A DNA stretch of 64,000 bases from Okamejei kenojei (taxonomy: Eukaryota). The stretch spans positions 13,578,001 to 13,642,000 of the forward strand of contig CM069155.1 in the NCBI GenBank assembly GCA_035221665.1, read 5' to 3'. The notes below the pieces were generated by a model, which saw only the letters and a list, made by a program, of their open reading frames with translations, was not told the DNA's origin and made no database searches. Position 1 is the stretch's first letter, and every line of letters begins with the position of its first letter. Of the stretch, positions 1 to 64,000 are shown one piece after another. The position numbers were made by a program, and so were the translations under genes.

Positions 1-1328
1 TGCCAAGCAGAGTAACTGAATTAAAGTTCAAGAGATAGAAGGTCAAATTCTTCGTGGTTTTTTTTCAGCACACGTTTCAAGTTGGTTTTGCCCAAAGGCA
101 TCAGAACCTCCCCTCCGAACGCATATAGAGTGGATATGTCCTTGATCAGTGGCTCGTTAGTTCTTATCTTGTTGAAGAGGTTGATTGACATAGTGTTTAC
201 TTTCGCCCCTGTGTCTAATTTTGCGCCAAAATGGACGTTGTTTACAGTTACTGTCACGGTCGGATCATAATTCTTAGCAGCAACAAGCTGTAATGAGTAA
301 ACAGTTGGGTCCTCTTGTGAGTTAATTGGAGTTTGTTCGTGGGCAGGTTTGAGCTGGAATTAGGGAGTGAGATTGTTGATGTCTCGTAACAAGAAGTTGA
401 GATTAGACCTGGAGCTAGGCGAATTCTTCCCACGGGCTCGACTTGCTGCCCGACATGCAGAGGCAGTGATTTAACTTTTTACAGTAATTGCATGATTTAC
501 CAAAAGCGGGGCAAGCTGATTTGCTGTGTGAGTAGTTGCAATTTGGGTATTTCTTCTGAGGATCGCCAAGAGCCGCCTGACTAGCTTGGGTCATAAATCG
601 CCTGTTATCTGTGTTGGTTCGCTGCCTAGTGCGGCCCGTCAGATTGATGGTTTTGGTTTCATGCAAACTGTCTATAGGGTCGAAAAATTCCACTGTCCTG
701 CATGCGTGTGCTGCTTCCTCCAGGGTCAAATCTGGCCGTCTCAGAAGTTCTGATCTGAGCTTTAGGTCAGTAATGCCATTCACTAAAATGTCCCTTGTTA
801 ACTGATCAGTCAACTGATCGACCGGCATATTTTGGAATCGGCTGCGCTGGGCTAAATACATTAAGTCTGAGATAAACGAGTCTACTCATTCACCAGGGAG
901 TTTACGGCAAGAGAGAAACCTAGCCTTGTCCAAAATGTGATTTGAGGGCAGGTCACAGATCTGGCTAAATTTATGCATCAGAACATTGGGGTCATCAGGA
1001 GATTCAGCTGGGGTTATTACCTGGTCGTTGGCATCGAAGACTGCCGGAGCATAGCAGAATATTCTGGATTGCCGAAAGGCATCTGGGCCCGCAAAGTTGA
1101 GTAGGAGAGAGGCCTTGACAGTATCAGGTTCATTTCGATGTGCAATGTTCATGTAGTGTCGGTAATCAATTTCAAACGTGGCCCAGCGTTCGCTGATATT
1201 CGCATCAAAGACAAGAGGGTCAGGCTTTCGACAGGAAGAGGCCATCATAAAGCAAAATAAAAACTCACAAAAGGGTAAAACAAAAAACCGTTATACAGAA
1301 GGAGTGGATCCATTCGCTTCTGACGCCA
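1..1328 (-). mobile_element. Gypsy-type LTR retrotransposon: PBS, gag and protease remnants
   Basis: PBS-like TGGCGTCAGAAG at 1328-1317; gag ORFs 886-1248 and 415-861 with zinc-knuckle-like CNYCKKLNH; aspartic protease LDTGA in ORF 21-257. Confidence 0.88.
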
Positions 1329-2540
1329 ACCTCCACCAGCTCTGCCCTGGACGCCGCTGGCAGCAGACATTTTCGAATGGTGCGGGAAGCACTACCTCGT
1401 TCTAGTCGACTCCTTTTCTAATTGGTTTGAACTAGACCAACTGACCTCCCTCACATCTCGAGATAGTCATCCAGAAGCTGAAAAGACACTTCTCTACCTT
1501 TGGCGCTCCTGTCAGCCTGAGAACCGACAACGGTCGGCAATTCACTAGCCACATGTTCAAGCTTTTCGCAGACCGCAGCACGTCACGAGCAGTCCCAAGT
1601 ATCCACAGAGTAATGGACTCGCTGAACGCACTGTCAGAAGCGCCAAATGCTTACTAGAGCGAGCACAGATTTCAAAGTCAGACGTTTATTTCGATCTCCT
1701 GAATCTCAGAAATGTTGCCTGGGACGGAACCCTGGGATCGCCAGCACAGCGACTGATGTCGAGATTGACGAGGCCTCCGGTACCCATCGCACAACAGCAA
1801 CTGGTTCCTCACCACTGGCTGAAACCCACCACTATCCAGAAACGTCTACAAGAGAAGCACAATATCCAGAAACGGTCATACGACAGTTCCAGCAGACCAC
1901 TCGGGCCTCTACATCCGGGTCAGGTCGTCCACCTACGAACTTCAACTGGACATTCCCGTCTGGGCACTGTTATCAACCCGACTGACGAGCCATGGTCATA
2001 TCTGGTTGACTGAGGGAGCGGTATACCGGAGAAGTCGGCAACACCTGCCTGCTGTGAGGGAGCCTCGACCACCTCCTGCTGGTCCCTATGCTCCACCGCT
2101 CCAGTTCCAGCCGCCTTTTGCAATGTCTCCCACCCGTCCCCCGCATGCCTTGCACCTTTCCGCGTCCTGCGGTCTCCACTAACCACAGGGCCTCACCCAC
2201 GGCATGTTTCCCCTTTCGGTCACCACAAGCCTCCACCACGTCATTCTAGCCACCAGGCTCTCCGACTGATCTTTCAGGTGAGGGATGGGGGGGGAGGATT
2301 TGGTCCGCACACGATTGGGCCGTGTTAGTAGACCACCAGGCAGATATGGCGAGTATGTTTAACCCCATGGCATGACTGCCCTTTCACACTTAACCTTTGG
2401 GGGGAGAAGGATGTAGATTGATGTTGCAGTTTAACCAATCACACACCAGCCAGCATCTCTAACTCCACCCCACTGTAATACTTATGCTAATACCATTTCC
2501 CAGCACCAACAGTTAGAGCAGCCAGGATGTGTTGACAACT
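1329..2540 (+). mobile_element. Gypsy-type integrase 3' part, polypurine tract and start of 3' LTR
   Basis: Frameshifted integrase core PWTPLAADIFEWCGKHYLVLVDSFS...LRTDNGRQF...SSPKYPQSNGLAERTV; PPT GGGGGGAGAAGGA at 2399-2411 followed by TG at 2412; LTR end approximate. Confidence 0.82.
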
Positions 2541-3264
2541 AATCATCCTTCATGCTGCTAAGCTTGAGTGTTGATTAAAGATGTGTTTGAATCATGTACT
2601 GTCTGGAAGTCATTTACACACAGGTTCACCGCTTTAAAGAAATTCCCCCTCAATTCCATTTTAAAGGTATGTAATTTTATTCTGATTCTGTGCTCTCCGG
2701 TCCTAGACTCTCTTATTCCTGGAAACATCTTTTCCACATCTGCTCTAGCTAGACCTTTCATTATCTGGTAGGTTTCAATAAGATTCATCCCCCTTCTCCC
2801 TCCACCCCTTTCCTCCCCCCCCCCCCCCCCCCCCCCGCTGTTTCAAGAGCAGAATTCTTCAGATATCTTGGCCGTTATTCCTTCAACAAAGCCCCAAGAA
2901 AAATTACAGAGATATTTCTCAACAGCTTGACCTTTTCCCTGTGAGATTTCAGTGTAACATTATTGTACAATTTTATTTTTCAATGTGTTTCACAAACTGA
3001 AATACTACATGGCCACATTGCTGGAGAAAGATGGCTGAAGTTGTCCAAAATCACCTTCAGTGTTGTGGTTGCCCATGAGGAGTTGAAACAGATTTGCTTT
3101 GAAGATCTATACAGTGTGGGGAGAAGTTGTTGTTTTGCTTGATGCTAGGGTGATGGTACAACCAGTTACTTGCAAAAGCAGAGGAGAAATAAACGACCTG
3201 CCAGGCTTCAAACTGCTGAAGTGTTCAGGCAGGTTGGTAAAGAGTCAACTTGGCAAAATAGGAC

Positions 3265-3630
3265 TAGACAATAGGTGCAGGAGTAGGCCATTCGGCCCTT
3301 CGAGCCAGCACCGCCATTCAATGTGATCATGGCTGATCATCCCCAATCAGTACCCCATTCCTGCCTTCTCCCCATATCCCGACTCTGCTATCTTTAAGAG
3401 CCCTATCTAGCTCTCTTGAAAGTATCCAGAGAACCGCCCTCTGAGGCAGAGAATTCCACAGACTCACCACTCTCTGTGAAAAAAAGTGTTTGCTCATCTG
3501 TTCGAAATGACTTACCTCTTATTCTTAAACTGTGGCCCCTGGTTCTGGACACCTCCCCACATCGGGGACATGTTTCCTGTCTCTAGCAAGTCCAAACCCT
3601 TAACAATCTTATATATTTCAATAAGATATA
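3265..3630 (-). mobile_element. CR1-type LINE 3' end fragment
   Basis: IEIYKIVKGLDLLETGNMSP C-terminal ORF2 motif plus typical 3' UTR. Confidence 0.8.
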
Positions 3631-4487
3631 CGATACCTAAAACCCAGATTGTGGCAAATGGCAGATCATAGAGCATTTTTATTTTGCTCCCCACTTGAGG
3701 ATAGCCCATATACAGTTCAGGATCTTGTCACAAGTTGTTTTTTTTTGTCAACGGAGTGAACTGTGAATTTGGATGGACAGAAGATTGTCTGCTCAGTAAA
3801 TATACCACATAGTAAATGAATGGATACTGGGCAAATGATTGAACTAAAAGCAGAAAATGTGAGAAACTAGTGCCTGTGATAAGAGTTGACATTTTGGCAC
3901 AATGATTGATTGTGATTGAGCTGCAATGAAGTTTCATTGCAGATCTCAATCTTTTGCCAGGGATAGGAAATCTTGTTTTCTTTCAAACTGATGATCAAGT
4001 AAGTTTTCCGAAGCTGTAAATTAGTTGAAAAATTGTTCTGAAATAAGTCTCTCTCTTTGCAGAAACTCTGGAAACACATCAAACATAATTATGAAATCAA
4101 AGAGGATGAATAAGATTCCATGGTGCATCCTTGGATGTTGCTTCCGTTGAACAGCCCTGCATTGACATCTTTTCCACTTGGACTATTAATTTCATCGGGT
4201 GATCTCTGCATAACCTCTTCAAGAGTGGAATGTTATTGTAATTAAATTAATTTTTTGCTAAGATTACTATGACAGATAACAAATAAATTCTATAACAATT
4301 TATTTTTTGATTATTTCTGCTTATTTAGACTCTTCAATTGAGATACTGTAACCTGCGATGGGGCGGTGTATGGGATTGAATAAATAATGATACTAGGCAA
4401 AATAAAGTGCTTCTATGGTTTGAGTATGGGGGGGTGGGAGGGGGGGGGGGGGGGTGATACAGTTCCTGTTGGCTGATCCTCATTTAG

Positions 4488-6775
4488 GAACATAGAAATT
4501 AAGTGCAGGAGGAGGCCATTCATTGTGATCATGGCTGATCGTCCGCTATCAATAACCCGTGCCCGCCTTCTCCCCATATCCCTTGACTCCTCTAGCCCCT
4601 GGAGCTCTATCCAACTCTCTTAAATGCATCCAGTGATTTGGCCTCCACTGCCCTCTGTGGCAGGGAATTCCATAAATTCACAACTCTCTGGGTAAAAATG
4701 TTTTTTCTCACCTGTCTTAAATGACCTCCCCTTTATTCTAACACTGTGGTCCCTGGTTCTGGACTCAACCAACATTTGGAACATTTTTGCTGCATCTAGC
4801 TTGTCCAGACCTTTTATAATTTTATATGTTTCTATAAGATCCCCCTCATCTTTCTAAACTCCAGTGAATACAAGCCTAGTCTTTTCAATCTTTCCTCATA
4901 TGACAGTCCCGCCATCCCAGGGATCAATCTCGTGAACCTACACTGCACTGCCTCAATCACAAGGATGTCCTTCCTCAAATTAGGAGACCAAAACTGTACA
5001 CAATACTCCAGATGTGGTCTCACCAGAGCCCTATACAACTGCAGAAGAACCTCTTTACTCCTGTACTGAAATCCTCTTGTTATGAAGGCCAACATTCCAT
5101 TAGCTTTCTTCACTGCCTGCTGTACCAGCACGTCAACTTTCAGTGACTGGTGTACAAGGACACCCAGGTCTTGCTGTACCTCCCCCTTACCTAACCTAAC
5201 CTCATTGAGATAATTATCTGCCCCCTTGTTTTTGCCACCAAAGTGGATAATGTCATATTTATCTATATTATACTGCATCTGCCCACTCACTCAACCTGTC
5301 CAGGTCCCCCTGCAACCTCCTAACATCCTCTTCACAGTTCACACTGCCACCCAGCTTTGTGTCATCTGCAAACTTGCTAGTGTTGCTCCTAATTCCCTCT
5401 TCCAAATCATTAATTATTTTTTTATATATATATATAAAATCATTAATATAGTAAACAGTTGCGGCCCCAACACTCCACTCGCCACTGCCTGCCATTCTGA
5501 AAAGGACCCGTTCACTCCTACTCTTTGCTTCTGGTCTGCCAACCAATTTTCTATCCATGTCAACAGCCTACCCCTAATACCATGTGCTCTAATTTTAGTC
5601 ACCAGCTTCCTGTGTGGGACCTTATCAAAGGCTTTCTGAAAGTCTAGATACACTAAATCCACTGGCACCCCTTCATCCATTTTACTTGTCACATCCCCAA
5701 AAAATTCCAGATTAGTCAAGCATAATTTCCCTTTCATAAATCCATGTTGACTTGGACTAATCCTTTTACTGCTATCCAAATGCTTCATTATTACCTCTTT
5801 AATAATTTACTCCAGCATCTTTCCCACCACCGAAGTCAGGCTAACTGGTCTGTAATTCCCCGTTTTCTCTCTCGCTCCTTTCTTGAAAAGTGGGATAACA
5901 TTAGCTATCCTCCAATCCACAGGAACTGATCCTGAATCTATTGAACATTGGAAAATGATCACCAATGCGTCCACTATTTCTAGAGCCACCTCCCTGAGGA
6001 CCCTGGGATGCAGACCATCAGGCCCAGGGGATTTATCATCCTTCAGTTCCATTAGCCTACCCAATACTGTTTCTCGCCTAATGAAATTTTCTTTCAGTTC
6101 CTCTACCCCCTTAGATCTTCTGTCCTCCAGTACATCTGGGAGATTGTTTGTGTCCTCCTTAGTGAAGACAGATCCAAAGTACCTATTCAACTCTTCTGTC
6201 ATTTCCTTGTTGCCCATAATAATTTCACCCATGTCTGCCTTCAAGGGACCCACATTTGACTTTGCTACTCTTTTTCCCTTAACATATCTAAAGAAGCTTT
6301 TACTGTCCTTCTTTATATTCCTGGCCAGCTTCCCCTCGTACTTCATCTTTTCAGCCCGTATTGCCCATTTTGTTTCCTTCTGTTGTCCCAATCCTCTGGC
6401 TTCCGGCTACTCTTTACTGTGTTATACATCTTTTCCTTTAGTTTTATACTATCCCTAACTTCTCTTGTCAGCCACGGTTGCCTCCTACTCCCCTTAGAAT
6501 CTTTCTTCCTTTTTGGATTGAAATGATCCTGCATCTTCCGGATTATGCCCAGAAATTCCTGCCATTGCTGTTCCACCATCATTCCTGCTAGGATCCCTTT
6601 CCAGTTTACTTTGGCCAGCTTCCCTCTCATGCCTTCATAGTCCCCTGTGTTCGACTGCATCACTGCCACTTCCGATTTAACGTTCTCCTTCTCAAATTGC
6701 AGATTAAAACTAATCATATTATGTTCACTACCTCCAAGCGGTTCCTTTACCTCGAGTTCTCTTATCATATCTAGT
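4488..6775 (-). mobile_element. CR1-type LINE, 5'-truncated ORF2 (reverse transcriptase)
   Basis: KSPGPDGLHPRVL, NYRPVSLTSVVGKMLE, QHGFMKG, YLDFQKAFDKVPH, KFADDTKL, LVRPHLEYCVQFW; frameshifted. Confidence 0.95.
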
Positions 6776-7244
6776 TCATATTTGTTTGCAGAACAATTCT
6801 TCCACTCTTAAGCTGTAGTGCAGATATTTGCCATTGGCAGCAGTTGTAAGCAAGATAGGAAAAAAAATCTCTGCATAAGTTTTGAATTGATAGGGCTGTT
6901 ATTGCCCCATGGAGAACTGAGGTGATGTTTCCGAGCTTGTGTTGGAACAGGAGGAAGACCAAGTTGAGGGGTGAATTCATAACAGGATATTGCATGCTAA
7001 ACAGTGGTAACAGTATGTTATGCAAAGCCAAGTTATTTCACAATCCATGGTTTAAATTGGTGTGATCCTGCCACATCCAGTTGTAGGTGAAAATGGACAG
7101 TTAAAAAGCTAATGGTTTATGGCATCTCCATTCTCAACATGCCAAAAATAATGCTGAAGCAAATACAGTCAGCTGTGATGACATGTTCTGAGTATGAATC
7201 TTCTTAGGTCTTTAACATTGCAGGAGATGGACAACATCCATCTC

Positions 7245-7910
7245 CGGAAGTTGCGGGGCTGCCCAAGCAGCTGCGGCTCGCCTGCAGTCCGTCTGTCTTT
7301 TCAGTTTTTGTTTGGTTTCTTTTGTCTTGTTGGACCTATGTTTTAATTGTGTATGTGTGGGGGAAACTTGGTTTAGTCTCTTCTTTCGAGGGGATGCAAC
7401 CTTTTCTTTGCCGTATCTCCGTCTCCGTCTGTGCTGAGGCCTAATCGCGGAGCTGGCCAACTTCGAGGCTGTGGTGGCGCCCCGACTTCGGAGCCTCGGA
7501 GGCTTCGGCCCAGTGGATAACAATGGGAGCTCGCAGGTCCCAGGTTCTCCGGAGCTCCCGCAACAACGGCTTCATCTGCTGGACTGTAGGGTGGCAGGCA
7601 GCTTTGTCCGCCCCGGGACGCGGAGTTTGAACTGACCCACTCGCGGAGCTCGGATTCGGCCGCGGGACTTACCATCACCCGGCGGGGGGCCCAACATCGA
7701 AAGCCTGGATCGCCTTAATGCAGAGGGAGAACAAGGAAGGAAGAGACAAACTTCAAAACTTTTGCCTTCCATCACAGTGAGGAGGTGTCTGGTAGACTCA
7801 CTGGTGGATGTTAAACTGCGTTCATTGTGTGTTCTGTTATTTTATTCTCTGTCATGACTGCAAGGTACGCAATTTCGTTCAAACTAAAAGTTTGAATGAC
7901 AATAATAAAT
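7245..7910 (+). repeat. Unclassified GC-rich interspersed repeat, probably a non-autonomous retroposon
   Basis: GC-rich body within AT-rich flanks; ends in an aatgacaataataaa tail; no credible ORF. Confidence 0.45.
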
Positions 7911-9123
7911 ACTTTATGATTAAGAAAATACTGGTGAATTGTATACGTGCAGCAAAAGCCATGGTACTCAAGATGTGTGCCAGAGCTTGTGCGGTTTCAG
8001 TAAAGGTACAATGTTGGTGTCTATTCAACAATGTGGAAAGTCGCCCAGTTCCATGTCTGCCAATAATCCAAATCACCCTATCAATCATCTGTTATTACAG
8101 TAATTGAAGGTGTGGCAGGCAATGCTATCAAATGGCACTCAATACTAATGTTCAGATGCAAAAGCAGTTGCACCTCAAAGAATATCAAAATGTGTGTGGC
8201 ATTAATTTGCTGCCTTAAAATAGAATGTACTGGCTGGAGTGTACTTAGGAAGATGATATCACCTGAACCCAAAATCTGCTGCCTCAGACACAAAGTAGTG
8301 CAAGTGATTATCACCTACAAGTACCCTTCCCAAAAATCTGTCCTAGCCTGGGAATACGTTGCTGTTTTTTCCATCATTACTTGGTCTAAATATTGGAATT
8401 CCCAATTCAATACCACTTCACAACACAGTTTGTTCAGGTTCAGGGTAGATGTTTACCAACTTCTTCGAAATGGGCAATTAGAAAGGGACAATCCTATGAA
8501 TTAATAAACAAACAGATTAGGGACACTGTGAAATCGCTCATTTATTCAACTTATTAGTAGTGCACTGTTGATTTCATCCCCAATACAAATGGAAATTTAT
8601 GACACAGGAAGCCATGTGGCCAGATATCTGACAATCTAATAATTCTAATATATTGACATTGCTGCAGTATTAATTTGATTTCAGGACGGACAATGAGAGC
8701 GAAGACCAACATTTGTAACAAGATGAACATGAAAAGATGACGACTTATTTTCTCTCCAGATCTTTGTTAGAATGCCATTAATTTTCCTCTATGCAAATGT
8801 ATTTAATCTGTATCCATCCATCCATCGCCACTACTCATTTATTACTTTAAATGACATTCTTTGCTTACACCAAACTGAGTGCAAGTTTTCTTTTGTGTCA
8901 CCAGAAATTATAGTACTTAAACAACTCTGGCACGTCACCACTATCCTACACCCACTAGGGACAATTTCCAATTATACCAAACCAATTAACCTACAAACCT
9001 GTACATCTTTGGAATGCTTATTTCTTCGTTATAAATGTATCAAATTGGGATCAATACAGCTAGAAATTAAAAAACATTTTAAGCTTAAACATACCTTTAG
9101 AAACAAGATGAGAAGGATTTTCG

Positions 9124-9450
9124 TCTGAAAAAGGGTCTTGACCCGAAACGTTGCCCATTTCCTTCGCTCCATAGATGCTGCCTCACCCGCTGAGCTTCTC
9201 CAGCATTTTTGTCTACCTAGGATCTTCGTTAGTCCGAGGGTAGTGAATCTGGAATTCATTGCCACAGACGGCTGTGGCAGCCAAGTTATTGGCTGTTTTA
9301 AAGCAGAGATTGACAGGTTCTTGATTAGTATGGGTGACAAAGGTTAGTGGGAGAAGGCAGGAGAATGGGATTGAGTGGGAAAGATAGATCAGCCACGATT
9401 CAATGGCGGAGTAGACTCAATGGGCCGAATAGCCTAATTCTGCTCATTAC
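9124..9450 (+). mobile_element. Penelope-derived terminal repeat (9124-9218) followed by a CR1 3' end
   Basis: CTGAAAAAGGGTCTTGACCCGAAACGTT motif, then RVVNL...FKAEIDRFL CR1 tail. Confidence 0.75.
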
Positions 9451-10417
9451 TTTTGAAACAATTTTTGTTTTATTGTGTGGAACTGTTCTGCAGAAATGAG
9501 ACCTAATTAATAGCTTTAGTTAGATTACAATGCAATTTGAATTTTCTTGGCATTTGAAGAGGCCAAGGAAGCCATTCAGTTGTCATAGGACTGAGACCAA
9601 TAAAAGTCACCCATGTTGGAAAGTTCACGTCCTCAAATTAAAACAAATACAAATTAATATACTGACTGATGCCTCAGAATTTATTTTGAAATGATTGTAT
9701 TTACGTCACATTAACCTCGATGCAAATATAGTTTGTAATTAAGTGTGGTTTATGTAAATACCAAATCGTGTTAGCACAAGCCATTACAAAGTGCAAATCG
9801 AGCGTTAATCCAGTGCAACGGATAATTGATAATTGATTATCAGTTGCCTAAATAATTATTACTGTATATTGCCTACCATCTCTGCTGAAATTATTCTTCA
9901 TAATGTGGTGACAAATCTATTTCAATCCTACTCTCACATTTCCATTAACATTCTTGCCATGTATTCAATAACTGTACAAATTAACTATGTTGCACATCTT
10001 TACCCTTTATATTCTTCCTGCGGCCAACCCACGTTTCCAAGTCTATAAGTGAGGGTCGAGAAAGATTTCCATTGCCCAGGTACTCTGAACACTAGGTCAA
10101 AACCTAACTCCAACGACAGGTCTTGCGACCAAAATATTAAATGATGCAAGGAAGTCCATCTGAAGAAGGGAATGATGAAAAAAAAAGTTTTTGCCTGAAA
10201 AATATTTAAATAAAGGTTCTACTGACTTCATTGCTGAATTGTAGTATGTTCTAGCAATTGTATTAGAGGCGCAACAGTATGAAAGACACACCATTATGAA
10301 GAACAGGCAGAGTGAACCATGCACTTATAGAGAATAAGTGTCCAATTTACATAGCTCATGATTTGAGTGGAAGTAAAAGATGATGAATTCTTGGGTAATA
10401 GAGCGCGAAAAAAAGTT

Positions 10418-10592
10418 CTAAAAAGAAGTTGGAATCATTCCTTTGTTCCGCTTTCTATCGGCAAGCGATCGTCGATTATGATTAGCTCGAAAGGATTTAT
10501 TAGTCTCTTTTTTTCTTCTTTCTGTTAATGTGTCTTTCGATTGTCCCTGGCCCTTTGCAGTCCCTGCAACAGCAGCGTTGTCACGTTTGATT
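10418..10592 (-). CDS. ASCC2: ASCC2 last coding exon
   Basis: IKRDNAAVAGTAKGQGQSKDTLTERRKKETNKSFRANHNRRSLADRKRNKGMIPTSF*; acceptor ttttgcag. Confidence 0.95.
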
Positions 10593-13500
10593 CTGCAAAA
10601 AGTTAGATTTAAGACACTATCATTATTTACAGTGAACAAATAATCGTTTTGCCTCTTTCAGAAGCCAACCACAAATGGGGAGGGGGGTGTGTGTGGAAAT
10701 CTTAGTAAGGCAGCAGAGGGATGAAGTGAATTACTGGTAAACATAATCAGAACACCACAATGTATGTGTACATGTATGAATTAACCAAAAGACCAGTTCA
10801 AAATCCACTTTCCCCCACAACGAGTACAAGTTATTTGAAAAAACTGCATTAATATAACACCTTAAATATTGAAAGGTATCCAAAGCAATTAATTCCAACT
10901 AAAGGCAAATGTGAACACTGGAGAATTTGAATTATCTAGGTTTAATAAACATGTTCTCAATTCAGAGTTCAGCTGCCATTTTTAAAAAATAATTAAAGAA
11001 TAATTAGAATAATTTTCTATGACAATTGTTCATATTGTTAACCATTCTTCTTTAAATATCTGCAGACTTACTGTTTTTATATTTATAATTAGGTTTATAT
11101 CCTACTTTAATTTTTCAACCCTTAATCTTTGAAATCATTCATTTTCTTATATTCTGTCCAGTTTTCTGATATCCCAGCCATCATTGTGTAATTATATGCA
11201 TTTTCTTTAAGTTTGATTTTACGTGTATTTTAATTAACTAGTTGTTAACTAACCCTATTTCCACAAACCCATGCCAGCCTTGGAATCTCTCTCATCGGAA
11301 TGTATTAATTTTGTTTATTGTATGAGATCTCCTTAAATGTCTGCTTCTGTATACCAAGATACAATAAAGCTTTTCACTGTATCTTGGTATACATGGCAAT
11401 AATAAACCAAAACTTTAGCCGTGCACAGGAAGGAGGTTTGCACCAGGTTCCTGGCACTGCAGCAGTCATTAATGATTCACTACTTCTCATATATAGGAAT
11501 GAATTTACGGGAATGAATACTGAGTACTGAGTTAGGCACCAATTTTAAGTCTATAAATTAGAAAAATAGAAAGACTGACCTCTGCTCAGTCCTCCTACAC
11601 ACACCTACATGATCTCCCGATCGCTAGACACTTTAAATCCCCTTCCCATTCCCATACTGACTTTTCTGCCCTGGGCCTCCTCCACTGTCAGATTGAGGCC
11701 CACGCGAATTAGAGGAAGAGCACTACATATTTTGCTTGGGCAGCTTACAAACCAGCGGTACAAATAAAGAACTTCTCTAACTTCAAGTACCCCTTGTTGG
11801 CTCTCTCTCTCCACCCCCCCATCCTAGTTCACCGACAAATGTGACTGTCCTCCTGATTAAACTTTTATCTTTATGTGCCTCATTGTCACCTTTCTCTCGC
11901 TACCAATGAGCTACTCTACATTTTCTTTGAGCTTTGTCCTCTTTTGATCTCATCCCTCTGTCTCCCTCTGCCCTGACTCTCAGTCTGAAGATGGGTCCCA
12001 ACCCGAAACATCACCCATTCCTTCTATCCAGAGATGCTGCCTGTCCCGCCAAGTTACTCCAGCATTTTGAGTCGATCTTTAGAGATATTCAAAGTTGGAC
12101 TCTGGTTTCTGGGTTTTGGAACCATTCAAAATTCTCTTGCTACACTTGGTTTGTTCCACTCAAATAAAATCAATCACTTTAAAATGGGGCATAATCTTTT
12201 AAATATGTAGGACATTTCACATGAAAATAAAAAGATAAAGTCTTCTGCAAAAGTAAATATTAAACAATAACAAACATTTAAAAAAAAACTAATAAGAGAA
12301 CACGAAAATAAATATATATTTCTGCTGCCATCGCTTCTTACCCTTTTCTGGCACAGAAAGCCGCGCGTCTTGCCTCAGCCCTTTCCCTCAGCAATGCTGG
12401 GTCCTGCACAAATTGATCCCTCTTCAGTCCTTCCTCCTAGAAATGACACCAACCCATTAATCACATTTTCCAGCATTTTCAAGCAGCATTCTTTTTACCT
12501 TCACAGAAACAGATCTTTCCCGACTTGCAGGCAATGTTCATGAAGATCATTCATTTTCAAACAATCTGAACAATGGTGTGAAATGGGAAATTGCTGGATT
12601 CAGCGGGTCAGCTGACGTGCTGGCATGTGGTGTATTTCCAGCATTTTCACCGTAGGTAGCTGCTATTTGTATACATTGTGTATGCAAACAAAGAATCTCA
12701 GTGTGCCTAGTCACATGTGACAATAAACTATTCCTATCCTATTTTCTGCTTTTACTTCAGGTTTCCGCTTTTCTGCAATATTTTGCATTTCAATTCTAAA
12801 TAATGGTTTTATATGGATTAGAATTTTATTAAGAATTAGCTACATGCGATACGTCACTTTGTCTGATATAATCTTTATGCTCAGCACAGTGGATGTTTGT
12901 GATTAAACAATCAAAAAAGTTACAATTTAAACCAGGAAAAATGTGTGTCATTTTATGCTTAGTGTCTTTTCATTTGTACTTTTAATCCACATTAATGAAT
13001 TAAGATATTTCAATAATTAACTACACTTCTGGAAGACCATTAAGGCTTAGAGCACAGAACATGGAATAGTAGAGCACAGGAACAGGCTCATCGGCCCACC
13101 ATGTCTCTGCCAACTCGGATGCCAAAGACAACTAATCCCACCTACCTCTTCATGTGCCTGTCTAAGTACCTCTTAAACATTGCTATTTTATCTGCTTCAA
13201 TCACCTCCCCACTTAGCACATTATAGGCACCTACCACTCTCAGTTTAAAAAAAAATTGCTTTGTAAATCTCCTTTAAACTTTCCCTCTTTCATCTTTAAT
13301 CTTTGCCTTTCTAACATTTGACATTTCCACCTTGGAATTCTACGCTTTCTATGTCCTTCATAATTTTATATATTCTATCAGGTTGTTCTTCAGCCTCTGA
13401 TACTCCAGAGAAAATGATCTAAATTTGGTAACCTCTCATAGCTAATACTTTCTAATCTAGGAAGCATCCTGGTAAACCTCATGCACGCTTTCCCATACCT

Positions 13501-16500
13501 CCATATACTACTGATCACAGGCCTCCAGTCAGAATAACACCCCTCCACCACTGTCCTCCATTTTCTACGGCCAAGCCAAATTTGAAACCAGTTTACCAAC
13601 TCACTTCGGATCACAATTTTCTTTCCTTCTCCCAAGGGAAAAAAAAATGTCATTGGATTACCTCATCAGAAATACGTTGATGCCAAAAATCTGCACGAAT
13701 TTGAACTTCATATCCTCAAATATTATGACTGAATTAGTTACAAATTCTTCTGCTTTAAAGTTGAAACATCTTAGCTTTAAGGTGAAGTAGATTTTTTGGT
13801 GACATACTATGGAGTATTGAGTACAGTTCTAGTCACCTCACTATAGGAAGGATGTGGAGACTTTGGAGAGGGTGCAGAAGAGGTTCTCCAAAACAAAGTC
13901 TGGTTTGTGTGTATTAGCTATAAAGAGAGATTAACATAGAACAGTACAGCACAGGAACAGGAACATCGGCCCACACCGTCTGTGCAGATCATGATGCAAA
14001 TTTAAACTGTACATTTTCCTGCACACGGTCCATATCCTCCATTTCCTGCCTGTTCTAGTGTCAGTCTCAATTACTCAAACTTTGTTATTCTATCTGCTTC
14101 CACCCCTACCCCTGGCAGCACCATCCAAGCACCACTCCGTAAAATAATGCAATACATGTCTGTGCATTATCTTCTGTAAACAGGCTAAACCCTAACAAAT
14201 GAGACTTCATTGGTGTAACTAATTTGAGTTACCTTTGGCACTGCCTCCTCAGCTTCCTCTTCATACTCCACTTCCTCTTTCTGTCGCAGAACACGAGGGA
14301 TTGTAAATGGTCTGTGGAAAGCAAGAGAGTGGATTATGGTAAATGAACAGATGATTCCAGCCTCTTTTTTTGTGAATTTAGTTGTGAATGCTAGAGTTTT
14401 AATCTACATGTCCACGTTTAAAATAATAAAATGCAGAGTCTTACAGCACAGAAACGAGCCCATCGACCCAACTCATCCATTCTAACCCAGATGCCCCATC
14501 TAGGCTAGTCCCATTTGATCGCGTTTGGCCCATATTCCCCTAACCCTTTCCTATCCATGTACCTGTTCAAGTGTCTTTTAAAATGCTGTTATAGTATTTG
14601 CCTCAACTATCTCCTCTGGCAGCTCATTCCATTTACCCACTACCCTGTGAGTTAAAAGTTTGTCCCCTCATGTTTGTATTAAATCTATCCTCTCTCGAAA
14701 TATGTCCTCTTTTTTTTTTGATTCTCCAAACCTGGGTAAAAGACTGCATTCACCCCATCAATTCCCCTCATGATTTTAGCCTGTCCTAGCCTGCCCAAAC
14801 TCTCCCTGTAGCACAACCCTTCAAGTTCTGGCAACATCCTTGTTAATCTTATCTAGGGAAATATGGCAATATGATTTCTGCAAATATAATGAGCAAAGTG
14901 CAACATGTAAGGCATGATTAGTCAGTTTACAGATTACATTAAATTAGGTGCATCATAGACAGTGAGGATGGCTATCAAGAATTACAAAGGGATCTTTGTA
15001 ATCAAATGGACCAAGGAATGCTAAATAGAGTTTAATTCAGATAAGCGTGAAATGTTGCATTTTGGGAAGTCAAACCAGGGCAGGACCTTCATGGTGAACA
15101 GTAGGGCCCTGGGGAGTTTTGTTGAGCAGAGGGATCTAGCAGTGCAAGTGCACAATTCCCTGAAAGTGACATTGCAGGTAGATAGGGTGATTAATGCATG
15201 TTTTGGCATGCTGGTCTTTATAAGTCAGGGAATCGTATAGAAGTTGGGCTGTTATCTTACAGTTGCAAAAGACATTGACAATATTCCGAGTCAATGTTAA
15301 AAAGACGTTGACTTGGAATATTGTATTCAGTTTTGATCATCTTGCTATAGGCAAGATGCTTTAACCTGAAAAAATTGCAGAGATGGTTTACATGGATGGT
15401 GTCAGGACACAGCGTCTGGCTATTGGGAAAGGTTGAGCTGGCTAAAACTTTACTCATTGGCGAGTAGGAGGCTGAGGGGCAATCTTATATAGTGTACAAA
15501 ATCATGAGGGGAATAGATAAGGTGAATTAAATAACCTTTTGCTCAGGGTAGGGGAAAAAAGAACTAGAGAACATAGGTTTACGGTGAGAGGGGAAAGATT
15601 CAATAGGAACCCGAGATGCAACCTTTTCCACACAAAGAGCGGTAGGGACATGGAACAAACTGCCATGTAGAAGGTGAGGCAGGTACAATATCAGCATTGA
15701 AAGGATATTTGGACAGGAACATAGATCGGAAAGATTTAGGGGGATATGGGTTGGGCTCTTTGCACACCTCATCAATTGTGACAATGCTTGTATGCTATAA
15801 CCGTTGTGCAAAGTGAAGCCAAACAGTATTGTTGGCAACAACATGTTCCTCCTCAAAGAACTTAATGCATTCCATGCTCACTTTGAACAGGTCAATTGAA
15901 TGATACCCACAATAGAGAATATGAACATATGAACACACTGAAGGGAAATTCTATTGATATTCTAATTAGTTCATCCTGCATAATCTTAAATAAAGTACAT
16001 CATAGGCTGTGGGCCGAGGAGCTTTTTCGTTCAAGTTCGTGACCCAACTTACAGAACTACCTGAGTTTTTAACATATTGTGTAATATTATGGATCTAGTG
16101 TACAATTAAAATCACCTCCAATTATTAGATTATGTTGTGTTAATTCCGGAATATTATTAAATACCTTCTTAAAAAACAATGGGCTATCAAAATTTGGTCC
16201 ATATACATTAACAAAAATCATTTTTTGTGTATTTAATTCTCCAATGACGATAATATATCTTCCATCTTTATCAGTTATAGTTGATGTATGTTTAAATAAA
16301 ATAGCTTTACGAAATAATATTGCTGCGCCTCTTGATTTATGTGTAAAAGAAGAGTGATACATTTTATCTATCCATTTAGCTTTCAATCTATGTTCAGCAT
16401 CTTTTTTTAGATGTGTTTCTTGAATAAAAATCACATCAGCTTTGTTTGCCTTTAAATGTGCAAAAACTTTCCCTCTCTTAATCGGTTCGTTAATACCTTT

Positions 16501-19500
16501 AACGTTCCAACTACAAAACGTTATTCCCTCATTCCCTATATTTATTTTTGGGTCCTGCATCTTTTGACTATGGAGGTCTGCAATAGAGTCTATGGTTCAG
16601 CACATCAGACCCGACCTTACACCCGAACATCGAATAGATGAATTTTAAGTCTCGTACATGTCTCTCACGTATATATCTCAACTGATCCAATATATAACTC
16701 CATTCAAATTGAAGAAAACCATAATAGATTATATGAGAAAAGAACAAAGGATAGATTAAGAGGTTAGTAATGTGCAAAAAGAGAGGAAAAACTACATCTA
16801 GAGTTGTTGCAGTTAGTGCTAGCCATACTAGCATGGCTAACCATCTACCGACTTCCATCGTTGATGTTGGTAACTTAACCAGCTCCCAGGTTTTTGGAAT
16901 TATTATTCCATAAAATTATTTTACCGGGGGTGTAGTATTAGAGAAAAAAAAGGAAAGGGAAAAAAGAGGGATAAAAATAGAAACTTATTTAGTAAAGGCA
17001 TATTTAACTTATAACAATTAAAGGTATAGAAATACATTTAAAACTTATTTAAACATCTAATTATTATAAACTATTATAAAGGTATAGAAATACAATTATT
17101 TAAGACTTATTTAAACATCTCATTAAACATGAGGAACAAAAAAAAAAGATAAAGTACATATTTAGAACTTAATTAAAAATCTATCAATTTTAAATCGAAA
17201 GAACAAAATAAAGACTTATTTAGTAAAGGCATATTTAACTTATAACAATTAAAGGTATAGAAATACGATTATTTGAGACTTATTTAAACATCTAATTATT
17301 ATAAACAATTATAAAGGTATAGAAATACAATTATTTAAGACTTATTTAAACATCTCATTATTATAAACATGAGGAACAAAAAAAAAAGATAAAGTACATA
17401 TTTAGAACTTAATTAAAAATCTATCAATTTTAAATCGAAAGAACAAAATAAAGACTTATTTAGTAAAGGCATATTTAACTTATAACAATTAAAGGTATAG
17501 AAATACGATTATTTGAGACTTATTTAAACATCTAATTATTATAAACAATTATAAAGGTATAGAAATACAATTATTTAAGACTTATTTAAACATCTAATTA
17601 TTATAAACAAGAGGAACAAAAAAAGGAAAGATATCAAAGTACACATTTAGAACTTAATTAAAAAATCTAACAGAAAGAACACAAAAAAAGGATAAAAAGA
17701 GAAAAGAAAAAAAAACCCAATCCATCCTAGAAAAAAAAGACAGAAATTAAGAATGAAAATTGCTGACAAAAAAGAAAAATCTCCAAAAGAAATCAATCCC
17801 TAATTTTAACTCTATTCATTCCAACATAGAAAATCATTAATTATTAGTAATTAGTAATTAATATTAATTAGTAAAAATAGTGTTAGTAGAAATACCGCAT
17901 TGTGTCTGTAATGTATATTAGTTATTTATATTAGTAGTGTAATGATATTAATTATTAGTATCCAAGTAAAGTTTTCCGATCCACTTCTTTCTCCGACTTC
18001 CATCCAACGTTGCCCAGTTCAGTCCAGTCCTGCATTGTTTTGTGGAGTCTTGCGAAGTCTTGGAGATTCTTGTGGCATTCTTAAGAGTCAATATATTTGA
18101 AAGTAGCTGCTTCTCAGGTCTGGATCTGACGCGCAAAGATTGCTGCTTCTGGGTTGGAAAAGAAATGCTCCTCGTTATTGAAGGTAACTCTTAGAGTAGC
18201 TGGATAATTCAGACCGTATTTCAAATGTGGCACTCCTCTCATAAGACTCTTAGCCTCATTGAATGCTTTCCGTTTCCTGGAAACTTCTGCAGGATAATCT
18301 TGGTAGATACTGATCCTGTGACCATCAAATTCCAGGTTTCTATTTCTCGAGGATCTCCGCATTATCTCATCCAAGACAAAGTCGTATTGTAGCTTTATGA
18401 TCATTTGTCTTGGAGGGGCATTTGCTCTTGTCTGACGTCTTCTGACTCTGTGAGCACGGGCTAATAAAGGCTTTTGTTCCAGAGATAAGACTTGTTATAA
18501 TAAGTTCGCAGTAAATTCTCGAGGATCTTCATCTTTCTCTCGTCCTTCAGGAATACCTGCAATTCTTAGGTTTTGTCTTCTCTGGCGACCTTCTAGCTCA
18601 GTACATTTCTCAGATATTTTAGTCAGTAAGTTCGTTAGACGTTCGTTTTCTATAATCAACTTAGCTGTAGTCGTAGCACTGGTAGCAGCTAGTTCTTCAA
18701 GGCCTTTTATACCGACCGTCTGTTGTTCCAGTACCTCTTCCATAGGCTTCAGCCTTTTTTCAAAGTCATTTTTGACCTTTTCAATTTTATTATCCATCTC
18801 CTTTCTCATTTCGTTCATCATTTCTGTAATTTCTTTCTTCAGATCTGCCGATATTTTCTTGGTCTTATTATTAATATTTGAATTTGTTTCCTGTTGGAAT
18901 TCTTTCATTTGTGTATTCATCTGGTTTATTTGCGTATTCATCTGGTTTATTTCTTCCTTTAAGCCAGCAATTTCGCGAGAAATGAAACTTTTCAATTCTT
19001 CACTTTCCGCTTTTTTCCCTGTTCTTTTCGATACATCTTCCTGGGATGAGACCCTACTTGAGTCCGAGGCTTCAGTTGGGCCTTCTGCCGGTTTCTGCCG
19101 GGTTGGTCGCCTTTTCTGTTTATCGGTAGGGCTGCGTGTTGTAGCCATAACTAGTCGCGCGCCTGATGACGTCACTCACAACAATCGGTGCAGAAACGGC
19201 AGGCAGCAAGCAGCAGGCAGCAGGTAGGTCCGTTAATCCACCGTTTTTTCCCGTTTTTTTCACAGAGCTGGCTGGCGTTGTCCTCTAGCCCTCCATAGCG
19301 CCACCGGAAGTCCCATTTGATTTATCTTTATAAAGTTATGATGTGAACTGTTAAATTAAAATGATAAATAACAAATGTAGAGCTAGGGTTAGGGTCAGGG
19401 TCAGTCTGTCGGTAGGTCGATGGATGCTGTGGAGGATCGGTCGATCTGTCGGGCCGTTGGGTCGTGAGAGTGGTTGACCAGGCCGGGCCGTCGGTGGGTG

Positions 19501-22500
19501 GTGAGAGTGGTCGGACGGCCAGTGGGTGGTGAGAGCGGCCGGCCGCCAGTGGGTGCTGCGAGTGGTCAGACGGCCAGTGGGTGCTGCGAGTGGTCGCTGG
19601 CTGCTGTTGCAGCGAGCGAGCGGGCGGGCAGTCCGACGGAGCCAGCGCTATGGTGGTGCTGAAGGCGGCCCGGGCAGCGTGCAGGGCAGTGCTGTTCCCC
19701 ACCATCATCACCACGATGATAGAGAAGGGCATGCTGACCGATGTGGACGCGCCGTGGGGCTACACGTACGGAGCCCGCAGCTGGTCCCAAAGCGGCTCCA
19801 GCTCCAGCCTTGGGCAGCTTTGGAAGGGGCGCGAGTTAGGGTTAGGCATTTTCCTGTCAGTGGAAGAAGCCTTAGCCTTCCCGCAGCCTGGCACTACCCC
19901 AGTCCTACAATGGCCGTGACCCCTACTCTGCACACTGGCAGTAAATGGGGGAACCCAGAGGAACTGCCCTCACCCATTAATTAGGCTGGTTCAGGAGCCG
20001 GACCTATGCGGCAGTCTCATTCAAAAAACACTCACAATTATATTAGTTGTATTATTTTTATATAAAATAATTATACATAATTATGTATGATCACAGTCAT
20101 ATTCACGTCATGGTGTAATATGGACATTGGACACTAGAAGGCGCTTACTTTTTCTATCTCATTTTCTTATTAATTTAATTAATTAATGTGCAACTTTTGG
20201 CACTGACGAGTTATGATTACCTTCTCAATTATATTTTATCTAAATTTGTACAAAATTTCATGTAGTTCCGAGACATGGGTCATGAACATTGATTTCTAGA
20301 CACATTTTTGATGCTCGGCCCACAGCCTATTGGTGATGCACGCTGCTAAATAATTTCAACGTGTAATCTTGAAAACCACAATCAAATATTCTAACAGTTT
20401 AGTAACATGCAATCATTTTTATATTAAAAGACTGACAGTCAGAAATACATTTGGTAACGTTAAAAATAAACGTATATTTCTCTATAATATATCAATCATA
20501 TTTATTTTGATAAACCGCCATTCATCCTACCTTCTGCTGATTAGTTCGTCATCAGAATCCACATCATTTGCTCCAATTTGATTAACATCATATGTGTCGT
20601 CATATTCATCATCATAGTCATCCCCATAAAACTGGTCTTCATCTACTGGTACATTCTCCACGACTATTCTGTAGGCATTATATCTTTCCCTTTGTTGTGT
20701 AATGTGAGTCTTATCATCAAGTAGGGTTTTTCCGTCTTCTCCTTTTCTGTAAAGTTAAGAAAAATATGATATTTTCTAAAAACTGGCCATGTATTTTGTA
20801 TTTCATAAATCCAGTAACATTGTGAAATGTGCGTGAAAAAAATTTAGAAGTAGCTTGCAAGCTATTGGGCAGCAGTGATCTGTCCTTCAGAGACATGGAT
20901 TGCTTACAATGTGCACCTCAAAACACTGGAGACAAACCACCAATGCTGTCCTCACAAGATCCTCCACATCCATTTGCAGTTTAAGCAGACAAATCTCAGT
21001 AGAGACAAAGTGCTGGAGCAACTCAGCAGTCAGGCAGTATCTCTGGAGAACATGAATAAGTGACGTTTCGGGTCAGGACTCTTCTGCACCCTGTGCTCCA
21101 CATGGACTTGCAAACATTTTTCTCCTCGCTATCCCCTTCCACATACATTTTTTCTTCTAGCTTCACAATTTGCAACTCTGTCTCACACCTTTAGTATTTT
21201 CATCTCTGGCTTTGGACCAACTATCTGAACTCTGTCCAACTATCCAAACCACCATTCCCCCATTCTCACCTAGATCTGCCGATCACTTTTCAGGCTTTGC
21301 CCACCCCTCTCTTCCAGCTTCCCCTACCACCACAATCAGTCTGAAGAAAAGTCCCAACCCAAAATGTCACCTATGCATGTTCTCCAGAGATGCTGCATGT
21401 TCCGCTAAGTTACTCCAGCACTTTGTGTCTTTTTAAAAAATAAACCAGGACCTGCAGATCTTTGTTTTTACAGACCAACATCAGTATCCTCTTGTCCTCT
21501 CCAGGTCAACCTTACCTCAGTGTTCTTGCCGTCCCAATATCAGACTACAAACAAGCACAGAACTCTCAACTTCATCACAGTAAGAGATTACAATTGGACA
21601 GTGGAAATGCTTCACAGAAATTCGCAGTCTCCATCTCTGACAGCCTGCGGACATCCATACCCATGACAAAAGTAAGCAGCATCTGGGATGGCACTGAAAA
21701 GCTGGAGTTTGTGTACTAGAAGCACACAGAAACCCAATGCAGATAATAGAAGAGCTGCATCACTTCAAAACCTGATCATCCACCTATCCAATCAGACATT
21801 TTTTGCACTATGTTTAGAAGAGTCTGAAGTTCTACAAATGGTCTCATTAGTTACTCAGAAATCTCAAAATGTGAGTGGAGACAAACCATTCTCGATCGCG
21901 ATCACTGTCTAAGAACCATCTCAATACCATTTACAATTTTGGACACCTTTATAAAATATGTTTTCATGTATCTGCTAAAAGGAGAATAATCTGGCTTTTA
22001 CAAGATCACTCATTCTTGGACGATTTTAGCAAATCTCCAAACGTTCTTTACCACCTTTCTAGTGTCTGATGTTCAGAATTGAACATAATAGGTGGAACTT
22101 AACAAGCGAATGTTAACCATTGATTACTTTTATTTTCCACAGATCAATGTTTAAGTAATATGCCTACAGCTCTGGAACCACATGAAAATGCATGGGACCG
22201 TTTCACTTTGCAAAGAGGCAAAAAACAAATATATATTTAATATAAATAATTGAAGGATTACAGAAAGAGGAGCAAATGAATTTTTCAACCAGAGTGCAGT
22301 TGGAGTATGGTCCACATATTCTTAAAGAATGTCGAGGCAGAAACTTTCAGTTTAACCAAGTCCTTAGATGTGAAGTTGAAGAAGTGTAATCCGCCTCAGT
22401 ATGCACCAGACACTGCTTGGTGGGATGAGGCTTTGTAGCTCTTTTACAAACAACATGTGGCCAAATATATGGAGAGGAAGGGTGTGGAGGGATATTGGCT

Positions 22501-25500
22501 AAATGCAGGCAAATGAGACTAATCCAGAATGCCAACCTGATCAGCATGGACAAGTTTGGCCTTGTACCATGCTGTATAGCTCTATGATTCTACCAGCATA
22601 AATATTCTATGCTTTTATATGAAGAATTTATAAGACAGGCAAGATGTACAAAGTATCACAAAAACCTATGCCCATTATCTAATGACGAGCAAAATGTACA
22701 GAGCAATTTCAGGTCTCAATTTATCCTCTTTTTTTCCTCAAGGAATGAGACTAATTCTTTATTAAGAACTAACCTTGATTCCACTAGAACTAAAATTCCT
22801 ATATGCAGAAGATTAATAGCCATAAGGTAAACTGAAGACAGAAAGCATTAGATATATTTAATGATTGTAATCTGTTTCAGTAATGTGGTGCAAGCAGAAA
22901 CCTGGCTGGTGGACAGAAACATTAGACAGTACATTTGGGAGCTACATCTTACTGCAGTTATTTTCAAGTATAAATTACAACAGCGCTTTAAACAGCTTTC
23001 AGTAGAGATGCACAACTAAGATAACAAAGAGGAATTGTGTAGTTTAGGAGCTAAAATAATAAAGCTAAAAGGGCAGCACGGTGGCGCAGCAGTAGAGTTG
23101 CTGCTTTACAGCGCTTGCAGCGCCGGAGACCCGGGTTCGATCCCGACTATGGGTACTGTCTGTGTGGAGTTTGTATGTTCTCCCCATGATCTGTGTGGGT
23201 TTTCTCCGAGATCTTCAGTTTCCACCCGTACTCCTGAGACGTACAGGTTTGTAGGTTAATTGGCAATCTATGTGTAAATTGTCCCTAGTGTGTAGGATAG
23301 TGTTAATGTGGGGGGATCGGACTCGGTGGGCCGAAGGGCCTGTTTCCACGCTGTATCTCTAAACTAAACAACATGCTTATGTTTTCAAGGAGTTAAAAAT
23401 CGAATAAGTTTTGACTTTTTAAAATTGAAACACAAACGCATTTCCTTGCTCTATTCCCTCCCCAACCTGTGTTTTGGGAACTGGTAATTCAGCGGACTGC
23501 CGCTTAGACTTCAATTTCCCCATTGGAAAACAAGTACAAAAATAAATTGAAATTACTGATGCATAGTCAAGCCTGTGAATTATATGGTGTGCAGTTAATC
23601 ACTGAGCAACCAAGGACAATAACATTTAATCCTTTTTATGTACAATGTATTTTGTTGGTTCATCTTAATCCTCTAAATTAAAAGTACAAAGAGACTGGCG
23701 AAAGCAAAAGATTCAATGCAGCACATCGAGAACTACTAATAACGGTTACATTTTGATTTGGATTGCCAAACTCACTTTTTGCCTTTCCAGATCTTGCTCA
23801 GGTCCACAGTATTTCTGTTGTAAACATCAAAGTCATCGTAGTCAAAAACATTTCGTCTCATTGACAGAACCGTCTCCTCATCCTGTTTCACCTTCCTAAT
23901 GAGAGCAAAATACAGTTTTGTATTTATACAAAATACAAAATAAAGAAATACAAAATATATATTAAAATAGGGAAAAAGCAAAACTGGATTCAGATACACG
24001 ACTTTGAGGTGTGAAGAATGTGCAAGCTTAAATCTTGACATCGATATGCTATATCCTTCTTTAATTATGTTTAAAACTCAAATGAAGGATAAATCACCAC
24101 CACAAAAAAATTTCTGGAGCTCCTCACATTAAACAATAGGCATCAACTTGATAATTTAATTCAAAATATGCAATCTCCATTTCAATGGTATACCACTGAT
24201 CTTTTGAAAATTCCTTTGTGCAATTCAACCAATCTTTGAAGCTACAGATGAATATAGGGTGTGTGGGAAAAAGAACAGAACTTTAAACCATGTCAATCTG
24301 TAATTATTCTTCTGATTGGCCATGCTTAATATGTCATCACAAAATTACCCAGTGAAAATTTCCCAAAATTATTTCCACGAGAATACCATGTAGCACTGGT
24401 TATGGCGAAGCAAAGAATATTTTTTAAACAATACTGGTGCCATGTCACAAATATTATCAGAGTCAACTGATTCAGGTTGACTGAGTTATAATGTTGGAGG
24501 AACATAGTAGATCAGGAGGCATCTGTGGAGATAAATATATAGAAGATGATTTGAGTCGGGACCCTTCTTCAGACTGATGCCGTAGAGGGAAGATAGCTGG
24601 AAGAATAAGATAAGATCTGAGGAAGGGATGGCGTAAAAGTTGATGAGTGATTGATGCATCCAGGCAAAGAGGGGTTGATTGCCAGATGCATTCAAAAATT
24701 ATGACTGCTTAAGTGCAGGCAGGAATAACACGATTGAGGCTTTGTGTCTTCAGGATATATAATGAACCAAAGCATTTTTGCTATTGAGTTAATGAAAGTG
24801 TGATTACAGAAGTAAAATATAACAAGTACAGAGATTCCAGTATCTACTAAATATTTACTGATATTAATGACAAATTATTAACTAAAAACTGTTTTCAGAC
24901 AGATTTAAACTGACCGCACATAAAAACTTGATAATCACATTCACTCTATGAGCTGTATCTAATCTAATGAAATATAAAATAAGCAAGCACAAGTTGTACA
25001 TATTTTATTATTTGAATTTGATAGACCTCATGTTCTGGGGTTGGAGAATCAGAAAGACTACAAAACACCACAACTAATATGGATAGACAACCCCTCTAGT
25101 CCGACGCAAAAAAAACTGCCTTTTCATTCCCTCCACAGATGCTGCCTGAGCCAACGAGTTCCTCCAGCACTTTGTGATTTGCTCAAAATTCCAGCATCTG
25201 CAGTTCCTCGTCTCCATTTCAACCAATCAATCAATCAGTTTTATTTGTCACATACACATATAGGTGCAGTGAAATAAATTTGCCAGCAGCGGTACAATTA
25301 AAAAAAAGAACACACAATACACTATAAGATTTAACACAAACATCCACCACAACATTCTTCACTGTGGTGGAAGGCACAAAGTACAGTCAGTCTAATATAT
25401 TCAGAAGCTGCTGTGAACAATATTAAATTTTTTAGTTCTTCCTGGGACATGAATCGTGCCCAGAAGAAAGGTTTCACAGTTATATTTGGCCATAAAATAT

Positions 25501-28500
25501 ATGTGACCAGACAACTGTAAAATAAGTTAGGTTGTATACCAAATGATAACAACTTAAAGTTAAGATTAAAAATGAATGTACGTCTGAACCAAATCATTGC
25601 TAGGGGAACGCCAGTAAAGACCATGGATTTTGGACAGATTCTTTCTTCTGTAGTACACAGGTTTGAAGAAGAGTCTCGTCCCGAAACATCACTCATTCCT
25701 GACTATCTTCGGTGGAAATCAGCATCTGCAGTTCCTTCCTTCACTTTAACAAATCTGTTCTTTGCAGGGCATCGCTAATTGGATACTAGTACACCTCATC
25801 TTGGGCTTGCCCAAAAAAACTAGGGATAATTTACTGATCCTTGATAACATAGAACAATCAAAACCATAATTATGCACATCTGCACTTAATGGAAGCAAAC
25901 CACTGGTTGCCAGCTAGACTTCAGCTCACATTTGTTCATCTTAATTACCTTGGAAGAGATTGGTCTGTTTTTTGAAGTGAAGGTGGTATTTTATCTTCAA
26001 GAATATTATTGATTACTTTTTCTGTGTCATAATTGTATTCTTCCAAACATTCAAGGATGAAGCCTTCCCCAAGGTGTGGTAAAATATCCCTCACTTGAGA
26101 AATTAAAGATTCCAGTTCTATTCCTGTTATCTTTGCTGCAGCTGCACCTGCACCCTACGTGTAAAAACAAAATAGAAAAATGCAATTTTAATTTCTACAA
26201 GTTAATTTTTTTATATCTGAATCTAAAGTACATGAGCATTTACTAAAGCCAAACTAAATTTGATTTTACTGGGCCTTGTTGTCACTGAAATTAAAATTAG
26301 ATTAAGATTTACACTTATTGCAATTTAGATGTTATTAAAAATGTAGGTACTATGTCAATTATTATTACAAATTCATAAACACAAATGTATAATGGAAACT
26401 AGCTATGTAAACTAGCAGTTGCACTCCTGCAACAGCAATGCAGACTCTGGCAGGACAGTGAATCACAGCAGCAGTCATCCATTAAAAATAAAGTAAATTA
26501 AAGAAATGAAGGGAATGTCTGTCATAGAGTCAGTCGCACAGCGTGGAAACAGGCCAGAGGGAATTAGATGGTGAAATAGAGAGATATAGAACAAATGAAT
26601 TAAAGATATGCAAAGGGCAATGATGACCAAGGAAAGGTAGAGCCCACAATGGTCTGCTGTTGGCTGTGGGTAGGTGACAACGAATTAGACAGTGAACTCA
26701 ACAGGTCGACAGTAAAACTAGTATGATGACTAGGGTGGGGGAGGGACAGAGAGAGAGGAGATCCATGGTTTACTTGTAGTTTGAGAAATCAATATTCATA
26801 CCACTGGATTGTAAGCTGTCCAAGCGAAATATGAGATGCTGTTCCTCCAATTTGCATTTGGCCTCACTCGGACATGGAGGACTGACTGCCAGGACAGAGC
26901 GGTCAGTATAGGAAGGGGAGGAGGAGTTAAAGTGTTTGGCAACCGGGAGATTACATAGGCCAAGGTGAGTTGAGCAAATGTGTTCAACAAAACGATCACC
27001 CAGTCTGCGCTTGGTCTTGCCGATATACAGTCGTCCACACCTGGAACAGCGGATGCAGTAGATGAGGTTGGAGGAAGTGCAAGTGAACCTCTGCCTCACC
27101 TGAAAAGACTGTCGGGGCCTTGGACCGAGGGAGGAGGTATAGAGACAGGTGTTGCATCTCCTGTGGTTGCAGGGGAAGGGGTTGGGGACGGGGTTGTTTG
27201 GGTGGGAAGGGATGAGTTAATCAGTGAGTTGCGAAGGGAATGATCTCTGCGGAAAGTCGAAAGGGGTGGAGATGGAAAGATGTGACTAGTGGTGGGATCC
27301 CGTTTTAGCTGGCGAAAATGTCGGAGGATTAGGTATTTTATGCAACGGCTGAAGGGGTGAAAGGTGAGGACTAGGGGAATCTCTCCCTGTTGCGACTGAG
27401 GGGAAGGGAAGTAAGAGCAGAGCTGCTGGATACCAAGGAGACATGTGCGAGGACTACTTCTATGACAGAAGAGGTTCCTTATGGAATGGGGACATCCCGG
27501 ATGTCCTGGTATGGAACATTTGATCTTGGGCGCAGACATGGCATAGACAGAGGAATTGGGAGTAGGGGATAGATTCTTGGCAAGAAGTAGGGTGGGAAGA
27601 AATGTAGACTAGATAGTTGGAGCCAGTAGGTTTATAATAGATGTCAGTCGATATTATATCTGCTGTGATGGAGACATTGATTTCTAGAAAGGAGAGGGAG
27701 GTGTCGGAGATGGTCCATGTGAATTTTAGAGTGCAGGATGGAAATTGGTAGTGAAGTTAATGAAGTCCATGAGTTCTGCATGGCTGCAGGAAGTGGCCCC
27801 GATGCAGTCGGCAATATAGCGGTGATAGAAATGCTGCATGACCCGCTGAGTTACTCCAGCATTTTGTGTCCATCTAACAATTAAACGCACTGGACTCCCT
27901 TTTGATCTGACTCTTTGTTATCGAATAACAATGCAATACTATATTCAGAACGGTGCTAAGTTTTTCTTTTCAGCTAATTCTCAATTCGTAGATCATATTC
28001 TACCAGTTGCTTTCCTTCTCTAGTTAGCACAGATGGTCCTAAAATAAATTCATACAGCCATCAAGAGAATGTAAAACTGACTCCATTTGGAACTCACATA
28101 TTCATCAGTTTCATGTTCTGGCTGTCTAAGGTCTTGGTCTATTTCACCATTAACAGCCGAAACTTGAGAGGCAGCAGATTTACTAGAATTTTGAGAATTT
28201 CCAGTGGAAAAGGTAGGTTTAATCCTGCTACAAGCTTCCCAGGCACTGTCAACGGCTTTGATGATGTAAGACGTCCTGGTTTCATCACTGTGATTTTTGT
28301 TAAGACAAATCAAACTGCAAACTGACATGCATTTTACATTATGTTTAAGAAAGAATTGCAAATGCTGGAAAAATCAAAGGTAGACAAAAATGCTGGAGAA
28401 ACTCAGCGAGTGAGGCAGCATCTATGGAGCGAAGGAATAGGTGACGTTTCGGGTCGAGACCCTTCTTCAGACTGATGTGGGGATGGGGGGGGGGCGGGAA

Positions 28501-31500
28501 GAAGAAAGGAAGAGGCGGAGACAGCAGGTTGTGGGAGAGCTGGGGAGGGGAGGGGAAGGAGGGAAAAAGCAAGGACTACCTGAAATTATTGAAGTCATTG
28601 TTCATACACCTGGGGTGTAAACTGTTCAAACAAAATATCAGGTGCTGCTCCTCCAATTTGCAGTGGAACTCACTCTGGCCATGGAGGAGGCCCAGGACAG
28701 AAAGGTCGGATTCGGAATGGGAGGGGGAGTTTAAGTGCTTAGCCACCGGGGGATCAGATTGGTTAATGCGAACTGAGGGGCGGTGTTAGGCGAAGCAATA
28801 GCCAAGCCTGTGCTTGGTCTCACCGCTGTAGAGCACCTGACACCTAGAACAGCGGATCCAATAGATGAGGTTTGAGGAGGTGCAGGTGAACCTCTGCCTC
28901 ACCTAGAAAGACTGCTTGGGTCCTTGGATGGAGTTGAGGGGGGAGGTAAAGCGACAAGTGTAGCATTTCCTGCGGTTGCAAGGGAAAGTTCCAGGGGAGG
29001 GGGTGGTTTGTGTGGGAACAGACAAATTAATCCGGGTACAGATGCGACGTAGACGGAGGGCCACGCCTCTGCGCATCCGTCCACGCATCTGCACCCAGGA
29101 TGTTGCGTTCCAACCAGGGCATCAGAGATGTCCTCATTCTTTAGGGAACGGGGGTTCTCCTCTTTGACTATAGATGAGGCTCTCACCAGAGTCTCCTCTA
29201 TATCCCGTAGCTCCTCTCTCACTCCCCATCCCCACCCCCACTTGTAACAAGGGCAGAGTCCCCCTTGTCCTCACCTTCCACTCCACCAGCCGTTACATAC
29301 AACAAATAATCCTCCTACATTTTCGCCACCTCCAACGGGATCCCATCACTGGCCACATCTTCCCATCTCCTCCCCTTTCTGCTTTTAGCAGAGACCGCTG
29401 CCTCCGTAACCCCCTGGTCAATTCGTCCCTTCCCAACCAAACCACCCCCTCTCCGGGCACTTTCCCTTGCAACCGCAGGAAATGCTACACGTCGTTTTCC
29501 CTCCCCCCTCGACTCCATCCAAGGACCTAAGCAGTCTTTCCAGGTGAGGCAGAGGTTCACCTGCACCTCCTCCAACCTCATTTATTGCATCCGTTGTTCT
29601 AGGTGTCAAATGCTCTACATCGGTGAGACCAAGTGTAGGCTTGGCGATCGCTTTGCCCAACACCTCCGCTCAGTTTGCAGTAACCAACCTGATCTCCCGG
29701 TGGCTCACCCCTTCAACTCCCCCTCCCATTCCGAATTTGATCTTTCTGTTCTGTGCCTCCTCCATGACCAGAGTCTCACCATAAATTGGAGGAGCAGCAC
29801 CTCATATTTTGCTTGGGCAGTTTACACCCCAGCAGTATGAACATTGACTTCTCCAATTTCAGGTAGTCATTGCTTTCTCCCTCCTTACCCTTTCCAGCTC
29901 TCCCACAACCTACAGCGTCCGCCTCTTCTTGTCATCTTCCCGCCTCCCCCACCCCCACATCAGTCTGAAGGGTCTCGACCCGAAACATCACCTATTCCTT
30001 CGCTCCATAGATGCTGCCTCACCCGCTGAGTTTCTCCAGCATTTTTGTCTACCTTGCATCTTAGACACTTTCAATGGGATTCCATTGCATGCAGAAATTG
30101 TTAATCGTTTAGAAAACTGAAGATTTAAAGCTGTACATGCTAATTTTCCCCCAACTGTTTGTCAAGGGTTATAGGAACTCTACAGATACAAATTCAATTC
30201 TGTTGCTTCCCCCACCCACTCCAATAGTAAATTTACCTTCTGTTAAGATAATTCATACACCTCCATTACTACTAACTTAACGACAGCACTCTTAACTACA
30301 TTAGTATTTTATCTTTCACTGCGCAACATAGCTCACAGATATAGATTTTTTCTAGCAAATACCATGACATGTGTTCCTAAAAAAATGCCCAAGGAATAAA
30401 AAGTTTTTTTTAAGTTAACACTATTTCCTTGTTTCCCCATGGATGTTAAAATCCAACTGTGCTTCCAACTGCAGTAAATATGCAAGACAATGGGAACATT
30501 CAGTCAGTTAACTTTGGTTTGTTGGGCAGACCTAGTGGAGACCCTAGCTAATGAAAGGCTTGCATGAGAGCTCAGATAACAAAAGATAAAATCAACTTAT
30601 CCCTTCAAAATGCATTAGCTATTTATGTTAAGCCTTAATCAGGGTAAAATTCACCCAGTTAGTCATGTCATTGTTCAAAAATACATGATTATTCTTTAGT
30701 TAGCATTCTCTAGAATGTTGATTTGTACACACAACCTTAAAGTGCTGGATGTTAAAGGGCTTATGAATCAGATTATGTTGCATACAAATAGCTTCTTATC
30801 TGAATTTAAATCATATTTTACCCAGTGGATGCACTCAAAGATGACAATTCTCAATTACATTATGTTGGAAGCCTATTCTGTACCTTTAAGTCACTCAGCA
30901 CCAAAATAAGTTCAATCATAAATGTAATGAGAGGAAAGTAATATTTAGAATTGCTCTGCTAAAGACTATTAAAACATTAGAGATTATTGGCAATTCTCAA
31001 AAATAGATTATCTAATTTAGAGGTCCATAAAGGAACATGCTCTTTGTCATTGTTATCAGTCTTGCTAAGAAATGATGATAAAGTTTGTTTCCAACCAGTT
31101 GTCATTTAAGCAGCTTGATATGAAGAGTAAAGGATACAGTGCAGGAAATGCCTGTTGTAAAAGGCTGATATCATCAGCCACTGGAAACTGCTCATCATAG
31201 TCTGTCAGAAATCTGTGCAAACAATGATAACATTTGAAGTTGCAACACAATCAAACATTGCAGACATAGAGACATGAGAAACTACAGATGGTGGAATCTT
31301 AGACAAGAAACAAACAGCAGGAGGAACACAACGGTTCAGGCAGCATCTGTGGAGAGAATGGACATAAATTTCATATTTCTATTCCATCAGTCTGAAAAAT
31401 GATTTCAACCCGAAAAGTGGTCTGTCCATTCTCACCACAGATGTTGCCTGACCTGCTGAACTCATCTGGCACTGTGTTTGTGCCTACTTTATTGCTTGCA

Positions 31501-34500
31501 TGTATACGTTCTGATTCATATAACGGGGATGCTGTTTCTCCCCTTGCTGTTTCTCGCTGCTGATTTTAGTATAATTCACAATACTAAAAATAAATAACTG
31601 ACCTGAATCATTTGGTACACTTTGGAATGTGCAGCTATTATCAATATCAGAACACTTTTACAAGAATTTCTGCAAATATACTTTTTTGAGCAAAAGTAAC
31701 AATAACTTTTTCAATGCAAGTGTATTTTTCAATCATGTTGAAATAATCTAGGTCAGTTGCCAATGGTGTTCACTGGTCTGCAAAATTGTCGGATTTCTTC
31801 CAGTCAAGAACAGGTCAGATATACACTTCATTACAGCTCAGTCATTAATCATCTTAGGCATAAATCAATAGTATAAAAATAGCCTTGCAACATCTTTCTT
31901 CCCTTCTCTTGCAACCAAAAACACAGTTAAGGTTGTACTGTGTAAACTATGTTAGGCAATAAAATAACTTTTCCAAAGGAACAGACAGGGACATCCAAGA
32001 CCTTCACCTGGAGCCTGTGCTTAAATGCTGCCTGGCATTACATTACAACTGACAATACATTTAAGGGTTCCACTAAGGCAGGTTCTATTTTCTTCCAAAT
32101 TAAGATTGCACCTTAAACAACTGCTTTTGAAGCTTTAAGATATGTGATAATCTAAATTACTTTAAAATATCATTAGGTCAGAATGCTTTCATATTTTAAA
32201 CCTTCTAGAGTCTGACTACTCACTTACCTCTTTTGGTGTAGGAGAGCTGTAAAGATTTGAAGGAAATCTTCTATAAAAGTCAGACTATGCTCAGAGCTAC
32301 GCAAAAGGAAAAACAAATTTGTCAAGGAACATCAATAAATTATCGAGAGTACTGTTTGACATTTCTAAATGTAATTTCACGCAAGTTTCCTCAAACTAAA
32401 CAATTTTATTTCATAATTCAAGTACAGTGTCACTTCAAAATTTAAATTATAAATTATATAATTACACAATTAGAGCAGTATCCTTTCAAATTCAAAAAGC
32501 TGAAGGGTGATTATTTCAGTTTTTTTAAATGTTTACAGAGATCTGATAAGGTAGAGAATCAGATGTAAACTTAAAATTTACATTTGTAGTTCCACGCTTA
32601 TGGAAAATAGAAAAAAGTATTAACTGCAAGACGTATATATTTAACTGAAATATACTCAATTGTCTATTCTCAAATATGTTCCCACTGATTATTTGCTGTC
32701 CCTCTGAAATCTCTAAAGTCTATATAGATTATCATCTTGAGTTCATTGAATTGAATACATTTTATTAACCAAATATGTATACATACAAGGAATTTGCCTT
32801 GTTGCTTAGCTCACAACTAACACGAATTACAGTAGGCAATTAAAAATAAAACATTATAATTTAAACATGTGAAGAATGAACTAAAATACCAGAACAAATG
32901 GAGGCTACAGACTTTTGGTTATTAAGTAGAGCTACTGCTCGTGGAAAAAAAATGTTTTTATGTCTGGCTGTGGCGGCTTTGACAATCTGGAGTCACCTTC
33001 CAGAGGGAAGTGCTTCAAAGAGTCTGTGGCCAGGGTGAGAGGGGTCAGAGATGATCTTACCCACTCTCTTCCTGACCCTTGCAATGTATAGTTCGTCGAT
33101 GGGGGGGGAAGGTTGCAGCCACCAACCTTCTCAGCTGATCGAATGATGCGCTGCAGCCTCCGGATGTCGTGCTTGGTGGCTGAGCCAAACCAGACCATGA
33201 TGGAGAAGGTGAGGACAGACTCTATGATGACCGTATGAAACTGGACCATCATTGCCTGTGGCAGATTATGTTTTCTCAGCTGCCGCAGGTAGCGCATGCT
33301 CCACTGTTGGGCCTTTTTGACTGTGGAGTCGATGGTGGCCTCCCTATTTAAGGTCCCTGAAGATCACCTAAATGACTCCACAGATTTGACTGTGGTGTTG
33401 TTGATGGTGAGTAGGGAGAGGGGAGGGGAACCTCTCCTAAAGTCTCCAATCAATTCCACCATCTTAAGAGCATTGAGCTCCAGGTTGTTGCAATGGCACC
33501 AGGACGCCAGCTGTGACACTTCTAGTCTGTAGGCAGATTCCTCCCCATCCTGGATCAGTCCAATCAGGGTTGTGTCGTCCGCAAACTTGAGAAGCTTGAC
33601 AGAGGAGTCTGTGGAGGTGCAGTCGTTGGTGGAGAGTAAAGGAGAGAGCAGACTATGCAGCATTACGGTGCTCCTATACTGGGGGTCTGAGCTTCTGAGA
33701 TGTGCTTTCTCAGCCTCCAATGCTGCTTCCTGTCCGTCAGAAAGTTAATGATCCACTGACAAGGCGTTCAGGCACAGTCAACTGCGAGAGTTTGGAGTGT
33801 AGTAGTTCTGGCACAATGGTGTTGAATGCAGTGCTAAAATCCACAAACAAAATCCTTGCATAGGTTCCCTAGCTGTCGAGGTGCTGGAGGATGAAGTGCA
33901 GGCCTAGGTTGACTGCGACTGTTCTATTGGCCCGGTATGCAAAACTGCAGGGGGTCCAGCAGGGGGTTTGTGATATTTTTCAGGTGGGCCAGCACAAGTC
34001 TTTCAAGGGTCTTCATGATTAGATTTCATCATCATTTCTTTGGAAATAATACAGTATGTGCTTTCCCTCTCTCTCTGTTCTCTGGTTAGTTTCACTGTCC
34101 GGCTGATTAATTTTACTGATTACATGCCTCGTTGTCACCTTCGCCTCAGCCAACAATTTCTTTGACCACATTTCTTTGACCATCGTCTGCTTTGATCTGT
34201 CATTTTCACACCTTACCCTTCAGGATCTCTAGTCTCCCTCTCCTCTGACTCATAGTTGAGGGTCTTGATCCAAAACATCAACCAGTCCTTCTTTCCAGTG
34301 ATGCTGCCTGACCCGCTGGTCTAACAAGACAACACATATCTTCTGCAGTTTTGCCTCAACAAAATATGATGCATTTGACACTCAAACCAATGCATAATAA
34401 CTAAAACAAATAGCCCTGACCATTGTCCAGTGAACCTTGCAAGAAATTGGAACCTTGCAAGAAAATATTCTTCAACATCTTTCAACTTGAAAAGCACACT

Positions 34501-37500
34501 TGTCATTTTCTTAACTGTGAATGACCACAACAAGCTTTCTAAAAATATAATTAAATTATATGTAAATTAAAATATAAATTAAATTAGATTTGCTGCTTCC
34601 ACACCCATTTTCTAGTATAGGTTGAAGGCACTTGAAATTAATGATGTGATGAAACGTTTCAATAATTTTCTTCCTCGAGTGTGAAAGTCGCCTCCACAAA
34701 TCATTTTGCAATCTGGAGAAAAAGTAAAAAAAATCAAATGTTAACACTTTGGGAAATGAGGGGAATGGAAAGAGCATGGAAATGGCAGGGAGAGCAGGAT
34801 GGGTAATAAAATGATCTGAACTTGAATCAATTCTTCCTTTATACAATAAATCTGGACTACTATATCTAGGTTTCTATGACATGGTTGATAACAATATTTT
34901 CAATAATCTAAGAGTCTAAAAGTGTGGGTCAGTATACTAGTCTTAAGCACAAGGAGGCCACTGAAAAAGAAATGCGTATTTTCCTATTTCTCTGATTATA
35001 TCCTCTCTGTGAAGATGAATGCTGTTCCTGTGTGATTTAGATTCATTTAAAAAAACACTTCACAAATTGCTGCTACTCTTTATTCTTCGTAAATTAGCTG
35101 GCTATGTTGTGCTGGAAGTAAAAAATATTCAGACTTGGCAGCAGGGATGTTTGTTGGATAAGGGCTAAAGCAGGCTATTAGTGCGTAGTGGAAGTGGTTA
35201 GTACCTAAATAAATGTAGTATACTTGATCTGCATGTGTCTGCGCAACAGGATATTCCACTAGTCAGTACCATCTCTAATGTAAAATTAATCAAACCTTTA
35301 AACTTTAGAGATACAGCGCGGAAACAGGCCCTTCAGCCCACACCGACCAAAGGTCACCCCTTACACTAGCACTATCCCACACACTAGGGAAAATTTTCTT
35401 TTTTTTTTTACAGAAGCCAATTAACCTACAAATCTGCACGTCTTCGGAGTGTGAGAGAAAACCGGAGCACCCGGAGAAAACCCACACAGTCACAGGGAGA
35501 ACGTATAAACTCCGCATAGATAGCAGTCAGGATCGAGCCCGGGTCTCTGGCGCTGTAAGGCAGCAACTCTACCACTGCACCACCAAGAGAAAAGCAAATA
35601 AAATGAAATAACCAATTTACAGTCAAACCGATCAATACTGTAAGTTTACTTGGCGAATAGTAATAATCTATCACAGACATCTGATTAACATAAAATAAGG
35701 ATCAAAACATAATGTGCCCATAGTTACAGTGGCTTGCAAAAGTATTCATACCCCTTGAACTTTTCCACATTTTGTCACGTTACAACCACAAACGTAAATG
35801 TATTTTATTAGGATTTTATGTGATAGACCAACGCAAAGTGGCGCATAATTGTGAAGTAGAAGGAAAATGATACATTGTTTTCAAATCTTTTTACAAATAA
35901 AATATTGAAAAGTGTGGCATGCAAAAGTATTCAGCCCCCTTTACTCTGATTCCCCTAAATAAAATCCAGTGCAATCAATTGCCTTCAGAAGTCACCTAAT
36001 TAGAAAATAGAGTCCACTTGTGTGTAATCTAATCTCAGTATCAATACAGCTGTTCTGTGAAGGCCTCAGAGGTTTTTTAGAAAACATTAGTGAACAAACA
36101 ATGTTCCTTGGGCATCATGAAGCCCAAGGAACACACCAGACAGGTCAGGGATAAAGTTGTGGAGATGTTTAAAGCAGGGTTAGGTTATTAAAAAATATCC
36201 CAAGCTTTGAACATCTCATGGAGCACTGTTCAATCCATCATCCGAAAATGGAAAGAGTATGGCATAACTGCAAACCTACCAAGACATGGCCGTCCACCAA
36301 AACTGACAGGCCGGGCCAGGAGAGCATTGATCAGAGAAGCAGCCAAGAGGCCCATGGTAACTCTGGAGGAGCTGCAGAGATCCACAGCTCAGGTGGGAGA
36401 TTCTGTCCACAGGACAACTATTAGTCGTGCACTCCACAAATCGGGGGTTTATGGAAGAGTGGCAAGAAGAAAGCCATTGTTGAAACAAAGCCATAAGAAG
36501 TCCCGTTTGCAGTTTGCCACAAGCCATGTGGGGGACACAGCAAACATGTGGAGGAAGGTGCTCTGGTCTGATGAGACCAACATTGAAGTTTTTGGCATAA
36601 ATGCAAAACGCTATGTGTGGTGGAAAACTAACAGTGCACATCACCCCGAACACACTATCCCCACTGTGAAACATGGTGGTGGCAGCATCATGCTGTGGGG
36701 ATGCTTTTCTTTAGCAGGGACAGTGCTGGTCAGAGTTGATGGGAAGATGGATGGAGCCAAATACAGGGCAATCTTGGAAGAAAACCTGTTAGAGTCTGCA
36801 AAAGACTTGAGACTGGGGCGGAGGTTCACCTTCCAGCAGGACAACAACCCTAAACATACAGCCAGAGCTACAATGGAATGGTTTAGATCAAAGCATATTC
36901 ATGTGTTAGAATGGCCCAGTCAAAGTCCAGACCTAAATGCAATTGAGAATCTCTGGCAAGACTTGAAAATTGCTGTTCACAGACGCTCTCCATCCAATCC
37001 GACAGAGCTTGAGCTATTTTGCAAAGAAGAATGGGCAAAAATTTCAATCTCTAGATGTGCAAAGCTGGTAGAGACATACCCCAAAAGACTTACAGCTGTA
37101 ATTGCAGCGAAAGGTGGTTCTACAAAGTATTGACTCAGGGGGGCTGAATACTTTTGCACGCCACACTTTTCAGTTTTTTATTTGTAATAAAATTTGGAAA
37201 CCATGTATCATTTTCCTTCCACTTCACAATTATGCACCACTTTGTGTTGGTCTATCACATAAAATCCCAATAAAATACATTTGCGTTTGTGGTTGTAACG
37301 TGACAAAATGTGGTAAAGTTCAAGGGGTATGAATACCTTTGCAAGCCACTGTATATGTTGAAGTTGAACATCAAATTTTAGTTCACACTTCCAGCAGTAA
37401 TTCAAGTCACCAACAGTTCTCTTAGCCAAGTAAGACGGATATTTCTTTCAGATTGTGAGAGTAAAATATCCAGCCTGTTGATATAAATTTGGCACCGAAT

Positions 37501-40500
37501 TTCATAAAAATTAGAAAGTTGGGAAAATGTCAACCCTTCTAGCAGAAGGCCGAATAGTGGCTTAATAAAATTTAGATAGAGTAAATAGAAAAGAAAAGAT
37601 TCTGACGCAAACCCAAGAGACCTCAAATCCATCACTGAATAACTTACCCAATTTCTTCAAATCGCCTCTGTTTAATTGTGTTTTCTAGTTCAGGGATAAT
37701 TGCTTCATAAAACGAGGTCAATCTGCAAAAAAGGGAATTGTCAAAAAGATATTTCAATATATATTAATTTTTAATTATCTGCAATTGTGCAAAATTATAC
37801 TTAACTACTCATGCTTATGTTTGCCAATTAATATATTTTGCCGCTGCAATAAAACCAAATAATAAAAATTGACACTAGTTTTGCATCACAATGTATTGAT
37901 GTAATGTGTCATGTTTAATAGAAAATAGGTCTTCATCTGCAGTTTTTGTGGAATATTTTTTTTATTTCAAGTCTCACTTTCCCAAAGGAAGTTGGCATGG
38001 TCGAGTTTAAAATATATCATAAGCAATAGGGTCGTACAGTGGCGCAGCGGTAGAGCTACTCCCTTACAGCTCGAGACCTGGGTTCGATCCTGACTACGGG
38101 TGCTTATCTGTGCAGAGTTTGCACGTTCTCCCCATGACATGCGTGGGTTTTCTCAGCGATCTTCAGTTTCCCCCCACATTCTAGAAGACATGTAGGTTTG
38201 TAGGCTAATTGGCTTGGTATAATTGTAAATTGTTCCTAGTGTGCGTAGGATAGTGTTTATATGTGAGGATCGCTGGTCGGCGTGGACTCAGTAGGCACTG
38301 CATCTCCAAACTAAAACTAAACAATAGTGGAGCAAAACCTTTTCCATCTCATGCAGTGCTTTTTATATAATGGTCTGTGCCCGTACAGTGCACCGGTATC
38401 TCTAAAAAATTAAACACCCTTACTTTGTTCTCTGGCATTGTGACCCATGTGGATTAGTGGTGACTACTTGCACCTTTTGGTCCATAAAAACTTACTGATC
38501 CTAAATATGCCATTTCCCCAAAGGAAGATGGTACAGTCAAGTTGAAAATGTATTATAAATGATGGTGGACTTAGTGAGACGATGTGGATCATTTCACTTA
38601 AGTCCACCATTGTTTTTAAAAAAAAAACTTAGATAATGCACATAATTTTACACTTAATAGGAATTCTAGCAAAAGAACGAGAATAATTCATCAACTTGAT
38701 CAATTTAAATAAAAGGGGCAACGATTTGGAGCATGCAATAATGCAAAGAAAAAAGTGTAGATGCATAATAAAAACAGAAAATCCTAGAAACTCAGTAGCT
38801 AGGCAAACCTGTAGAGAACGAAAATCAAGAGTTAATATTTCAGATCACTGAACTTGATCGATGTTAGGAAAAAAGAAAAATTCTTGTGAATTACAGCCCA
38901 AAAAATGGCTGACATGGTGACATGCCAAACAACAATTGCAGGAAATGTGAAATTAAAGAGAATGTTGTAAACAGCCAGCCATCAGGTAGCATGCCTGGTG
39001 AGAGAAAACCCAAGATAATGTTGGAGGTTGTTGACCTGTAGACAGTTCTGAAACAAACTGGAAATGTTGGTTCTCCAAAATAGTTTGCACCATTCATTTG
39101 TTGCACAGTTAAGTGCCTGGTCAAAAGATAATGCGCTGTTCCCTGTGCTTCAGTTGGTTGTCACTGGAACAACGTGAAAGGCCAAAGGCAGAGAGATTAG
39201 AGTAGTAGTGATATGTAGTTTTAAGGTGACAGATGGGACATCTTTGTCGGTATGAACAGGTTGAGCTGAGGGGCCTGTTGCATGCTGTATGAAGCTATGA
39301 CAAAACAGGAAGTTCAACATCACCCTTGGCCAACACCTGGAAGGGAGTTTTAGGTCCCTGGATGATGTGAAGGAAATAAGCCAATGTGCACGTTGTACCT
39401 TCTACAGTCAAATTGGGAATGTGCCACAAGAAAAGGAGAGGGTGTTATTAGAAATGAAAGAGCAAAACAAGGAATCACCAAGTGAGTAATTATTGAGAGA
39501 TTCTGAAAGATGAAGGGAATACATGAGAGCTCACATTGGAGGACAAGGAGAAGAGGCAAATTGCGCAAAAAATGGTAGATACATGGTTGCGAGCCGTGTC
39601 AATCAGGTGGAACAAGAGCTACATTACGGACATGGAAGTCACCTCAGAGACACAAGTGTGGAAAAAGTAGTCTATCAAACCGTAGCCGCACAAACTGGAA
39701 ATGGAGTACTTATAGAATGCCTGGCAGAAAGAGGTACATCCCCTTCAGACATCAGCAGTATTAAAAAGAACCTCACCACCCTCTCTTAAAGAGCAACATT
39801 TGCATTACTCTTTTGATCTACACTATCACACACATTTCTTTGTCCTTTAAAATTCCCCATGTGTTCTAAATCTGATGAATGATCATCAACTTATAACTTT
39901 AATTTTGAAAATACTGCCTGACCCACTGAGTATTTATGGCATGTTCTGTTTTTATGTCCGATTTCCAACATCTGCAATCTTTTGCTGTTTGATTGCATGT
40001 ATGTGCATATTGTTTTAAATTAGGAAGGCATAGCTATTATTTAGATCACAATTCTAATACAATCGAAGTGGTAGACTAAAAAAACAATATGCCATATGCT
40101 TCCATACCTTTGTATATAATCATGCTTTTGGAATATCCGACTAGCTTCAGGAAAAATGTCCAAGAATGCAAACAGCGTAGTGCACGTATCACACAGGTAC
40201 AGCAAAATATCCTTAAACTCCTACAAGATAAAAATGTTGTCATAGGTGTAATAGGTGTAATACACTCATAGGTGTAATCTGACTAGCTTTACACACCAGG
40301 TAAAAATATATTTTCAAAATCCCTAAAAAAGGTCTCCTGACCCAGAGGATACTTGTTTAATAGATTACCACATTTACTGTGTGCAACTTAATAGTTACCC
40401 AAAGTAACAAGTGCAAGAATTCCGTTGTTTTATCAATAATTCTGAGGAACAGGCACTGAAATTACAGCATTTAATATTACAAATATTTTGTAACTGCTTT

Positions 40501-43500
40501 AAGACTTAACCAGAACTGATAAATGTTACATTTTCATTATTTTTCTTAATCAGTGTTTAGTTTGGCACATCAACTGTTCTGCCCAAGGCCATAAGAAACT
40601 GCAGAGAATTGTGAATGCAGCACAGTCCATCACATAAACAAGCTCTCCCCAGGACTCCATCTACACTTCACACTACCTTGGGAAAGAAGCCGACGTAATC
40701 AAGGACCACTCACATCCCAGTCACTCTCTTCTCCCCCTGCCTAGTTGGCCAGAAGATTCAAAAGTTTGAAAGCACGCACCACCAGATTCAAGAACAGTTT
40801 CTTCCCCGTTGTTGCCAAACTCTTGAACGGATTTCTCATATGCCAAGGCTGCATCCCCAATCTTACAACCTACTTAGTTACAGCACTCATACTTTTAGTT
40901 TAAACTGCACTTTCTTTGTAGCTGTAATGTTATATATTCTGCACTATTAACTTTCTCTTTTGTACTTCTAGACTGTGGGCCGAGGTGCTTTTTCGTTTCA
41001 TTTAGTGACCCAAATCACATATCTACCTGTATTTATAACATATTGTGTAAAAATGTTATAGAAATCATAACTGAAACAGTAACATGAAGAAGGTTAGGGT
41101 AAAGGTCAGGGCAGGGATTGGCAACCTAAGGCTCACGGGCCAGATACTGCCCCAACCCGAGCCTGCGGGCGTATTTTTTTTTCTGAGGACTTCCATGACG
41201 GAGCCGGTGCTATGGGGGTGCTGAAAGCGGCCCTGCGCGGAGCTGAGCAGCAGGGGGGAAAAGAGCTGGTCAGTCAGTCGGTCAGGCTGCCGGCCGGCTG
41301 GTGGGTGCAATGGGGGGGTCGGTCGGGCTGTCGGATAGCCGGTGGGTGCAATGAGGGGTCGGTCGGGCTGTCGGCCGGCTGGAGTTGCAGCGAGCGAGCA
41401 GGCGGACTGACAGAGCCGGCGATATGGAGGTGCTAAAGGCGGCCAGGGCGACGTGCCGGGCAGTGCTGCTCCCCACCATGTTGACATTCGGTGTAATCAT
41501 GGCATCGGGTGGGCTGCTGCTGATGATCTAGAAGGACATGTTGGCGCAAGTGGACGCGCTGAGTGGCTGGCTGAGGTGGATGCGCTGATTGGCTGGCCGA
41601 AGCGGACGCGCTGAGCGGCCATGCGTATGGAGCCCGCAGCCGGTCCCAAAGCGGCTCCAGCTCTAGCCGTGGGCAGCTCCGGAAGGGGGGCGAGTTAGGG
41701 TTAGGCATTTACTTCTCAGTGGAATATGTATTAGCCTTCCCCCAACCTGGCACTGCCCCAGTCCCACAATGGTGGTGACCCCCACTCTGCACACTGGCAG
41801 TCAGTGGGGTTAAGTAAACTGGGGAACAAACAGGATCTGCCCTCACCCATTGATTAGGTGGGTTCATGAGCTGGTGAAACCCGGGACCTCTGTGGCAGAC
41901 CTGTATTCAATGTTCCCACATACAGCTATATATTATTGAACTCAAGAGGGCGCTGTTACTTTTTCTAATTAGCTTAATTAATTAGTGTGCCACTTTTTGC
42001 ACTGATGAGTTGTGAATTCCTTATCAATGATGTTTTATCTAAATCTGTGCCAAATTTCAAGTAGATACCAGACATGGGTCACAAAAGTTAAAATCTAGAG
42101 ACCTTTTGGCACCTCGGCCCACAGCCTATACCTGTTATACTTGTGCATTGTATGATCTGCCTAGATAGCACGCAAAACAAAGTGTTTCGCAGTATTTCAG
42201 TACACATAACAGTAAAGTAATACTGATACTATTAATTTATCTAAACTATTTCTTATTGCTTATACAAAAGTTACATTCATTCATCTTTGTTAAAACATAC
42301 ACAAGAGATTCCATGCGAAAGATTGCTTTCCATTGACAAAGCTAAAACATATTTTAGTTATGATTTTTTTAATATCAATGATGTGAGCAATACCTGCAGA
42401 GGCATATCCATGGGTGAAACTTTGGTTTGGCCATCAATCTTTTGCGGGAAATTGGAATGATTTTCCCACATTAAGCCACACTTCTCACAGATGCTACTGT
42501 AAACCTTGACAATAATGAAAAAAGATAATAAATGTAGTTACTAATACATTTAGAAACTAAAAACATTAGTTTCCACTATTTTAAACATGACAAAGAATCA
42601 CTTTATGAATGACGCAGGGTCTTTCTTCTCGAGCTGGTCATTTAGTTTGTTATCTAATCTTAAGGACATGTGGTATAAATGTGAAGTGAATTTCAATGTT
42701 GAATGTGTAACACTAATGTCACAGTCTTGTATTCTGAGGCAATTTGGGCAGTTCTGGAATAAATCTCACATTGTTTCATAAATCAGCTTAATCTCCAATC
42801 TTGAACTCTATACCATGGCATCAGTTTAGCCCTTCCCATTATTAGAATGTCGAGAAGGAAACTGCTAATGCATGGTATACATTTCCCAGTGTCAACAACA
42901 ATGTTTCAGATTGTAAATCTCTGACTAGTCTGATCAGTACAAAAACAGTAAATGCATTTCTGTCCACATCAATGGAAAGAGAAAAAGAATAAAAGTTTCA
43001 GGTTGGGGACCCTTCATCAGAGGAAAAGTCTCCAACCTGAAACATGGACTATTTTCCACAGAGAGATGTACTCTGGCCTGCTGAGTATTTGCAGCATGTT
43101 CTGTACTTATTTTGGATTTACAGCATCGATAATTAGTTTGACTTTCATTGTTTTAGTACTCGCAGAGTCACGTTAGGAATGTCACAAGCTAGGTGTTAAA
43201 CATTTTCTGGATAAATCACAGCATTTGTAAGATGTTTATCTCAGAATTCACCAAAGGACTGTGTCAGAAGGTGGTAAAGTGGAAATTGATAGCTTCATTT
43301 CACACACAATGTTTATAGTTGGAAGAGAGGTGATATTCTTGCCTCCAGTCAGGGTTGGACATGAATCTTTCTCTCTTGGAAACAAAAATTCTCATCAACT
43401 TTCAGGAAATACATCTTTTTTTTACACTATTCTCAAATCAATCTGCATAAATGGAACATTTTCTGTTAAGATATTCCATATAGAAACGTTTGCGTGCATT

Positions 43501-46500
43501 TTGCCAACTGTAAATTTGCAACAACCTACCAGGATATGTACAAAATGTGTGGAGAAATATTTAAACTATACAGAAAGCACAATTTAGTTTCAATACCTGT
43601 AGGATCGTGGGAACTGTTTCATTCAGATCATTAAAATAATTTGGCTGTTGATTAAAAATATTCCCTGTGAATGAGAAAAAAAATTAAAGTCGAAAATAAA
43701 TATGATGAAAATCACTTTAAAGTTTCTTTTCAAAATAAGATCTACATTTCTTTCAAACTAACCAATCATCTTCTTAAGAAGAACAGTGTTTCCTTTTCCA
43801 AATATTATACACAAGTCAAAGATTTTTGGGATGTCAAAAAGAAAACCGTCATAGATAATTTCTCCAAAAACATTGGGTGTAATGAAGTGTTCCTAATGGA
43901 GATAAAAATCGATTAGAGAAAAAATATATATATATATTCATCTAAACCTACATGTATCAGCCCATCCTAAAAATGAGACAATAAAGCTAATCAGTTCTAT
44001 ATTTCTATGACAAATTAATCTTTACATAGCTTCAGTAGTGCAACTTCAAGTGGCAAAATATAATTAACATTAAAAATGTAGTGCTTGGTTTTGTTGCAGA
44101 TTGATTATAGACCACCCAAAGACAGACTACAGCTTAGTCAAATTTCTGTCCAAAGGTTTGCTCATACCTTTTAAATTGCATTCCTTCAACTTTTCTTCAC
44201 TTCAAAGTGATCGTCTCATATAAGAAATTATAGTTCTAGTAACACATGATTCCCCAACATAAGGTGGTACGTGCAGTTTTAATACAGCTCTAAATGTAAT
44301 TATGGAAGGCAAACTTGCTACTATTCTATATCTGACAGGATTTGAGCAACTAACTCTCCAGTTTTCTAACACCTCATACATAGCTATTGATAAAACAAGC
44401 ACCTTCACTAGTAGCTCATCAATATCCTCCCTAGACCAGGGATTTATCTACTATTATGTGTTTTAACACCACTGGTACCTCATCTTATGTAATGTGGATT
44501 CACTCCAAGACATCACTATTACAGTGGCTTGCAAAAGTTTTCCTACCCTTTGAACTTTTCCACATTTTGTCACGTTACAACCACAAACGTAAATGTATTT
44601 TATTGGGATTTTATGTGATAGACCAACACAAAGTGGCGCATAATTGGGAAGTGGAAGGAAAATGATACATGGTTTTCAAATTTTTTTACAAATAAAAAAC
44701 TGAAAAGTGTGGCCTGCAAAAGTACTCAGCCCCCTTTACTCTGATACCCCTAAATAAAATCTTGGGCAACTAATTGCCTTCAGAAGTCACCTAATTAGTA
44801 AATAATTACTAATCTAATCTCAGTATAAATACAGCTTTTCTGTGAAGGCCTCAGAGGTTTGTTAGAGAACATTAGTGAACAAACAGCATCATGAAGCCCA
44901 AGGAACACACCAGACAGGTCAGAGAGAGAGGGAATGCCAGGGCCCGAGGGTTGAGGGAGAGGTGGGAAGGGGAGGAGACAGCAAGGGTTAACAGAATTGA
45001 GAAAATTCAATGTTCAAGCCCAAAGGATGCAGACTCCCCAAGCGGAATATGAGGTGCTGTTCCTCCAACTTGCGCTGTTGCTCACTCTGGCCGTGGAGGA
45101 GGCCCAGGACCGAGAGGTCGGATACGGAATGGGAGGGGGAGTTGAAGTGCTGAGCCACCGGGAGGTCGGGTTGGTTAATGCGGACCGAGCGGAGGTGTTC
45201 GGCAAAACGATCGCCAAGCCTCCGCTTGGTCTCACCGAGCAGGGTTAGGTTATAAAAAAAATTTCAAGCTTTGAACATCTCACGGAGCACTGTTCAATCC
45301 ATCATCCGAAAATGGATAGAGTATGGCACAACTGCAAACCTACCAAGACATGGCCGTCCACCTAAAATGACAGGCCGGGCCAGGAGAGCATTGATCAGAG
45401 AAGCAGCTAAGAGACCCATGGTAACTCTGGAGGAGCTGCAGAGATCCACAGCTCAGGTGGGAGATTCTGTCCACAGGACAACTATTAGTCATGCACTCCA
45501 CAAATCGGGCCTTTATGGAAGAGTGGCAAGAAGAAAGCCATTATTGAAACAAAGCCATAAGAAGTCCCGTTTGCAGTTTGCCACAAGCCATGTGGGAGAC
45601 ACAGCAAACATGTGGAGGAAGGTGCTCTGGTCTGATGAGACCAAAATTGAAGGTTTTGGCCTAAATGCAAAACGCTATGTGTGGCGGAAAACTAACACTG
45701 CACTTCACCCTGAACACACCATCCCCACTGTGAAACATGGTGGTGGCAGCATCATGCTGTGGGGATGCTTTTCTTCAGCAGGGATAGGGAAGTTGGTCAG
45801 AGTTGATGGGAAGATGGATGGAGCCAAATACGGGGCAATCTTGGAAGAAAACCTGTTAGAGTCTGCAAAAGACTTGAGACTGGGGCGGAGGTTCACCTTC
45901 CAGCAGGATAACGACCCTAAACATACAGCCAGAGCTACAATGGAATGGTTTAGATCAAAGCATATTCATGTGTTAGAATGGCCCAGTCAAAGTCCAGACC
46001 TAAATCCAATTGAGAATCTCTGGCAAGACTTGAAAATTGCTGTTCACAGATGCTCTCCATCCAATCTGACTGAGCTTGAGCTATTTTGCAAAGAAGAATG
46101 GGCAAAAATTTCAGTCTCTAGATGTGCAAAGCTGGTAGAGACATACCCCAAAAGACTTGCAGCTGTAATTGCAGCAAAAGGTGGTTCTACAGAGTATTGA
46201 CTCAGGGGGGCAGAATACTTTTGCACGCTACACTGTTCAGTTTTTTATTTGTAATAAAATTTGGAAACCATGTATCATTTTCCTTCCACTTCACAATTAT
46301 GCACCACTTTGTGTTGGTCTATCACATAAAATCCCAATAAAATACATTTACGTTTGTGGTTGTAACGTGACAAAATGTGGAAAAGTTCAAGGGGTATGAA
46401 TACTTTTGCAAGCCATTGTAACTGTGCCGAGTTCCCTGGCCATTCTTATCCTTCTCCAGGTTGAGTACAACTAATATTACTGTACTGTCTGAAGAAGGGT

Positions 46501-49500
46501 TTTGGCCCGAAACGTTGCCTATCTCCTTCGCTCCTTAGATGCTGCTGCACCCGCTGAGTTTCTCCAGCCTTTTGTGTACCCTAATATTACTGTACATTTA
46601 GGATAGATGGGTTATTTGGAAAATATCTCCCTGACTTTGTGAATTTGTTTAGTTGCGTTAGAAAGGAATTTTCCATCACACTTAATTCCGGCAGGATTAG
46701 GGCAACTTTGTTTTAGATCTCTCAGAAATTTACATGATTGTGGGGGTACAGTTAATGGTATATAGAAACTTCAGCGTGTTTGTACAGCACTGACCCTATA
46801 AAGCAGCTGGCCCATTTCCTTTTTGTATGTGAATGAAACAAGTTTGGAAAGTTATTTATATGAAAATACACTAGTGACAGATAAATGTACCAGAAGAAAG
46901 TTTATGTCTGCTGAGATCCATTTCAGGTTCCAGAAAGTTTTACTTCCCCACCCAAGGCAACAAATTATCAGCATTTGCTTTTGTCTAAAATTTCTGTTAC
47001 GTGTACATAAATTAATAAAATACAAAGTAGAAATAAAATATTATAGAAAATATACTTTTGTAAATGTGTTTTAAATATTTGATTGAACAATAATAAGCCT
47101 GTAAATCTTCAATTGCCTAAGATATTAATTCTATTTGTTATACCTAATATGCCAAAATCAACATTCCATATGGAATAGAAAAACAAACAATTTATTTAAG
47201 AAATCAAGTTATGGTACTTTAGACTCTTTGTGAGTGGACATCCTAAGAAAAATCATAAAAACGCTGCGATGAAGGCGTTTTTGCATGTCTGCTATGGCTG
47301 GATTTGAATTCTCCAATCCGTCATACTGACGAGGTGTGTAACGCAAGAAAGAGTCCAAAGATTTCTGGAGAGTCTCATCGAAAACAACCTAAAAGCAAGC
47401 GAGAAAAAAGTTACATTATCACAACAATTACTATCAGTTTATTCCACCACAAATTCTTTGGCTCAAATAAAAAAAATTAAAAAATGGTTTTCATGGTATT
47501 CCATTGTGCCTTTCAAAACACCTTCCCAAATGCAAGGGCACAATGGGACCATGTGACAAACTTGCAGGGACAGTTTCCATTTTTAATTGCATATATTAAT
47601 CCATCACTCCATGTGTACAGAAATACAAAAACACATTCAAAGATGCATCAAACTTCCCTCAAACTGTGCTTTTCAAGAAGCCTGCAGATGTTTACACAAT
47701 ATGCGTCTGCCTCCACAGGTTTTATATAATGTACCGAACACCAAGGCCTTGTTCCCATCAATAAGGCCAAAAACTTAGGATCTCCATTGCCTTTCTTGAT
47801 TCGTAAGAGTGTGAAAGATTATGGGGAGAAGACAGGGGAAAGGGTTGAGAGTGAAAGATAGATAATTGAATGGCAGAGTAGATTTCAATGGTCATTTCAA
47901 GGACCATTCAAATGGTCTAAATCTACTTCTATGCATTAGGAACTTATCAACATTTATTTAGGGGGGATATTTCACTATGAATGGCATTAACTTTCAGGTA
48001 GAAAGGAATTTATAATACCTGGCACCAAAATTTATCATGAGGAAGAGATAGTAACCAATCCAGATCACTGGCAATGAAGTTGGCTCGTTCCAAAAATTCT
48101 TCCACCAGAGCTGGCATGTCATCTTGAGGTGGAGGTTTATACAACACAAAGTAACAATCTTCTTTCCTGCTTGGATGCTTTTTTGGGGATAAAATGTTAA
48201 TTTATTTGTGTTAAATACAGACATAATAAAAAGTCATGAATACATTAATTTTATTTATTTTTTTAAATACAGACCGCATCAGTCTGTATTTAAAAATATT
48301 CACCCTCCATTAATAAATTATACTTTCATAAACCAAATCTGGTATATCATCGCACAATCAGGTACAAAAGGTGTTGAGTTGGTCCATCAGAAAGATGGCT
48401 GGATGGTCCAACCTTCTCTTTGTGGAACAATTCTGTTGATTCCAATTCTCTGTCTCCAAGTTTGGTAGAAACAATCAACCAGTGCTCATGTGAGTTTCCA
48501 CTAAACTTCAAGCTAGCGAGGTCCAGATGACAGCTCTTTTGCCTAAAAGAGATTTCCCTCAAATCCCCTGACTTTTGCTCATCAGTTTGTAAATCACCTC
48601 CTGATTAATGAAATGTCTGTTAATGGGAAGAATTTCCCTCCAGGAACTCCATCAAATCCTACTTTAACTCTCTTTGCTCCAAGGAGAATCACTCCAGTTT
48701 CTCTATTCTAACTGCATACCTGAAATTTTCATGTAGGAACAAGGAAAAACAGATGCTGTTTTACAATAAAAGACAGAGTACTGAAGGCACTCAGCAGGTT
48801 AAGCAACATCTCTGAAGAAGTTTTGGGTTGGGTCCCTTATCAGACAGAATTTTTCATATCTGAAACCATGCCTGCATGTTCTTTTCTGTACCTTTCAGGG
48901 ACCTTCACAATCTAAAGTGCAACAACCAGAATTTTACATAATAGTCAGTTGTAACCCAATCAGTATTTATATACTTTTATATTCTTTTGCTGTGTAGTCG
49001 TATTATTTTGTATCATGTTATCATTACATGAAACATCTGTTGAAAAATCTACTTCCAGTATTGCAGAATGTCTGGATTTATGTTTGGTGTGATGTTTGAC
49101 TATTACTGTCCACATCATGAACTATAGTATCACTGCCCAAACATTGTTTTCATGGGACACTTAGGCTGTTATGGAGCCTACAACCCGCATGCTAACAGTT
49201 GCTGCCATAATAATATGCCTATTTAGAATATCCATCAATGACTCATGGCTTTCTAAATTGGAACTACTTGCCACTCAAATCCAGTTTGAGGTGAGATTTT
49301 ACTATCCAAATCAGTATTACAAAGAATCACACGACTACAAGAATGGGCGTGATTGGTCACTGACATAGATTCTAAGCAAAGACATTAGGTGCTGGAGCAA
49401 CTTAACAGGTCAGGCAGCATCTCCTGCGAACATTAATATGTGATGCTTCGGGTCGGGAAACCTGTCTTGAGTTACTCCAGAGCTTTGCATCCTATTTTGA

Positions 49501-49912
49501 AAACCAGCATCTGCAGTTCCTTGTTTCTAGATTATAAGAAACGCTGTTTTGATTGAGTTGAACTCTAAATAGCAGAGAGAATAAATAGCCAATCAAGAAA
49601 GAAGACAATGCATGACATTTTTCAGATGTGAAATTGAGTTACAAAGTTCAGATGAATGTTAAATACGTCAAAAACAGCAAGAAAGGGCAATTGAATTATT
49701 GGCACAGTTGCAGATTTCAGGACAGTACTCAAGGAATGATAGTAAGGAGGAGAGGTAGGCATTAGAGAACAATTATGAAATTCTAATAGTCCGTGATAGT
49801 TTTCTGATAATGGTATAAAACAACTCACCAATGCTGGTAACTGTTGCGCTTTCCCAGTTTTTTTATCTGGTTCCGAAAGATATATTTGATCTAGAGGCAA
49901 AGTTGGGGCCAT
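10418..49912 (-). CDS. ASCC2: ASCC2, activating signal cointegrator 1 complex subunit 2 (spliced, 18 coding exons, 747 aa)
   Basis: Exons joined by hand give a continuous ORF (MAPTLPLDQ...HDKFWCQVVFDETLQKSLDSFLRY...FLRMSTHKESK...CUE domain...RANHNRRSLADRKRNKGMIPTSF*). It is colinear with human ASCC2 as recalled. All junctions are GT-AG and the phases sum to 2244 nt. Confidence 0.97.
11604..12075 (+). mobile_element. Penelope-like element 3' fragment
   Basis: Similar to the 3' end of the Penelope copy at 29700-30050; ends in the CTGAAGA...CGAAAC motif. Confidence 0.75.
12342..12436 (-). CDS. ASCC2: ASCC2 coding exon 17
   Basis: EEGLKRDQFVQDPALLRERAEARRAAFCARK; tag/gtaaga. Confidence 0.93.
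13050..15755. mobile_element. Cluster of degraded CR1 fragments in both orientations around ASCC2 exon 16
   Basis: RFTRMLPRLESISYERL (-); LHFGKSNQGRTFMVNSRALGSFVEQRDL (+, ~14905-15750). Confidence 0.75.
14233..14311 (-). CDS. ASCC2: ASCC2 coding exon 16
   Basis: PFTIPRVLRQKEEVEYEEEAEEAVPK; cag/gtaact. Confidence 0.93.
16087..19314 (-). mobile_element. L1-clade LINE with intact 5' end, ORF1 and endonuclease only (3'-truncated)
   Basis: 5' end GGGACTTCCGGTGGCG; ORF1 coiled coil + LEGRQRRQNLRIAGIPE...ISIYQDY with one in-frame stop at 18495-18497; ORF2 APE domain SWNVKGIN, FIQETH, NVYGPN, IIGGDFN at 16087-16560. Confidence 0.93.
16981..17670. repeat. AT-rich tandem repeat, ~240 bp period, ~2.9 copies, in the L1 inter-ORF spacer
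   Basis: 17161-17340 is identical to 17401-17580; units start near 16981, 17211 and 17451. Confidence 0.92.
19650..19754 (+). pseudogene. CHST14: Captured CHST14 N-terminal fragment, internally deleted
   Basis: MVVLKAARAACRAVLFPTIIT-TMIEKGMLTDVDAP; aligns to copy 2 and to the CHST14 LLLMIEKGML motif. Confidence 0.75.
20531..20746 (-). CDS. ASCC2: ASCC2 coding exon 15
   Basis: KGEDGKTLLDDKTHITQQRERYNAY...YDDEYDDTYDVNQIGANDVDSDDELISR; cag/gtagga. Confidence 0.95.
23071..23370 (+). mobile_element. tRNA-derived SINE (V-SINE/HE1-like)
   Basis: A box TGGCGCAGCAG, B box GGTTCGATCC, central gtggagtttg...gggttttctcc domain, CR1-like tail gggccgaagggcctgtttcc. Confidence 0.88.
23776..23895 (-). CDS. 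ASCC2: ASCC2 coding exon 14
   Basis: KVKQDEETVLSMRRNVFDYDDFDVYNRNTVDLSKIWKGK; tag/gtgagt. Confidence 0.95.
25949..26154 (-). CDS. ASCC2: ASCC2 coding exon 13 (CUE ubiquitin-binding domain)
   Basis: GAGAAAAKITGIELESLISQVRDILPHLGEGFILECLEEYNYDTEKVINNILEDKIPPSL...; tag/gtaatt. Confidence 0.95.
26560..27825 (-). mobile_element. Penelope-like element fragment (RT C-terminus + GIY-YIG endonuclease)
   Basis: RFTCTSSNLIYCIRCSRCGRLYIGKTKRRLGDRFVEH; PLVLTFHP. Confidence 0.9.
28098..28287 (-). CDS. ASCC2: ASCC2 coding exon 12
   Basis: DETRTSYIIKAVDSAWEAC...QPEHETDEY; cag/gtgagt. Confidence 0.93.
28356..29022 (-). mobile_element. Penelope-like element 3' part (left arm of an inverted pair)
   Basis: Reverse complement of ~29425-30054; TPSPGTFPCNRRKCYTC; terminal hammerhead-like motif at 28441-28470. 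Confidence 0.9.
29035..30054 (+). mobile_element. Penelope-like element 3' part (right arm of an inverted pair)
   Basis: RVPLVLTFH...PCNRRKC; GIY-YIG NLIYCIRCSRCQMLYIGETKCRLGDRF. Confidence 0.92.
31138..31212 (-). CDS. ASCC2: ASCC2 coding exon 11 (followed by a U12-type donor)
   Basis: FLTDYDEQFPVADDISLLQQAFPA(L); cag/GTATCCTTT. Confidence 0.95.
32228..32296 (-). CDS. ASCC2: ASCC2 coding exon 10
   Basis: SEHSLTFIEDFLQIFTALLHQK; tag/gtaagt. Confidence 0.93.
32747..34017 (-). mobile_element. Rex1/Babar-type LINE 3' part
   Basis: LLKFADDTTLIGLIQDGEESAYRLEV; YLRQLRK...IIESVLTFSIMVWFG; ttcaa-type tail. Confidence 0.9.
34605..34712 (-). CDS. ASCC2: ASCC2 coding exon 9
   Basis: LQNDLWRRLSHSRKKIIETFHHIINFKCLQPILEN; cag/gtgtgg. 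Confidence 0.93.
35303..35584 (-). mobile_element. tRNA-derived SINE (V-SINE/HE1-like)
   Basis: Same family as 23071-23370, reverse orientation; B box GGCTCGATCC. Confidence 0.85.
35727..37351 (+). mobile_element. Tc1 DD34E transposon, Passport-like, full length (copy A)
   Basis: TA target duplication; ~210 bp TIRs starting CAGTGGCTTGCAAA; transposase from ATG 36117 to 37133 with a TAA at 36189-36191; WSDE...QQDN-34-E. Confidence 0.95.
37648..37722 (-). CDS. ASCC2: ASCC2 coding exon 8
   Basis: LTSFYEAIIPELENTIKQRRFEEI; cag/gtaagt. Confidence 0.95.
38029..38322 (+). mobile_element. tRNA-derived SINE (V-SINE/HE1-like)
   Basis: A box TGGCGCAGCGG, B box GGTTCGATCC, ctaaa tail. Confidence 0.85.
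40108..40220 (-). CDS. ASCC2: ASCC2 coding exon 7
   Basis: EFKDILLYLCDTCTTLFAFLDIFPEASRIFQKHDYIQ(R); tag/gtatgg. Confidence 0.95.
40553..40968 (+). mobile_element. Rex1-type LINE 3' end, continuing at ~42129-42220 after the TIR-element insertion
   Basis: Degraded ...accaccagattcaagaacagtttcttcccc... Rex1 ORF end and 3' UTR. Confidence 0.65.
40969..42128 (+). mobile_element. Non-autonomous TIR DNA transposon carrying a CHST14 fragment, copy 2
   Basis: 20-bp TIR TAGACTGTGGGCCGAGGTGC / GCACCTCGGCCCACAGCCTA with one mismatch; no transposase. Confidence 0.9.
41424..41561 (+). pseudogene. CHST14: Captured CHST14 N-terminal/transmembrane fragment with an internal stop
   Basis: MEVLKAARATCRAVLLPTMLTFGVIMASGGLLLMI*KDMLAQVDAL versus recalled human CHST14 [29 protein letters not shown]; TAG at 41529-41531. 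Confidence 0.85.
42394..42504 (-). CDS. ASCC2: ASCC2 coding exon 6
   Basis: VYSSICEKCGLMWENHSNFPQKIDGQTKVSPMDMPLQ; aag/gtattg. Confidence 0.92.
43597..43664 (-). CDS. ASCC2: ASCC2 coding exon 5
   Basis: (G)NIFNQQPNYFNDLNETVPTILQ; cag/gtattg. Confidence 0.95.
43763..43892 (-). CDS. ASCC2: ASCC2 coding exon 4
   Basis: EHFITPNVFGEIIYDGFLFDIPKIFDLCIIFGKGNTVLLKKMI; tag/gttagt. Confidence 0.95.
44522..46418 (+). mobile_element. Tc1 DD34E transposon, Passport-like (copy B), with an internal Penelope fragment
   Basis: TA flanks; same TIRs as copy A; ATG at 44891; ORF 45271-46200 with an intact DD34E triad. Confidence 0.95.
44923..45238 (-). mobile_element. Penelope GIY-YIG fragment nested in Tc1 copy B
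   Basis: Homologous to ~28550-28825; absent from copy A. Confidence 0.88.
47218..47388 (-). CDS. ASCC2: ASCC2 coding exon 3
   Basis: VVFDETLQKSLDSFLRYTPRQYDG...LHRSVFMIFLRMSTHKESK; tag/gtacca. Confidence 0.95.
48019..48177 (-). CDS. ASCC2: ASCC2 coding exon 2
   Basis: HPSRKEDCYFVLYKPPPQDDMPALVEEFLERANFIASDLDWLLSLPHDKFWCQ; aag/gtatta. Confidence 0.95.
49829..49912 (-). CDS. ASCC2: ASCC2 coding exon 1 (exon begins ~49924 with a short 5' UTR)
   Basis: MAPTLPLDQIYLSEPDKKTGKAQQLPAL; donor GTGAGT; acceptor ttgacttag upstream. Confidence 0.95.
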
Positions 49913-50344
49913 GATGTATTTTTCCTAAGTCAATGCAACAAACAGAAATCATCAAAATAAAGTATTTCTGATATTAAACATTAATACATTCATTCTTTGA
50001 TTGTGAATGACAATTGAAGCAAAATAACCCACTAAGAGCCATTATTGATATCCTTAAGATACAATGTGTTCACGTAAAAGGTTTCCACACATAGATAGAT
50101 ACATGGATAGGAAAGGTTTTGAGGGATATGAAACAAAGTGTATGAAGGGCCTGTTTCTATGCTGAATGACTATCATACATTATCAGTTAAACATTTTGTA
50201 GATCCTGCCGAAATTGAAAACAATCGGTAATAAAGTTGTATAAAAGATGGTCCTGTAATATTAATCAAAATCTTACTATGTGCAGACTAAGGAATATTCA
50301 CACCCTGTTAAACTGCTGTGTGTTCTCAGACTGATCCAGAGCTT

Positions 50345-50379
<35 letters not shown>

Positions 50380-51541
50380 ACCAAGATTAACAGCGACTTG
50401 TGTTGCTTAGGTGTTGAACACTGCACTTGATTATTTCTCTCAAACAGCATTGTAAATAAGACTAATTTGTTTCACTAATGATAATCAAAAAGATAAATCC
50501 AGACCTGGATACTGTGGTCAATTCTCCCTCTCAACTTCAGACAGTGATCAAAGAAAAATACATGCCTGACCAGTCTCATTTAAATGATGACACCTTAGAG
50601 AATATAGCTGTACTACACAGGGATGCCAACCTAGATTTTTGCACTGGAATGTGCTTCAAACCCGAAACTGTATTGCACATTAGCAAGTGCTTCAAGCAGA
50701 CAACTTCCTTTTTTTTGTACTCTGTCCCCTTTTGCCATTGGATACTATAAATTTAGATTATATTCGGAGCCATTCCGGTTAAAAAAATAATTGAAAAGCA
50801 CATAGGTGCGGATGCTAGAAATATGAAAAAAATAAAAAAATGCTGAAGATAAACAGGCTGGGAAGCATTTATGGAGAAAGAAACAAAAGTCAGGAAGAAT
50901 CTATGGAGAAAAAGGTTAATGATTCATATCAATTAATTTTTTATCAGAGCTGGTGGGGGGGGTGGACAAGCAACTTTCGAAATGCAGAAAGAGCATGGGA
51001 AAGAGAGAACTAGGAAATGTCGGTGATAGAGTGGTAACCAAGGTTATCCAGGAGTCAATTGCTTTCAATGTCCTACAGTTAACCAAAGCCAATTTGCTTG
51101 TAGGACTGTAAAGAGAGATGTATGAGCTCAGTTCAAGGGCATAGTAATTCTTCCCCATCCCAAATATTCCATGAGAAGGTGGGTAATTAACTGACTTCTT
51201 GAATCACTGCAGTCTTTTTATTGAAGATATTTCCATGATGCGTTTGGACAGGGAGTTAACTCAATATTTCCCTCTTCACAGACGATGCCCAATGTTGGAT
51301 ATTTCCAATATTCTTATCTATTTCAGATTATCAGCATTTTCTGTCTTCTGCATCTCACTGTTTCAGCATACTGTTTCCCCCTCCCTCTCTCTAATTGCCC
51401 ATTGACCTCATTTTATTTACAATACTCCAGTAAGCTCAGTTATGATTGATTACATGCATGCACTAAAACTACTGGACAATGTTGGTCTCAATTCTGCAAC
51501 AAACCTATTCTTCCCCAAGTAAAAATAAACCTCCTTTCTCA

Positions 51542-51923
51542 AGGGCCTGTCCCACTTTCCCGAGTTATTCACGAATTCTCTTGAGTTATTCACAAATTCT
51601 CCCGAGTTTTCAAACTCGCAGAATGTTCGTAACGGGTCCGTAGGAGTCCGTGCATATATATCGTAGCGGCTCGTTATGCCAGCTGTAGGTACTCGGAGCA
51701 TCAGGTGAGTCGGGACGTTTTTTCGGCCTGTTGAAAAATGTCCGCGAGTAAAAACGTAGCCCCGAGTACCTTTGGCTGCCATTACGAGCCGCTACAATAT
51801 ATCCTGGACTCCTACGGCCGCCTACGGACTCGTTACGAACATTCTGCGAGTTTGAAAACGCGGGAGAATTCGAGAACATCTCAGGAGAATTTGTGAATAA
51901 CTCGGGAAAGTGGGACAGGCCCT
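51542..51923. mobile_element. PIF/Harbinger-type MITE
   Basis: TIR AGGGCCTGTCCCACTTTCCCGAG, with imperfect inverted symmetry over more than 100 bp; 3-bp TCA duplication at 51539-51541 and 51924-51926. Confidence 0.88.
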
Positions 51924-54144
51924 TCACTTTTCCTGCCCTGATGAAGAGTTGTTGACAAGTAAACATTTTCTCACTACAGATACTGCCCAAGCAGTATTTT
52001 CTGTACGTTGTGTTTATCTTAAAGTATGTTTATACATATTTATAGTGACTGAGCCACATGGCAATGAGTCATGCAATTGGCTTTGTATGTTTTTAATTTT
52101 TGTATCAGGACACATGAAAATGTAACATCTCCCTATCAACCAACCAGAAAAGTCAGTATGGAATACAGAATGAAACAAGTGTCCAGTTCATCCTCTACAT
52201 TGCAAGATTATTTTTTCATTTTGCCGCAATTTATCTCACCAGTACAGTTGGGTGTGTGCCCAAGGATATGACAACTCCCTTCAATAAACTAACATTACGC
52301 CCATCCTACATGTCTTTCTTTGTGAAGCCAAGATTAGACAACAGTTGCTGAAAACTTATCAAACACAGGATACTTTATGATGTTCTGACTAGCTGATGAG
52401 TTCCATTATTTTATTTTATTATTACAGTAAATAAAACTTTCAGATGAATGATTAGAGAGAGCCAGGAGGTTAATAGTGCGGCTTTCAGAGGTTGTGGGAA
52501 GGAACTGCAGATGCTGGTTTAAACCGAAGATAAACACAAAATGCTGGAGTAACTCAGCGGGACAGGCAACATCTCTGGATAGAAGGAATGGGTGATGTTT
52601 CAGGTTGAGACCCTTCTTCAGACTGGCAGATGGGTCGCAACCCATCATTTTGTGTCTATCTTCGGTTTTCAGAGGTTACTGATTTATAGTTATACATGAG
52701 ATGGGATAATAAATGGTGAGTAAATGCAAAGCAATAACCATCTACAACAAGATGGAAGTACTTATCCTTGCCATTAAATTGTATGACTATCAATATCTTC
52801 AGTGTTATCACTGACCACCAAACTAACTGGTTTAACCGCATGAATGCTGTGTAGAAACAAGGAATAACAGATGCTCGTTATTACACAAAATGACTCAAAA
52901 TGCAGCAGACACTCAGCAAGTCAGTATCTCTGGAGAACCTGAAGATTAGAGGTGATGTTTCGGGTGATGTTTGAAAAAGGGCCACGACCCGAAGCATCAC
53001 CTATTGACGTTTCCCAAAGAAAGTGCTTGACCTGCTAAGTTACCCCAGTGATCTGTGTAGATAAATGCCTTGTAAGACCAGGTTAGTGGTTGGATATCCT
53101 GTAGCTTACCTCCTGACACCTCAAGGCCTTCCCATAATTCACACAGCATGAATCAGAAGCGTAATAAAATACTCTTCCCTTGCTTAGATGAGTACAGCAC
53201 CAACATCTATAAAGACTCAAAGCCAACCAGGATAAAGCAATCCACTTGATTTTCATTTCATCAAGCATTAAACATTAATTCCTGCAACTACCAGAGTATG
53301 GTGGCTGCAGTCTACAACATGCACAAAATGTACAATAGTCAGGCAATGATTCGGAGCTAGACCCTTAATCTGAACTGAGTAGACATAAGATAAACACAAG
53401 AAAGAGGTGATAAAGCAGTTCAAGAGCTGGAAAAAAAGGCTAATTCTTGGGAGCGGGCGTTGACTGGTGGATGGATTCAGATGAAAAGTCACAGAGCCGA
53501 GGAAATGATTGGAGGAGGTAACATGGAGCTGCAGTTGATGGAATCTAATGGGGAAGGAGGGTATGGGTCCAAATAAGGGACGTGGGATAGGCCGACAGGA
53601 ACAGTGGGGAGAAGAGGATCTGATAGAAGAATGGGCAGAGGGAGTGGGAGGGGAAAGTGGTTGAATGAGAAGGGGTGGGTGTTTGTTGTTACATGGAAAT
53701 CTGGGTAGAAGGGGGGAGAGAATGACTGAGGTAAGTTACCCAAAATGACAGAATTCTTTGTTCATGCCATCAGGTTGCAGACTATCCAGCTAGGTTTACA
53801 TTCAACCCACACTAAGATATTCTGAGGTCTTAGCTTCACCAATACAAATTCCACATGAAATATCTCAGAGCCAATATTTTGCTCACGATGGAATTGATTC
53901 CCTCTTTTGCTACTTTGCCTCCTTTTCACCTCTTCTTCCTGAATATTAAGTATCCTTAGATGTTCAGTTCCCATCCATGTTCACCCTGTAGCCATGTCTC
54001 TGTAACTGACACTGTGTGCACAGTTATTCTGCACTTTTGATAAATTGTCAGCACCCAATAATTAACATGCTACCTGGGGTTTATGGGCTTGAGTTGTAGG
54101 GAGAGATTAGATAGGCTGGTACATTTATCTTTCGAGCACAGGTT

Positions 54145-56060
54145 TAGGTTTATTATTGCCAGGTGGACTGAGTGAAAAGCTTTGTTTTGCATGCTTTAGT
54201 TTGGTTTAGAGACACAGCATTGAAACAGCCCTTCGGCCCACCGAGTCTGCCCCGCACATTAACATTATCCTACACACACTAGAGACAATTTACACAAATG
54301 TACCCAAGCCAATTAACCTACAAATTTGTATGTCTTTGGAGTGTGGGAGGAAACCGGAGCTGCCGGAGAAAACCCAAACAGGTCACGTGAGAACGTACAA
54401 ACTCCACTATCCAATTAAAGCAGATAATACCGTGCATAAATACAACCAAACCAAACCATAGGTAGAGCAAAAGGAAAGATAGAGGACAGAAATTCCAATG
54501 TGTGCAATAGGGTAGAAGGGAATCGGACTGTACCTTAGCTTATTGAAGGAATGTTCAGAAGCCTGAAAACAGAGGAAGAAGCTGTTCTCGAGTCTGGTGG
54601 TGCATGTTTTCCAGCTTTTGTATCTTTTGCCTGAGGGCAGCAGGGAGAACGAGGAATGACTGTGGTGGGTAAGATGCTTGATTACATGGGCTGTTTTCCC
54701 AAGGCAGCATGAAGTCTAGAAGTCGAAGGCGGGGAGTCTGGTGCGTACGATGGACTGGGCTACATTCACAACTTTCTGCAATTTCTTGTTGTCTTGGGCA
54801 GAGCTGATCCCAAACCAAGCTGTGACGCACATCAGGTAACCTTTTCACACAAAGGATGGTAGGTGTATGGATCAAGCTGCCCAAGGAGGAAGTGGAGGCA
54901 GCGACTATCCCGACATTTAAGAAACAGTTAGACAGGTACATGGATAGAACAGGTTTGGAGGGAAATGGACCTATCGCAGACAGGTGGAACTAATGTAGCT
55001 GGGATATGTTGGCCGGAGTGAGCAACTTGGGCCGAAGTACCTGTTTCGACACTGTATAACTCTATGACTATGACTCTAAGTATACTTTCTGTGGCACATC
55101 TATAGAAGTTTGTAAGAGTCATTGGAGACATGCCAAATTTCTTCAGTCTCTTGCGTAAGTAGAGGCGTTGGTGTGCCTTCTTGGCTATTGCTTAAATGTG
55201 GTTTGACTTCGATAGATCGTTGGTAATATTTATGCAATGGAACTCAAAGCTCTAAACCATTTCCACATCGGCACCATTGATGCTGATTGGGGCATGTGCT
55301 CCATCATGTTTCCTGAAATCGATAACTAGCTCCCATGTCTTGCTGACATTGAGGGCGAAGTTGTCGTCCTGACATTATGCGACTAAGTTTGCTATCTCCT
55401 TCCTGTACTCCATCTTGTCATTGTTTGTGATCCGACACACCACAGTGAGGACATCTGCAAACATGTGGATATAGTTAGAGCCAAACTTTGCTGCACGGTC
55501 ATAAGTGTATAGGGAGTATAGTGAAGGACTAAGAACACACCCTTGCCAGGCACTGTTTTTTTTTTAATTTATTGTCATCTATCTACAGATTGTAGTCTGT
55601 AGTTGAGAAAATCGAGGATCCAGTGGAAAAGGTGGTGCTGACTCCTCGGTCCAGGAATATGGTGATGCGTTTGGATGGGATTATAGTGTTGACGGCAGAT
55701 CTATAGTCGATAAATAGGAGTCTGGTGTATGAGTCCTTAATGCTGAAGTGTTCCATAGATGAGTTTAGGGCCAGCCAGATGGCATTTGGTGTGGACCTGT
55801 TGCGACAGTGGGCAATCTGCCGTGGATCAAGAGTGTCTGGAAGGCTGGAATTAATGTGTGCCATCAACAGTCTCTCAAAACACTTCATGATTGTGGATGT
55901 CAGAGCCACATGATAATAGTCAGTAAGGCATGCTCTCTTGCTTTTTGACATCGGGATGATAGTGGTCTTTTTAAAGCATGTGGGGACCTCAGAATGGAGG
56001 AATAAGTGGTTAAAGATGTCTGTGAATATTCTGCCGGCTGATCTGCAGAGGTCCTAAGGG
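54145..56060 (-). mobile_element. Degraded Rex1-type LINE with a nested SINE (~54197-54407) and CR1 3' end (~54835-55075)
   Basis: DYYHVALTSTIMKCFERLL...LFIDYRSAVNTIIPSK; LTNFYRCATESIL. Confidence 0.8.
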
Positions 56061-56397
56061 GTGACATTATTGAGGTGCACATGATCATGAGGGGCAGGGA
56101 TAAAGTGAACACACACAGTCTTTTTCCCAGGTAGAGGATTCTAAACCACAGGACATACAGGGGAGAGATTGTACAGAGATGTAAAATTGAGCCATTTTTT
56201 TCACAACTTTAAAGTTGAGGATATTTTATTCTGCATCTGGTATGCTCCATCCTTCACATATGTAGTCAGTCATAGTATGAAGCAGGCCCTTTGGGCCATC
56301 ATGTCCATGCCAACCAAACTGGCATACTGGATATTTGTGTGCATTAGGTTTATATAAAAGTAGTTAATATCTCGATATAAGCAGCCAGAAGGCACTG

Positions 56398-57441
56398 TAG
56401 GAATGTTACAAAACTTACCTTTAGCGGTGCTGCAGTTCTGTAACTGGCCGTGTGCGCAACTTTGGCGCCTTTGAGGGGGGAGGCGGGGTTAAAATGCGTT
56501 TTTCCCTTGCCATCCGGAGTTTTATTTTCTCGGAGTGTGAGATTTTGCTAAAGATTCGTTCCGGCTGCTGGTAAGTGACTTTTTTTTTTTTTTTTTTAAT
56601 AAATTAAATCGCCCGACTATTGCAGTGCTGCAGTAAAGTAAAAATTAGCTCCTAATGCAGTGAACGCCGACAACGGGGACGGATTTTACGTTGTGGACAG
56701 GTAAATGAAAGTTGTTTTTCATATAAACTTGCTTGTTTAGATGACCTTAATCAACATTTCATGGTGATTTATTCCCCATACGAACCGGCAGAATTTTTCC
56801 TGCCGATATGGGGTTTAAATTCACCGCAACCACAATGTTCCAATCCATCGCGTTCTATAAAATCCCACTCACAAGTTGATTTAAATGGCCATTAATCTAC
56901 AGGCATTAAACACTAAATTCCTTCAATTTGGCCTATAAATTAATGTTAATTAGATTTAGAAATCATGTTATATTGTGAATTCTTGTGTGAATGTTATTTG
57001 GGCACATAGGCTTTAAACAAAATGTTCATTTTTTCTTAAGAAATGGATAGATGTTTAGATCTAGTAATTGAATTGTGTAATTAGCTACAATTGGGTAACT
57101 AACTAATTAAATGCTTTAATTTCAGGTCATCCAAGTAAGATTGTTTCATATTTGTTTCAGAATGCTTCAATCTATAATAACTGAAAATTTATTTCAGTTC
57201 TCTTAATTTTTAAGAAAGTTATGGGCTTTTGACTGTCCTCGATCAGAACTTTTGTGTTAAGTCAATAGAAAAGCAATAGGAAACAAGTTGCTAATTTCCG
57301 AGTATGAAAATGGCCGTAACTTTTTTAATACTGAAGATATTAATGTGAATTAGGTGTCAAATTAAACTTCATTTTATGCTTTATCTGATGGGATAAATTG
57401 CAGACTTGATTTTTTAAATCTCAAAATTTTGTAACATTGCC
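56398..57441. mobile_element. Non-autonomous hAT-like DNA transposon
   Basis: Ends TAGGAATGTTACAAAA / TTTTGTAACATTGCC; 8-bp duplication AGGCACTG at 56390-56397 and 57442-57449. Confidence 0.78.
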
Positions 57442-59099
57442 AGGCACTGGGCTTCTTCCAGAAGCAGCCACAAGAAGCTATGGACTTGGATACAATTATA
57501 ACTTTTAGAAACATTTTAGAGGGATATAAATGGGGCTAGCCCAGTATGCCAGTTTGGTCAGCATGGACAAGATGGCCCAAAGGACCTGCTTCATACTATG
57601 ACTTTATGTGAGAGATGGAGCATACCAGATGCAGAATAAATTATCCTCAACTTTAAAGTAGATCAAATAAATCTTTAAACACTGTAATACATCAGCATGC
57701 TAACAATTCCAAAAGTCCACAAGTAGACCCACAAATATTTCACTGTTTTCAAGCAGTCATAATAGACACTGAACAAAGGGCAGGAGGAGGCATAAAAGTA
57801 TAATGTGCTTGCACCATTGACGTAGTCAGTCATTGCAAACGACATTGCAAAGTCTTGCCTTGAACTTTGTATTACAAAGGCTATGAACCAATTCACTCCA
57901 GGGTCTGAAGAAAGGTCCTGACCTGAAACGTCACCATCTTTTTTCTCCAGAAATGATGCCTGACCTGCGGAGTTACTTCTACACTTTACGACTATCCTTG
58001 GTATAAACCAGCATCTGTAGTTCCTTTCGACACATTTTGTCCAACTTCTTTATCCACTGGTTACCAAACATCAGGGACCTGAAACGTCACCCATTCCTCT
58101 GCCTGTCCCGCTGAGTTACTCCAGCATTTTGTGTCTACCTTCAACCTAACACATCAAGTCTGTTTCTCTTCTCCTTGAAGTTCTTTAGCCTAGTACACAC
58201 TGTCATCACTCAGTATTTATTTCAAATTCCCAACATCGGCAGCAACTTGAGCAAAAAATCAAACTAGTGGGGGAACACAGCTGGGCAGGTAACATCTGTG
58301 GAGGGAAATAGACAATGTTTTGGATCAGGATTCTTCTTCAAGGCTCAGTTTACTGTTTTTGCTCAATATTCCAGCATCCGCAGTGTCATGTATTCCCATC
58401 CTCAGCAACTTATAAACGTCTATACCATCAAGTACCCTCAAAGAGCTAAATCAATGGATAATACAATACAAACACTCCCATTTCATTGTTCTGTTTCGAC
58501 ACATATGACAATAAAACATTTCTGATTCTTGAAAGACAACTATGACGTCCAAAATCCGATTTGGACTGAATGCATTATCCTGTCCATGTCACGTAAATAA
58601 CTGCAGTAAATAAAAACGTTGCTATAAATTTGCTTTAACAAAGAATCGGAAATTGTATACGTTACAATTCATAAAATTACATAGTGAGAATCAAAGATTG
58701 ACACAAAATACTGGAGTAATTCAACGGGACAGGCAGCATCTCTGGAGAGAATGAATACTAGGTGACGTTTCGGGTCAAGACTGAGTCAGGGGAGAGGGAG
58801 ACTAGAGATACGGAAGGGTAAGGCATGACAACGACAGATCAAAGCAGATGCTGATCAAGGAAATGCAGAATGATTCATTGTGAGAAAGGAAAAGCAAGGG
58901 TTACTTGAAGTTAAATAAATCAATGTAGATAGACACAAAATGCTGGAGTAACTCAGCGGAACAGGCAGCATCCCCGGAGAGAAATAGAAATGGGTGACGT
59001 TTCGGATGGAGAAGTTTCTTCAGAAATCAATATTCATACCGCTGCGTTGTAAGCTGCACCGAGCGGGAATCAAACCCTGACGACTTTGGTGGAAGCACT

Positions 59100-59450
59100 G
59101 AAATGTCCGGGTGCTGTCACCAGGCCTCTCGCCTCTCGCTGCTCAACAAGCGCCGCCGGTTCAAAGGGCGTTGCCAAGGAGCTGACGTGGCCGCGGCCCT
59201 CATTTGAAAACAAATCGCCGCCGCCGCGCACCACGTGGTTCCCCGCACCACGTGGTCTCCCCCCCCCCCCTCTCCGTGACGTCGCCGCTGTGGTTGACGT
59301 TCCCCTCCCCTCCCGCCGCCATGTTCTGAGCAGCTATCCCACCGCCGCGGACAGAAAAATAATAACAAATTATAATGATCATTCTTCGGTGAGAGGACAA
59401 ACAAAACCCAGCCAGCACGGGTCATCGAAGAGTTTGCTTTCGCGTGTCCC
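59100..59450. promoter_or_regulatory. CpG-island promoter, probably bidirectional (ASCC2 leftward, another gene rightward)
   Basis: CpG-rich non-repeat stretch. Tandem GCACCACGTGGT E-boxes (59228-59239, 59245-59256), CRE-like TGACGT sites, YY1-type GCCGCCATGTT (59315-59325). Candidate donors CTG|GTGACA (minus, 59121/59120) and CG|GTGAGA (plus, 59388/59389). Confidence 0.75.
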
Positions 59451-61769
59451 CCGACAGAAAATCACCTTTATGTTTTGTTTGTGTTGGGGGAAGGAAGCCG
59501 GTGGCTGTTCTGTCACTCAGGTTAGTTTACAAGTTGTTTGCTTTTAGGGTGTCCGCCCTCCATCTTGACAGCGTTCAGGGATGAAGCGCCGAATACATGC
59601 CGCCAGGGCTGTGTTTTCCTTTTATTTTGTGAAGCCTGGTGGTTACATTTTTTGTTTTGTCTGGCGACATCCGTGACATATTGTAGAGTCAGCCCCCGAA
59701 TAGTGTTTGGCGATGCGTGATGGTCTGGACAGAGGCTTTTAAGTGAATTAGAGCAGTCGCAGTTTATTGAATGAGCAGCTCACTTTCCCTGGGATTAGTT
59801 GCGTGAGGGGTTTGGTGCAGCTCAGCTGATGTAGCTGCAGTTCGCTGCTGTCCAACGTGGCTGGGTTTGTCTTTAACTCATCGTTGGCGTTTAGCACGGA
59901 ATGTCTTCGTCTATTTTCCCGGTTTGACGATGAAATATCAATTCGCCATTATAGAGGTGGAGGCATTGAAACATTTTCTAGTAAACGTTGCAGTTGATGT
60001 TTTTTCCCTAATCGTGTAAATTAGAAATTCAGTGAAGTAAATATCGCAAACAGGTTAAATGAAATCCATGCTTTAAGTACCACTTTTATAGATACCTGCG
60101 GCTCTATTTTATATTCTGCAAGGCATACAAAGATATATACAGGTCATTTTATCTCTATTAACAAATCTTTAAGCCACGTACCATGCCTAATATTTGTATG
60201 ATTTCTAGATACCGTTATGACTTCAGTAGAGCTGTCACATAGTATATTCCGCTTTTAGAAGTCAAGTAAAAACTATCGTATTATTTTCAGGCAAAACATG
60301 TACCGTGTCAGCTGATGCTTTCCAAGTCTCATCAGCTGCTCTCTTGTGTGTTTAAAACAAACCAAGTTTATTTCCATCACCTAATGTGACATGTAATGAC
60401 AAAACTGGCTGTAAAGCCCTCATGAGAGAGGTGAATATTAATTGAAATAAAGATGAAAAACTCCCATTGTCCAAGATGCCACAATACATGATTTTTGGAT
60501 GCCACTTGAATACATTTGCTTTTGTGGTTTATATCATATAAATCCCCAGGAGAGCTTTGCTGCCTACCTTTCAACACAATAGAGTTTGTTTATTGTGCCT
60601 TTTGTCATTTTAGAGTAACAGCAATCCATGGCTGTGTATCAATAAGTAAGCACTTTAAAATAGAATTATCACTTTTTAGTTGGACAATGACCTGAAAGTT
60701 AGATGGGAATATTTACTCAAAGAATGAATACATTGTATTTGAATCAACACGTGACTTTGTTGCCTCTTTTGAGGCAGAAATCAGAATCAAGATATGGTAA
60801 CTTCAAAACTGTAGGTAAGCCATTCTAGATAACACAAAATTAGATTTCGGGACAATTCCTGGACAAATCCTGGATGTGATGGATGAATTGATATTTTCCA
60901 GAGGGAAAAAAGTACTTACACAAATCTGGGTGAATATTATATTTTCTAAATCTACATCTTAGGGTGCTAACTAATTTATTTTAAAAAGCTTCTCTAATAA
61001 CATAATTGCTGGTGATGTACCACAGTGGTATTTGTGGTATATTAAAACAAATAATTTTTGAGTACAAAGCTCTGGAAATGTTTGGAATCGCACTTGACTC
61101 CAAGTGGCATAATTGAAACTAAGGATATTTTCATTTTAAGGTAGATAATTTAACTTTTGATACTTAATAGTATTATTCTTGTAACGTTCTTAATATTTCT
61201 AAGGTTAGATCTATGCAATTATTCTTAATGATTTTCTCATAGTAATTTTTGTTTAGCCAATGTAAACTGACTGCAAATATAGCTCTAACCGCCTATGTTG
61301 CAACCTCAAAAGATTGAGAATTTGTACACAGAAATTAATTTAGTTGGTTTGGAGAACTAACGTTTTTCGAAAACGATGCCTATAGTTAATGCTTAATGCT
61401 ATAGTTTCTTTGTGTAACCATTGAGATCAAACTATGTTTTCCAAAAACAATTTAATGCTGTTCTTTGCACTAGAGGAGGAGTAGTGGTTGTTGAGTCTTA
61501 ATCAGTTTGTTGGTATCTATGGAGGAATATGATTAATTATGTTGGATATAATTCATCCTATTAATCTTGCAGTTTGTTTCAGCATCTCTCGCTTTTTGTT
61601 GCAACTAAATCTTTGTCATGAAGCATCAGATGATATATACCTTTGTATATATTTTTGGTTTAAAAAAAGCTTAAGTTATGTTCCAACTTTCTGATTTGTT
61701 ATAAAATCTTGTGCAAAGTTCATGAATTGGAGTGGAACTAGGTGTAATGATAGTGATGAAACATGGGCC

Positions 61770-62330
61770 CACTGTGCATCTGCAGAAGTAAGAATCATTA
61801 AAGACAAGCAGAATGTCTTTAATCTTCTAAGGAAGTAGAAGGTATTGTTGTGCTTTCCTGGCCACAGCTTCAATGTGGTTAAGGACAAATGTTGGCAATA
61901 TTTAGCCTGAGGAATTTAAAGCTCTTAACCATCTCCACCTTGACAACGTTGATTCTGACTGGGGAGGTCCACTACCTGGCTTCCTGCAATCAATACTAGC
62001 CCCTTCATCTTGCTGACATTGAGAGAGAGATGGTTGTCTTGACACCGTCACTAAACCCGCAATCTGCTTCCTGTACTCCACTCATCATTATTTGAGATCT
62101 GCTCATTACATTTGTGCCATCTGTAAACTTATAAATGTGGTTAGAGTAGAATTTGGCTATACAGTCATAAGCGTGTTATGTTCCAGGAGTTTGGAGATGA
62201 GTTTAATTGGATTTTTGGTGTTGAAGGCATAGCTATAGTCAATAACTAGAAGTATGGCACAGCTGTCCTCATTATCTATGTGTTACAGTGATGAGGGTAG
62301 GGCCATGGAGATGGCGAGTGCCATCTAGAT
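61770..62330 (-). mobile_element. Degraded Rex1-type LINE fragment
   Basis: FYFLRRLKTF; similar to 55080-55550. Confidence 0.6.
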
Positions 62331-62599
62331 AGAGCTTTACTGAAAATATCCCAGGCCAATGTCTGCACAGATGGAGGCTGTGAGTGCACTAGTTGACCTT
62401 TATCAAATGCTGCTAGAAACTGGTGCAAAGATAGCAATACAGTAAGTCACAATGTGCAATATCCATTTTGTTTAAATTATGACCTTGATTCAGTAAGATC
62501 AGAAACTATTGAAAAAAGGAAGCTCAGCCTGTATTTGTCTACCAAATACACAACAATTTAAATATGCAAGGTTTGGTGCTCATATGTAAACTGTGACTA

Positions 62600-64000
62600 C
62601 ATTAGCACTCATGGATGAGTTCTATGCATGCTTCGATAGGAAGAACACTGATGTGCTTTCTCGGGCCCCCACAGCCACTGATGGTATTGCAATCTCCGTC
62701 ATTAAATTCGGCGTCAGAAGATCCTTCAGGAATGTGAAACCTCGGAAAGTGTCTAGACCTGATGGTTTACCTGATTGAATTTTCAAAGCGTGCAAGGACC
62801 AACTGGCTGGAGTTTTTGTGGACATCTTCAACCTCTCATTTCTGAGGTTCCCACCTGCTTTAAAAGGCCATCAATAATACCGATGTCCTAGAAGAGTGAG
62901 GTGAAATGCTTCAATGACTACCGGATCAGTGGAACTAATGTCCATGGTGATGCAGTGCTTTGAGGTTGATTATGATGCATATCAACTATCTCAGCAAGAA
63001 CCTAGGCCCACTACAATTTGCCTACCGTCACAATAGATCATTGGGGGATGCGATCTCGCTGGATCGCCACTCTGCACTGGATGCTTGGACAATAAAAACA
63101 CTGCCAGGCTGGTGTTCATGGACTACTGCTCGGCGTTCAACACTATTATACCCTCCAAACTTGTTATCAAGTGCTGAGAAATGGTTCTTTGCTCAACCAT
63201 TTGCAATTGGATCCCCAACTTCTTTATCAACAACATCGGTATAAATTGGCAACGACACTTCCTCCTATCTAACCATAAGCACGGGATTAAAAGGCTGTGT
63301 GCTCAGTCTTCTGCTCTACTCTATACCCTTGACTGTGTAGCCGGACACAGTTCCAACTTTGCTGATGACACCACCTTTGTTGGCAAGGTTCCTATGACAA
63401 TGAGTCAGACTATAGGGGGGAGATTGATCATCTGATTGGATGGCGCCAGAACAGCAACCTTGCTCTTAAAGTCAGTAAAACTATGGATCTGATTGTTGAC
63501 TTTAGAAAAGAAAGGCTGAGGAACCACAAACCTGGCCTCTTCAATGGAACAGTGGTGGAGTAAATAAACCATTTCAAGTTTTGGGGCATGCATATCTCTG
63601 AAGATCTGTCCTGGACCCAGCACATAGATGAAATTATAAAAGAAAGCCCATCAATAGTTCTACTTCCTTAGAAGATTGAGGTGATTCTGTATGTTGACAA
63701 ATGCTCTCTTGAACTTTTACAGGTGTATGATAGTGTACATGTTGACTGGTTGCATCATGGCCTGATTTGGCAACTCAAATACCCAGGAACGAAGGGGATT
63801 ACAAAAGTGGTGAACATTGCCCGATACATTGACTTCTAACCATCAAAGGGATCTATACGAGGCATTGTCTCAAAAAGGTAGACAGCACCATCAAGGTCGC
63901 ACATCGCCCTGGCTATGCTCTCATTTCACTCCTGCCACCTGGAAGAAGGTATAGTAGTTCTGAAAACTGTAACATCCAGTTTCAGGATCAGCTTCTTCCC
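62600..64000 (+). mobile_element. Degraded Rex1-type LINE RT region (runs off the window)
   Basis: VKPRKVSRPDG, PLQFAYRHNRSLGDAI, NFADDTT. Confidence 0.85.

Follow-up and report, generated by a model that had tools for sequence, protein, structure and literature searches.

The window, a stretch of 64,000 nucleotides of DNA from the skate Okamejei kenojei, carries exons of ASCC2 on its minus strand, and two introns of this gene house related non-autonomous DNA transposons, here called E1 and E2 (Table 1). A 16-nt terminal inverted repeat (TIR) marks the ends of both elements and is found four times in the window (at 16003, 20314-20329, 40969 with one mismatch, and 42113-42128), as against 0.13 occurrences expected by chance. 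The two elements align with each other in four blocks of 80-83% identity, and the coordinates given for them in an initial annotation of this DNA prove exact. Because minus-strand ASCC2 exons flank both E1 and E2, the cargo that they share, derived from CHST14 (which we take to be the dermatan 4-O-sulfotransferase gene), lies antisense in the ASCC2 pre-mRNA, as that annotation had proposed.

Both elements are decayed. The left arm of E1 is mostly deleted, and its coding part, which covers the cytosolic tail, membrane anchor and stem of CHST14, is interrupted by a stop codon at 41529-41531 (codon 36) and contains an internal tandem duplication of ~56 nt at about 41568-41623. E2 is flanked by TCA and TTG, a decayed target duplication, shows the deletion motif of its subfamily at 19698-19720, and retains an open frame of 89 codons that is 11 anchor residues short. 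Of the L1 said to interrupt E2, presumably rightly named, only a 5' part survives, and at its site the left arm of E2 is short by about 270 nt. Other mobile sequences in the window include two elements in ASCC2 introns, presumably Tc1-like (35728-37353 and 44521-46419), that are 96% identical, with TIRs of about 215 bp and transposase frames of 313-314 codons, and a palindromic MITE-like element of 384 bp at 51541-51924.

Table 1. Features of the two CHST14-bearing elements and the neighbouring ASCC2 exons (window coordinates)
Feature	Position	Strand	Remarks
E1, non-autonomous Academ-like DNA transposon, subfamily A	40969..42128	+	full membrane anchor; hAT-like left end retained
E1 left 3-bp target duplication, TTC	40966..40968	.	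right copy TAC at 42129-42131, 1 mismatch
E1 left TIR	40969..40988	+	19/20 nt identical to right TIR, 42109-42128
E1 decayed TTAGGG/TCAGGG tract	41092..41111	+	last 8 nt, likely hAT-like target site
E1 left end of a separate, hAT-like transposon family	41112..41195	+	sits within the TTAGGG tract
E1 duplicated short CHST14 start-codon piece (about -17 to +22)	41196..41232	+	also present in L256
E1 captured CHST14 upstream sequence and 5' UTR (from about -200)	41233..41423	+	includes variable GC-rich repeat
E1 captured CHST14 exon-1 coding part, host +1 to about +233	41424..41693	+	
E1 right junction, cargo to TTAGGG repeats	41694..41705	+	4-nt overlap GAGT with L256-type sequence
E1 Academ-like right arm and right TIR	41706..42128	+	76-82% identity to full-length transposase element L096
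E2, non-autonomous Academ-like element, subfamily B	16003..20329	+	membrane anchor with 33-nt net deletion
5' remnant, presumably of an L1, within E2	16091..19313	-	ORF1-like and endonuclease-start frames
E2 TTAGGG/TCAGGG tract	19384..19404	+	abuts CHST14 5' UTR directly, without hAT-like end
E2 captured CHST14 5' UTR and exon-1 coding part	19405..19835	+	ATG at 19650
ASCC2 exon (aa 202-241)	42394..42513	-	upstream of E1 in host transcript; next exon 40083-40220
ASCC2 exon (aa 560-632)	20530..20748	-	upstream of E2 in host transcript; next exon 14224-14319

The identity of the cargo is established at both the protein and the DNA level. Seven of 32 candidate proteins match the frame that begins at 41424, and all seven are elasmobranch CHST14, the best being that of Leucoraja erinacea (85%, E 2.7e-12). 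The cores of E1 and E2 align to the host's own CHST14 locus over 367 nt (78% DNA identity, E 4e-83) and 241 nt (73%, E 6e-43), respectively. Thus the GC-rich core is, as the initial annotation held, the 5' UTR and N-terminal coding part of CHST14. The merged translation given there is a composite that neither element encodes, E1 stopping at codon 36 and E2 lacking 33 nt of the anchor. The host gene itself was located as one of nine genomic matches in a Sulfotransfer_2 search, with a TIR-less core match 12 kb away; it consists of two exons on the minus strand of G000:C1, the first of them within locus L010, and is 96-97% identical to L. erinacea CHST14. In the assembly, exon 1 loses its reading frame within a serine repeat (L010:1449-1452, G000:C1), likely through an assembly error because contigs from sequencing runs X1, X18 and X22 carry in-frame versions of the repeat. 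A divergent transcript is possible at L010:1951, where an X22 contig with a long loose end runs out of the region upstream of CHST14 on the opposite strand. A further sulfotransferase-domain match (L038, G000:C14:24696046-24696780) contains six stop codons and is probably a CHST-family pseudogene.

The transposon family to which E1 and E2 belong has TAG..CTA termini, TIRs of about 16-20 bp, and exact 3-bp target duplications in 23 of 27 and 33 of 40 complete elements in two samples. A TA target duplication, as for Tc1/mariner or ISL2EU, was rejected: the leading TA is part of the TIR and the 3-bp duplication lies outside it. Long broken frames are present in a 12.5-kb element with the ends of this family, and a search with one such frame found further close copies, four of the 11 fetched being complete elements of 7.1-7.7 kb, each of the four with both TIRs and exact 3-bp duplications. 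The best homologues of these transposase frames are proteins of 1430-1636 residues, and a TCR/CXC domain is found in all three homologues scanned, in one of them over the cut-off. The broken skate frames gave no match in a Pfam scan, and no intact transposase copy occurs among the copies examined. The fold predicted for the C-terminal part (pLDDT 89.9) resembles 5'-nucleases such as XRN1 (Z 10.7, rmsd 4.5 over 283 aligned residues), Exo1 (Z 8.9), and GEN1 and XPG (both Z 7.1), with a best Foldseek E of only 0.016.

Academ transposons have TAG..CTA termini and a protein of about 1500 amino acids that ends in a cysteine cluster, the AcademX transposase having an XPG/FEN-like nuclease domain in place of a helicase, and the skate family is like them in its ends and in a C-terminal cysteine cluster. 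Elements of the AcademX type make 3-4-bp target duplications and encode a nuclease (PMC10045372), and Academ is without a Pfam model (PMC5751038). Because 3-bp duplications and a nuclease-like fold match that description, the amplifying carrier may be called AcademX-like, a placement made from descriptions of the group. The left arms of cargo-bearing copies are only 74-78% identical to L096, so that the carrier is placed in this group and not in one mobilising subfamily of it.

Relationships among the arms do not simply mirror those of the cargo. In a tree built from 455 nt of arm sequence in 48 elements and rooted on a transposase copy (E1 and E2 contributing partial left arms, L161 mis-delimited, L091 and L132 left out), subfamily-B arms fall nearer the transposase elements and the subfamily with the hAT-like end is nested inside, inner supports being mostly 31-60. 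This order is the reverse of that read from the cargo, a conflict that arm exchange could have caused. L047, an element of 901 bp with a TTAGGG tract and no cargo, was considered as an ancestral empty acceptor and rejected, as it nests, with a bootstrap of 100, inside subfamily A; its lack of cargo is taken for a secondary loss.

CHST14-bearing copies are numerous. A DNA search of the genome with the CHST14 core gave 681 first-look candidates, of which 40 were scored. A probe for the full membrane anchor matched 50 times, the host gene included, and a probe for the deletion form, in which 33 nt of the anchor are absent and which defines the commonest subfamily, matched 347 times; all 20 fetched matches of the latter contain CHST14 sequence, the sample being drawn from its one-mismatch matches only. 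A junction probe matched 203 times, and controls gave 0 matches. Because the junction probe recovers only 6 of 20 sampled deletion-form loci and 23 of 46 known copies, the genome probably holds 400-700 copies, a probe-based estimate, and at least about 400. The high copy number that had been predicted is therefore real, while the hint from which it was drawn, two copies within 25 kb, is little informative, the two belonging to different subfamilies. The TAG..CTA end pattern of the family as a whole has 911 exact genome matches (control 0). Among 83 elements surveyed from the first 100 matches listed, 37 contain CHST14-derived sequence, 32 of them with coding part; 24 retain internal stretches of the transposase-type element, and no single element combines the two. 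That family copies without the fragment might exist had been named as a point against capture, and 46 of the 83 are indeed such copies; since they include transposase-type parents and deletion forms, capture is not refuted by them.

The hAT-like end found in E1 belongs to a separate family with 15-bp TIRs and TA-centred 8-bp target duplications, of which the genome holds 679 exact left ends. Nine of ten end pairs show an 8-bp duplication within two mismatches, and in a sample of 20 members 15 could be delimited, the duplication being exact in six and near-exact in five. An 8-bp target duplication and a short TIR starting with CA are features of hAT transposons that this family shows, and it is by its ends and duplications only that the first carrier would be classed as hAT-like; none of 30 hAT-domain loci (read ~1.5 kb to either side, of 150 listed from 1801 candidates) showed a hAT transposase between these ends. 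A search with the hAT-end module returned 30 loci, one of them fitting: L256, a free-standing element of 667 bp (G000:C4:33230926-33231592) with both hAT-like ends, an 8-bp duplication with one mismatch, and no Academ arms. Its cargo is the same piece of CHST14, continued through the end of the exon and the splice donor into about 45 nt of intron 1, with no exon 2, and a probe across the CHST14 exon end matches only L256 and the host gene. Because L256 runs through the splice donor into intron 1, the capture was made from DNA, and an RNA-mediated retrocopy is ruled out by the donor and intron sequence together with the absence of exon 2.

At +5, +31, +48, +145, +173, +174 and +219 L256 has the state of the majority of the Academ copies, and it has their gap near +190 and their duplicated start piece; at +211 it has the host base, and over 241 sites it differs from the majority of the copies at 31. 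An Academ arm is present in 75 of 76 cargo-bearing loci and the hAT-like left end in 19. The 8 nt that precede this end in the Academ copies are GGTTAGGG in 13 of 28, and most of the others are one or two changes off; since this octamer within the TTAGGG tract fits the TA-centred 8-bp target of the hAT-like family, it points to insertion there by a hAT-like element. No hAT-like ends are present in the 30 kb around host CHST14, and the two nearest members of the family, at 115 and 310 kb, carry CpG-island cargo other than CHST14. Overlaps of 4-5 nt, which may be fortuitous, are seen at two junctions (GAGT on the right, and GTCAG on the left against the host 5' UTR).

E1 and E2 are thus members of a decaying Academ-like family of several hundred copies, whose CHST14 cargo probably reached it by a relay in two steps. 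Judging from L256, a small hAT-like element would first have taken up some 500 bp of genomic DNA at the CHST14 CpG island, a stretch that begins near -200 and ends beyond the splice donor in intron 1; template switching in the course of repair is the probable mechanism. The resulting hAT-like CHST14 element would then have landed in a non-autonomous Academ element, within its TTAGGG tract, after which a deletion at the GAGT overlap may have taken the exon end, the piece of intron and the hAT-like right end. Academ transposase, presumably supplied in trans, would have amplified the product. The commonest subfamily likely arose afterwards, when further deletions took away the hAT-like left end and 33 nt of the anchor. 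That the family spread by transposition, as first supposed, is seen in copies on many contigs with distinct 3-bp target duplications. The same annotation had made the TAGGC-TIR element the capturer as well, a role that probably passes to the hAT-like family now that a free-standing hAT-like element is found to have the same cargo and more; Academ amplified the cargo but probably did not capture it. Against the relay it must be counted that L256 is a single surviving intermediate, and that in no Academ copy examined does the hAT-like CHST14 element survive whole between its two 8-bp duplications.

It is improbable that the Academ-like element copied CHST14 directly, with the hAT-like end arriving later and L256 arising separately, even if the hAT-like left end is absent from 57 of 76 cargo-bearing loci, the simple left junction overlaps the host 5' UTR by GTCAG, and copies with the hAT-like end are derived in the arm tree. 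The exon end, donor, intron piece and hAT-like right end of L256 occur in no Academ copy, and less of the upstream host sequence is left in the simple forms than in copies with the hAT-like end. Moreover, L256 has the derived changes of the copies and their duplicated start piece, which independent captures would not, so that a one-step capture is largely refuted by these shared derived states. The relay could instead have been completed by repair, the hAT-like CHST14 element having been copied into a broken Academ element rather than transposed and then trimmed by deletion. Such an event would account for the 4-nt overlap at the right junction and for the lack, in every Academ copy, of a right hAT-like end or second 8-bp duplication, and microhomology-mediated gap filling is given as the main route to single-copy Pack-TIRs by Tan et al. 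(PMC8277862). It too is unlikely: the left boundary coincides exactly with the hAT-like terminus, directly after a TA-centred octamer like the family's own duplications, an arrangement expected of transposition and not of repair.

Codon 2 of the cargo is Gly in 33 of 43 copies and in six non-skate proteins and Val in the host and L. erinacea, and codon 3 is Val in 39 of 45 copies and, among the proteins, only in skates. Because of these two states the capture would be placed on the skate stem, before the host split from Leucoraja. Copies differ from their own majority by 6-7% at non-CpG sites. The E1 insertion at 40969 is common to three other sequenced organisms: contigs of organisms C and F bridge its left junction, reaching 43 and 33 nt inside, and organism B has one contig that bridges the right junction (45 nt) and another on the left that reaches 30 nt, one nucleotide short under the bridging rule. 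Deletion-type joints and element alleles are also found in runs of B, C and F and of A, E and G.

Once amplified, the cargo is, as to coding potential, a neutral passenger. This reading follows from a pN/pS of 0.92 over 45 copies, from equal substitution rates at the three codon positions (0.058, 0.056 and 0.056), from loss of part of the anchor in the commonest subfamily, and from the absence of the splice donor from the amplified copies. It is very unlikely that the cargo has been kept for a function, whether as a membrane mini-protein of ~100 residues or as antisense or small RNA acting on CHST14. An ATG is kept in many copies, some frames of ~100 codons extend into the right arm, E1 and E2 are antisense in ASCC2 introns, and the majority sequence agrees with the host at all but 9 of 216 coding sites; yet individual copies are 12-14% different from host CHST14, stop codons interrupt the first 63 codons in 13 of 45, codon positions show no bias, and no chimeric protein is found among 32 candidates of 84-2000 residues, a weak search. 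At the 19 CpG sites of the host, 37% of copy cells are TG or CA, which points to germline methylation. Contigs of runs X19 and X22, presumed RNA, lie on the element or have element-type alleles; these runs are unstranded, and the contigs are possibly DNA or intronic. X22 is flagged as probably DNA, yet it includes a contig in which exons 1 and 2 of CHST14 are joined.

Non-autonomous TIR elements that capture GC-rich 5' gene pieces at the DNA level are familiar from plants as Pack-MULEs, and the CHST14 family is like them in this respect. Membership of that group was rejected, as the family has 3-bp duplications and TIRs of 16-20 bp, whereas in MULEs the duplications span 9-10 bp and the TIRs are long (PMC8277862). 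In animals, Tan et al. count 370 Pack-TIRs, with only four multicopy and none in the elephant shark (PMC8277862); neither 'Academ' nor CHST14 has a match in 12 of its text supplements. The multicopy examples described there include Pack-hAT-N8_XT of the frog, with the 5' UTR of CAPSL in three copies, and Ssk-FB4 of the fly, in four. The CHST14 family resembles both: TIR ends flank a 5' piece of a host gene, here non-TE sequence with its parent locus on G000:C1, and copies lie at unlinked sites on other chromosomes with distinct target duplications; the short overlaps seen at breakpoints may be a further likeness. L256 is itself a Pack-hAT-like element. In contrast to these published elements, the CHST14 family numbers about 400-700 copies, ~100-fold more, its carrier is Academ-like, and its cargo seems to have been handed from one superfamily to another; and whereas Ssk-FB4 makes a protein under selection, the CHST14 cargo decays neutrally. 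A parallel in scale is HelibatN3 of Myotis bats, in which a piece of NUBPL that runs from the promoter through the 5' UTR and first exon into intron 1 is present in about a thousand copies (PMC4224331). HelibatN3 is a rolling-circle Helitron and not a TIR element, and it keeps a splice donor and forms chimeric transcripts, unlike the amplified CHST14 copies, which have no donor.

Animal Pack-TIRs were thus already known, and what is new is the copy number, the Academ-like carrier and the hand-over between superfamilies. A literature search, made largely without subscription papers, found no description of host-gene cargo in Academ; nor did it find one of a CHST14-carrying family, Repbase and Dfam being outside it. 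In the published survey animal Pack-TIRs are almost always single-copy (PMC8277862), and their route of capture is still debated; a surviving intermediate that separates capture by one superfamily from spread by another makes the order of events testable by comparison of skate genomes. With a CpG-island first exon present in hundreds of methylation-marked copies, the genome would also offer a natural test of silencing spill-over to CHST14. At that gene, annotation and the mapping of reads can be led astray by the CHST14-like copies.

CHST14 is not the only cargo on these carriers. A CpG island that precedes exon 1 of NPRL2, with 1432 candidates in the genome, is borne by the hAT-like family, pieces of it being present in 12 of 20 sampled elements. 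This island (L108:1600-2100 on G000:C16, L219-L229 and L322-L341) includes the first exon of the divergent gene beside NPRL2, presumably CYB561D2. This island was considered as a cargo of Academ and rejected: none of its 11 top copies has Academ arms, and of 212 loci screened only L012 has it within such arms, nested there in a hAT-like element. The Academ copy L012 (2115-2665, G000:C9), itself a carrier of CHST14 sequence, houses an entire hAT-like NPRL2-island element in its right arm, so that two host gene starts are combined in a single element. In a further subfamily with Academ-like ends the cargo is another GC-rich sequence, exon-like and including a splice donor (L139:54-1920, L169, L170, L174, L178-L180, L188 and L190); this cargo has 2791 candidates, with Academ arms in 9 of 30 loci and a match in 2 of 20 hAT-like elements. 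A Pfam scan of two other cargoes gave nothing usable. One may speculate, with the chances against it, that skates harbour a recurring two-tier system in which the hAT-like family time and again lifts CpG-island first exons (CHST14, the NPRL2-adjacent island and a TDP2-like exon), Academ receives them by way of its telomere-like TTAGGG tract and carries them to hundreds of sites, and transposon-silencing small RNAs made from the copies act back on source genes such as CHST14. Another Academ-like copy, L073, has at 1630-3290 an insert of 1.7 kb; it contains a GC-rich block in duplicate, together with an ATG in good context and a site that resembles a splice donor.
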